NCBI RefSeq assembly: GCF_963921235.1
Contig: NC_086108.1
Span: 76,200,001 to 76,264,000 of the forward strand
DNA length: 64,000 nt
Direction of reading: 5' to 3'
Source: Mobula hypostoma
Lineage: Eukaryota
Shown here: piece after piece, positions 1 to 64,000 of the stretch
How positions within the stretch are numbered: position 1 is the stretch's first letter
Layout of the letters: each line of letters begins with the position of its first letter
Translations under genes and position numbers: made by a program
The notes under the pieces: generated by a model
Seen by the model: only the letters and a program-made list of their open reading frames with translations
Database searches by the model: none
What the model was told of the DNA's origin: nothing

Positions 1-1469
1 CCTATAGAGGCTCATCCTAACCCCATCCACATATATTCATGTTTCACAACTGTTAAATGCAGATGACGAATCATTTCCTCTGTTTTACATGTCTCTCTTG
101 ACCAGTCTAAAACAGTCCTTCAAATTAATATATTTTCTACTACAGTATTTGTGGTCTTTGCTTTACCAAGTAATACATTCTGTGTAATAGGAATACTATC
201 GTGACATTGAGGCCTAAATATATTATTCCTATGTTTTATTTCTTTAAAATAACAATGCCATTTCAAATGTTCAATCAAGATAAATTTGTAGACATTAATA
301 TTTTGTATGTAGTGTGAGGTAAAACGGTGTCCTTTGATTTAGTGAGAACAATCCACAGGCAATTTGTTTCAAATAATAGCATAATTACAAACCATTGTAT
401 CAGGAGGACTGTTCTTTAGAAGCTGACCTGGATAGTTCTGAGGAACACGAAAGAATTACTGTACTGAGTTATGACCCAAAATTCTAATTCAGCAAGTATT
501 GGTTAACTGTATTCTTTAAAATTTATATATATATTGTGAATATGGTTCCAGGCAATAACAGCAGAGCCTGGGCAGGAGTTGCACAGGTAGAAAAAAATGT
601 GTTAACCTTTGCTTCTGGCAATCTTTGTAGACAGTGTTGAGATCCAGATGCTGCAGCTGCTCATGTTCATGTGCAAAGCTGGAGGCCTTGATTAAAAGTT
701 AGCAACTGTGGAGCTGCTCCAATCATTATCTGCAAATAGCATTTCTGTTTTTATGAAATTTGTATGGTGTTTTACTTGCCAATAATTGTTCTGTTATATT
801 GCCTTGGAATCTAATTAGGAATTAAGCACAGCACACTTTTAAGTACGTAACGCAGAAGAAATTGAACTGTTAAATAATGGATCTGATGCAGCAAAGGGGC
901 AGAAAAAGAAATAGTGAAGGGTTGATGATAGAGGGACAACAACAGTTGTGTTATAAGTGTGGTTTGCATCTTATTGAAATTGGAAATGAGCCTACTGATG
1001 ATCTTATCTCTGTAACTAAAATACAATGCATGTTATTTTTGCTAAATATATAATCCAGCGGTATTCAAGAAAATTTATCTACTTCATTTCTGTTTCTGCT
1101 TCAATAATGTGCTTCTGCTCTTTTATTATTTTAATTTAAACCTATTTATAGCTACTATCTGTTCTAACTTTTATAGTGTCATCATCACATTAATGACAAC
1201 CACCTTTGGCACTTTTTTTTTATCAAATTAGTTGGATCAAACTTGGGGGAACACTTGTGGAGGCTGGGAAGGTAGGGGTGAATTCATTGGTGCAGAGTTG
1301 CACTGGAACCAGTGTTGGAATGATGCTAACACTGGTTTCTATAAGCTGAGTAAACAGAATACTGTGCTACTTGGAGATTTCTTTTAAGTGTATTGTAATG
1401 ATTTGCTTGACAGATTTGTTTTTGCCTTTAAAAATAAGTTGACATTTATTTTTCCTAATTTGTAACTAC

Positions 1470-1880
1470 CTGGTATGGAGGTTCCAATGCACAAGATCGA
1501 TTAAAAAAAAAAGTATCAGGGTTGTAGGCTCAACCAGCACAAGCCTCCCCACCATCAAGGACATCATCAAAAGGCAGTGCTTCAATAAGGTGGCATCTAT
1601 CATTAGTGACCCTCACCATTCAGGACTTGCCCTTTTCTCATTACCACTATCACTGAGGAGGTACAGGAGCCTGAATAAGTACACTCAACGTTTTAAGAAC
1701 AGCTTCTTCCCCTCCATCATCAGATTCTGAAAGGTCTGTGAATCTATGAACCCTGCCTAACTATCTTGCTCTCTTTTTGATCTTTTTATATATTTCCAAT
1801 TATAACTTATAGTTCTTTTGTCTTGTACTACTAAACTACTGAAAAAAGGCATGACATGTCAGATAATAAAACTAATTCTG
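1470..1880 (+). mobile_element. Rex1/Babar-type LINE 3' fragment (degenerate)
   Basis: Broken frames resemble the Rex1/Babar ORF end (WYG..., SIISDPHHSGLALFSLPLS, RRYRSL, RFKNSFFPSIIRFL), followed by an AT-rich 3' UTR ending ATAATAAAACTAATTCTGA. Confidence 0.7.
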
Positions 1881-2424
1881 AGTACTTAGGTTCAGGTCCT
1901 TTATCTTAACAAATAATTTGTGTGTAGACAGAAGAAACCTTCCAAGTCTTACCACTAGAAGGCATTATAGCACAAGGGTTTGGATTTTATAGTCAGATCT
2001 GCAATTGTGAACCAGTCATTTGATTATAGTGTTTTAATTTTATAATGATGCCTAAAGTTTTTAAAGTCTTTTGATATGTTTAAAATGTTCTTGCTAAGAA
2101 TATTTTCTTCTACAAGTGTCTATGAACTGATGGTTTTGTTGTATTTTCTTTTTATATTATAATCCTCATTTCTGGTCAGCTAATAAATTCAGTGCAAGCA
2201 AAAGGAGGAGGAGCACTTGGGCTGAATACCACTGAGAATTAATTTGCGGTATTGAAATGTATCAATAGTGGCTTGTAATAAAATGTGAATTAGATTTTAG
2301 CCATATGTTTTCTTGAGCAGGATATTGATTTGAATTACCCCAGTTATCAAGACAAGAACTTCTATACATGTATAGTCCTATATATGTGTATTTCTATAAG
2401 TAACATTAAACTTTGAGTACTTGC

Positions 2425-2545
2425 TAGGTTCTGATGAAAAGTCATCAAATTGAATCTCTAATGCTATTTCTCTCACCACTGATGCTCCTGACATGTTAAG
2501 AATTTCCAGCATTTTCTGCTTTCTGGTTTCCAGCAACTGCATTTT
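2425..2545 (+). mobile_element. Degenerate PLE 3' terminus (hammerhead remnant plus tail)
   Basis: GGTTCTGATGAAAAGTC...GATGCTCCTGAC...ATTTCCAGCATTTTCTG...TTTCCAGCAACTGC parallels the younger termini at 16418-16547. Confidence 0.5.
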
Positions 2546-3231
2546 TTTTTAGGAAGGTGATCTTAAATATTTTATGATCTCAATCTTTTATGAAAAATCT
2601 TACATTTGCGTGGTAACCTAGTTTACTTACTATAACTGGCCTTTCTGTCATGGACTAGATTTTTAAACTGACATTTGCAATGTTTCTCTTACGATATTGT
2701 CTCAGGTGAAATCACTTATTTTTGTATGTTTTCTGTTGAGTAATCTTTTCAGGATGAGTTTGAATATTCCAACCAGACACAAGTCCTTCCTTTGCCATAA
2801 TTATGGTTCTCTGTAGTGAATTACTTGTCATGTTCTCTTTGCAAGTCAGTTTGTTTCTAACTTCTGCTGATGCATTTGACCTCCTGTTCTGCCAATGGAA
2901 TCAGCAAAGGTCCTGAGCTGAGGTCCCAGGTGTGAAGTGCAAGTGAGGCTAAGGGATCAAATAATGAAGGTTTTACAGGAGAAAATATTTGCAAAACTGA
3001 TACAGGAAGTGGTAATTTTTGTATCAGCAAGCCACCCTACAGTAGGAGCGGAAGTGAAAACTCCATGAACAAAGTTATAAAACTTTGGCTATTTCCAGCA
3101 TTCTGGTAGATTGCAGCACATTCAAAGGTTTTCCCATTCTTTAGAATATCAGTGATGCAAAACACAATTATTATATCAGACATAACTAAGAATTACTAAA
3201 ACTAAAAAAAAAGTAGTAAAAATATATTTGG

Positions 3232-3327
3232 GCAACACACACAAAATACTGTCTGGCCTGCTGAGTTCCTCCAGCATTTTGTGTGTGTTGCTTGGATTTC
3301 CAGCATTTGCAGATTTTCTCATTTTTA
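3232..3327 (+). mobile_element. Very short PLE insertion: 20-bp inverted arm, direct terminus and tail
   Basis: GCAACACACACAAAATACTG (3232-3251) is the reverse complement (19/20) of 3272-3291, followed by the TTGGATTTCCAGCATTTGCAGATTTTCTC tail. Confidence 0.75.
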
Positions 3328-4059
3328 AAAACAGATTTGTCAATAGATTCCATTAAATTAACATTGAGTTGGCATCACGTACAAGAAAAGACTCATTTGG
3401 GTGTTCTTGCAACTTTCACTACTGAATATCTTGAGTTCACTTCCATGAACAGGATGCTCAGACCACTAGAAACGAATATACATATTTTTGGGGGCAGGGG
3501 TGCGGTTCACAGCATTGAACTAACCAAATATTAGGAAGTATCTATTGACTTAATTAGATCTTTCGTCATTTGGACAAATTCAAGCATAATAGACTGATGT
3601 GGCGTAGAACTAGTTGATGGAAAATGCATAATAATAATTTAATATTGCACTTTTCTTGCTACAGTTAATTATTCAAAAACCAGAGTATTTTAAATCACTG
3701 ATTTGGACATGTCGTCAATGTGGGGCAATTGGATTTGGCAGCATGTGAGTCATTGCACATGCATAGGCAAGAAATTCTGCATTAATGAACCTTCCTTTAG
3801 AAGGTCATATTTTGCAAAGCTATGAACGAAGGTAAAGTGGACCTTTTACCTCTCCACAGTATGCATTTTCACCACTGCTGAATACTATGAATTGCAGGGA
3901 ACTAAAACTAATTACCCATTTTCACAAACGTTACGACTGATTATCCTGAATCCTTGGATCCAATATACAGAGACTTAACATGTGAGGAATTGGTCTCATA
4001 AATTTTTTTCAGAGGAACCACTGTGGAGAAAATAAAATACTTTTATCCAGGAGTTAACT

Positions 4060-4265
4060 TAGTACAATTCTATTACACGGTGTTGGGAGTTTGGAGTTCA
4101 GTTCCAGGGTCTTCTGTAAGAAAATTTGTACACATTTCCTACAGTCCAAAGACATACCATTTAGTAGGTTAATTGCCCTGTGATTAGGCTAGGTTTTAAA
4201 TTGGTGGCTTGGTGGGCCAGAAGGTCCTGCTCCATGCTGTATCTCTAAATAATAAAATAAAAAAT
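4060..4265 (+). mobile_element. tRNA-derived V-type SINE (degenerate)
   Basis: GGAGTTTGGAGTTCAGTTCC B-box-like head, CCTACAGTCCAAAGACATAC...GTAGGTTAATTG core, GGGCCAGAAGGTCCTG 3' end and A-rich tail; same family as 55952-56195. Confidence 0.6.
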
Positions 4266-6419
4266 GTTATAAATATGCTACATTAGAACATGCAACAAAC
4301 TGGGTTCATGGAAGTATATTCCAAATAGTTTTGTCTAGAATCTGTGGGAAACTTTATCAATTTGTATGAATACTGTTGCCCCATATAGTGACTCATTTGT
4401 TTATTTTCGCATACATTTCATGTATTTGAGCACTTTTTTGAGTGGCAACTATACTCGCTTCTCATATTTACTTAAAATCACCAATTCTATATATGAAATC
4501 AGAGGTTTCCTGGAGCAATTTTGATTGTCAGTGAAACCAAGTACCTTACAAAAATGATGTGATGTAGACAAGTTAGAATTGCAGTTGCAAGCTGTTACTC
4601 CATTACAATTAAGAGGTAGCTTAAATTATTAAGTATGGTAAAACAAATCACAATGCTATTTATTATAACATTTGAATAATATTAATTCAATTCTGACCTT
4701 AAATCTTAATAGAACTTATTGGACATGGTAGAGATCAGAAATAAATGCAGTAGCTGAAATAATTATGCAATGAATTTAGCCCAGGTAATAGAACAAGTGA
4801 AAATGTAATCTGGGGAGCAGAGATTCATCCATGATTTCAACTTGATTGAAGGCATGATTAAGATAAATTAGTTGGTTTATTATTCTCACATGTACCAAGG
4901 TGCAGTGTTTTGTATGACATCTATACAGATCATTTCATTACAACAGTGCATTGAGATATTACAAGAGAAAATGATAACAGAATGCAGAATAAAATGTTAT
5001 AGGGCAAGTGCAGTGCTGGTAGACAATAAGGCATGTGCCTTGTGTTACATGCTTTCATGTTTTTGTATGTTCTGGCTGATGGGAGGGAGGAGAAGAGAAT
5101 GTTCAGGGTGGGTGTAAGTAACATTTTTTAAAAATGGCCACATGGTTGATGTTTTAAAGCAGTTGCATGTGCAGGAAAATATGTGCTGGTTAGACAGTTA
5201 CACAAGTGGCAAATGGAATTAAATCCAGGGAAATGTGATGCATTTTAGGGAGGACAATCACATAAGACAAATGTATAATACATGGTAGGACAACTGAGAA
5301 ATGTAATGGAAGAGAGGAAACACGTCTCAGATATTTCTCATGAAGAAATTCAATTACACCATTTATTCATGAGAAGTACCTGGAAAGAGAGCTATGTGAA
5401 ACTTGGGAAAGATGTACACACACACACTTACCTGTTGTTATCAGTTACAGAAATTACATCAGATTTTTAAAGGACTAAGTTGATCACATATTATTTCAAC
5501 TTTGCCCAGTATCCTCTCTGCTAATTGGAAAAAGGCAACAGCAGATCAATGAATGGGCATTCATAGTAGCTGCATACATTCCAAGAATGCCCACCATGCA
5601 GCAAATTGCAAAGCTTACCTTCCATACTTATTTATTCTGAAGCTACTCCCCACTATCCATTCCTTTTTATAGAAAATATATGAGGTCTGTCCATTGGATG
5701 AGAACTACAACTGGCACAATTTACAGAATTGATCAAAACAGGCTGCACCAGTTTTCCAACTGGACTGTAAATTAAGAACTTTTACATTTAGAATGATTGT
5801 TCTCTGGCATAGCTTTCAAAGATCCCAAATTCCATACAGACTTATTTTTATTTTTGCAGAATTTGGCTATATCTATTACATTTATTTGGAGCAGCAATAG
5901 GGTTAAATTGTCAATGAATTCCTTTGATTTATTTTTAATTTAACACTTATTAGCATTTTTATCATATTTATAATTTTTATCAGAACATTGTAAAATGTTT
6001 TTATCACCTTACATTGGTTTTTAAATCTAGTTTAATATGATATTTTATGATAGGTAGTTTGAAAGGTGTGAAACTGGGAACATAAGGAAAACTCTTTCCC
6101 ATTTGAGGAGCATTGCATTAACTTGTTGCTGGGCAGAGGTTTACCCCTCTACTTGCAGCAATTTGAAATGTAGGGAAAGCAGTGTCATTAGTTGGCAGGT
6201 TCAACTATCTTAGCAGCAGTAATGCCTGAGGTTTGTTCCCTTGCTAGCATGGAAATATCAACAAATGTACAGTATTCCCTGGCTATCGATCAACAGGAGA
6301 AGGATGCATCAATCAACATAGCCATACATGTAATGTTTTTGCTTGCTGAATAGTGTGCATTATTTGTTTATAAAGCAGGTTTGCATTATTACCCAGATAC
6401 CAGCATTCTAGGAATTATT

Positions 6420-7030
6420 ATGACTTGTGTGCCTAAAGGTGGCTGCAAAGGTAGATGGGTGGTGAAGGAGGCAAGTGGGATGCTGGTTGGCATAGCTTGG
6501 CCACAATATAAGAGCATAGAAGTCTGGCTACATCGTAATAAAACCTTGGTTAGGCCACAGTTGAAGTATTGTATGCAATTTTGTTTCTCACCCTATGGAA
6601 AGAACGTGACTGCACTGAAGTGGGTGCAGAAGAGATTTACTAGGATATTTTCTTGGATGGAATATTTCAGTTCTGAGGAGGATCTGGGCTTTTTCCTTCG
6701 TGTGGGGGATATTGACAGTATAGATAGGGTGGATAGTGACAATGGAAATATCTAAAACCAAAGGACATGGGTATAAGATGAAAAGTAAGACGATTAGAGG
6801 GGATCTGAGGGGAAATGTTTTCACTCATATTTTGGCTGGAATCCAGAATACATGCTAAGGTAGAACATACTGGAGGAATTTAGTTTAACGTTTAAAAGTA
6901 TCTGGATTAACACTTGAATTACCAAGGAGTAGAAAGCTCTGGTGAAGTCCTAATAAATGGGATTGGATGGATATTTGATGGTTGGCATATGTATACATGG
7001 TGGGGCAAAGAGCCTGACTCTGTGCTGCTG
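6420..7030 (+). mobile_element. CR1 LINE 3' fragment (degenerate)
   Basis: ORF 6381-6755 contains KTLVRPQLKYCMQF...KWVQKRFTR, typical of the CR1 ORF2 C-terminus; CR1-like 3' UTR follows. Confidence 0.8.
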
Positions 7031-7099
7031 GATTCGATAATTCTACTTCCACTTTTGAAGTCTTTGTTACACTCAGTGGGCTACATTAGGTAAGATCAA

Positions 7100-7500
7100 G
7101 CCATTCATATGCTGCACAGCAGCCTCCTAAAGCATACACTGTATTCCAAATTCTATTGTGGGAAGTGGTTACCAGATCAACAGGGGAAATTTTCAAGGGT
7201 ATGTTCAAAGCTTCCTTGAAGAAATGCAACATCCCTACTGTTTTCTGGGAGTCACTGGTCCGTGATTGCTCAAAGTTGGAAAGGAGAACTTTGATGCTGT
7301 GAATTGAGAATGTACAAAGGCACTGTGACACAAGGAGCAGGCTATTTCAATAACTTCCTATTTGCCTGCCTAGTAATTTCTACCTGCCTCAGCTGCAGAA
7401 GAGTCTGCTGTTCCTACATTGGCCTCATCAGTCAACTCAGAATCCAGAAAGCTGGAGCGGAAGTAAGTCATTAATCCCTGAGGTATGCACGAGAAGGACA
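7100..7500 (+). mobile_element. RTE-clade LINE 3' fragment (degenerate)
   Basis: Broken frames read FKASLKKCNIPTVFWESLVRDCSK and CRRVCCSYIGLISQLR, resembling the RTE ORF C-terminus with its terminal zinc-finger-like motif. Confidence 0.6.
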
Positions 7501-7555
7501 AGAAAAGTACAAGAACTTATTTAGTCCACGTACCCATAACTTTGATCTCAGAGAT

Positions 7556-7750
7556 GAAAGAGATTAGCTTTATTTATTGCATATATATCGAAACATAGTG
7601 CCGCAGTCCACAAGTCTCGCCACGCTTCTGGCACCAACTCCGATGACACAATTCACCAACCCTAACTGGACATCTTTGGGATGTAAGAGTATATTGGAGC
7701 ACCCAGTAGAAATCCACACGGCACAGGGAGAATGTACAAACTTCTTAAAG
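7556..7750 (-). mobile_element. V-domain SINE fragment
   Basis: ACATCTTTGGGATGT...GGAGCACCCAGTAGAAATCCACACGGCACAGGGAGAATGTACAAACT is the antisense V-core; the AAGAGATTAGCTT...GAAACATAGTG end recurs at about 9296-9420. Confidence 0.6.
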
Positions 7751-7849
7751 ATAGCAGTGATCATTGGCCCTGAAAAGCATTGCATTAATTGCCACATTCC
7801 TGATCTGCCCTTACTGATTCAAGCACAACAGGGACTCTGATGCATAGGA

Positions 7850-8075
7850 ACACTGTCACCTTCATGTTCCTCTCAAATCTCAAGTCATTCACTATCCTGA
7901 CCTGGAAATATCTCAACTGCACTTTGTCACTGGGTCCAGATCTTGACGAACCCCACTCAATAGCTTTGGGTGCATTCCTTTACCAGAAAGAATGCATTGG
8001 TTCAAGAGGGTGGCTCACCATCATTTCAAGGGTTCTAAACTATAGATTGGTACTAAATGCAGGCCTAGCTGTAGT
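7850..8075 (+). mobile_element. CR1/L2-group LINE 3' end (old family)
   Basis: CCTGACCTGGAAATAT...GGTTCAAGAGGGTGGCTCACCATC...AAATGCAGGCCTAGC; antisense relatives at about 47835-47940 and 48318-48400. Confidence 0.5.
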
Positions 8076-8569
8076 CATTTTTATCATAAAAATACCCAGT
8101 TGCTTTAATTGGCCAGGTTTTTAATGCTAGATTAATACACATATTTCATAATGTCATCCAACCACAACATGATATTAGTGTATGATAACATGGTGTTTTT
8201 TTTTAAAGGGATAGTAATTGAGGCACTTAAGCTAATGATCTGGAAACATGAGTTTATATCCACCCAGTTGGCTGCTGAGGTTTCTAAACACAGTAAATTC
8301 TATTTTTCTGTTTTCTGTCTTGTTCTGCTAAATATTATGGACATGCTATTTTAGTGCCAGAATGTGTGATGACACTTGCGGGCTACTCTGACACATTCCT
8401 GAGTGTGTTGGTTGTTAGCGCAAACAACACATTTCACTGTGTGTTTCAGTGTACATGTGATAAATCTGCACCTGAAATCAGGAATATAGTATCAATACTG
8501 ATATCTGGAAAGGTGTTGGACTGTCATGAAAATTCATTAGGTTCACTATTGTTCTTGAGGGCACAAGAG

Positions 8570-8775
8570 CCTGCAGATGCTGTAATTTGTTGCTATAAAC
8601 AGTCTATTGGAGGGTCTCAGCAAGTGGAGCAGCACTTGGCAGGTGAATGGAACTGTTGAAGTTTCAGGTGGAAACCATGTGTGAGGAGTCCTGATGTAGA
8701 GTTTTAAGTTGTAATATTAACAGTTTTTTTACCCCTACAGGTGCTGCTTGATTCGCTGAGTTTCTCCAGCAGACA
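8570..8775. mobile_element. Old palindromic pair of PLE termini
   Basis: Antisense tail and terminus (CTGCAGATGCTG...CTCAGCAAGTGGAGCAGCA...GTTTCAGG) directly followed by a sense terminus (AGTCCTGATG...GTGCTGCTTGATTCGCTGAGTTTCTCCAGCAG). Confidence 0.55.
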
Positions 8776-9854
8776 TATTTCTCATTAATGTTTTTAGCTG
8801 GTCTGGCCAATATTTGACTGCAAAATCCACAGCAGTGTGTTTGGCTTTTGATTGGTCTCGGGTAACTGGGGATGGACAATAAGAGCTAGTCTTGCCTGCA
8901 ATGCTTAGACTTAAGAAAGAATTGAAAAGGCATTACCTATTCAGTAAAATCAAACATGGAGAGTAATATATTTTAACCAAAACCAAATTACTCTGGATTT
9001 AAGTCTTCCCCAAAATGTAATTTTTCTACACAATTAAGTTTAATATTATACAAATTCCTCAAATAGTTGATACCACCATTGCTGTCAACTCTCTGGAGTA
9101 CAATTGGTATTAGCCAAATTGGTAAAAGCTAACATTGGGTATTTCAATTAGTTTGCTATCAAAAAGCCCACCGGAGGAAAACGAATAGTATATTACAATG
9201 ATGTGTGCCAAAGGACACATTTCCAACAGTGAAAGCTGACTCGGTGTTTCAACATTTCACTCTCAGGGTAATTTTAAGATGGTCTTGAGAGATTAAAGAG
9301 AGATTAGCTTTAGTTACCGCATATATATGGAAACATAGTGCGAAATGTGTTGTCTGTGTTGGTGACCAACACAATCGATGTACTGTGCTGGGTGTAGCCC
9401 GCAAGTCTCACCACATTTCTGAAAATGGGAAAACAAAAAGTACGGAACTGGATTCTAGCGGACAACACTGTTGGTTCTACTGAAAAGGCCCCAGACCCAA
9501 GCTTTGTTTATTTTTCAATGCTATTTGTCAAGCCTCCAGAGGAGAAAATAACAGTATCTGAGCAGAGTAATTGGGACCAGTCAGCTACAAGTGAGCAGAG
9601 TGACAAACTGTCCCCTTTTACTATGCAAGTTGTGAAGATGCATTTCTGCAGGAGCTGTAGACTTAAATTCATGATAATGCAACTTTAAGAAGAAATGAAT
9701 AAGGTTTTAACTAAAAAGCAATGATTACTAATTAACAACTGCTTCAGCAGGCTGAATATCAGAAAAGCTATATATTGTGCCTATTATCCCATGGGTATCC
9801 CTATTATTAACCATTACAGATGATGCAGTGCTATTTTTACACTGAAAAAATAAT

Positions 9855-9996
9855 GTTCATGCATTTTATTACCATCCTACCTGTCATCTTACCTTACCCA
9901 AGTGTGTCATAAATGATACTAAGTAAACTTTGCAGTATATTCACAAAGCTCATTAGCTTCTTAATGTTTGTAAATTTGTTCAGAGTCGAACTTTCA
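9855..9996 (+). repeat. Left arm of a long-range inverted repeat (perfect 51-bp core 9909-9959)
   Basis: ATAAATGATACTAAGTAAACTTTGCAGTATATTCACAAAGCTCATTAGCTT is the exact reverse complement of 18433-18483; the flanks match imperfectly. Confidence 0.9.
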
Positions 9997-10137
9997 TGAA
10001 GTCAACATCTTGTATTTGAACAAAACCGCTTTTGGCCAGGTCAGCAGTTACTACTGTGATTTTTTAAAAAAAATGTGTTATTACAATCAGCTTTTAATTC
10101 AGTTAACCATCTGAACCACTTTAAATGGTACAGTTTT

Positions 10138-12477
10138 GAACATAGAACATAGAATAGTACAGCATAGTACAGGCCCTTCAGCCCTGAATGTTGTGCCAAC
10201 CCTCAAACCCTGCCTCCCATATAACTCCCCACCTTAAATTCCTCCATATACCTGTCTAGTAGTCTCTTAAACTTCACTAGTGTATCTGCCTCCACCACTG
10301 ACTCAGGCAGTGCATTCCACACACCAACCACTCTCTTGAGTAAAAAACCTTCCTCTAATATCCCCCTTGAACTTCCCACCCCTTATCTTAAAGCCATGTC
10401 CTCTTGTATTGAGCAGTGGTGCCCTGGGGAAGAGGTGCTGGCTATCCATTCAATCTATTCCTCTTATTATCTTGTACACCTCTATCATGTCTCCTCTCAC
10501 CCTCCTTCTCTCCAAAAAGTAAAGCCCTAGCTCCCTTAATCTCTGATCATAATCCATACTCTCTAACCCAGGCAGCATCCTGGTAAATATCTCTTCTGTA
10601 CCCTTTCCAATGCTTCCACATCCTTCCTATAGTGAGGCGACCAGAACTGGACACAGTACTCCAAGTGTGGCCTAACCAGAATTTTATAGAGCTGCATCAT
10701 TACATCGCGACTCTTAAACTCTATCCCTCGACTTATGAAAGCTAACACCCCATAAGCTTTCTTAACTACCCTATCTACCTGTGAGGCAACTTTCAGGGAT
10801 CTGTGGACATGTACCCCCAGATCCCTCTGCTCCTCCACACTACCAAGTATCCTGCCATTTACTTTGTACTCTGCCTTGGAGTTTGTCCTTCCAAAGTGTA
10901 CCACCTCACACTTCTCCGGGTTGAACTCCATCTGCCACTTCTTAGCCCACTTCTGCATCCTATCAATGTCTCTCTGCAATCTTCGACAATCCTCTACACT
11001 ATCTACAACACCACCAACCTTTGTGTCGTCTGTAAACTTGCGAATCCACCCTTCTACCCCAACGTTTGTGTCGTCTGCAAACTTGCCAACCCACCCTTCT
11101 ACCCCAACATCCAGGTCATTAATAAAAACTACGAAAAGTAGAGGTCCCAGAACAGATCCTTGTGGGGCACCACTAGTCACAATCCTCCAATCTGAATGTA
11201 CTCCCTCCACCACGGCAAGCCAATTCTGAATCCACCTGGCCAAACTTCCCTGGATCCCATGCCTTCTGACTTTCTGAATAAGACTACCGTGTGGAACCTT
11301 GTCAAATGCCTTACTAAAATCCATATAGATCACATCCACTGCACTACCCTCATCTATATGCCTGGTCACCTCCTCAAAGAACTTTATCAGGCTTGTTAGA
11401 CATGATCTGCCCTTCACAAAGCCATGCTGACTGTCCCTGATCAGACCACGATTCTCTGAATGCCCATAGATCCTATCTCCAAGAATCTTTTCCAACAGCT
11501 TTCCCACCACAGATGTAAGGCTCACTGGTCTATAATTACCCAGACTAACCCTACTACCTTTTTTGAACAAGGGGACAACATTTGCCTCCCTCCAATCCTC
11601 CGGTACCATTCCCGTGGATAACGAGGACATAAAGATCCTAGCCAGAGGCTCAGCAATCTCTTCCCTCGCCTCGTGGAGCAGCCTGGGGAATATTCCGTCA
11701 GGCCCCGGGGACTTATCTGTCCTAATGTATTTTAACAACTCCAACACCTCCTCTCCCTTAATATCAACATGCTCCAGAACATCAACCTCACTCATATTGT
11801 CCTCACCATCATCAAGTTCCCTCTCATTGGTGAATACTAAAGAGAAGTATTCATTGAGGACCTCGCTCACTTCCACAGCCTCCAGACACATCTTCCCACC
11901 TTTATCTCTAATCGGTCCTACCTTCACTCCTGTCATTCTTTTTTTCTTCACATAATTGAAGAATGCCTTGGGGTTTTCCTGTACCCTACTCGCCAAGGCC
12001 TTCTCATGTCCCCTTCTTGCTTTACTCAGCCCCTTCTTCAGCTCCTTTCTTGCTTCCCTATATTCCTCAATAGACCCAACTGGTCCTTGCTTCCTAAACC
12101 TCATGTGTGCTGCCTTCTTCCACCTGACTAGATTTTCCACCTCACTTGTCACCCATGGTTCCTTCACCCTACCATTCTTTATCTTCCTCACCGGGAGAAA
12201 TTTATCCCTAACATCCAGCAAGAGATCTCTAAACATCGAGCACATGTCCATAGTACATTTCCCTGCAAAAACATCATCCCAATTCACACCTGCAATTTCT
12301 AGCCTTATAGCCTCATAATTTGCCCCTCCCCAATTAAATTTCCCTGTCCTCTCTTATTCTATCTTTTTCCATGATAATGCTAAAGGCTAGGGAGCGGTGG
12401 TCACTGTCCCCAAGATGCTCACCCACTGAGAAATCTGTGACCTGACCCGGTCATTACCTAGTACTAGATCTAGTATG
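10138..12477 (-). mobile_element. CR1 LINE A, 5'-truncated, relatively young
   Basis: (TTCTATG)n-type tail at 10138-10154, 3' UTR, long RT ORF, and endonuclease C-terminal remnant (GEHLGDSDH) near 12400. Confidence 0.95.
10563..12287 (-). pseudogene. CR1 ORF2 reverse transcriptase region (574-aa open frame)
   Basis: KSPGPDGI, NYRPVSLTS, QHGFVKGRSC, DFSKAFDKV, PQGSVLGP, FADD, RPHLEYCVQFWSP; frameshift near 10590; RT motif C is duplicated. Confidence 0.95.
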
Positions 12478-12519
12478 ACATGTAGGTAGGATTGATGGCA
12501 ATCAAAACATATTGCAGAT

Positions 12520-12705
12520 AATCATAAATAGTAAATCATAGTGAATAGCCAGAGATTTTTTCCTAAGGTGGAAATGGCTAATATGAGGGTAATTTTAAGA
12601 TGATTGGAGGAAGGTATAGGGGGGGATGCCAGAGGTAAGTTTTTTTTTACACAGAGCATGATGACTGCATGGAATATCCTGCCATGGGTGATGGTAGAAT
12701 CAGAT
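12520..12705 (+). mobile_element. Older CR1 3' fragment, left part (split by CR1 B)
   Basis: AGCCAGAGATTTTTTCC...TGGAATATCCTGCC...GGTAGAATCAGA; continues at 18093 (ATCAGAAACATTAGGGGC). Confidence 0.75.
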
Positions 12706-12785
12706 CCCATATAATCATATAACCATTACAGCACGGAAACAGGCCATCTGGGCCCTTCTAGTCCGTGCCAAACTCTTACTCTCAC

Positions 12786-15620
12786 CTAGTCCCACCGACC
12801 TGCACTCAGCCCATAACCCTCCATTCCTTTCCTCTCTATATAGCTGTCCAATTTAACTTTAAACGACAACATCGAACCTGCCTCAACCACTTTTGCCGGA
12901 AGCTCGTTCCACACAGCTACCACTCTCTGAGTAAAGAAGTTCCCCCTCATGTTACCCCTAAACTTTTGCCGCTTAACTCTCAACTCATGTCCTCTTGTTT
13001 GAATCTCCCCCACTCTCAATGGAAAAAGCCTATCCACGTCAACTCTATCTATCTCCCTCATAATTTAAAATACCTCTATGAAGTCCCCCCGCCCCAACCC
13101 AAACTTCTACATTCTAAAGAATAAAGACCCAACTTGTTCAACCTTTCTCTGTAACTTAGCTGACGAAACCCAGGTAACATTCTAGTAAATCTTCTCTGTA
13201 CTCTCTCTATTTTATTGACGTCTTTCCTATAATTCGGTGACCAAAATTGTACACAATACTCCAAATTTGGCTTCACCAATGCCTTGTACAATTTCAACAT
13301 TACATCCCAACTCCTATACCAAATGCTCTGATTTATAAAGGCCAGCATACCAAAAGCTTTCTTCACCACCCTATCCACATAAGATTCCACCTTCAGGGAA
13401 CTATGCACCATTATTCCTAGATCCCTCTGTTCTACTGCATTCTACAATGCCCTACCATTTACCATGTATGTCCTATTTTGATTAGTCCTACCAAAATGTA
13501 GCACCTCATATTTAACAGCATTAAACTCCATCCGCCATCTTTCAGCCCACTCTTCTAAATGGCCTAAATCTCTCTGCAAGCTTTGAAAACCTACTTCATT
13601 ATCCACAACTCCACCTACCTTAGTATCATCTGCATACTTACTCATCCAATTTACCACCCCTTCATCCAGATCATTAATGTATATGACAAACAACATTGGA
13701 CCCTGTACAGATCCCTGAGGTACACCACTAGTCACCAGCCTCCAATCTGACAAACAGTTATCCACTTCCACTCTCTGGCGTCTCCCATCCAGCCACTGCT
13801 GAATCCATTTTACTACTTCAATATCAATACCTAATGATTGAATCTTCCTAACCAACCTTCTGTGTGGAACCTTGTCAAAGGCCTTACTGAAGACAATATA
13901 GACAACATCCACCACTTTACCCTCGTCAACTTTCCTAGTAACCTCTTCAAAAAATTCAGTAAGATTTGTCAAACATGACCTTCCACACACAATTCCATGT
14001 TGACTGTTCCTAATCACACCCTGTCTATCCAGATAATAATATGTACCATCTCTAAGAATACTTTCCATCAATTTACCCACCACTGACGTCAAACTCATAG
14101 GCCAATAATTGCTAGGTTTACTCTTAGAACCCTTTTTAAACAATGGAACAACGTGAGCAATACGCCAATCCTCTGGCACCATCCCCGTTTCTAATGACAT
14201 TTGAAATATTTCTGTCAGAGCCCCTGCTGTTTCCACACTAACTTCCCTCAAGGTCCTAGGGAATATCCTGTCAGGACCCGGAGACTTATCCACTTTTATA
14301 TTCCTTAAAAGCTCCTGTACTTTCTCTTCTTTAATCATCATAGTTTCCATAACCTCCCTACCTGTTTCCCTTATCTTACACAATTCAATATCCTTTTCCT
14401 TAGTGAATTCCGAAGAAAAGAAATTGTTCAGAATCTCCCCCATCTCTTCTGGCTCCACACATAGCTGTCCACTCTGATTCTCCAAGGGACCAATTTTATC
14501 CCTCACTATCCTTTTGCCATTAATATGACGGTAGAAAACCTTGGGATTTATTTTCACCTTACTTGCCACAGCAACCTCATATCTTCTTTTAGCTTGTCTA
14601 ATTTCTTTCTTAAGATTCTTTTTACATTCTTTATGTTCCTCGAGCACCTCATTTACTCCACGCTGCCTATATTTATTGTATATATCTCTCTTTTTCCAAA
14701 CCAAGTTTCCAATATCCCTTGAAAACTATGGCTCTCTCAAACTTTTAACCTTTCCTAACAGGAACATAAAGATTCTGTACCCTCAAAATTTCACCTTTAA
14801 ATGACCTCCATTTCTCTATTACATTCTTCCCATAAAACAAATTGTCCCAATCCACTCCTTCTAAATCCTTTTGCATCTCCTCAAAGTTAGCCTTTCTCCA
14901 ATCAAAAATCTCAACCCTGGGTCCAGACCTATCCTTCTCCATAATTATATTGAAACTAATGACATTGTGATCACTGGACCTGAAGTCCTCCCCAACACAA
15001 ACCTCCGTCACCTGACCTATCTCATTCCCTAACAGGAGATCCAACACTGCCCCTTCTCTAGTTGGTACCTCTTTGTATAGCTGCAAAAAACTATCCTGCA
15101 CACATTTTACAAACTCCAAACCATCCAGCCCTTTTACAGTATGGACTTCCTAGGCTATGTGTGGAAAATTAAAATCTCCCACAATCACAACCTTGTGCTT
15201 ACTACAAATATCTGCTATCTCCTTACAAATTTGTTCCTCCAATTCTCACTCCCCATTTGGTGGTCTATAATACACCCCCATAAATGTTACTACACCTTTC
15301 CCATTCCTCAATTCCACTCAAATAGCCTCCCTAGACAAGCCCTCTAATCTATCCTGCCAGAGTACTGCTGTAATATTTTCTCTGACAAGCAATGCAACAC
15401 CTCCCCCTCTTGTCCCTCCAATTCTATCGCACCTGAAGCAATTAAATCCAGGAATATTTAGTTGCCAATCACACCCCTCCTGTAACCATGTTTCACTAAT
15501 AGCTGCCACATCATACTTCCAGGTATCAATCCATGCTTTAAGCTCATCCACCTTTCTTATAATGCTTCTAGCATTAACATAAATGCATTTAAGAAATTTT
15601 CCACCTCTTTCTCTCTGTTT
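12786..15620 (-). pseudogene. CR1 B ORF2 (APE endonuclease + RT), disrupted
   Basis: EN motifs KCIYVNARSI, ISETWL, RGGGVALLV, LDLLL, SDH; RT motifs KSPGPD, FSKAFDKV, PQGSV, YADD; spread over ORFs 15318-15731, 14745-15119, 13442-14704, 13076-13411 and 12786-13061. Confidence 0.93.
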
Positions 15621-15747
15621 ATCACTAACGGTGCAAACAACTTCACTATTTTCTTTTTCTTCCTTCTCCCCTACATCTGTTCCTACAACACACATCAAAG
15701 TTGCTGGTGAACGCAGCAGGCCAGGCAGCATCTCTAGGAAGAGGTAC

Positions 15748-15783
15748 AGTCGACGTTTCAGGCCGAGACCCTTCGTCAGGACT
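15748..15783 (-). ncRNA. Minimal type I hammerhead ribozyme motif (PLE-associated)
   Basis: Reverse complement reads AGTC-CTGACGA-A-GGGTCTCGGCCT-GAAA-CGTC-GACT, identical to 16418-16453. Confidence 0.85.
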
Positions 15784-16417
15784 AACTGAAGGAAGAGTGA
15801 GTAAGGGATTTGAAAGCTGGAGGGGGAGGGGAAGATGCAAAATGATAGGAGAAGACAGGAGGGGGAGGGATAGAGCCGAGAGCTGGACAGGTGATAGGCA
15901 AAAGGGGATACAAGAGGATCATGGGACAGGAGGTCCGGGAAGAAAGACGGGGGGGGGGGGTGACCCAGAGGATGGGCAAGAGGTATATTCAGAGGGACAG
16001 AGGGAGAAAAAGGAGAGTGAGAGAAAGAATGTGTGCATAAAAATGAGTAACAGATGGGGTACGAGGGGGAGGTGGGGCCTAGTGGAAGTTAGAGAAGTCA
16101 ATGTTGACTTCTCTAACTTCCGCTAGGCCCCACCTCCCCCTCGTACCCCAGCTGTTACTCATTTTTATGCACACATTCTTTCTCTCACTCTCCTTTTTCT
16201 CCCTCTGTCCCTCTGAATATACCTCTTGCCCATCCTCTGGGTCACCCCCCCCGTCTTTCTTCCCGGACCTCCTGTCCCATGATCCTCTTGTATCCCCTTT
16301 TGCCTATCACCTGTCCAGCTCTCGGCTCTATCCCTCCCCCTCCTGTCTTCTCCTATCATTTTGCATCTTCCCCTCCCCCTCCAGCTTTCAAATCCCTTAC
16401 TCACTCTTCCTTCAGTT

Positions 16418-16453
16418 AGTCCTGACGAAGGGTCTCGGCCTGAAACGTCGACT
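16418..16453 (+). ncRNA. Minimal type I hammerhead ribozyme motif (PLE-associated)
   Basis: Stem I AGTC/GACT, core CTGACGA and GAAA, stem II GGGT/GCCT, palindromic ACGT stem III, GTC cleavage triplet ending at 16449. Confidence 0.85.
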
Positions 16454-16585
16454 GTACCTCTTCCTAGAGATGCTGCCTGGCCTGCTGCGTTCACCAGCAA
16501 CTTTGATGTGTGTTGCTTGAATTTCCAGCATCTGCAGAATTCCTGTTATCTGTTCCTACACTCTGGTTCCCCTCTCCTCTTGTAT

Positions 16586-17997
16586 CTAGTTTAAATCCAC
16601 TGGAGCCTCTTTAGCAAACCTACCTGCAAGAATATTTGTCCACCTCCAGTTCAGATGTAAACCGCCCTGCCGGAACAGGTCCCACCTTCCCTGGAAAACT
16701 GCCCAATTATCTATAAATCTGAAGCCCTCCCTCCCGCACCATGTCTTCACCCACGTGTTGATCTGCGCTACCTTACTATTTCTAAACCCGTCTGCACGAG
16801 GAACTGGTAGCAATCCTGAGATTGCTATCCTGGAGGTGCTGTCCTTCAGCTTTGCACCTAACTCCCTAAATTCTCTTTGCAGGACCTCCTCCTTCTTCCT
16901 ATCCACGTCATTGGCCCCTACATGGACCACAACATCTGGCTGCTCACCCTCCCTCTTGCGAATACCGAGAACTCGATCCGCGATATCTCGGACCCTGGCA
17001 GCAGGGAGGCAACAGACCACCCGGGATTCTCGATCTCTTCCACAGAACCTCTTATCTGTCCCCCTAACTATCGAATCCCCTATCATTACTGCTCTCCTCT
17101 TTTCCCTCCTTCCCTTCCGAGTTCAGGGTCCCATCTCGGTGCCAGAGACGCAACCACTGCAACTTGTCCCTGGTAGGTCATCCCCATCAACAGTATCCAA
17201 AACGATGTACTTATTATTGGTGGGAACAGCCACAGGGGTGCTCTGCTCATTCTGTCTATTCCCCTGCCCTCTCCTGACAGTCACCCAGCTACCTGGGTTA
17301 ATTCCTGGGAAGCCCGGACTGTCTTACGCAGAGAGGTTAGAGAGACTTGGCTTGTACATGCTGGAATTAAGGAGATCGAGGGGGGATCTGATTAAGACAT
17401 ATAAGATTATTAAGGGATTGGACAAGATAGAGGCAGGAAATATGTTCCAGATGCTGGGAGAGTCCAGTACCAGAGGACATGGTTTAAGAATAAGGGATAG
17501 GTCATTTAGGACAGAGTTGAGAAGGAACTTCTTCTCCCAGAGAGTTGTGGAGGTGTGGAACGCGCTGCCTCAGAAGGCAGTGGAGGCCAATTCTCTGGAT
17601 GCTTTCAAGAAGGAGCTAGATAGGTATCTTATGGATAGGGTTATGGGGACAAGGCAGGAACCGGGTATTGATAGTAGATGATCAGCCATGATCTCAGAAT
17701 GGCGGTGCAGGCTCGAAGGGCCGAATGGTCTACTTCTGCACCTATTGTCTATCGTCTATTACCTGTCTCCTGACTCTTAGGGGTGACTATCTCCCTGTAA
17801 CTCCTCTCTATTTCTGCCTCTGCCTCCCGAATGATCCGAAGTTCATCCAGCTCCAGCTTCAGTTCCCTAACTTGGTTTGTCAGGAGCTGCAGCTGGATGC
17901 ACCTTTTGCAGGTGTAGTTATCAGGGACAATTGTGCTCACTCTGACTTCCCACATCTTGCAAACAGAGCACTCAACTGCTCTGACTGCTGCCTCCAT
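16586..17997 (-). pseudogene. CR1 B ORF1 (Cys motifs, coiled coil, SGNH/GDSL esterase), interrupted
   Basis: VECSVCKMWE..YTCKRC and a heptad segment (17749-17997); IGDSIVRG, HVGAND, GLHLN (16586-17086). The frame rejoins as SQETGSWVTVRRG after removing the 17296-17759 insertion; one TGA at 17123-17125. Confidence 0.9.
17296..17759 (+). mobile_element. 5'-truncated CR1 3' end inserted into ORF1 of CR1 B
   Basis: LIPGKPGLSYAERLERLGL...RNFFSQRVVEVWNALP; CTATTGT-type tail; TSD TACCTG at 17290-17295 and 17760-17765. Confidence 0.92.
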
Positions 17998-18092
17998 TAC
18001 CTACTCTTAAGGTAATTAGATTTATTAAAGGAACTTACCCAACCTTACCTCACTTGGAGTGAAGCACTTCCTCTGTCTCTACTCGCTGAAGC

Positions 18093-18225
18093 ATCAGAAA
18101 CATTAGGGGCACTTAGGAAACTCTTAGATATCTACATGGATGGTAGAGAAATGGAGGGCTCTGTAGGAGGAAAGAGTTAGGTAGCTGGGGGGAAGGCTTG
18201 TACTGTGCTGTAATGTTCTATGTGT
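18093..18225 (+). mobile_element. Older CR1 3' fragment, right part
   Basis: Continuation of 12520-12705, ending TGTACTGTGCTGTAATGTTCTATG. Confidence 0.75.
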
Positions 18226-18391
18226 TATTAGCATTCTGCAATTTGCTTGCCAGTTCAATTTCTTTCAGTACAGGAAGTAGATTAGGAATACTGTTCCCCT
18301 TTTAACTCACTAGTGTTAAGATTTTTTTCTCTTTCAAGAAGCATTTCTAGTAATAAATATTTTCATGTGTCTAGTTTGCCCAAACACACCG

Positions 18392-18528
18392 AGAAAGTGT
18401 GGCTCTGAATAAACAATTTACAAGCAATTAGAAAGCTAATGAGCTTTGTGAATATACTGCAAAGTTTACTTAGTATCATTTATTGCACAGTGGGTAAGGT
18501 ATGATTACAGTAATAAAACACATAAACA
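18392..18528 (-). repeat. Right arm of the long-range inverted repeat (perfect core 18433-18483)
   Basis: Exact reverse complement of 9909-9959, with diverged but alignable flanks. Confidence 0.9.
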
Positions 18529-19179
18529 GTCTTGCCAATTAGGGATGAGCAATGATGGAAGCACAAAAACACTGATTGTATCCAACACCAGATAAGATAA
18601 AGTATATGCTGAATGGCATAATCAGTAGTTTTATGATTGTCACACACATAGCAGTAAATAAATTACTATCTGGTCACTTGCACCGCCAAGAAGGCAGCTG
18701 AATGAATACAAATATAGTATAATGGCCTTAATTGGAGTTTCACAATAGGCAAGTGGCAAGTTTTATGTCACACTCCCGATTTCAGTTGCTGGAAAAGCTG
18801 TGGTGTAGCAGGAAGTGGGCAACTCTTTGTAGAATAGTCAAATTCTAACCACTTTTGTAAGCACAATATTAATGTAGCTGGTTGAGTTGAGTTTCTGCTT
18901 AGTGACGGTAGACTTGATAGTATTGCCATGGAATGTCAAAGGTTGGTGGGTTGCTTCTCTCTTGTTGGGCATGATTATTGTCTGGCACTTTTGTAATTTC
19001 AATTGTATATTGCCCCTTACTAGTTCTTGTTAGTCTGTTTTTGTTTATGTACAGTTTTTTCATAAATTCTATTATATTTCTTCATTTTCCTGTAAATGCC
19101 TGCAAGAAAATGAACCTCAAGATAATATACGGTGACATGTACATACTTTGATAATAAATTTACTTTTGACTTTGATGTC

Positions 19180-19740
19180 TAATACGAGCATTGAGCACAA
19201 GAGTCAGGACATCATGTTATAGCTGCACGAGATGTTGGTGAGACTGTACCTGGGATATTGTATGCAGTTCTGTTCATGATATGTTTACGCAAAAGAGAGT
19301 GCAGAGAAGATTTAAAGAATGTTGCTGAGACTGGAGGACTTGAGTTATAAGGAGAGACTAGATAGGTTAGGGTTTGGACTAGAGCAAAGGAGGTGAGGGG
19401 TCATGAGAAGCTTGGATAAGATAGATTGTCACAGTCTTTTTTTTGGCAGGGTAGGGTGGCCTAAAACTAGAGTGCATAGTTTTAAGGTGGGATGGGAATT
19501 ATTTAAAGGGGATCTGAGAGGCAAGCATTTCACACAGTTGTTTCCACAACAGCTGCCAGAGAAAGTTATAGAGGTGGGTAAAATTATGACATTTAAAAGA
19601 CATTTGGATAGGTACTTGGGTAGGAAAAGTCTCAAGGGATATGGGGCAAATGCAGGCAAATTGAACCAGCTTTGGAAGTCAATTTTGTCAGATTGGACAG
19701 GTTGGGCCAAAGGGCCTGTTTCCATAATGTAAAACTCTAG
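19180..19740 (+). mobile_element. CR1 3' fragment (degenerate)
   Basis: KTRVHSFKV...LRGKHFTQ...TFKRHLDRYL..KGYG, then GGGCCAAAGGGCCTGTTTCC 3' UTR. Confidence 0.8.
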
Positions 19741-20899
19741 AACTCTAATTCCACGACTAATAATGGTTATTTAGTTTGAAACAGCATTTATTTGAGGTTC
19801 TGAATTCTTTAATTTGTAGCAGTGTGGAGAAAACTCATGTTATACAGATATTGTCCAGTCAGTCCCATGTTTACACCTTTTGTCTTTCTTCATATTTGTC
19901 AGCCTTGCCACTTCTTGTTGCTGCCCTTGGATTATATTCCCCCCAATTTATTACTACTTTCCTACTCTGCTATACCTTACACCTTTGAATTTCTCTTGAG
20001 TAAGTCCAGTTGCTTGTGTCTTGCTTCGTATCTTTCAAAGATCCTAGTCAGGCACCTGTGTCCTTACTGCAACTATTCCAGGAACGACTTGAGCTCCCCA
20101 TTGCCTGCCACTTTAATTCCCTGTCTTACTCACATTTTGATGTTTTCGTCTCACCCTGTTAAAGAGATTCCATTTCCTCTATTTTAATACTGAAAACTAA
20201 CTTGTTTTCTTTGTTGCCATGTTTTGAATAAGGTTCTCGGTCCTGTAACATGAACTGTTTTACTTTCATGATGCTGCCTATGGTGAAAGAAATAAACAGG
20301 CCCTTCCAAGAGTCCAAATATAAGCCTCTTTGAGTATTTTCTGTGGGTACTTAACTAAAAATGATACGTGCACTTTGAGAGGGAAAGTTACTCTTCAATG
20401 TTTTAGCAATTAAGTTTAGAAGCTTATGGAGTGATTCAACAGTGAGGTTGAATTGTGAAGGCATACACAATTCTAAATACGTAATGGCCACATAAAGCAA
20501 GAGACTTTTAACTGTTCTTTTTTGTGGAGTTGCTTGCATCTGGAATTCTGTCATTTTTTTAAAAAAGTAAAATCCATAAATCTTTTTTCAAAAGAAAATC
20601 AAACAAAATACTGAATCTATGAGATTGAAGATGCATGTGGTATTGCTTTGGTTGACTTGTGAACTTGCTGCCTGCCTTACTGTGTGTTTAAAATAACTTC
20701 AGTTTTTAATTGCGGTTTAGCATTTGTAACAGATGTGATATCTCCAGATATTAACATTCATATTGACAATGCAAGTACTGAAGAATTTGAAGATTACTGA
20801 GTGATAGGTATGTTGTGCACAAAAATGTCCTCTGAGCTCTGGGCCTGAAGTTGAGTGGAAGTGGTGTGGGGAATACCAGGAAGTTCGAGCAAACATATG

Positions 20900-21023
20900 G
20901 CTAGGTTCTGCCAAAGGATCTCTGACCTAAAATATTAAAACTTTTTCTCTTTCCACAGATGCTACCAAATCTGCTGAATGTTTCTGGTATGGTGCGTTTA
21001 TTTCAGATTTTCAACGTCTGCAG
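20900..21023 (+). mobile_element. Degenerate PLE terminus/tail, interrupted by a solo LTR
   Basis: GGTTCTGCCAAAGGATCTCTGACCTAAAAT...TCCACAGATGCTACC...TTTCAGATTTTCAACGTCTGCAG; T-rich continuation after 21835. Confidence 0.55.
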
Positions 21024-21831
21024 TGAAATCCCTTTTTACAGGGCGTTTCTAGAGATGCGGCTCTTTAGCCCCTCACTAACAGCCACTGGACTTGGCGGTG
21101 AGAAAATCACCTTTCTCAAACTCCCTATGTTTAAAGTCGGTATGACTTGTGTCCCACCAGAACTGGAACGTTGCAGTGTCTCGACCACCTGAACCCCGGT
21201 CTGTGAGAATACTGTGTAAATACTGCCCCCGTGTGATTAGCCATCAGCAAGAAATAACAGATTGTATACTGCATACAATTATAAAGAAAGTATATTTACA
21301 ATTGTCAGCTTTATCAAACAGTTGGTAGGAAAAAGAAAAGGAAAAAAAAATAAAAGGGCCCATTACAGTTAACCCAGTCCAAATGTGCAGGAGTTGGAGC
21401 TTATCTGAACTTTGCGCTGGACCCACAGTCTGTGTGAAAGCATACATTATCTTCTGAATGTCATTCAAATCCATCTCGAGCAAACGGGCCTCCCCACAGG
21501 AATATTGGTTCTTCCTCCTTGAAGCCATACACCTTCTGCAACAGGGATGGCATCCTCGGCCATCTTCCCTCCTGTGTTCTCCCAACTCCGGCCAAAAAGA
21601 CCTCAGCCCACAACAGTTCCCATCACAAAAACCTCTCCACCCAGCGTTCTCTAGATCCTACTCCCACTTTCACCATCCTGATTGGCTGACACAACATTCC
21701 TGTTGAACAACATAGCCCCTTATCTTTAGCTCAAACCCAGACATGCTAAAAGCAGAACAGGCTGCTCTTACAGAACTGTTAAAATGAAATACCTACAGCA
21801 TAGCAGTAAAAATCTTAACCAGGGCGTTGCA
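21024..21831 (-). mobile_element. Solo LTR (808 bp) with 4-bp TSD
   Basis: Minus strand begins TGCAACGCCC and ends GGGATTTCA (TG...CA); GCAG is duplicated at 21020-21023 and 21832-21835; CCAAT-box-like CAGCCAATCAGG on the minus strand near 21680. Confidence 0.75.
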
Positions 21832-23193
21832 GCAGTTTTTGTGATTTTTATATTGTTGGGTGGTTTGGGCATCATGCTGGTCCTTGACTTTAGCTGAGAG
21901 GGGTTTATCCCAATCAGTTAATGGATTGGGGAGGCCATTTGTCATTACTAAGGTGCAGGTGGGAGTGGCAATGGCAGTAATATATATTGGCTGCACTGGC
22001 ATTAAGATGAGAGGCATAGAAGTGGCATAACAGTAGAATTGCATGTAGTACAGCGTAGGGGTATGGTGGATGATGATTAGTTCCTGCGAGCACAGCTATC
22101 TATATACTTTTGTCATTTTTTTGGTTTTCTTGAGAGTGATTTAAATGAAATCATCCCATGCTTGCTTTTTGTCAAAATTGGGGTAAGAAGAACAATTCAC
22201 AATTAAAAGTGCTGATTCAATTTGATGACTGACTTGATATGACTCCAGAATGAAAAGCAATTGAATCCAATTTTGCTTAACTCAATTTTACATCAATTGA
22301 TGGTCAGCATGGAGTTAGTAGGCTGAGAACTTGTTTCTGTACAGTATCCCTCTACGAATCGAGGACTTTACCACTGAAGAAAGTCAAAACATTGCATTAC
22401 AAAACTTTTGTTACACTGAAAATCATGTGGCTTTTCAAATTGATGAGTATATTAATTTAAAATTGAGTAGCTGTTAATTTTCATCAACCTTTAGTAATGT
22501 AATGGATTTCAGAGTCTTGCAATATGTAAAACAGCAACCTCATTCTCTCTGGTAAGTCCTCTCTCTTTACTGTGTGACTGTGTTGCTATCCAAAGTTGAT
22601 CGGCAGCTGCATCAATATGCAGGAGGCCTCACTATAACTTTCAGCTGTTTATTTGTAACTTAGTATTTAATGCTAATTTCATAAATCACTGAAATGCTAC
22701 ATTTTAGACAATAGACTAGATGATTTTTTGTTCCAGACAAAATATTCTATTTTTATAACCAAGTTGGGTAGAGATTTGGGATGAATGGCAACAGTGGTCA
22801 TCTTTCAGCTTTAAATGATCTGTCATTTTAAAAGTGGCAGAAGCATTGATGTCAATTATGCAAATACATCAATGGGGTAATTCATAAGTTGATTAAAGGA
22901 TGAAGTAAACACAAGTTTTAATGAATTGGTTACAATTTTTCACCTGACATTAGGATTATTAAACATTTTATGAAGTTCCCTTATGATCTATGAATGTTTT
23001 GGTTACTTGTTTTAGAAGGTCAAAAAAGACAGAAATGTTGAAAAGATCCGTTGGGTATCTATCTACTGTTCATCGATTTCATTGCCTAGACTTAATTATT
23101 TTATGATGTAATTTGTATATCATTACTTACTGAACTTTATAAAATCAAGCATTTTCTCACTTGTATAAGAAGAGTGAGCAGCTATTTAAGAGT

Positions 23194-23217
23194 GCAAACA
23201 CGAGGAAATCTGCAGAT
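23194..23217 (-). mobile_element. 24-bp PLE tail-only insertion with 13-bp TSD
   Basis: GCAAACACGAGGAAATCTGCAGAT matches the tails at 46659 and 32455; flanked by GCTATTTAAGAGT (23181-23193) and GCTATTCAAGAGT (23218-23230). Confidence 0.8.
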
Positions 23218-23494
23218 GCTATTCAAGAGTAGCCACTTGGCAAGTACATGGGCTAAATTATTATTGTATCATACTACTAGGTAGGTTGTGCAATCCAGCC
23301 ATAAGATGTAACCAAAATACTCTAAACAAATCCCTTTTATGTGATATTTTCAGGGAAACACATTTTACAGTTGTTGTTTCACTAGGGTTAGTCTTATCCT
23401 TTGGGTGTGAGACTCTTACAAGGATCTTTATCAATCAAAATTCCTGACAAAAACCTAGAAATAATAGTGTGGTCAGTAATTTCATTAGACCAGG

Positions 23495-23705
23495 GTTGTA
23501 ACTGTGGACACTTTGTTAAGCACCTCCGCTCCAGCCACCAAAAGTGGAACTTCCTGGTAGCCAAATTTTAATTCCCATTTCCGTTTCTATGCATTAGCGT
23601 GTGCCATAATGAGGCCACCCTCAGGGTAGAGGAGCAACAACTTGTATTCCGTCTGGGTAGCCTCTAACTCAATGGCACGAATATTGATTTCTCCTTCCAG
23701 CTGGA
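23495..23705 (+). mobile_element. PLE GIY-YIG C-terminal fragment (degenerate)
   Basis: NEATLRVEEQQLVFRLGSL*LNGTNIDFSF parallels DEATLRLEEQHLIFRLGSLQSDGMNIDFSNF at 45617-45823. Confidence 0.8.
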
Positions 23706-25587
23706 CAACAATCCCACAATTACAGTTCCAGAGAAATGTCATTAGACCCTGATGTGTGGAAATGTTTAATTTTTTTCTGTGTTTGCAACATGAGAAGTAC
23801 AATCCATTTTGCTTTACAGTCACATCTAAAAGTTCAATAATAGTGAAGGTTAATAATGTGTGAATACATTTGGGATGAGTGGCATTTATATATTTTTTCA
23901 AGATTGCTGGAAGTTTTTACACAGGAGATAAAAAATATATCATTCAGTTCGTTTGGCAGGTAAGAGTTCAATTTCTTTGATCAGATGTTGTGCATGTGTT
24001 GCCTATACTATAAAATTTCATTGCCTCTGTTACAGAGCAAACTTGACTAGCAAATCATGAAAATGAGATAGTACCCTGACACACTATTAAACAACAGTAT
24101 GGAAAGTATACTACGAAATAACTGTACTTCAGACCAACTTTTATTACAAAAGAATTTTACATGATAAGATTTGGTCAACATGTAGTTTTCATGAATGCCT
24201 GTTGTAGCAAAGGAATAATTAAATGAGTTAATTAGATTCAGTAACAGTTACGGAAGAACTAATTACATTGGACTGAAGATAAAGTTTGAACCAAGAATGT
24301 TATTCCTTTATTGATAACCAACAATCAACAGCTTCAACTGTTTGCTGACATGTTATCCGATCCTTTTTCTTTGCCCCATAAATTCCAAAAAGTTCACTTG
24401 AAATGAATTTTCCTCATCAATTTTCAAACATTCCTGTTACGTTAATGTGATAACTGTCATTGCAGGTCTCTCAACTTCCACCTCCACAAAAGAATAACAA
24501 CTTTTATTTTCCCTCTTTTACTACTTGAAAGCAATTTATGTAACAAAGCAATATAGAAATTTCTGAAAAATATGAGAGCAATCAAACACATTTTGAAACA
24601 TTTTACTTTAAAGTGAATTCCTCTTAGATTTCTTAGATATATAAAGAAAAATGTAAGTATATAATGGAGAATAGGAGAAAATGGAGAATTTTCCATTTGT
24701 ATAGTGAACACAAATATGAATGTTGCCACAAAGGATAAAAAAAGGCAAAGTATAGCCCCTGTCCAGCATCATTCTCTCTATAGGTGAGTTTCCAGCAGAA
24801 CTGCAGAGACAGGGCTAATCTGCCACTTCCAGGGAGTATCCAGGAAATCTGCAGAGCGTGGGGTAAAACCCTTCAGAAGTTTATTGCCTGGACACCTATA
24901 AACCACAATTCTAAAGAAAAATGGGTTGAGATGTGATTAAAAATAATACTTTTCCTTTTGATATTTTAGGATTATTGATAATTTAGAAAAATAAGCTTGT
25001 TTGTTGGGTGAAGGATAAGATGAAGCTTTCAAATAAAAATGGTACGTAATGCTATTCAGTGGCACTGTTGTACACTTTATGAGGCAATGAATATCTTAGT
25101 GTGATACTAATGTAATTGATCATTCCTGTATAATGAAACTAGTCCTTGCTTCTGACAACAGGTTACATGCTATATATGATTAAATAACTGTTCCCACTAT
25201 CTTCATGGGATTTCCAAAGCAGCAAGCCAAGTTTTTTTTTAGAGGTTAGATCCAGTTTGCTTGAATGTGAACCCCCTTCGTGCTAGTTCCTTCATTATGT
25301 TGGCAATATTCTTGCAGTCATCTGTTTGAGGAATAAAAAGTATTGATAGTTTCAGTTTTTGCAGTGTAAAGATAAAACAAGCACAGACTAGAACATTACA
25401 GAACAAATGAACCATGCGCTGAAATCCTGAGCGAATTATTTGATCAGAATTAATTACATAATTGCCAACACTGCCTCCAGATTGCAAGATGGCAGCTGAG
25501 GCACTTGCTGCTTCCTGAGCCAGTAACCATCTGTTGAGTGACAAACGGCCTTGGACTGTGGGAAGGAGCAGAGTCTTATTCAGAGCA

Positions 25588-25722
25588 GGACTGATGAAGA
25601 GTCTTGGTCCAATATGTCAATTGTTTACTCCCTTCCCTTGGTACTGCCTGACCTGCTGAATTCCTCCAGCAATTTGTGTGTTGCTCAAGGTTTCCAGCAT
25701 CTGGAGAATCTCTTGTGTCTTT
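25588..25722 (+). mobile_element. PLE 3' terminus with degenerate hammerhead and tail
   Basis: CTGATGAAGAGTCTTGGTCCAATATGTC...CTGCCTGACCTGCTGAATTCCTCCAGC...TTTCCAGCATCTGGAGAATCTCTTGTG. Confidence 0.75.
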
Positions 25723-27164
25723 GACGCTAGCATTTTGGGGTGCTGGTGGAGGATGTGGCAGGAAGAGAATTGAGTCTAATTTCTTTACCCGAAGAACTAT
25801 GCGTCACCAGGGATGGGAAAGAAGTAAGTAGTTTATATTGATCATTCAACACTCAGCAGGTAATAAAATGAACCTTGCCTTCCTCTACCCTTTAATTTGA
25901 TTCTTCTACTTGGTTTATCTTGAGATGGACACTGCCCAAAGCCAGAATCACATCTGGAGGGGAAAAGACTGAAATGTTAATAAAGATTATGTTACCTTTC
26001 TTTTCCAACTAGATCCTTCCTAATTCACAAGTGTTGCTTTCTTGAATTATTGTTCAACAGACAGTTTACTCCTTGCCTTAAGCTCCCTGCCTGACAATAA
26101 TTTCTGCTGTTTTTGTATTGATCTCCTGTAGAGTCGTAAATCCATTCATGGGCCGGCACATTTGATGTATTAACTGGTGACATTTACCTGTTCTTCGGTT
26201 TGGAAAGCAGCCAGATGGGTGCAACTACTCACTCAGCTGGAGACCTTCATTATGCTATTTGCTGGTTCCACTTTCTGCCATGGAGAGTGAGAAATTTTAC
26301 TGCCTTGTATCAACAGATGATCTCCAGTGCAGTGATCCAAGCAGTGTAATGGGAGGCTTGCAGCTGAATAAACCCCAGGTAAGCAATGGGGTCCTCAGTT
26401 CAGTGTAGGAAATGGAAGAGTGGGGAGGAGAAGGGAATGCACTGAAACAGCTGTAGCTTGTGAAACCTGTTATTGATAAGGTAGCAGTGGATGCAGGAGT
26501 TTTTTTAAAGTCATGAAGTCTTCAAAAAAGAGGGCACTACATTTACAGATTGGGGATAGAATACTTGACCACCCAATGTCTCTGAATAAAGTGAGTACCA
26601 ATATTCTACCTCCCATTCCTGCAGTAATGTAATACACAGACATGTAGTACATTAAGGTCCACTTCTGCCTAATACTTACATTGAAGATATCAAATATCTT
26701 TATTGGGTGAACAATATTTTTTTTATTGTTCCCTACCCTACGCCACCACCAAATTGACCTGCCTTTTGTTCGTGGGATTAATTGTTCAGTAATAGCTTTT
26801 CGGGACTTTGCCTTCAGATCCATAGATTTAACATACATACAAATATATATTTTGCATGAGCGAGACAGAAAAAAAGAGCACTGTCAACTTCCATAAAAGG
26901 GTGGACAGATTAATGATATTAACAAAATAGGAGCTGCCATTGAAAATTTGCTTAAACAAAACTCTATTCAAACCTCATTAAAAAAGGATTTGATTACACA
27001 GAGCTTCAGGATACGATCAAAATAAGTTATTGGGTTTAATACTGTAGAATAGCATTACGTGTATTAAGATTCATAACACAGGTTATAAAACATTTTGCTG
27101 TGTTCATAAACTGTGCAATGCTAGAATGCAGTGAGGAAATTTTTATTGCTATGTTCCTTATCAT

Positions 27165-27745
27165 TGAAGGAAATTCAAAGGGACCGCTTTGTCCAGCACC
27201 TTTGCTCTGTCTGCGTAAAAAGGTGGGATATCCTGGCAACCACCCATTTCAATTCCACTTCCCAGTTTCATTCCAACATGTTGGTCTTCAGCTTCTCTAC
27301 TGCCAGAATGAGGCCACGCTCGGGTTGGAGGAGCAACACCTCATATTCCACCTGGAACTCCAGTATTCTTCTCCCACCACCACCCTCTCCCTGTTTTCTA
27401 TTCCTCATTCCATTTCTCTCCCCCCCCAGCCCTTCTCCTCTTATCCAGTGCCCCTCCTATCCTTTTGTCCAAGGTCCTCTCCTATCAGATACCACTGTCT
27501 TTAGCTTTTACATCTTCCACCTATCATCTCCTAACTTATTTCATTTCCTCTCCTGCACACATGTACCTTCCCCTTCACCTGATTTCACCTATGACCTGCC
27601 AGCTTGTATTCCTCCTCTACCCTCCACCACCTTATCCTGGTTTCTTCCATCTCTTTTCTAGTCCTGATGAAGGGTCTTGGCCCATTCTTCATAGATGATG
27701 CCTGACTTGGAGTTCCTCCAGCATTTTGTGTGTGTTGTCCAAGTA
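27165..27745 (+). mobile_element. PLE 3' region: GIY-YIG remnant, pyrimidine-rich UTR, partial hammerhead
   Basis: DRFVQHLCSV, THFNST and NEATLGLEEQHLIFHL; AGTCCTGATGAAGGGTCTTGGCCC at 27660-27683 with its 3' half deleted. Confidence 0.85.
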
Positions 27746-27940
27746 TAGTTTGTTGCCTCTTAAGATGAAAAGCAAGTTTTGGGGTGCAGTGTCTTTAATG
27801 ATGGCATCATCAGCAAATATGTGACTGGCACAGTGGCGGGAGAGACTCAATCTCTATTAATTAATGAGACTTTGTCACTGCACATTTTGTGATCACCCGT
27901 TACTGCTTGGTAGGAAACATGCTAAACCTTTTTGCATATA

Positions 27941-28508
27941 CATTCAGTGGCTACTTTATTAGGTACGGGGAGTACCTAATAAAGTGGGCACTGAGTTGTA
28001 TTTCTGTATGTTCGTGGTCTTCTGCTACTGTAGCCCATCCATTTCAAGGTTCAACTTGTGTGTTCAGAGATGCTCTTCTGCACACCCTTGTTGTAACGCC
28101 AGGTTATTTGAGTTACTGTCACCTTCCTGTAAGCTTGAACCAATCTGGCCATTCTCCTCTGACCTCTCTCTCATTAAAAAGATATTTTTGCTCATAGAAC
28201 TGCTGTTCACTGTATTTTTATTTGTTTTTCATGCCATTCTCTGTACACACTGGAGCCTGTGGTGCATAAAAATCTCAGGAGATCAGTTTCTGAGATACTT
28301 AAAGCACCCTGTCTGGCACCAACAATCATTCCGCAGTCAAAGTCACTTAGATCACATTTCTTCCCCAGTCTGATGTTTCGTCTGAACAACAACTGAACCT
28401 CTTTATCATGTCTGCATGCTTGTGTATATTGAAATACGGCCACACGATTGGCTGATTAGGTACTTGCATTAACAAGCAGGTGTACCTAAATAAAGTGGCC
28501 ACTAAGTG
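27941..28508 (-). mobile_element. Non-autonomous Tc1/mariner derivative with transposase N-terminus
   Basis: TIRs of the CA(C/T)TCAGTGGC(C/T)ACTTTATTAGGTAC type at both ends, TA at the left flank; minus strand GKKCDLSDFDCGMIVGARQGALSISET...VYREW resembles the Tc1 paired-like HTH. Confidence 0.88.
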
Positions 28509-28877
28509 TGTATTTAAACATTTCACCTGTTGTATGCTAGAGTGTGCAGAAAGGCCTACTGAATTAAGATTAATTAGTACCTTGTTTTTTATTTTATGGT
28601 TAAATACATGGATGGCTGAAACACAATGTTTAGCAGGTATGGAGGAAAAGTTCATTCATCTTTCAGAACTGAAATGAATCTGCTGCACAAACGTCCAATG
28701 AAAAGATTTCTATTAACTGGTGTCCAAGCATGTTAGCTTACAGACTAATTTTAATGTTAATGAGGCATTAAAAAAAAAGATGCTTCTGGTGATTTACAAT
28801 TGCATCGAGTCCTGTTTTCAGTGTAAAGCTTCATCCAGCAATTGAAAATTACATAACAAAACCTGTCCTCATCAACT

Positions 28878-29205
28878 CTGGTGCAGCGGTTAATGCCCAG
28901 CCTCAAAGTTCCAGTGACCTGAGTCTAATCCTGATCTCAGATGCTGTCTGTGCAGCACTTGCAGTACTCTCTTTGTGATCACATTAATTACTCCCCGATG
29001 CTCCATGATTCAAAAATGTGTTGGTAGGTTACTTGGCTACTGTAAATGACCCCCCCCCCTTTAGCACAGGTGAATGGCAAAAAAATCAAAGTGAGTTGAT
29101 GAGCATGTGAGAGAGAATAGAGATAAAAGAAAATAAGATTAATGGAATTGGTCCCCTAGATCCAGCACAGACTTAATGGGCTGAATGGTCTCCTTTAGCA
29201 TTGTT
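28878..29205 (+). mobile_element. tRNA-derived V-type SINE (degenerate)
   Basis: TGGTGCAGCGGTTA A-box-like and GAGTCTAATCC B-box-like head, GTAGGTTACTTGGCTACTGTAAATGACCCC core, ATGGGCTGAATGGTCTCCT CR1-like 3' end. Confidence 0.6.
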
Positions 29206-29399
29206 ACAATCATACAGCAATGATCGTTTCCAAAAGACCTCTGAACATAATAGCTGAAAAATTTCTCCCTAAAACCAGAAGCTCCACTCATGAACCCTGA
29301 TGTGTTCCCTCATTTAACCATATCAAAATAACCTTTGCCCCCCCTTATTTGCTTACCTTACCTCTACTTTAAAATCACTGATACAACTTTCCTCAAGTA

Positions 29400-29715
29400 T
29401 AGCACAGAAAATTTTGGAGGAACAAAGCAGGTCAGGCAGCATCTATGAAAATGAATAAACATTTGATGTTTTGGATTGAAACCCTTCATCAGGACTGGAC
29501 AGGAAAGGGGAAGACACCAGAGTAAACGGGAGGAGAAGGAGGAGGACCACAAGAAGGTGATAGGTGAAGCCAGGTGGAATGGAAAGGGAAAGGGCTGGAG
29601 AAAGGGAAGAAGGAGAGGCACCAAGGAGAGGTAACAGGCCGGTGAAGAAAGGAGGTAAGAGGCCAGAGTTGGGAATAGAAGAAGAGGGAAGGGGGAGGGG
29701 AAAAGAAAAAAAAAG
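29400..29715 (-). mobile_element. PLE 3' terminus (older subfamily)
   Basis: GGAGGAACAAAGCAGGTCAGGCAGCATCTATG...GGATTGAAACCCTTCATCAGGACT, followed by the purine-rich antisense UTR. Confidence 0.8.
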
Positions 29716-29849
29716 ACTTAATTTACTAATCAATTATGTGGTGCCTTCCAGTAATCTGGAAAAATTACATCTCCCAGAACATCTATTTTATTTTTTGTTA
29801 CTGCTTCAAAAAAAAATTGGTCAAGCAAGACTTGCTTCTGAAATTTATG

Positions 29850-30945
29850 TGAACTAAAGGCAAAAGTAGTGAATGCATGGGATCAATGGTGAATTGGCTG
29901 TTTGGATCCAGAACTGGCTTGCCCACAGAAGTCAGAGGGTAGTGGTTGAAGGGACTTATTCTAGCTGGAGGTCTGTGATTAGTGTTGTTCTATAGGTATC
30001 TGTACTGGTACCTCTGCTATTTGTGATGCATATAAATGATTTGGATGAAAATGTAGATGGATGGTTTAGTAAGTTTGCAGCTGATATGAAGATTGGTGGT
30101 GTTGTAGAAGACTGGCAAAGAATAGAGCGGGGTATAGATCAGTTGCAGATATGGGCAGAAAAATGGCGGATAGAATTAACATGACCAAAGGTGAAGTGTT
30201 GCACCTTGGTAGGTCAAGAGTAAAGAGACACTGTTAAGGGCAAGACTCTTAACAATGTTGAGGAGAAGTGGGATCTTGGGGTCCAAGTTCATAGCTCCCT
30301 GAAAGTGGTTACATAGGTTTATTGAAGCTTCAGAAGGCATATGACATTCTTGCCTTTATTTGTGAAGGGACTGAGTCCAAATGTCAGGAAGTTATTTTGC
30401 AGCATTATGAAACTCTGGTTAGGGCTCATTTGCAGTACTGCATACAGTTCTGGTTGCCTCATTATAGAAAGAATGTCAAGGCTTCGGAGAGGGTCCATAA
30501 GAGGATTACCAGGATGCTTCCTGGATTAGAGGACATTTGCTATAATGAGAGGTTGGACAAACTTGGGTTGTTTTCTCTGGAGTGGCTGAGGGGAGATCTG
30601 ATGTAATATTAGGAGAGGTAGAAATAGAGTAGACAGTGTCTTTTACTCAGGGTTGAGATGTCTAAAACCAGAGGTCACGCATTTAAGGTGAGAGGGAGTA
30701 ATTTCAAAGGAGGTGTGAGGGGCATACACAGAGTAACTGGGTTGGTGGTATTGGTAGATAACAATGGAAACTTTTAAGAGTTGTTTTGATAGGCATAAGA
30801 ATATGAGGAAAATGGAGGGATATGGACATTGTGTAGGCATAAGGGATTAGTTTAGTTGGCCATTTCATTCCTAATTTATTTATTTCGGCCCAACATTGTG
30901 GGCTGAGGAGCCTGTTCCTGTGCTGTACTATTCTATATTTTATGT
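29850..30945 (+). mobile_element. CR1 RT and 3' end fragment (degenerate)
   Basis: WIQNWLAHRSQRVVVEG, SKFAADMKIGGVV, TLVRAHLQYCIQFWLPHYRK, RMLPGL and 3' UTR. Confidence 0.88.
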
Positions 30946-31561
30946 TCATGTCATATGCTGCTATGCTGAATTCTGTGCTGCACCCAAAGTTTGAGATTGG
31001 AACTGAATGACTTACAGATGTATATAATATCTTGCATTTCAAAACAGTGAAATATATACAAAGGGAATATTCCAGGTTTTCCATTTGCAAACTTCAGTGT
31101 TCAAAATCAGATACAATAGCTAAGAAGGGGAAAATGCCCCCATGTAGATTCCTCCTTTAAATGACAATGTATGGCTAAAAAATCTAAATAAAAAGCTACT
31201 TGCCATTGAACCTGTGGCTTGTTAATGCAGCTTTGAAGAACTGAAGAAAAAAACCTTACCAGCTTACATTTATTTTAATTTTACTGTGATTACGCAGTCC
31301 ATTATTGCCTTTGCTTCATTTCATCTGATAAACTATTGAATCAGTGAATCTTTTTGGAGCTACCCTTCCTGACTGGTTCATTGCCTATACCAAAGTTGTA
31401 ATTTATTCCATCTTAAAGAATGGATTTCTCCTGGTGAAAGATAATACTTTGGAGAGAAATGGAAAGCTAACTTAGGGGACATCAAAAAATTGTCTTGCTC
31501 ACAAATCAGCAAGCATTACTATTTAAATGCTTTCTACATTACAGTGAGGCAAATCCTTACT

Positions 31562-32290
31562 TTCAGGATCAGGTTTAGTATCACCAGCGTATGTCGTGAA
31601 ATATGCAATATATGACAATACAGAATAAAATAAATAAGTAAATCAATTACAGTTAGTATATATGTATATTAAATAGTTAAATTAAAAATAGTGCAAAATA
31701 ATAAACAAGTGAGGTAGTGTTCAAGAGTTCAGTCCATTTAGGAATTGAATGGCAGAGGGGAAGAAGCTGTTCCTGAATCACTGAGTGTGTGCCTTCGGGC
31801 TTCTGTACTTCATTCATGACAGTAACAATGCGAAGAGGACACCTTCTGGGTGACTGCCAACTAAATTAACCCCTTATGCCTAGACAATGTCCATATTCCT
31901 CCATTTTACTCACATTCTCGTGCCTATCAAAACAACTCTTAAAAGTCTCTGAGGTACCACTCCTTAGAGACGTTGGATACTTCGGAGCCTAGTACCCATG
32001 ATAGAGCTGACTAATTTTACAACTTTCTGTAGCTTCTTTTGATCCTGTGCAGTGTACCCCCCCCGCCCCCCATACCAGACAGTGATACAGCCTGTCAGAA
32101 TCCTCTCCACAGTACATCAGTAGGAGTTTGAGTGTTTCAGGTGACAAACCAAATCTGCTCAAACTCCTAATGAAATATAGTCGCTGTCTTGCCACCTTTA
32201 GAGTTCCATCGATATGTTGAATCCTCAGAGATCTTGACATCCAGGAACTTGGAATTGCTCAGTCTCTCTACTTCTGATCCCTCTATGAGG
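31562..32290 (-). mobile_element. Rex1/Babar-type LINE 3' fragment containing a short CR1 3'-UTR insert (about 31855-31950)
   Basis: KVARQRLYFIRSLSRFGLSPETL; antisense RNSFFPSAI; TCAGGATCAGGTTTAGT tail. The insert is antisense to 30770-30862. Confidence 0.78.
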
Positions 32291-32454
32291 ATTTTTTTTT
32301 AATGCCTTATCATCTATGGAGATTTTCTGTCTCTACTTCTTTAAGCCTTCAAAATTTGCTTAATTCAGTGATTTTTTTTTTACCTTTACCTCTAAGGATA
32401 AAACAAAATGACTTTTACAGAATGGATTCATTTTGCTGAAATGGGAACAAAAGC

Positions 32455-32983
32455 ACAAGGAAATCTGCAGATGCTGGAAATTCAAGCAACACACACAAAA
32501 TGCTGGTGGAACGCAGTAGGCCAGGCAGCATCTACAGGAAGAGGTACAGTCAACATTTCGGGCCGAGGCCCTTTGTCAGGACTAACTGAAAGAAGAGATA
32601 GTAAGAGATTTGAACCCCATCCCTCATTTATTTATCATTTTTCATTTTTTCCCCTTTCTTTCTCTCTCTTTCTCCTTCTGTCCCTCTCACTATATCATCC
32701 TCTGATGCTCCCCTCTCCCTTTCTTTCTCTTTAGGCTTCCTGTCCCATGATCCTCTCCCTTCTCCAGCCTTGTATCCCTTTCGCCAATCAGCTTTCCAGC
32801 TCTTAACTCCATCCCTCCCCCTCCTGTCTTCTCCTATCATTTTGGATCTCCCACTTTCAAATTTCTTACTATCTCTTCTTTCAGTTAGTCCTGACGAAGG
32901 GCCTTGGCCCGAAACGTCGACTGTACCTCTTCCCATGGATGCTGCCTGGCCTGCCGCATTCCACCAGCATTTTGTGTGTGTTG
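32455..32983. mobile_element. Palindromic PLE insertion with unequal arms and ~13-bp TSD
   Basis: Tail 32455-32486; inverted arms 32487-32614 and 32856-32983; TGGGAACAAAAGC (32442-32454) and TGGGAACATAAGC (32984-32996). Confidence 0.92.
32887..32922 (+). ncRNA. Minimal type I hammerhead ribozyme motif
   Basis: AGTC-CTGACGA-A-GGGCCTTGGCCC-GAAA-CGTC-GACT; intact core and a Watson-Crick stem II variant. Confidence 0.85.
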
Positions 32984-33088
32984 TGGGAACATAAGCGTTC
33001 CTTTATCAATAGATACATTTGTTACATTATGTTCAATAACCCCACACCTTTTACACAGCTGAAGAAATGACAACTACTGAAATTTTAT

Positions 33089-33167
33089 CCATATAACCAT
33101 AACCATATAACAATTACAGCACAAAAACAGGCCATGTCGGCCCTTCTAGTCCATGCCAAACTCTTAG
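33089..33167 (-). mobile_element. Short 3' end of the CR1 B family
   Basis: CCATATAACCATAACCATATAACAATTACAGCAC...GGCCCTTCTAGTCCATGCCAAACTCTTA closely matches 12707-12780. Confidence 0.85.
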
Positions 33168-34947
33168 TTTGCAATTGATATCTTCATGTAAACAAAGTAT
33201 TTAATTTAAACATTTATTAATTCTCCTTAGATTGTGAAGGACTTCTCTATCACCTGTTGATTCCCAACCTTCAATGCGCTAAAAACAAATTCCAGGTTAA
33301 TGTCATACTATACAACTGAATAACTAATTTTGGAAAATGCTGAGTAACTCTGCGATCTTATTAAAATGGATACCTGTGTTTCAATAAAGACAAGCAAGAA
33401 ATGAGTTTCATTGTTTAAACTGTTCAACGAGGTGATCAGCACTGCCATGAAGTTTGAAGGCCAATTGCAAGATTGGCTAACAGAGCAGTTGGAAAAGAAA
33501 TATATTTGCAGTTTGCTTAACGATTACAGCTTTGAATCTTATCCTTGACTAACATTTGCTTCACGTTCCTTATAAGTGGCAAATTATCAGAAGCAGCTGA
33601 GGTATCAGGTGTAGTATCAAAGGAAAAGGCATGGGGCTAAAAATTAGATCATGTAGTGCTGTTAATTCCAGGACCATGCAATTGCCAGCACAACTTACGA
33701 TAACAACTATTTACTGGCTGTGTCATGTCATTCCAAAAATTCAATCAGGCACTTTTTGGTGTAAATCATGTGTGTTCATGCATAAATGTTGTCATTGCCC
33801 ATTCAAATCTGCTTCTGGAGTGATGCCAGACAAATTAATCAAAGTAACCATAATAACTTCACAACGAAGTGGCAGACTAAATCGCTCATGGTACTTAATG
33901 ATCTTCCATTTCCCATCTATCTCCCCCTTCAATCCCAGACACCCATCCAGGCAATAAAACTGCAAGGTCCCTGACAAAGTTTTAGTTCAGCCACAGTGAC
34001 CATATCAGAACATCATCCCTCGACCCCAATCAGCTCTATAACCTCTGCCCTCTCTCCCCTCATTTGCCCCTTTTCCATGACTTGCTGAACTGGCCAACAC
34101 ATTTTGATTTGCAAAATTGTGCCACATCAGTTCAGTAGTAGCTGAGTCCTTGTGAGTTATGGAAGGGGTGGGCTTGTGACTGAAATGGCTGTGTGAAAAC
34201 TGCATCAATACTAAAAGACTATCATTTCTAGAAGATCAAGGGAAGAAGAATTTCCATCTCCTGTTTTAGTCATGAACTGCTGGTCAAATGTTTGATAGTT
34301 GGCATGGATGTGGTGAGTTAAAGGGCCTATTTCGGTCCTGCATGACTGTAGGCGCAGCAACAGATGTTAAATCATCCGCTTGTGTGTTGAATAGACTTCA
34401 GGTTGTGCCATCTGAGAAAGCTACAAAATGTACATTTTGACACATTTTGATGTTTTTTTTAAATCTGAGAAAACAAATACAGCAAAAATGCATTGCAAAA
34501 AAATGCTCTTTACAACTTAATGCTGGGTGGCTGCTTTGTACCCATTTGGAATTAATTTGAATTTTAAGGCAACCTTTTATTCAAAACTGTTTAAGTTCAT
34601 TAATAAATACTCTAATGGATCAAAAGATGTCAAGTGCTAGGTTAAAGCAAGGCTGTCCAGTTTAGAAGGAAGGAAACAATATTTAAAAATACTTAGAGAT
34701 GCCTTTAGCAAAGCAACGTGAATTGGGGAATGAAAATAACCTCCTTTACATGAAAAGCAATTTATTAAACTGTAAAATCCCTGAGCAATCCAATTGGAGC
34801 AAACCACAGAAATGTAAAAGGTGTAGAATGAACATCATATCCAGAGAAAGAATAGCTTGATTACTATTTTCATCGGTTGCAGTCATTTGTAAGATAAACA
34901 ACATCAGAGATTGAGATAAAGTTTGGGTATCAAAGAGAACTCTGCCT

Positions 34948-36265
34948 CTATTCAAATTCAGGTTTATTGTCATCTGACTGTACATATACAACCAAACAAT
35001 GTTCTTCCAGAGGATGGTGCACACACAAAACACACAAATACAGCACAGTAACCAAAATATTACCATAGATAAGTTAATAAAATATAATTCAAAATGTATG
35101 CAGCACAAGTAATCAGTACAGTAAACAGCATGCTGACCTAATGAGACCTCAGTGGTGGCAAAGTATTCATTAGTCTCACAGCATGAGGGAAGAAGCTGCT
35201 ACACAGTCTGGCAGTCATAGTCCTAATGCTACTGCACCTCCTTCCTGATGGTAGTGGCTCAAAGAGATTGTGGTATGGGTGGTGGGGATCCTCAACAATA
35301 CTTTGGGCCCTTCGATGGCAACACTCCTAGTAAATGTTACAAATAGGGGGAGGGAGAACCCGCTGACGGGACACTCTCAGTAGGGTTCCTGTAGAGAGTT
35401 GTTAGAATGGGGACAGGGAGCTGTGGGTCCAGGTTAGATTGTCCATTATGTGCACATCAAAGAACTTAGTGCTCTTCACTCTCTCCACAGCACAGCTATT
35501 GATGTACAATAGAGAGTGGTCAACCTTTGTCTTCCCGAGGTCTACAGTAAATCTCTTTCCTCCTGTCCACATTGAGACTCAGGTTGTTGTTCTCGTAGCA
35601 TTTGACAATCCTCTCAACCTCATCTCTGTATGCCGACTCATCATTTTGTTGATGAGGCCAGCCACTGTAGAATCATCGGCAAATCTGATGATGCGATTTG
35701 AGCTGAATCTGGGAGTGCAGAAGTGAGTCAACAGCATGAACAGCAATGGGCTGAGTACACAACCCTGGCGGGGGGGGGGCACCAATGCTCAGAGTGATGG
35801 AGCTTGAGACTTTGCAGCCAACTTGGACTGACTGAGGTCTGTATGTTAAGAATTTCAAGATTAAGTTCCAGAGAGGGGTGTTGAGTCCCAATGAGGATAA
35901 TTTATCCACCAGCCTCAGAGGGGTGATCCTGTTAATCACTGAGCTGAAGTCAATGAACGGCATCTTGGCGTACAGGCGTCATTTTCTAGTTGGGACCGAG
36001 GCTATGGCATCAACAGTACACCTGTTTGAGCGGTAGGCAAACTAGAATAGGTCTAATGGACCTAAAAGTTAGCATTTTATAGGATCCATTACCAGCCGTT
36101 CCAAGCACTTCACGATTGTTGAGGTCTGTGCCACTGCACGGTTAATGTTTAGGCTAGTCAGCATTGCTCTCTTGGGCACCGGAATGATGGTGGTGGCCTT
36201 GAAGCCTGCAGGGACAGTGGACTGTTTCAAAGAGATGTTACAGATGTCTGTCAAGACCTCCGCTA
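34948..36265 (-). mobile_element. Rex1/Babar-type LINE RT and 3' fragment
   Basis: [30 protein letters not shown] and [14 protein letters not shown] in ORFs 36069-36254, 35673-35963 and 35579-35785; TTCAAATTCAGGTTTATT tail. Confidence 0.88.
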
Positions 36266-38084
36266 CTTACCTTAGGAAATACTTCATGCAGTTAACTAAA
36301 CCGTGAATTTACTTGTTTTACTTATTGGTAACTAGGGTTGATTTCTTTTGTTACCTCCCATATTCTGTGTTCAATAATACAAATGTATACTGGGACATCA
36401 TAATAAACTGCAATATAACTAAAATATCTTTAAAAATCATTGAGAAGCATGTTTATACTTGGTCTTCATACACCATGTTAATATAAAATTGCTACGTTGG
36501 ATATGGGCTGAAACAAATTTTAGAAATTGATATGCATGCAATTTAATATGAGAATGTTAGTTTTTACATTTCAACGAACAAAAACCACAATAAGAAAGAG
36601 AACAGAGGAAGATCAAAGGAAAATTAAAACCTAACATCAAAACTGAGAAGCTTTGCATGCTCACTAAAAATATGATCTGTATTTATAAATGGAAGTAACT
36701 CAGCTAGATACTAAAATCAATTCTAATAATTTTGAATTAGTAAGAAAATTCATGCTTTAAAAGGCATTGTAATATCTGGTGTAACAATAATCAGAACGGT
36801 ACAATGTAGCTTTAAGGAGCTGCAAATGCAGAGTGTAATTCTTTTCTTGATGAAGCAGAAAGAGAAGTGATTCTTCTCTTCCATTCAGGACAGTACAATC
36901 TTGCTGGATTATGTTTTAGCGTGGAGGCCTGATGTCTCCATTTCATTATGGTGCAGTAATTTATCATGCTGTTACTGTAAGGGTGACTTTGCCCAGCTGT
37001 GTGTGGCAGACTATAGCAGTGCCACGCTGAAAAAATCAAAATGAATGGTATGGGGGAAGAGCTTTGCATCACTACTGATCTGAAGATGATAAAGACGCCC
37101 CGACATCCATCTCTTCACTGTAAATTCAGAGAGTATTTTATAATCAAGCCCTGGCAATAATAATGTGAAATTAGGTCTCTCTATCAAAGGGGAGGCCTTT
37201 TAATCATAGCTTAAAGGGTGCTGCACTGTTTATCATAATTGAACTGTATCTGAGCTAATTGTAGCCATATTTCAATGTCCTGATGCACAAGTGATGCTGT
37301 ATGTTAGGCTTGTGTTTGATTGAACCAAGCCAAAGTTGAGACAATGAATGCCTTAGGTATAAAGTGGAAGTAGACATGTACTAAGTGATATAGGGGCTTT
37401 CGATCTTTCCATTAGTGGCAAGGATTTCTTTCAGAATAATCTTGCTTCTTTTTAACCCTTGAGCAGAGAGTACTTTTCTTTAAATCTGTCTTACAGATAG
37501 CTCCCATTCAATGAGAAAGTTCTTGCAGCCAGTGCAGTTCAGGTGCATGGAACACATTACCATGATAATCCTGAGTGATATTAATTCTTGAATTATGACA
37601 TTTGGAAGAGAAAGTGGATACAATTACCAGTAATTTTTCTATGTGGAGTGTGAATTGAGAAAAAACAGATGTCAAACCCATCTGATTTTAAAGCTAAATT
37701 TTAACTCGAAGCAAAAATCTAAGGGGTGGTGCAGTGGAGCTCAGTGGCAGTTGGAGACTGTAATCATGTAAGACAGAATGTAGAAATAAAAAGGTAAACC
37801 AATAAACATTATCAAAATGCCTCCAAATTGATTCCCATGTGAAAACAGCTGGATGATAACAAGACTGGAAAATCTAAGTGGGTGCTGTGGTCAGATTCAA
37901 ACAGAAGCCCGCGGATGCAGCCCCTGGCAAGTTAACTACTTAATAGTGAAATAGTTAGTCATTCAGTATCTGATCTAGTTTCCTTCTACCCACCTTGGTT
38001 CTATAATTCTAATACCTTTGGCAACTAAAAACTATTAATCAAATTTTGATATTTTCAAATCATTTGGGGATCTCGTGGGATGAT

Positions 38085-38220
38085 AATGTTTAAGGTATAG
38101 GGTTAAGGATTAGATTAAAGTTAATTGAGATTGTTGGGGGTTGCTGGGATGATATGGCTCGAAGGGCTGTAAGGGCCTACTCAGCGCCGTACTGCTAAAG
38201 AAATAAAAATAAATAAAGTA
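38085..38220 (+). mobile_element. SINE 3' fragment
   Basis: GTTGCTGGG...GGCTCGAAGGGCTGTAAGGGCCTACTC...AAATAAAAATAAATAAA; same family as 55952-56195. Confidence 0.6.
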
Positions 38221-41200
38221 TATCCACAGCTGACTTGAATCAGTAACCTTCATCAAAAAAAAAAGTTCTTTAAAAATCTGCCTTGACCTCTTGGACTTTG
38301 CTTTCTGTGAGTGCACTTCAATGTTTGCACTACCTTACTTTCCGTTTTTCTATTTATAATTTATAATTTAAATTTTTAATATTTACTATCGATCTGTAAT
38401 CCAGGGAGTGGGAAGCGCAGAATCAAATATCGCTGTGATGATTGTATGTTCTAGTATCAACTGTTTGGCAACAATAAAGTATAAAGTATGTTATTATATA
38501 CAGAAGAACAAATATTTCTGTATTTTAATTTTGAGCTTCATACTATGCCTAATGCTTTTGTGCTATGGAAGGGGTTATATAATTATTGTCTTGCGCTATT
38601 GCTTGTGAGTTAAAATTCAACATAGTGCCATATTGCGTGAAACCAGTGCTGAAACTTGCCCGTTTTTGGCTATCTATAGCAAAAAAAGGACAATAAACAC
38701 AATAACATTGAATGTCTATAACAAGTTAAATGTGCCACATTAAATGGTGTTAACTAGAATTTAAGCAACATATTGGAATTAAATTATCATACAGAATCAT
38801 TAATGACAAAGTACTAGCAGCAATGCCAAATTTGGAAGGTGTACTAGCAAAATCGTAGGTGGTTTACATCATAAACAGGAACAGCCATTACTGGCCTAAA
38901 AGAATCTATGCAAAAAAGCCAGTAGGAAGTTTGGTTATCAAAATTTCAACTAAAGGATTGCATCAAGAAACATATAACGTCTCCTAGGCTGGACAGAAGG
39001 AGCTGGGGAAAATTACAACACTCAATCTAGAAAGTCCCTCAAGGAATTCATTGTACCACAATGATCAGCAGGAGATAACGCAACTTATCTCAACATGTTT
39101 TCTCAGCAGCACGTGGAAAATTATTTCCAGTATCAGCAGTTGTCAGAATCAAATATAAGTTATAGACTTTAATTCATTTTGTGATCCATCTGAGCTAAAT
39201 GAACACATTGGCAGGAGTGAGGCCTATAAAAAGCAGCTATGAAAAGGACTTGTACTCTTAAATGTGAAGGAAAACACTGCCATATGGAACAAGATGCAGT
39301 TGAAAGAGATTTACAGTCTAACAATTATAGAGAAACAATTGCCCTCTAGTTGATCTCTGAATCTATTAGCTCTTAATTCATCTAAGCATGTACCCATGTT
39401 CAACATTTAGACCTTGTGGTAGCCTATGATTCAATAAAGTTCATTGTTAACCAGGAGAGTACTGTCATTCCAATCCTAAATTAAGTGCAACTTGTAACCT
39501 TCCATAGCTGCAGCAGAATAATACTTATTAGATGGGATGGTGGAATATTTCTATTCTGAGATAACATCACATCCTTGACCAATGGCATGCAAAATGAGTG
39601 AATGGTGTTAAAAAATTTACATGTTCCACTTAAAAATACTATCAGATTTTTATCCAAGAACTCATGCCTGGTGAATAACATGGAGTTTGAGGAGGTTCAC
39701 TCCAGCAGTTACTAACATACTGAACCACAGTGGAATACTGAAACTTATTACAGTACTAAAGAAAGATACAATTTTTCCTTTATCCATGTGCTTCTTGTTA
39801 CTTCTGATTTGTAATGCGCCTAATTCCTAGAGGTAAATTATTTACCAAAGCAATTTAAAATCAACCCTACATTAATGGTCACAGATCTTACAGAATGAAA
39901 AAAAATATTGTGTATTTGTAGGACTAGCAATGACCATAAGTTTATTGGCTAGAATCTGGTGCAGCAAAACATTGTTAAATCTAAAACCAGCAACAAACCA
40001 GATTCTACCAGAGTGTGAAATTGGCTGCATATGAGTATGCATGGGAGCAGTCCCAATTTACTGCAGCTGCAACCACTATGCTGCCTAACAATCTGAGTTT
40101 GCCCTAAAGGCAGATTCGCCAAGACAGCTAGTTAGCAACACATATTTAGACTTTCATGGAGGAAAGTGGAGACATGCAAAGAGCACCAAGGTTCTCGAAG
40201 TGAGACAATGAATGCTGATAAATTAGACAGACCCTATCTACATTAGAGCAGTGCCTGAAAAATGTCATGCCAACACTGCTTACCATCAAGCTGACTTGCA
40301 CAGTAGTTTTTGTGGTTGACACTCAGAGAGAGAGATATATGGTTCATGCACCTCCCATTCCCTGCACACCCTGCCCATTCCTTTATCATGTATCATGCAG
40401 CTGTCAATCACAACTCTTTCTCCTTAATATCACACATCACACAAAGATCAAACCATAATTATCTAATTCAGAAATCATATATTGAGGCAGAAACTGATGG
40501 GCATAGAAGGAAGGTTATCTGAACAGACGTGTGAATACCCAGTTACTGTGTCTCTGCAAGACAGTTCATAGCAGGTGTCTACTGGGATACCCATTAATGA
40601 TCTTCTCAATAGTTAATTTCTGCAAGAAACATTCTTTACCAATTTGAATGCAGTCTGAATATTTTAGGAGGTGTGTGAGCAGTCTCCTGTGTTGTTTTGG
40701 ATTTGGACCTACAGACTCAATTTACAACTCGTTCTCAGTATTATTTCTTTTATTTGCATAGTTTGTCTTCCTTTGCACATTGGTTGTTGTCAGTCTTTGT
40801 TTAAGTATGTATTTTTTCATAAATGCTATTGCATTCTTTATTTTCCTGTAAATGCCTGTAAGAAAATATATCTCAAGGTAACATATACATTGATAATAAA
40901 TTTACTTTGAACTTTGGATTGTTTGATGCCCTGCCAACCTATGCTGATTAATGGCATCTAAGGGTAGTATTGAATGGGCCACGTTCCTTGTTGTTCTGTG
41001 ACAGCCAAACAACAATCACTATTTGGATCTGGGAGCTTCAATTCATGTACGAAGCCTTCAAATAAGTGTCAAATGATGACTTACATCATTAGGTGCACGT
41101 CTAGGAAAATATCATATTTGGTAGTGTGGATCTCAACCAGAAATGTCTGGTCCAATTGCATGATTGGCATATTCCACCCACAAATATTCAGTGATGTGAC

Positions 41201-41851
41201 ATACTCCAGGCTACAATGATTTTGGATCACGTAGCTCTGAAAAAGTCAGCACTATGCAACCTAATTTATATACAATAGTCTGTCAATCTGTGAAACGTAA
41301 CATATCTAAGCAGGTTATGTTTAAACCACTTGTCATCTGTGCAATTAGCAGAATAATGATCATATGTTATTGCAAAAGATGATACATAATAATCATTATG
41401 AATCATATTACTATGTCAGGAGTTTCAAACTGTAAAACTTAAAAACTAAAGACAATACACTTCAAAAGTTAGCATTTCTATTCAACAACTTCGATGTAAT
41501 TTTCTCCCAAACAGCGGAATTTGGACTAAAGAATAGCACATTTTAATAGAAATTATGTTCACCACCACCTGAACTAGAGATTGGTCTTAGTCTAAAACTA
41601 GTTGAGTCCCCACAATGACTTCTTCACCTGTAGGAATTCCAGTGCTCAATTCTAGGTATTGTGGAGGCTCTGAAAAGTCTGATTCCTTTTTGGATAAGTA
41701 AAATGCAAAGAAAAAACTTTTTCATAAAATGACTTTAATTTCACTTTGAATGACTTTAATATAACTCTTTATATTTTCATAAAATTACATAAAATAACTT
41801 TGAAATAGTTCCATGTATTATTTCAGTATCTTAAAAAATTATTATTCATCA

Positions 41852-42990
41852 TGATTCAAGATTGTTTAATGTCATTTCCAGTACACAAGTGTAAAGGAAA
41901 ATTAAATAATTGTAGCTTTCGATCTGATGCAGCACACAAAAGGTCACAATAAAATAAAGAATATAATAATAAAAAAGTAACACAATAAACACAAACACGT
42001 GAAACAGCATATATAAATAGATTAATTGTATTCCATAAAGTGATGCTGGTCTGAATATAAGGTGACGGTGACTCTGACAGGAAATGATAAAGTAGTGGTG
42101 GTGGGGTGGGCTAGTGGATGGAGGTGTTGATCAGCTTTACAAATTGGGGAAAGGAACTGTTTTTGAGTCTGCTTGTCCTAGCATGGATACTATGAGCAGG
42201 TTGGGTGGTGGCCTTTTTCTGGCGTCTTTACATATATATGTCCTTGATGGTGAGTAGGCTGGTGCTGGTGACTACCTGTTGTAGATCCTTCCTGTCCGCC
42301 AGTGCAGTTTCTATACCATGCCTTCTCCATGGATTGTCACCTTGTCGCGGTGGAGAAGCCTGTGTGGTCCTATGATCCTGAGAGCAATGCCGTCTGGAGC
42401 TACGCTCCTGGTAGGGTCACCCATGGCGGTAAGGTCGAGGGTGAGGTCCCTGACAAAGAACAATCCAGCCAAGACCTCAACGGTGGAACAGGCAGACGAA
42501 GTTACTTCGAACTCAACAGCTGTGAAAGCGGATGAAGGCTGCAACAAATCCATCAGCTCCAATTGACGTGGTTTCCATGCCATTGGAATCAGTTGGTTAG
42601 TTTGTGAAGTATCGTATGCTTCCTGGAGTGCAACATCAAGTACACGTTAAACAAATACACGCCCAAGCGTCTTCACTCTGTGGGCCACTTCTTCAGAATG
42701 AAGACCATCATTCTCAACCTCGAGGGATAGCCATGATACCATGCAGTGAAGCAATATGTTATGATACCCATACTGCATATCTGTAGAAGGTTTAGAGTAC
42801 TGATGTGTATAGTGCAGCGCCCTTCAGCCTTCTCAAAAAGTAGAGGCATTGGTGAGCTTTCCTGATTGTGCTGAATGTGTTCTGGGACCATGAGAGGTTG
42901 TGCAAGATGTGTACTCCTTGGAGTTTGAAACTGTTTCCACTACTATGTCGCCAATGTAAAGAAGGGTGTGAGTGTGAGTGGAGTGGTGGA
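41852..42990 (-). mobile_element. Rex1/Babar-type LINE 3' fragment, interrupted at 42322-42735
   Basis: FKLQGVHILHNLSWSQNT...RKAHQCLYFLRRLK and ITYCFTAWY; GATTCAAGATTGTTTAAT tail. Confidence 0.8.
42322..42735 (+). mobile_element. Short RTE-derived non-autonomous element with 9-bp TSD
   Basis: CACCTTGTCGCGGTGGAG...GATCCTGAGAGCAATGCC...GGTAGGGTCACCCATGGC resembles vertebrate RTE 5' UTRs; ATACCATGC at 42313-42321 and 42736-42744. Confidence 0.65.
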
Positions 42991-43019
42991 TTAGCACTGA
43001 TTAAGAATGCTTTATTCAA

Positions 43020-44660
43020 GAACACAGAATACAACTGATAGTATAGGCCCTTCGGGCCAGGATGTAATGCCGACCGATAACCCTACCCTAAGATCAATCT
43101 AGTCCCTCCTTTCTACATAACACTCCAGTTTTATTTATTGTCCAGGTGCTTATTTAAGCATTTCTTATATGTCCCTAATGTACCTCTCTTTATCACCACT
43201 CCTGGAAGAGAGTTCCACACACCCACCACTCTATGTAAAAAAAAACTTACTTCTGACATATATTTTCCTCCAATCATCTTAAAATTATGCTCCCTTGTAT
43301 TAGCCATTTCCATCCTGTGAAAAAGTCTCTGGCTGTCCAGTTGAGCTATGCCTCCTGTTATCTTGTACATATCTGTCTATTGGCAGATGGAGTTCAACCC
43401 AGACAAGCGTGATGTGGTTCATTTTGGTAGGCAAATATGACGACAGAATATAGACTCTTGGCAGTGTGGAGGATCAGAAGGATCATGGGGTAAGAGTCCA
43501 CAGGACACTCAAAGCTGCTGCGCAGGTTAACTCTGCGGTTCAGAAGGCATACGGTGTATTGGCCTTCATCAACCGTGGGATTGAGTTTAAGAGCTGAGAG
43601 TTAATGTTGCAGCTATATAGGACCCTGGTCAGACCCCACGGAGTACTCTGCTCAGTTCTGGTCGCCTCACTACAAGAAGGATGTGGAAACTATAGAAAGG
43701 GTGCAGAGGAGATTTACAAGGATGTTGCCTGGATTGGGGAGCATGCCTTATGAGAATAGGTTCAGTGAACTTGGCCTTGTCTCTTTCGAGAGACGGAGGG
43801 TGAGAGGTGACCTGATAGAGGTGTATGAGATGATGACAGGCATTGATTGTGTGGATAGTCAGAGGCTTTTTCCCAGAGCTAAAATGGCTAACATGAGAGG
43901 GCACAGCTTTAAGGTGCTGGAAGTAGGTACAGAGGAGATATCAGGGGTACGTTTTTTACGCAGAGAGTGGTGAGTGCGTGGAATGGGCTGCCGGTGATGG
44001 TGGTGGAGACAGATATGACAGCTTCTTTTAAAAGACTCCTGGATAGGTACATGGAGCTTAGAAAAATAGGGGGCTATGGGTAACCCTAGATAATTTATAA
44101 ATTAAGTACCTGTTTGGCATAGCACTGTGGGCTAAACGGCCTGTATTGTCCTCTAGGGTTTCTATGTTTATATCAACTCACCTTTCATCCTCCTACATTA
44201 CAAAGTTATAAGCCTTAGTTCACTCAAACTCATGTCTCATTAGACATGCTCTCTAATCCAGACAACATTCAGGTAAATCTCCCGCACCTTCTCTAAAGCT
44301 TCCATATCCTTCCTATAATGAGGCAATTAGAACAGGACACAATATTTCAAGTGTGGTCTAAGTAGGGTGTTATAGAGTTGCAATATTACCTTGTGGCTCT
44401 TGAATTCAATCCCCCATCTAATGAAAACCAACTCATCATACACCTTCTTAATAACCCTGAGGAATCTATGGACGTGGACCCCAAGATCCCTTGGACCTTC
44501 CACTCTGCTAAGAATCCTGCTCTTTACCTTATACTTTGCCTTCAAATTGGACCTTCCAAAGTGAATCACTTCACAATTTTCAGGGTTGAACTCTCAGCCC
44601 AGCACTGCAGCCCATCACCATCTCATTGAACCTACGACAATCTTCTACACTATCAACAAT
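43020..44660 (-). mobile_element. CR1 3' fragment split by a plus-strand CR1
   Basis: ORFs 43131-43370 (RVVGVWNSLP) and 44327-44569 (LLRPHLKYCVLF) are colinear parts of one CR1 either side of 43378-44168. Confidence 0.82.
43378..44168 (+). mobile_element. 5'-truncated CR1 nested in the opposite orientation
   Basis: WQMEFNPDK...ERVQRRFTRMLPGL...RGDLIEVY, 3' UTR and TTTCTATGTT tail. Confidence 0.9.
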
Positions 44661-44884
44661 AACCACGAACAATGATTTTGCAGTTTTTCAAACCAAACTT
44701 TCTACTGTTCTTAATGTGTAAATTACTACCCTGAAATAGAGAAATTCTTTACAAAAATTCTTGTTTTTTAAAAAAGTGAATCTTCAAGCATTATTTGAAC
44801 GTCTTGATTCAAGGGAGATTTTGCATCCTGCTATAAGGCAATAAATTTAACGCAGATTCACTTTACATAATTTAGATGAAAGGG

Positions 44885-45231
44885 CAGATAGCGTTGAGGA
44901 AGCAGGGAGTCTGCAGAAGGATTTAGACAGATTATGAGAATGGGCAAAGAAGTGGCAACGGAATATAGTGTAAGGAAGTATGTGGTCATGCACTTTGGTA
45001 GAAGAAATAAAGGCATAAACTATTTTCTAAATGGGGAGAAAATTCAGAAACTAGAGGTACAAAGGAACTCAATTTTGTAGGATTCCCTAGAGGTTAACTT
45101 GCAGGTTGAGTCAGTACTAAGGAAGGCAAATGCAACATTAGCATTCATTTCAAGAGGACTAGAATAAATAAGCAAGGATTTTATGCTGACATTTTACAAG
45201 GCATTGGTCAAACTGCACTTTGAGTATTGTG
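44885..45231 (+). mobile_element. CR1 RT C-terminal fragment
   Basis: AGSLQKDLDRL*EWAKKWQ...VMHFGRRN...YKALV; ends at the PLE junction. Confidence 0.8.
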
Positions 45232-45817
45232 GCAACACACATCAAAGTTGCTGGTGAACGCAGCAGACCAGGCAGCATCTCTAGAAAGAGGTACAGTCGA
45301 TGTTTCAGGCCGAGACCCTTCGTCAGGACTAACTGAAGGAAGAGTTAGTAAGAGATTTAAGAGGGGGAGGGGGAGGGGGAGATCCAAAATGATAGGAGAA
45401 GACAGGAGGGGAAGGGATGGAGCCAAGAGCTGAACAGGTGATTGGCAAAGGGGATATGAGAGGATCATGGGACAGGAGGTCCAGGGAGAAAGACAAGGGG
45501 TGGGCGGGGGGAACCCAGAGGATGGGCAAGGGGTATAGTCAGAGGGGCAGAGGGAGAAAAAGGAGAGAGAGAGAAAGAATGTGTGTATATAAATAACAGA
45601 TGGGGGAGGTGGAGCATTAGCGGAAGTTAGAGAAGTCAATATTCATGCCATCAGATTGGAGGCTACCCAAACGGAATATAAGATGTTGTTCCTCCAACCT
45701 GAGTGTGGCTTCATCTTTACCGTAGAGCAGGACATGGGTAGACATATCAGAATGGGAATGGGATGTGGAATTAAAATGTGTGGCCATTGGGAGATCCTGC
45801 TTTCTCTGGCGGACAGA
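45232..45817 (-). mobile_element. PLE 3' region: GIY-YIG C-terminus, UTR and hammerhead (45295-45330), no tail
   Basis: VRQRKQDLPMATHFNSTSHSHSDM...LEEQHLIFRLGSLQSDGMNIDFSNFR*; nucleotide match to 15686-16101 and 62083-62670. Confidence 0.92.
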
Positions 45818-45819
45818 CC

Positions 45820-46240
45820 CCACCTTTTAGCACCTTTTCTGCACGGTCTTCACATCCTTCCTATAATAGGGTGACCAGAACTACATATAATACTTTAACT
45901 CTGGTCTGATTTAAAGTTTTATATAGCTGAAATATGACTTCCTTTCTCTCAAACTCAACACTACTACCAATGAAGGTAAGTCCCACCCCCCAAAAAGAGC
46001 AATATCTCACATTTGTCCAGATTAAACTCCACCTGCCACGTCTCTGTCCATATCTGCAAATGTTCTATCTGCTGCTGTATTATTTGATAGTCCTTTACAC
46101 TGTCCAATCTTGGTATCATCTGCAAACTTGATAATTTTCATCTAAATCACTGACACAAACCAACACTTGCAGAAGACTACTGGTCACGTATCTCCTGCCA
46201 GAATAACAGTCTTCCACCCCTAATCTTTGTCTTCACAGGA
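45820..46240 (-). mobile_element. CR1 fragment (degenerate)
   Basis: Antisense CACATCCTTCCTATAATAGGGTGACCAGAAC (FWSPYYRKDV) and GTATCATCTGCAAACTT (KFADDT). Confidence 0.7.
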
Positions 46241-46658
46241 CAAGCTAGTTCAGAATCGATGGCTTTGTTGTAATCGATACAAAACAAACCAAATCACAGG
46301 AGAAAACAACAACCCAGGCAGCATGTGCTGTGAGATCTGATGGTTGACCTTTTATCAGAAGTGTAACAGAAATATGGTTGTTTGCCTGGGGTGCTCGTGG
46401 AGCAAACCTACCCAGAGTTCTTGCCAGTGAAACACTGGAACTAGTCACAGGGATGCAATGTCACACCATACCCGAGTTGACTGCCTTATGTAATTTCTCC
46501 TTTCAATGTCCCAGTAAAATCGACAACTAAGGCAGCTTTCAAGACAAATGCTGTGCCAGTAATATTACAGAACAATATTACCAGATAAATTGGTACATTG
46601 GTACACTGTCTGTCCAATGGTATTCTCGTGAGAAGAAAAACATAAAGGACTACATCTC

Positions 46659-46794
46659 GCAAACACCAGGAATTCTGCAGATGCTGGAAATTCAAGCAAC
46701 ACACATCAAAGTTGCTGGTGAACGCAGCAGTCCAGGCAGCATCTTTAGGAAGAGGTACAGTCGACATTTCAGGCCGAGACCCTTCGTCAGGACT
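46659..46794 (-). mobile_element. Short PLE insertion spanning tail to hammerhead, with 13-bp TSD
   Basis: Tail, terminus and hammerhead (46759-46794); AGGACTACATCTC at 46646-46658 and 46789-46801. Confidence 0.9.
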
Positions 46795-47584
46795 ACATCT
46801 CATGTGGCTCCAGGTTGTTCTCAATTCCACATTGGCATAACATCTTGGAGCAAGATACAGCAACCATGTGAAGGTCAAATGATCTGAAGATGGGTGTGTG
46901 TGTGTGAGGGGGGAGAACTGATGGGAAATAATGCGGCACCATGTCTTGGGAAGAAAAAGAATTTTCTCATGTCAGTCAGGTGTACAATTATTCACAGCTC
47001 CCTGTCTGTAATCAAAACCTCCATTAAACTGCAGCAGCAGTCATTGTTTAAAAAGAACTGATTTAATGACATTATTATAAAATGGATTGCTCTGAATGAT
47101 TCTCTAATGGAAACACCATATCACATTGGAAGGAAAACCTGTTATTGTAACTTGCTGTTTATTATCACCTTGGGAAGTATCATCAAGAGTAAAGGAGTTC
47201 AATACTGCTGCGTTCTGTTGAAAAATTCTTTGAAGACTGCATGAGAAGTATTCTGTACTCATTATACTTGCACATTAAATCTGTATAAGCAACATTAATT
47301 TTTCAAAGACTGCTATTAGTGTAACTGAAGATATTTTATTATGAATTAACACATAGAAGCATCTCTTTATGACAGTTTTAGAGTCAGCGCTTCAAGTGTA
47401 AAAGTCTACTACAGCTCTCCATCAAAAGGTCAGTTTCCTAACCATATCAATGGGCTCTGTGCACTATGGAAAAATCTTGTTCTGGCTACTCAAAAGCTGT
47501 TCTTCACATTACACTGAAGAACGAGGGAGGGAATAGATTATCAGGCACTTATCAATTGAGTGTTTCTAGTGTCACTAAAGAAAA

Positions 47585-47830
47585 ATGATTGTGCATTTCT
47601 ATAGCACCTTTCTGAACCCTAAGATATGCCAAAGCTCTTAGAGTCAATGAAGTTTAATCACTGCTCTAATTCAGGAAATTTGACAGCCAATTAGTGCACA
47701 ACAAGCACCTGGTAAGAGTAATGTGACTGTGTCCAGATAATCTGCTGATGCTGGTTGAAAGGTAAATGTTCACAAGGGCACAGGGAGAAACTCCCTCATC
47801 TTCAAAATGGCTGTTTTAATTCATCTTTCA
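47585..47830 (-). mobile_element. Deu-domain-type SINE fragment
   Basis: TGCATTTCTATAGCACCTTT...CAGCCAATTAGTGCACA...CCAGATAATCTG...CACAGGGAGAAACTCCC resembles antisense DeuSINE sequence. Confidence 0.55.
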
Positions 47831-48531
47831 GCATATGGGCATTGTTGGCAAGGCCAGCATTTACAGCATTTATTACCCTTGAGAAGAGGATGATCAGCTG
47901 CTTTCCAGACCTGCTACAGTCCTTCTGTGAAGGTGCAGTGCTGTTGGGTGGATTCAATTACAATGAAGTGACATTGGATATATCACGTTCCAGTAAGTTT
48001 CAGTTTAATAAATCATTGAAAAGCAATACTTCTAGAGTAAAAGAGGGGCTGCAAGAAATTAGCATTAATAAAAGAAAATGAATGGGATTGAAAGCCAATT
48101 AGTCTCCAGGACCTGAACATTTGTATCTTAAGACTTTGACAGCAGTGACAATGGAAAAGAGTGGACACACTAGTTAAGATCTTACAAAATTCTGCAAGAA
48201 CACAGAACAGAACAGCACATGAACAGGCTCTATGGCCCCCAGTGTTGTTCCAAAGTAATTAAGTCAGTAATCAAATGAAAATAAATAATAATAAATAATC
48301 TCTTCTGCCATTGCTGCATCTTTGAGAAGAGGATGATTGGCTGCCTTCCTGACCTGCTGTATCCTTTTATGTAGGTACAGTGCTGCTGGATGAAGCTTGA
48401 GCATTTGGATTCAATAACAATGATGAGTCATTAGCAAGAATTCCAGCCTAGCTAGTTCACATCAGCAGCAGGGAAAATGTTTGACTCTATGAAGGAATTG
48501 GCTACAGTACATTTAGAAAGTAATAATTGTA

Positions 48532-49862
48532 TTTTCTCTCCATTCAGAAAATAGTCAACACTTTCATTTTTTTCTACTAAAGTGCATGACCATACACTTC
48601 CCAACACTGTATTCTGTCTGCCATTTCTTTGCTCATTCTCCCAATCTACGTAAGTCTTTCCGTAAACTTCCTACTTCCTCAAAACTACCTGCCCCTCCAC
48701 CTATCTTCATATTGTCTGCAAACTTTGCAACAAAGCCATCAATTGCATTATCCAAATCATTGACATATAACGTAAAAAGAATTGGTCCCAACACAGACCC
48801 CTGTAGAGCACCACTAGTCACTGGCAACCAGTCAGAAAAGGCTCCCTTTATTTCCACTCTTTGCCTCCTGCCAATCAGCCATTGCTTTATCCATACTAGA
48901 ATTTTTCCTGTAATAGCATAGGCTTGTAGCCTGTTAAGCAGCCTTATGTGTGGCACCTTATCAAAGGGCTTCTGAAAATCCAAATATGCAACATCAAGCC
49001 ATTCTTCTTTGTCTATCCTGTTTGTTATTTCTTCAAAGAATTCCAACAGAATTGTCAGGCATGGTTTTTCCTTAAGGAAACCATGCTGACAATGGCCTAT
49101 TTTATCATGTGCCTCCAAGTACCTTGAGACCTCATCCTTAATAATCAACTCCAACACCCTCCCAACCACTGAAGTCAGACTAACTGGCCTATAGTTTCCT
49201 TTCTTCTGTCTCTCTCCCTTCTTGAAGAGTGAAGTGACATTTTCAATTTTCCAGTCTTCTGGAACCATTCCAGAATCAAGTGATTTTTGAAAGATCAGTA
49301 CTAATGTCTCCATAATCTCTTCAGCCACCTCTTTCAGAACTCTGGGGTGTACACCATCTGGTCCAGGTGACTTATCTATCTTCAGACCTTTCAGTTTCCA
49401 AGAAACTTATATTAGTTATGGTAATTTCACACACTTCATACCCCCAACACCTGGAACTTCCACCATACGGCTAGTGTCTTCCACAGTGAAGAGTGATGCA
49501 AAATACTTATTCAGTTCATCCACCATTTCATTGACCCCATTACTACCTCTCCAACATAGTTTTCCAGCAGTCTGATACTCTCTTTTATACTTTATGTATC
49601 TGAAGAAACTTTTGGTGTCCTCTTGAATATTACTGGCTAGCTTACTTTTGTATTCCATCTTTACCTTAATGATTCTTTAGATTGTCTTCTGTTGGTTTTT
49701 AAAAGCTTCCTAATTCTCTAACTTCCCACTAATTTTGGCTCTATTGTATGCCCTCTCTTTGGCTTTTATGTTGGCTTTGACTTCTCTTGTTAGCCACGGT
49801 TGTGTCATCTTTCCTTTAGAATACTTCTTCCTCTTTGGAATGTATTCTATCCTATATCTTCT
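48532..49862 (-). mobile_element. CR1 ORF2 internal fragment
   Basis: ORF 48633-49328: EDWKIENV, NYRPVSLTS, QHGFLK, DFQKPFDKVPH, QGSVLGP, FADN. Confidence 0.92.
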
Positions 49863-49864
49863 GT

Positions 49865-52800
49865 AATCTCTGGCTTGTGCTACGCGTCAGTGAGGGTAAA
49901 AATAGTGTGATTTGGCAGATGAATACATGGCTAAGGTGCTGGTGCAGAGGCCAGGGGTTCAGATTTCTGGTTCATTGGGATCTCACTGGGGAAGGTACGA
50001 CCTGCACAAATGGGATGGATTACAGCTGAACCTAATATTATGGGCTGGTTTGCTAGCAAAGTTAGGGAGGGTTTAAACTAATTTGGCAGAGGGATGGGAA
50101 CTAGAGTGATATAGCTGAGGATGCAGTGTACAGTGAGACTGTCAGGAAGGACAAGCAGATGAAAGGGAAAAATTGCAGTCAGAGATGAGTTGCAGTGTAA
50201 CATGGGGTAAAAGTAGAAAATGGTGACAATTACAGGCCTGAAGGTGTTATATTGATTATCTTGTAGTGCAGTTAGAGATTGCTGGGTGTGGCACTGTGGG
50301 CATCACTGAGTCATGGCCGGAAGAAGATCAGTTTGGAGCTTAACATCCAAGGATACACACTGCATCAAAAGGACAGGCAGGTAGGCAGAGGGGGTGGTGT
50401 GGCTCTGTTGGTAAAAAAATAGAATTCAAATCCTTAGAAAGAGGTAACATAGCAGTGGAAGATGCAGAAACCTTGGGAGTAGAATTAAACTGCAAGGCTA
50501 AAAAGACCCTGATGGAAGTTAAATACAGGCCTCCAAACAGTAGCCAGGATGTGGGCTACAAATTACAACGACAGATAGAAAACACACGTCAAAAGGGCAA
50601 AGTTACTATGGGGATTTCTAGGATGCCTAGGAGATGCTTTTTAGAACAGCTTGTGGCTGAACCCACTAGGGGAACTGCTATTCTGGATTGGGTGTTATAT
50701 CATTGGGTGATTTGATTAGGGAGTTTAAGGTAAAGGAACCCTTAGGAGACACTGATCATAATATGAGAGAATTCACCCTGCAGTTTCAGAGGGATAAGAT
50801 AATGTGAGATGTATCAGTATTACAGTGGAATAAAGGAAATTATAGAGGCATGACAGAGGAGCTGGCCGAAGTTGGTTGAAAGGGGAAACTAACAGGGATG
50901 ACAGCAGAACAGCAAAGGCTGGAGTTTCTGGGAGAAATTCGGAAGGTACAAGATAGATACATCTAAAGAATAAGTATTCTAAAGGCAGGATGACACAACT
51001 GTGGCTGACAAGGGAAGTCAAAGCCAGCATAAAAGCAAAAGAGAAAGCATATAATCGAACAAAAACTAGTGGGAAGTTAGAGGATTGGCAAGATTTTAAA
51101 AAGCAACAGAAGGCCTCAAAAGCCATGAGGAGGGAAAAGATGAAATATGAAGGTAAGCTAGCAAATTATATAGAGGAGCATACAAAAAGTTTTTTTCAGA
51201 TATATAGAGAGTAAAAGAGGCAACAGTAGATATTGGACGCCCGGAAAATGACACTGGAGAGGTAATAATGGCAGACATCCCACCCTGCAAAAACTCATTT
51301 CAGGGAGGTAGCACGATCAATTTGCGGGAGATTCCCAGAACTTCCGGGAGAGGTGGGATGTCTGCAATAGAGTAGCTCCTTAGCAGCTAGCCAGCTAGTT
51401 TAAATAATGTTAGCTACGCTAATGAATGAATGACACCTGTTAAATTCACCTCAACATGTCTTTTACAGTCTTAACCCACCATGGGCAATAGAAAAGTCAC
51501 TGTTGCAAACAGTGCAGCGAGCAACACTGTCATTATTTTTGACCCCTATTAGTTGGGGTACACTTTAGGGTAGTTTGGGGTGACGTACGTTTTATATTTT
51601 CTTATTTTGGAACACTCTGCCATGGTGCGGGGGCACACTCTCTCTGTCTCACGCTCTCTCTTGCTCTCTTGTGGTTGCTCTGTTGCTCTCGTGCGCTGTC
51701 TCTATCTCTCTCTCGCTTGCTCTCAAAAAATTGATTTCTGGGACATTGTATATAATTTGTGGGTATCAGGGAGCCACTATTAATATGCAGGAGACTCCCG
51801 GAACTTCCAGGAGAGGTGGGATGTCTGTAATGGGGGAACAAGAAAATGGCGAACCAACTAACTGAGTATTTTGCATCAGTCTTCACTGTGTAAGACACCA
51901 GAGGTATGTTGGAAGTTTGAGAGTATCTGGGAGAAGGTGCTTGGAAAGCTGAAAGGTCTGAAGGTAGGTAAGTCACCTGGACCAGATGGACTACACCTTA
52001 GGTTTCTGACAGAGTTAGCTGAAGAGATTATGGAGGCATTAGTAATGATCTTTCGAAAATCACTAGATTCTGGCATGGTTCTAGAGGACTGAAGAATTGT
52101 AAATGTCACTGCACCTTTAAGAAGGGAGGGAGGCAAAAGAAAAGAAATTATAGGCCAGTTAACCTGACTTCAGTGGTTGGGAAGAAGTTGGAGTCGATTG
52201 TTAAGGATGAGGCCTCAGGGTACTTAGAGGTGCATGATAAAATAAGCTAAAATCAGCATGATTTCCTTAAGGGGAAAATCTTGCCTGATAAATCTGTTGG
52301 AATTCTTTGAGGAAATAACAAGCAGGATAGACAAAGGAGAATTAATGGATGCTGTGTACTTGGATTTTCAGAAGGCGTTTGACGAGGTGCCACACATGAG
52401 GCTGCATGATATTGCAGTAAAGAATCCATAATACTGGAGTAAAGATATAAGCATGGATAGAGCATTGGCTGATTGGCTGGAGGCAAAAAGCGGGAATAAA
52501 AATTTATTCTGGTTTGCTGCCAATGACTAATGGTGGTCCACAGAGGTCAGTGTTGGGACTGCTTCTTTTTACATATATGTCAATGATTTAGATAACAGAA
52601 TTGATGGGTTTGTGGCCAAGATAGTGTATGATACGAAGACAGGTGGAGGGGTAAGTTGTGTTGAGGAAGCAGGGAGGCTGCAGAAGGACTAAGGCAGATT
52701 CAGAGAATGGGCAAAGAAGTGGCAGATGGAATACAATGTCGGAAAATGCATGATCATGCACTTCGGTGGACTGTTTTCTAAATGGGCAGAGAATTGAAAA

Positions 52801-53352
52801 ATCCAAGGTGAAAAGGGAGTTGGGAGTCCTCATGCAGGATTCCTTAAAGGTTAACTTACAGGTTAAGTCAGCAGTGAGGAAGCCAAATGCAATATTAGCA
52901 TTCATTTCATGAGGGTTAGAATATGAAAGCAAAGATGTAATGATAAGGCACTGGTGAGGCCTCACTTGTAGAGTACTGTGAGCAGTTTTGGGCCTCTTAT
53001 CTAAGAAAGGATGTGCTGACACTGGAGAGGGTTCAGAGGAGGTTCACGAGAATGATTCCAGTAATGAAAGGATTTTCATATGTGCAGTGTTTGATGGCTC
53101 CTGGCCTGTACTCGCTGGAATTTAGAAGAGACGAGGAGAAATTTCTTTATCCAGAAGATGGTGAATCTGTGGAATTCGTTGCCACGGGTGGCAGTGGAGA
53201 CAGGTCATCGGGTGTATTTAAAGCGGAGGTTGATAAGTTCTTGATCAGTCGGGAAGTGAAAGGTTATGGGGAGAAGGCAGAATGGGGTTGAGAGGGAAAA
53301 TGGATCAGCCACGGTGAAGTGGTGGAGTTCCTATTTCTTATAGTCTTATGGT
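49865..53352 (+). mobile_element. CR1 LINE (ORF1 3' end, EN, RT, tail), degenerate, with a DNA-element insertion
   Basis: Esterase remnant MNTWLRCWCRGQGFRFL; EN remnants RGGGVALLV, YRPPNS, PTRGTAILD; KSPGPDGLH; ERVQRRFTRMIP; TCTTATAGTCTTATGG tail. Confidence 0.92.
51272..51827. mobile_element. Unclassified non-autonomous DNA element with 13-bp TIRs and a duplicated right end
   Basis: CAGACATCCCACC (51272-51284) versus GGTGGGATGTCTG at both 51352-51364 and 51815-51827; TAATGG duplicated at 51266-51271 and 51828-51833; the host CR1 resumes exactly. Confidence 0.85.
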
Positions 53353-53389
53353 ATATATACTTCGATAATAAATTTGATCTTTGAACATT

Positions 53390-54130
53390 GAATGGTTTGG
53401 ATGAGGAGACCAAGTGCAATATATTTAAGTTTGTTGATCATATTAACTTGGAGGTAATTTTGTGAGGAAGATGTAGGGTAGCTTCAAGGGGGATGTGCTC
53501 AGGCTAACTCAAGTGGACATGACAAAGTGGAATGTAATGCAACCAATTGTGAGATTACCTGATTTGGTAAGATAGATATCCAAAGACAAAGTACTTCTAG
53601 AATAGCTTGAATATGAGAAGTGCTGCTTTTTAGAGGGGTCTGGAAGTTAATGTGCAAGTAATTTGAATAATTAGGAATAAAGGCACTTGGCTTTTCATGC
53701 AGAAGAGAACAAGAGTGAATTGTTAATCCTCTGGAGGGACTGTACATGGAATATAATACATGGGTCTGGTCACTCTATGAAAGGAAAGATATACTTATAA
53801 TTGAGGAACTGTGACTAAGATTCATTAGGTTGATTCCTAGGATGGGAGCAGGGCTGTGGTTTGCCCCGTGAGCAGAGATTAAGCAGACTGGCCTGTATTC
53901 TCTCTGGAGTTGAGAAGATTGAGAGGAGATTTCATTGAAGCATACAAAATTCTTCACAGGGTTTGACAAGGTAGATGCAGGGGTGATATTTCCCCTGACT
54001 TACAGATTTTTCAATGCTAAGAGATATGGGATTGTGCAATGAAAGTGGGATTGAGGTAAAAGATTTCTGGCTTGACTGGATGGCAGAGCAAGTGTGAGGG
54101 ATGAAATAACTTACTACTGCTTCCATTTCT
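53390..54130 (+). mobile_element. Old CR1 RT and 3' fragment
   Basis: TAAGTTTGTTGATCATA (KFADD remnant), AGATTCATTAGGTTGATTCCTAGGATG, GAGAGGAGATTTCATTGAAGCATACAAAATTCT. Confidence 0.7.
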
Positions 54131-55614
54131 ACTGTTTTTATGTAATACTGTTAAAATATCAGAAAGGTACTTGTGCTCAAATCTCTGGATGGGGATTGGA
54201 ATCCAAAAAAAATCTGCTCTTAAATATGAATTTAAAAAAACAAAAAAACCCTGCATTTACAACTTTTACAACTTCAGAACGTCCCAAAGAACCTTACAAT
54301 CAATAAAATACATCTGACATGTAGTAGCGTTAGAATGCACTGCTATTAACTAAGCCATGAATGACATTAGGGAGGGAGAAACAGAGTTTTGTTCATAACT
54401 TCGGAAACAAGAAGTTAAAAGAGTTAAATTGGCCTATTCTGACTATGCAGTTCTATTTCTTCGACTGGACAAATTTATTTGGGATACTTACCCTGTACTG
54501 CAGATGTAAATATGTAGGGACATGGGCAGAATTAGTGGAGGACCTGTCTTTAGTCTCTTCCAACACCTTTTCACAGATGAGGTGCACCGAAGGAAGATGA
54601 TCAGCTGACTACTTGCAAAGGTTCCAACAGGCTAAAATGCTGTGGTTATGGTGGCAATAGCAGCTTCACTAAAAATTTGTTTTTATGTATCTTCTATACA
54701 ATGGTATTAGCTGCATTTTGGGGATAGATTGCTGCTTTGCATTTTAAGCTGTAACAGTTCTATGTATGGTGAATAACAGAGGGAGGGGGAAATATGCATT
54801 AAATTCTAATGTGATTTTAGATAATTATAGACTAATTCCACTGTTAAGCTCTCCAGTCATGCATACCTTTGCACTGTCACCTGTTTAGAATTATGATGTA
54901 GTAAAACATGCCTTTGCAGCTCATCTTAAAACATATTAAACCCTGCGCAACAGTGACAGCTTAGTAATGATAATATTGTAAAGGTTTATCATAGGTACTG
55001 TGTCTGGTACTAAGCATCAGTGGCTCATGGATGGGTCTGGTTTAATGTAGTGTGTCACAAGGTGTCCTTCAAGTGCAGTCTAACTCATATCACCAAATAA
55101 GTGTCTCCTGTGGTACCAGGTGATAAAAAATTTCATTCTCACATGTTTAATTTGGGCTTCATGGGACTGCTATTACACTCAAATTACAGTTGCAAACTCA
55201 TGTCAACAAATTAATTTCCCTTGTGACCATTAATAGCTTTTAATATGAGCTAACCTTTAAAAACTGTCTCTGGCTGGACACTAATAGTATATTTATATTG
55301 GATCAAGGAATTTTATGCCTGTATGATTTTGAGGGTGGTGCAGACTGGGAACTCCAAGTTCTACTTCTATGTCTGTAAAGCTCTCAAATGGAGATAAGAC
55401 ACAGGGCTGCAAATACCTTCCTAAATGTGTGCGTATTGCTGTTCTTGCCATTGCTTGAATGTTAGAGTACATGTTTAATATTAGATAGATTAGTTGGTCA
55501 TCCATAAGATATTTTTGAAAAACCTATTTTCTCCAGGAGTCTAAGTAAATCACAATTTCACAGGAATTATCGAGGAACCTGGATGGTGAGGAGGGAGAAA
55601 GGGACTGTTGCTCT

Positions 55615-55875
55615 CTTGAATGCCCTGGTTCACTCTTTCATTGCCACTCCTGTCCTTCCACCTCTTCCCTACCAGTCAACAAGGGAATCAAATATACGTC
55701 TCCAAGTAAAGCAGCAATTCACATGTACTTCTTTCAATGCACTATATTTGCCATTCATGATGTGGTCTTCTTAACCTTGGGGAAATGAAAAAATAATTAC
55801 ATCGATGCAGAATATACAGTTCAATCCAAAAGCATGACCCTGAATTTAAGAGTAATCTGTTAGTTTAATTCTGCC
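55615..55875 (+). mobile_element. PLE linker/GIY-YIG fragment (old)
   Basis: LVHS...QVKQQFTCTSFNALY followed by TGTGGTCTTCTTAACCTTGGGGAA (CGLL.LGE remnant). Confidence 0.55.
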
Positions 55876-55951
55876 TTTTAGTTTGGAATCTGCATAATGA
55901 GAAATAGTAGAGGGAAGGGAAAGCCCTGCTGTAAAGAATGTTGCAACAATC

Positions 55952-56197
55952 TATTTATTTATTTCAAGACCTAGCATGGAACAGGGTCTTCTGGCCCTTC
56001 AAGTGGTGCTGCCCAGCGAATCACCAATTTAACCCTAGCCTAATCATGGGCGATTTACAATGACCAATTAACCTACTAACCAGCACCCGGAAAGGAATGT
56101 CCAAACTCGCTTACAGAGGACACTGGAACTGAACTCTGAACTCCAACGCCCTGAGCTGTAATAATGTTGTGCTAACTGCTATGCTTCTGTGACACCT
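55952..56197 (-). mobile_element. tRNA-derived V-type SINE
   Basis: Antisense head AGCATAGCAGTTAGCAC...GGAGTTCAGAGTTCAGTTCC, GTAGGTTAATTGGTCATTGTAAAT core and AATAAAATAAAT tail. Confidence 0.7.
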
Positions 56198-56446
56198 CCA
56201 GTATCTTTAGAATAAATCTGCTGTTGATCACTCAAGTCTTGCATATAGAAGCAGTAACACTGGAACAACATTTTACCTTGCTGTAAAATGTACTCTGTGG
56301 ATTATCTTGAAACAGATTTACAACGTGTATAGTGTTTTGCAATTGTATCTTATACAGCATTCTTATGTTTCACATGCTAACAAAATAACGATGAGGGAGA
56401 TTGAAACACTGAGGCAAATGCAGAAAGTGAGTGTTGGGTGCATTTT

Positions 56447-56791
56447 GATCATTCTGCTGTCAGAGGGAAGACTGCCTTTAGATCACTGGTGGGCTCACTC
56501 TGCTACAGAGAGGGAAGACTGCCTTTTGAACACTAGGGGATCACTCTGCTATCGGAAAGGAGAGACAGCCTTCTGATCGCTGGTGGGATCACTCTGCTAC
56601 GGAGAGGAGAGACTGCCTTTTGATCACTGGGGGATCACTCTGCTATCGGAAAGGAGAGACTGCCTTTTGATCGCTGGGGGATCACTCTGCTATCGGAAAG
56701 GAGAGAATGCCTTTAGATTGTTGCTGGAGAGGAGAGACCGCCTTTTGATCACTGGGGGATTGCTCTGCTATCGGAGAGGGCAGAGGCTGCC
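56447..56791 (+). repeat. 47-bp minisatellite
   Basis: Units like GATCACTGGGGGATCACTCTGCTATCGGAAAGGAGAGACTGCCTTTT start at 56481, 56528, 56575, 56622 and 56669; a shortened unit starts at 56716 and the last at 56747. Confidence 0.95.
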
Positions 56792-57097
56792 ACTGTGCCT
56801 GGAGAATGTTACCCAGGTTTTCTGTGTTTTGGACGACAGACTTCCGTTTCAGTCTTACAGTTATTTTAGATTCTGTTTTTTTTTCCATTCAATCCTCCTC
56901 CTATTTTGTGTGCGGGGAGGGGGAGGGAGATTTGGGGATCAATATGCCTGTTCAGTTTTTTTTAGTGCGGGGAGGAGGAATATGGGGATTTTGATGATCA
57001 TGCTGCTGTTCTTTTCTTTCTGGTTTTGTGGCTATCTGGAGAAAAAGAATTTCAGAGTTGTATACTTTGATAATAAATGAACCTTTGAACCTTTGAA
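56792..57097 (+). mobile_element. Retroposon 3' end adjoining the minisatellite
   Basis: Ends ATACTTTGATAATAAATGAACCTTTGAACCTTTGAA; similar tails at about 19140-19175, 40885-40915 and 53355-53392. Confidence 0.6.
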
Positions 57098-60000
57098 AAT
57101 AATACAATGGCACATATAACCTACATGTATTATTTCTGTACACCAAACAGTGCATCCTTTACCACGATCCCAGACCCAGACTCAATTTCAAGTGATGGAA
57201 ACGTATCATCACATTCTACAGCGTGTCCTGTATGATGGCCTTAAGGGGAGATGTGGGGTAGTGGAGAAGGAAGGTCTACATGGTCGCACAGGGTGAAGTA
57301 TGAATAGAGGTTACTGCATATGTATTTGTGTTAATTAAAAAAAATTTCCCATTTAAATGTGGGTTTTGGATGCATCTAACTATCAGAGATATTTTTAAAA
57401 AGACAGTTCAAAAGCTGGTACATTCAGGAGACGGTACACCACCTCCAGCCTACTTGCCATGTGACTTTACTATGTGTCTCCAGGATTGACAGGCTGAGGT
57501 CCATCCGTCTGCACCCATGCCATCGGGAGCCTTATTAATTTAATTGTACACTTTAGAAATAATTGAAATATTGTGTGACCAGTTTTGAGACTAATAACAT
57601 TTCTGGCTATCCAATGTAACAACTCATTAAAGTGTTCCAGCAGTTAGTTGTTTCATCAGATCATAGACTAATTACATATAAGTTATTTGAACTCAAAAAT
57701 CTGATATGAACAAACTATATTTATGTATGGAGTCTCTGGGGGTTAAACTATTCTGACTATTGCCCTCTGAAGGTACTTAAATATCCTAACATTATGGAAA
57801 GAATTAACCTCCTTTTTATCTTGGCAAAGTTTAAATGGTTAAATGAATGGAGCACAGACAGTAGGTTTAAAAGAAATAAAACCACTCATCTAACTGTTGG
57901 ATATGCATTGCAGTGATATGTCATTGGTATAACAGCTTAATGTTGAGCTTAACATATATTTCTGATCAAAGTTTACATTTCTGTTCTGGTAAAAGCATTT
58001 CATCAAATTAGTTATTAATTATGGCTTGGATCTCAGATAGGTTTTATTAATTTATAATTTGTTATTTGTGAAATTATATATTTATTCATAAACAACAGTA
58101 GATTTATTTTGTGATGCTGCAAATATTTACACTGACAAAATGCATTTTATTGCTAAATGTCAAAACATCAAAACATCAATGGTTACTACAAATACTGAAA
58201 GTTTTAAAGTGCATTTTAAAATCTTAAAACAGCTTTGCAGCATGCAAATATTGTAACTATCTGAATCTTCCTGGAAACTCATTAGAAAAGAATTGACTTG
58301 AAGCTTCTGAAATTTCTGCAATGTGCTCTGTTATTTACAATACTGAATACAAATTATTAAATAATTTAACCTTCTAGTGCAAACATTGATATTGAAAAAT
58401 CAGGAGTCAGCTGTATTTCTGTAGATGCTTCAGAGTCTATCATTAACAGTCATTGTCATATAAAATATACGTGAAACTGATTGGTTCATCTGAGATGTTA
58501 CGTTATGTGCAACATAGAAAATTCAGAATGAAAAACTGTTTACAAGTGATGTTCAGCATTTGAAGGACCATCTGAAGAGCTAAGCAATAAGATGATACAG
58601 GGGAAGAAAGTAAGTAAAGCCTGTATTGCCTTTTCCATTGATATTCTCAAAAAACAAATACGATTTCAGTTTGAATTATTGTTGCATATTGAAGACTAAT
58701 ATGTCTACAGTCACTACAAACATGTGAGTGCCAGACAAACAAAATGGACAATTTTTGATAGCTACTGTAATCTGAAATAAATTAAAATTAAAATCCAATT
58801 AAAAAATGTAAGGGATTGAAATAGCATTTACTACTACACCAAATGAACCCTCTGTGGTATTTGAATTATTACCTAGATAGCCTGAGAAATAAAAATACAA
58901 TTTTGAGATCTTACTTCATTTAAAAACCGCATAAATTTCTGATAACTGTAAAAAAAACTTTAAGAAAGGTGAAATGCCTTAAAAGCAGTCCCAAAGTGAA
59001 ATGAAGTTAGTTAAATTTTGAATGTGATAGTACTATACTAGAGTGACTAAGGCCAACTGGGAGAATAAGTAATTTCAGTAAGTTATAGCTCCTGGACAAG
59101 GTGACGTCCTCAGCAGCTCAGCATGATTTTGAGCAGTCATCCCAAATGCTTGGTCCAGTCGAATGATGGGTTCATATCCACCATTACCTCCCAGAATACT
59201 CCATCAGCAGAATGCCCTGCAGCCATCAGGGGTCAGGGGAGAGATCATCCGTTACTAAAACTGGCAAGTCCAATCCCCTAGACCCGACAGGACACACATC
59301 TACTGACAGAAGATTTGATTTGTATTACTTCATTCCTGTAACGTGCTTCTATCTTCATTCCAGCTAATTCTGTTATAGACTATATAGATAAATACAAGTC
59401 TATATAACAACGTCTAGATAAATTATTGGCAGTCAGGGGAGCCAGATAACAGGCTGTGTAACATAATGGAGCTAAGACTGTGTGATGGGCTAATAAATTC
59501 TGCTAAAGATTGGTCTACAATAGTAGTTTATCTAGCGCCACAGACAGGTTAACCCTCAGAGGCCTATTGAAGATACAATGCCCAATCAACATGCCAAAAT
59601 CCTGCAATTAGAAGCAGCAATTCCTGTAACTATACAAATAAGTAGGAGTTTTTCAGATCATTACATAAAAGAAAGCTGGATTTTGCAAGAATTATAACAT
59701 CTAATAAGAATTTAATCATTGTATATGTTTAGAGAAATAATATTAGCTGCCTACATATTTCAACAACTAATTCAACCTATGAGAATATTAGTATGTGAAT
59801 ATTTAAGCAAATTACATGACAAAAACTTAAAACTACTGGAATTTAAATTTCTTGTATAGCCTTGGCATAACTGCAAGGAAAAGGACGGTATGTTTTTTTC
59901 ACTTTACCTATTCAAGGAAACTTGCACAATTCATATGAAATGCATCAATCATATTTCCTGCATCTAAGGTGTGTACGTAAAAGCTTGTACTTCCTACGTA

Positions 60001-60264
60001 CATATTTTGCCTAATTGCAGTTGCTCACATTTGTTATTCACTTCTCATTTTTAGGGTTATGCCTGTTAGGGAACTCTGCTATCAACCTTGCCAAAAATTA
60101 CATGGGTAAAGAGGTTAGCTCCACGCAAGCAAGCCATTTGCAGTAACAGTACATTTGTAGCTATAGGCTTCACAATCTTCATCCAAACATCCCATGCAGT
60201 GAAGGTAATATGGCTCGCCTGGATAAGAAGACAGAGGACCTAGAGGTGTGCAACCTATTTGTAG

Positions 60265-60565
60265 TTACAGAACCATATAGCACAAAAACAGGCCCTTCAG
60301 CCCATCATGTCTACACCAACCATCATGTATCTACGTCCACTTTCCAGCACAACTGTGTCTTGTTGATTCAAGTACTCATCCAGATTACCTTAAAATGTTC
60401 CAATACTTAGCTGCCTCCACCACCTTCAGTCAAATCTCAGATATAGTGTTCGAGATTGTAATCGCCACTCTGGGTGAAAAGAAATTCTTCCTCATGTTCT
60501 CCATGAACATGGGCCCTCTGTCCTTGGACACCTTTGCCATGGGGAGAGGTTTGTTACTATCCGCC
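60265..60565 (-). mobile_element. CR1 3' fragment (degenerate)
   Basis: AGAACCATATAGCACAAAAACAGGCCCTTCAGCCC...CCACTCTGGGTGAAAAGAAATTCTTCCTC (antisense RKNFFSPRV). Confidence 0.65.
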
Positions 60566-62470
60566 CTTTTCAGTGCAGAGGAGATTCAAAGGTGCACATT
60601 TTAGAGTAATACAATACGGAAACAGACCCTTTGCCACAATTCTTCCAAGATGCCCATATAGGCTCATTTTATTTAGCTGGCATGTTGAAAACAAAACTCT
60701 GCACTGGTATTCTGGTACCCAGGCAATGACCAAAATGGAGGTGAAGGACCTGCCACAGGAACAGGAATTTTGAGAGGCTAAACAGGCTGCTGTCAGTAGA
60801 ATGGGTCAAAAGTAATCACCAAGCAGAATCTGTCCAAAAATTAATAATAAATATTCTCCAGCTTGATTTTTTCCAAAATTGATTTCCCTTACTGTATAAA
60901 TAAACAACTTCGATTTTATTAAAACATTCATAACTTTTAGTTATAAATTCAAAAATTAGCATATTCACACCACATACTTTATAATATTAAACAATCCGAA
61001 GTCTATCTAATTATTCTAGTTATTTTATAAAATTCAAGGTAACACCATCAGCTGGCTTTCCCCCTCCCCTTCAACACCATAGTCATTATAAAACAATTTG
61101 ATTTGAGTAGTATCAACTTCATGAGCCAGTGCTAAATAAAATTTTTCAATTAAAACATGCCCCTTGCCCTTCATTGTGCCAAATAAGGAAAGTGGTTTTT
61201 GTGCTGGGGAGGAGGGTTAGGAAGGTAAAAGGATGACATTTCAATGTGTATCAATTGCTGGTAAAACCCCAACAAAATATTTTATTGAAAATTCCGGTAC
61301 AAGATTATTCCTGCTAATTACTTTGTTGAAAAAAATCTTTACAATTTCAGTAGTATTTCCAGTCCTTAATGCCTACACATTCAATCCAATAAAAAACTAA
61401 AAACTAGTTTAGTTGACTTCTTGCTGTTGAAAATATTTCTTGTCTGTAACTAAATCACACTCCTGTGAAGCAAAGGCGCATCTTCAGTTAAATAGATATG
61501 CAATGCTATAGCTGTAAAACTGAACAAATTTCCTTCCCATGATGATCGTCACCCACCATCATCATGAAACACACCCAGATTTAGGTTTTCATGGCTAAAT
61601 GTAGAATATGGTTGCTGCTCTGCCCCATAGTGAGTTTAGCAGCAATCTCAAAAGAGCATCTCTACTGAAAGGCGACATTTTCCAGTACCAATCTATCTAC
61701 ATGATGGTTTCTGAGAGGAATTTTCAATTCAGTAGCATTTAATATTAAAATAGGAGTAATCTTTGCTTTACAACAAGGTGCTATTTAATCATTACAAGGC
61801 TGGATTTTAACCAAAGGTAAAAAATCCTATCCTTTACCCACAGTATCGCCCATATCACTGCTTAGAATGCCTGCAGACAGTAAGGCTGTATTGCAAATCT
61901 CAAGAGTGCTTAGATGCTGTATTTCAATTCTAGCATTGACATTATTGGAAATAAAATATATAAGAAAGAGCAAAAATGTAGGTTGAAGTATGTTCAGGTT
62001 AGTTATCCAGACCAACCAAGTATATTGAATTGGCTACCCTATGATATGCAAGAATTGGCAACACGGTTCATGAACAGCTTTTCACACATATAAAAGTTGC
62101 TGGTGAACGCAGCAGGCCAGGCAGCATCTCTAGGAAGAGGTGCAGTCGACGTTTCAGACCGAGACCCTTTGTCAGGACTAACTGAAGGAAGAGTGAGTAA
62201 GGGATTTGAAAGTTGGAGGGGGAGGGGGAGATCCAAAATGATAGGAGAAGACAGGAGGGGGAGGGATGGAGCCAAGAGCTGGACAGGTGATCGGCAAAAG
62301 GGATACGAGAGGATCATGGAACAGGAGGTCCAGGAAGAAAGACAAGGGGGGGGACCCAGAGGTTGGGCAAGGGGTATATTTAGAGGGACAGAGGGAGAAA
62401 AAGGAGAGTGAGAGAAAGAATGTGTGTATAAAAATAAGTAACAGATGGGGTACGAGGGGGAGGTGGGGCA

Positions 62471-62727
62471 TTAGCGGAAGTTGGAGAAGTCAATGTTCAT
62501 GCCATCAGGTTGGAGGCTACCCAGATGGAATATAAGGTGTTGTTCCTCCAACCTGAGTGTGGCTTCATCTTTACAGTAGAGGAGGCCGTGGACAGACATG
62601 TCAGAATGGGAATGGGATGTGGAATTAAAATGTGTGGCAACTGGGAGATCCTGCTTTCTCTGGCTGACAGAGCGTAGGCGTTCAGCAAAGCGGTCTCCCA
62701 GTCTGCGTCGGGTCTCGCCAATATATA
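62471..62727 (-). pseudogene. PLE GIY-YIG endonuclease, C-terminal part
   Basis: YIGETRRRLGDRFAERLRSV...VATHFN...RLEEQHLIFHLGSLQPDGMNID. Confidence 0.92.
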
Positions 62728-64000
62728 CTCTCTGCTCTGCTCTCCACTTCCTCCACACTAATCCTAACATTATTAAACCCGCCGATAAGGGGGGTGCTGT
62801 TGTAGTCTGGCGTACTGAACTCTACCTTGCCGAGGCACAGCGACAACTCGCGGATACCTCCTCTTATTTACCCCTCGATCGTGACCCCACTAAGGAGCAC
62901 CAGGCCATTGTCTCCCACACCATCACCGACTTTATCCGCTCAGGGGATCTCCCATCCACTGCTACAAACCTTATAGTTCCCACACCTCGCACTTCCCGTT
63001 TCTGCCTCCTACCCAAGATCCACAAACCTGCCTGTCCTGGCCGACCTATCGTCTCAGCTTGCTCCTGCCCCACCGAACTCGTTTCTGCATACCTCGACAC
63101 GGTTTTATCCCGCCTTGTTCAATCCCTTCCTACCTATGTTCGTGACACTTCTCACGTTCTTAAACTTTTCGATGATTTTAAGTTCCCTGGCCCCCACCGC
63201 TTTATTTTCACCATGGATGTCCAGTCCCTATATACTTCCATCCCCCATCAGGAAGGTCTCAAAGCTCTACGCTTCCTTTTGGATTCCAGACCTAATCAGT
63301 TCCCCTCTACCACCACTCTGCTCCATCTAGCGGAATTAGTCCTTACTCTTAATAATTTCTCCTTTGGCTCCTCCCACTTCCTCCAAACTAAAGGTGTAGC
63401 TGTGGGCACCCGTATGGGTCCTAGCTATGCCTGCCTTTTTGTTGGGTTTGTGGAACAATCTATGTTCCGTGCCTATTCTGGTATCTGTCCCCCACTTTTC
63501 CTTCGCTACATCGACGACTGCATTGGCGCTGCTTCCTGCACACATGCAGAGCTCGTTGACTTTATTAACTTTGCCTCCAACTTTCACCCTGCCCTCGTTT
63601 ACCTGGTCCATTTCCGACACCTCCGTCCCCTTTCTAGATCTTTCTGTCTCTGTCTCTGGAGACAGCTTATCCACTGATGTCTACTATAAGCCTACTGACT
63701 CTCTCAGCTATCTCGACTATTCCTCTTCTCACCCTGTCTCTTGCAAAAACGCCATCCCCTTCTCGCAATTCCTCCGTCTCCACCGCATCTGCTCTCAGGA
63801 TGAGGCTTTTCATTCTAGGACGAGGGAGGTGTCTTCCTTTTTTAAAGAAAGGGGCTTCCCTTCCTCCACTATCAACTCTGCTCCTAAACGCATCTCCCTC
63901 ATTTCACGTACATCTGCTCTCACTCCATCCTCCCGCCACCCCACTAGGAATAGGGTTCCCCTGGTCCTCACCTACCATCCCACCAGCCTCCGGGTCCAAC
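62728..64000 (+). pseudogene. PLE reverse transcriptase (partial, one frameshift near 63597)
   Basis: IIKPADKGGAVVVW, LPKIHK, GRPIVS, MDVQSLYTSIP, GVAVGTRMGPSYA, RYIDD (YIDD at 63507-63518); after the shift, PFLDL, VYYKPTD, YLDYSSSHP, PLVLTYHP. Confidence 0.95.

What the first reader, a model, noticed from the sequence alone, without database searches (positions are those of the whole stretch)
9855..18528. Perfect 51-bp inverted repeat core in unique sequence, bracketing an 8-kb retroelement pile
Seen: 9909-9959 is the exact reverse complement of 18433-18483, while the surrounding ~140 bp aligns only with many substitutions and indels. The arms match none of the repeat families I recognise in the window. 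Almost all of the spacer (10138-18225) is CR1/PLE insertion, so the arms were probably only about 400 bp apart originally. Inference: an old inverted duplication or hairpin whose core has been kept identical, either by selection (a long-range RNA duplex affecting editing or splicing, or twin cis-regulatory elements) or by arm-to-arm gene conversion, and which survived expansion of its loop.
Basis: partly seen in the sequence, partly recalled or inferred. Interest (0 to 1): 0.72.

Follow-up and report, generated by a model that had tools for sequence, protein, structure and literature searches.

The report
Inverted twin conserved elements, ray genome
Two mirror-image copies of a short non-coding sequence in a ray genome have stayed unchanged in related species while 8 kb of jumping-gene DNA piled up between them, which marks them as functional, either as twin gene-control switches or as the two halves of a long RNA stem.

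Summary
The 51-bp perfect inverted repeat is real (9909-9959 / 18433-18483), inside 115/118-bp arms that are 86% alike. Contigs of four related species show only these two loci, so it is not a MITE end.

The left arm ends a 302-bp block (9697-9998) with no listed change in 2 of 2 fully covering species, against 3.6-5.2% outside. The right arm's own differing flanks (30+30 bp) are unchanged in the 3 runs that show them. Neutral conversion alone cannot do that. A 2.3-kb LINE in the spacer is absent in two relatives, so the loop grew recently.

I found no host exon and no Rfam, microRNA or coding support. Because everything is frozen, there is no covariation to test pairing.

Best reading (0.42): twin cis-regulatory elements from an old local inverted duplication, with a shared or once-converted core. 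Close rival (0.33): a long-range + strand RNA duplex (-150 kcal/mol; 5:0 G-U bias, P about 0.06; + strand skew). It is a striking, testable variant of known conserved-element classes, not a new class.

The parts
9697..9998 (.). Left invariant non-coding block, 302 bp, 68% AT: 184 bp with no significant counterpart on the right (9697-9880) plus the left arm
   Evidence: No substitution or deletion listed in organisms C and H (full cover) or E and F (cover to 9938), against 3.4-5.2% in the neighbouring covered sequence. P(0) is 1.6e-5 (C) and 2e-6 (H) after dropping two homopolymer zones. Outer-flank homology not significant. AT content.
9881..9995 (+). Left arm of the inverted pair
   Evidence: 102 of 119 columns identical to the reverse complement of the right arm
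9909..9959 (+). Left copy of the perfect 51-bp core
   Evidence: In run X17 the core is a 51-letter contig of its own, depth 30.2 against 14 and 15.1 for the left flank contigs
9880..9897 (-). Three splice-donor-like motifs on the - strand (ranks 9, 17 and 50 of 3385 GT sites); no matching acceptor found, function not shown
   Evidence: Rough donor matrix from recalled frequencies; no - strand acceptor of 9690-10140 in the top 600 of 4453
9996..10143 (.). Original inner spacer, left part; evolves at background rate
   Evidence: 6 substitutions each in C and H between 9999 and 10107
10144..12481 (-). Young 5'-truncated CR1-type LINE (about 2.3 kb) with a 4-bp direct repeat at its ends; absent in organisms C and H
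   Evidence: RVT_1 E=5e-34. Contigs of X9 and X17 stop matching at 10143 and go on with letters matching 12482 onward (24 of 25, compared by eye)
12482..12708 (+). About 60 bp of probably original spacer, then the first part of an older CR1 3' fragment
   Evidence: tblastn hit 12541-12723 on +; the 60 bp is read by eye
12709..18090 (-). Near full-length CR1-type LINE (esterase ORF1 and broken reverse-transcriptase ORF2) nested in the older fragment; itself carries two later insertions
   Evidence: RVT_1 E=1.4e-25, Lipase_GDSL_2 E=4e-12; hits 12789-15640 and 16589-17122 on -, 17298-17645 on +. Its ends are read by eye
15686..16515 (.). 834-column near-perfect palindrome made of two inverted copies of a retroelement terminal repeat (Penelope-like; label recalled)
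   Evidence: 98.3% self-match, 93% to 62084-62497 next to the RT frame at 62580
18091..18225 (+). Rest of the older CR1 3' end with its tail
   Evidence: Read by eye; a shared hexamer at both break points
18226..18392 (.). Original inner spacer, right part
   Evidence: No repeat match in the window; conservation not tested
18393..18510 (-). Right arm of the inverted pair; 18403-18513 is unchanged in organisms E, F and H
   Evidence: The 30-letter loose ends at 9909 and 9959 in X15, X13 and X17 equal the window's right-arm flanks letter for letter; P(0 of 60) is 0.002-0.011
18433..18483 (-). Right copy of the perfect 51-bp core

Best explanation
A pair of paralogous conserved non-coding elements (CNEs) made by an old local inverted duplication of about 115-150 bp of a larger (302 bp or more) element, originally about 0.4 kb apart. 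Both copies are under purifying selection. They most likely work as DNA: twin transcription-factor-binding modules (enhancer-like) acting at long range on a gene whose exons lie outside this window. The flanks diverged early and were then frozen separately in each copy. The core stayed identical because both copies need the same dense run of sites, or because one short conversion tract equalised it while the arms were close and before these species split, or both. Such elements act largely independently of distance (general knowledge), so 8 kb of LINE insertion between them was tolerated. Shown: the inverted pair, two loci only, constraint on both arms, recent loop growth. Inferred: origin by duplication, enhancer function, conversion.
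For: Constraint covers 184 bp that has no partner on the other side and also the positions where the arms mismatch; pairing alone does not predict either. The core has 0 wobble-type differences in 51 bp, while 5 of 58 pairable flank positions are wobble-type (P about 0.01). That fits identity at DNA level better than RNA pairing, which tolerates G-U. 7 of the 12 arm-to-arm substitutions are transversions that break a pair on either strand. No coding exon was found among 264 of 264 non-repeat frames of 45 aa or more, Rfam gives nothing, and the block is AT-rich, as for typical vertebrate CNEs, many of which act as enhancers (PMC2781166, passages). The core holds Fox-like, Sox-like and homeodomain-like words (motifs recalled and chosen after seeing the sequence, so a lead only). 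PMC8052449 (discussion) notes that oppositely oriented factor-binding sites mimic conserved RNA pairings.
Against: A 51-bp perfect run between copies whose flanks are about 75% alike is far from uniform decay, so it needs unusually strong shared constraint or a conversion event, and neither is shown. All 5 transitions between the arms are G-U compatible on the + strand, and the region has a + strand skew; both favour the RNA rival. No chromatin or reporter data. The target gene is unknown. Motif counts are small and not clearly above background.
Confidence: 0.42

Rival explanations
1. Long-range RNA duplex. In a + strand pre-mRNA or long non-coding transcript the left arm pairs with the right arm over about 115 bp and loops out the spacer (8.4 kb here, shorter in relatives). 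The stem would recruit ADAR, or mask the donor-like and acceptor-like sites in the right arm. The extra 184 bp on the left would be a protein-binding or overlapping regulatory region.
For: Duplex energy is -149.7 kcal/mol on + and -134.3 on -, against -14.5 to -21 for each arm folding alone. 5 of 5 transitions are G-U on + and none on - (P 0.03 one-sided, 0.06 two-sided). An independent T>A and G>C skew on + runs over 1-28000 (4 of 5000 block flips; 141 and 95 of 5000 for the two sides). The invariant block ends at 9998, three bases past the end of complementarity. Inverted orientation is required by this model. Donor-like sites at 18494 and 18499 rank 57 and 82 of 3367.
Against: No compensatory change can be counted because nothing varies. 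The core has no wobble pair (P about 0.01), and the flanks have 7 transversion mismatches plus gaps. The wobble bias is lost (5 against 3) if the weak 9849-9880 extension is included. The same differences read as A-C mismatches on the - strand, so they do not fix the strand. Any inverted duplicate gives a strong computed duplex. Skew can also come from replication. No host exon was found.
Confidence: 0.33
2. Exapted relic of an ancient palindromic non-autonomous DNA transposon (UCON/Eulor-like). The arms are its terminal inverted repeats, and one copy was domesticated as a regulatory element.
For: The size without insertions (about 540 bp arm to arm) suits a non-autonomous element. Ancient conserved repeats of DNA-transposon origin are known in jawed vertebrates (PMC5753468, passages).
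Against: No other copy at 80% or more over the core in 4 of 4 runs. Identity peaks in the middle of the arms and fades outward, and no clean end or target duplication is evident. The left constrained block runs 184 bp outside the arm.
Confidence: 0.1
3. RNA-processing or small-RNA unit in each arm: an outward-pointing micro-exon or poison exon (branch-point-like word, donor cluster, one RBFOX word downstream on the left), a polyadenylation signal, or a microRNA-like hairpin.
For: Three donor-like motifs within 18 bp on - at 9880-9897 (ranks 9, 17, 50 of 3385), followed by 184 frozen bases with one RBFOX word. The core folds into a 16-bp hairpin with G-U pairs on one strand. Conserved intronic elements often hide poison exons flanked by PCCRs (PMC11632617, passages).
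Against: No acceptor in the top 600 of 4453 on - in the left arm region; the best in the right arm on + ranks 383 of 4206. Hairpin z-scores are only -1.4 and -1.5, at -14.5 and -17.2 kcal/mol. No Rfam match near a gathering score. Frames shift between the arms upstream of the core. The two units point in opposite directions, so they would need two transcripts.
Confidence: 0.08
4. No function: a neutral inverted duplicate whose core was homogenised by gene conversion.
For: A single 50-55-bp tract between arms 0.4 kb apart would give the perfect core (general knowledge of conversion tract lengths).
Against: The unconverted flanks are frozen too: 0 changes in 251 non-core left positions (P 1e-4 in C, 2e-5 in H) and 0 in 60 right positions (P 0.002-0.011). 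The longest invariant gap of 302 bp or more arose in 0 of 200,000 random placements of the 36 variable sites. The species are related, so these P values are not independent.
Confidence: 0.04

Closest known systems
Duplicated conserved non-coding elements (dCNEs) and CNE/UCE enhancers of jawed vertebrates (PMC2781166; 12 of 15 passages read)
   Same: Non-coding, hundreds of bp, near-invariant among relatives, present as two related copies with a best-kept core
   Different: Described dCNEs lie near paralogous genes after genome duplication. These two lie in cis, inverted, originally about 0.4 kb apart, with 51 of 51 identity. Conservation to bony vertebrates and enhancer activity are untested.
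[quoted passage not shown]
   Same: Two conserved non-coding stretches, complementary, less than 10 kb apart, overlapping weak splice-site-like motifs
   Different: PCCR medians are 13 nt and -17.2 kcal/mol; this pair is about 115 bp and -150 kcal/mol and arose as an inverted copy. Host gene, covariation and probing support are lacking.
ADAR editing inducer elements (PMC5654063; abstract and 8 passages read)
   Same: Conserved long intronic stem with bulges and mismatches
   Different: The table rows seen list stems of 25-54 bp, closed locally, 32-220 nt from an edited site. Here the stem is longer, its loop is kilobases, and no exon or edit is known.
HOTAIR / HOXD11 paralogous 32-nt CNEs (PMC7139118; abstract only)
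   Same: Paralogous conserved elements proposed to act both as enhancer DNA and as complementary RNA, so the two leading readings need not exclude each other
   Different: That pair lies on different clusters, pairs in trans and shows compensatory changes; this pair is in cis, longer and shows no variation.
MITEs and ancient conserved repeats (UCON, Eulor; PMC5753468, 12 of 16 passages read)
   Same: Inverted arms around a few hundred bp
   Different: No dispersed copies at 80% or more in four relatives; best identity is internal, not terminal. No Repbase or Dfam library was available to test old families.

Membership tests
MITE / non-autonomous DNA transposon | Many dispersed copies | tested here: not met
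   pieces over the core come from two loci only in 4 runs at 80% likeness. 32 of 53 pieces are shown, and the depth bins over the core are accounted for by hand from the two loci. Older, more diverged families are not excluded.
MITE / non-autonomous DNA transposon | Best identity at the termini, with a target-site duplication | tested here: not met
   Identity peaks mid-arm and the ends fray
Conserved non-coding element (CNE) | Non-coding and non-repetitive | tested here: met
   No Pfam hit for 4 of 4 arm frames; no Rfam family at gathering score; two loci only
Conserved non-coding element (CNE) | Far more conserved than neighbouring DNA | tested here: met
   0 changes in 302 bp against 3.6-5.2% outside, in close relatives only
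Conserved non-coding element (CNE) | Conserved out to sharks, chimaera or bony vertebrates | not testable with these tools
   No vertebrate genome collection; no own genome held
Conserved non-coding element (CNE) | Enhancer activity | not testable with these tools
   Needs chromatin or reporter data
dCNE as described in PMC2781166 | Copies lie near paralogous genes at different loci | tested here: not met
   Copies are 8.5 kb apart in cis and inverted
PCCR (long-range pre-mRNA duplex) | At least 10 nt, -15 kcal/mol or stronger, within 10,000 nt, both sides conserved | tested here: met
   51 bp perfect, -79.2 (core) and -149.7 (arms) kcal/mol; 8,473 nt apart; both sides conserved
PCCR (long-range pre-mRNA duplex) | Both sides in one transcript of a protein-coding gene | tested here: inconclusive
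   No exon found; only a + strand skew hints at transcription
PCCR (long-range pre-mRNA duplex) | Compensatory substitutions | tested here: inconclusive
   No variable site in either arm in the species laid
ADAR editing inducer element | Long stem within about 220 nt of an edited exonic site | tested here: inconclusive
   The stem is possible; no exon found nearby; editing not testable
pre-microRNA | Unusually stable hairpin or match to a known family | tested here: not met
   z -1.4 and -1.5; no Rfam microRNA hit at E<=10
Coding exon (leucine-rich repeat) | Significant single-domain match and a frame shared by both arms | tested here: not met
   Whole-sequence E 1.5e-4 comes from summed repeats, best single stretch E 7.5-9; right arm 0 hits; Pfam 0; frameshift between arms

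The most novel reading that the evidence does not exclude
The pair is a functional, very long intramolecular RNA duplex (about 115 bp, 51 bp perfect) born when part of a frozen regulatory element was copied in reverse next to itself, so that the copy now controls the original by pairing. It still works across a loop that retroelements stretched from about 0.4 kb to 8.4 kb. Related rays with shorter loops would make a natural experiment on the distance limits of co-transcriptional pairing. The same sequence may also serve as enhancer DNA.
Probability: 0.28. Interest if true: 0.72.

Novelty: new variant of a known kind. Interest (0 to 1): 0.5.

Why it matters
Why conserved non-coding elements are so invariant is an open question, and DNA-level and RNA-level explanations are usually hard to separate. 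Here two related copies sit in one locus with a shared perfect core, separately frozen flanks and a spacer whose length differs between close species. One alignment to sharks and chimaera, plus one RNA or chromatin data set, can decide between twin enhancers and a long-range stem. If it is a stem, it is about nine times the median length of catalogued conserved intronic pairings and spans a loop expanded some twentyfold. If it is a twin enhancer, it is a clean case of local inverted duplication of a regulatory module.

Tried and rejected
No whole genome is held for the window, so copy number rests on relatives' contigs.

Sequencing runs: 24 rows, 20 holders in 8 coded organisms, 4 rows marked as a possible source; no RNA holder listed. 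I laid 4 of the 16 non-source holder rows (organisms C, E, F, H; 4 of 7 non-source organisms), on the left arm only.

Holes, not used as evidence. In X9 no right-arm piece was laid and the left contig runs unbroken through the core; this could be loss or divergence of the right arm in organism C, assembler pruning or the tool's filter. X13 and X15 do not cover 9960-10037. 21 of 53 pieces, 10 of 34 loose ends and 4 of 16 indel rows are not shown. One 1-base insertion in X9 could not be placed. A few substitutions near contig ends are unlisted (for example 19 counted and 16 listed for the X9 contig).

Rfam: 0 at gathering score over the window; 5 and 3 chance-level hits at the arms, all far below cut-off.

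Pfam on 264 non-repeat frames: 6 weak hits below cut-off, in unrelated families. Exons under 45 codons between stops would be missed. The leucine-rich-repeat likeness of a 35-aa left-arm frame was rejected as a summed-repeat artefact. A search of that frame against the large protein collection was not possible at that length, so an annotated short exon is not excluded.

Homology beyond the arms looked colinear by eye but was not significant. The microRNA reading was rejected on energy. Divergent leader exons were rejected for lack of a shared frame, downstream exons or an acceptor. Polyadenylation-signal-like hexamers at the outer core edge were noted by eye and not tested.

Two exact scans of metagenome contigs with core words gave 0. 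Earlier findings by sequence, place and relatives gave none; one search gave only prokaryote and phage items.

Literature: core words are not in the library's text. Searches gave 0 papers; others gave listings with no description of such a pair, judged from titles and abstract starts. PMC4889666 (3 passages) was irrelevant. No supplements were opened; the human PCCR catalogue of PMC8052449 could hold an orthologue.


Full report
OBSERVATION. The core is as described: 9909-9959 is the exact reverse complement of 18433-18483, and the run cannot be extended. It lies in arms 9881-9995 and 18393-18510 with 102 of 119 columns identical. Shuffling the columns gives a run of 51 or more in 101-277 of 200,000 trials, and the next longest exact inverted match in unmasked sequence is 17 bp. 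Similarity outside about 9850-9995 is not significant. Earlier AI notes on this genome call it a devil or manta ray (unchecked).

THE SPACER. About 95% of 10138-18225 is retroelement (padded mask). It holds two - strand CR1-type LINEs: reverse transcriptase at E 5e-34 and 1e-25, and an esterase ORF1 at E 4e-12 (the esterase ORF1 as a CR1 mark is recalled knowledge). It also holds an older + strand CR1 3' end that the second LINE appears to split (read by eye), and an 834-column palindrome of a terminal repeat also seen beside an RT frame at 62580. Without these the cores are 385 bp apart, or about 445 bp if 12482-12540 is original. In organisms C and H the contigs stop matching at 10143 and continue with letters matching 12482 onward, so 10144-12481 is a recent insertion. 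Whether the 5.4-kb LINE is also absent there was not tested.

COPY NUMBER. One search found the left region in 8 coded organisms. I laid one run each of C, E, F and H on 9440-10160 at 80% likeness. Over the core, the pieces shown belong to the left-arm or right-arm locus. In X17 the core is its own 51-letter contig at depth 30.2, the left flank contigs overlap it by 30 letters at depths 14 and 15.1, and hand arithmetic on the depth bins leaves two further pieces at about 15-16, matching the two right-arm loose ends. The tool warns that summed depth is no copy number, so I rely mainly on this branching pattern: two ways in and two ways out. The CR1 tail at 10120-10160 drew many contigs, so the method does see repeats. 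A MITE family is rejected down to 80% likeness; older families are not excluded.

CONSTRAINT. This is the main new result. Table 3 lists 36 variable positions between 9487 and 10107, none from 9697 to 9998. C and H cover the whole 302 bp; E and F cover it to 9938. Rates outside are 4.4% (C), 3.4% (E), 5.1% (F) and 5.2% (H), or 3.6% and 4.2% for C and H without two homopolymer zones, giving P(0) of 1.6e-5 and 2e-6. A gap that long arose in 0 of 200,000 random placements. The 30 letters on each side of the right core equal the window's in E, F and H (P 0.002-0.011). The species are related, so the P values are not independent. The positions where the two arms differ from each other are thus frozen in each arm, which conversion cannot do. 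The left block runs 184 bp outward past the arm and ends three bases past its inner end.

WHAT IT IS NOT. There is no Rfam family. The core hairpin has z of -1.4 to -1.5. No Pfam family passes cut-off in 264 of 264 non-repeat frames of 45 aa or more (6 weak hits). A 35-aa frame on the left arm hit leucine-rich-repeat proteins at E 1.5e-4, but the best single stretch has E 7.5-9, the right arm gives nothing and the frames shift between arms. Donor-like motifs point outward from both arms (ranks 9, 17, 50 of 3385 on -; 57, 82 of 3367 on +), but no good acceptor goes with them (rough recalled matrices).

HOW IT MOST LIKELY WORKS. Two readings remain. For twin DNA elements: constraint extends beyond the complementary part and covers mismatched positions; 7 of 12 arm differences are transversions; and the core has no wobble-type difference although 5 of 58 pairable flank positions do (P about 0.01), which suggests identity at DNA level by shared binding needs or one conversion tract. 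For an RNA duplex: the orientation is inverted; all 5 transitions are G-U compatible on + (-149.7 against -134.3 kcal/mol; P 0.03-0.06, and 5 against 3 if the weak outer extension is added); and an independent + strand skew spans both arms (4 of 5000 flips over 1-28000), though replication can also cause skew. Covariation cannot be tested because nothing varies at this distance. I put twin cis-regulatory elements at 0.42, a functional duplex at 0.33, an exapted old transposon at 0.10, an exon or small-RNA unit at 0.08 and neutrality at 0.04. The first two can both hold. Shown: the pair, two loci, constraint on both arms, recent loop growth. Inferred: origin, transcription, any molecular function.

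COMPARISON WITH KNOWN KINDS. It behaves like a vertebrate CNE and resembles duplicated CNEs, but those described lie near paralogous genes (PMC2781166, passages), not in cis and inverted. It meets the length, energy and distance limits of human PCCRs, whose medians are 13 nt and -17.2 kcal/mol (PMC8052449 section 6). That paper also warns that inverted factor-binding sites are indistinguishable from true pairings by conservation alone. Editing inducer stems in the table rows seen are 25-54 bp and near edited sites (PMC5654063). The HOTAIR/HOXD11 pair is a precedent for paralogous CNEs with both roles (PMC7139118, abstract). I found no description of this pair in nine library searches; the library lacks most subscription papers and no supplements were read.

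VERDICT. The element is real, functional by the conservation test and present at two loci only; mechanism and gene are unresolved. It is a new variant of known kinds (a cis, inverted, perfectly cored CNE pair or an unusually long PCCR). Interest 0.5, rising to about 0.7 if distant orthologues or RNA data show that the arms pair across the expanded loop.

Noticed in passing
window 15686-16515: 834-column, 98% self-complementary palindrome of a retroelement terminal repeat inside the spacer; related copies at 32487-32983, 45232-45817, 46660-46795 and 62084-62671. If the + strand is transcribed it forms a much larger local stem inside the loop.
   Followed up: partly
window 48580-52770: Two CR1-type copies in inverted orientation, 77% alike over about 970 bp, with a 51300-51831 inverted pair between them.
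   Followed up: no
window 1-28000 versus 28001-64000: T>A and G>C skew on + in unique sequence up to about 28 kb (4 of 5000 flips); beyond it the T/A skew turns negative and the sum is not significant (924 of 5000). It may mark the end of a transcription unit or a replication feature.
   Followed up: partly
window 22780-22930 and 25400-25560: Unique AT-rich stretches that look by eye like further conserved elements (octamer-like and Sox-like words; labels recalled); conservation not tested.
   Followed up: no
window 1-64000: No host coding exon was recognised in 64 kb: a very large intron or a gene desert.
   Followed up: partly
window 9897-10001 (-): 35-aa open frame with chance likeness to leucine-rich repeats; a caution about summed repeat scores.
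   Followed up: yes
window 9907-9912 (+) and 18480-18485 (-): At the outer edge of the core the two arms differ, yet each shows a hexamer that reads as a polyadenylation signal or a posterior-Hox/CDX-type word (labels recalled, seen by eye).
   Followed up: no
window 56447-56718: 47-bp minisatellite, 5.8 copies.
   Followed up: no
run X9 (organism C), window 9447-10143: The left contig runs unbroken through the core and no right-arm piece was laid; whether the right arm is lost, changed, pruned or filtered is undecided.
   Followed up: no
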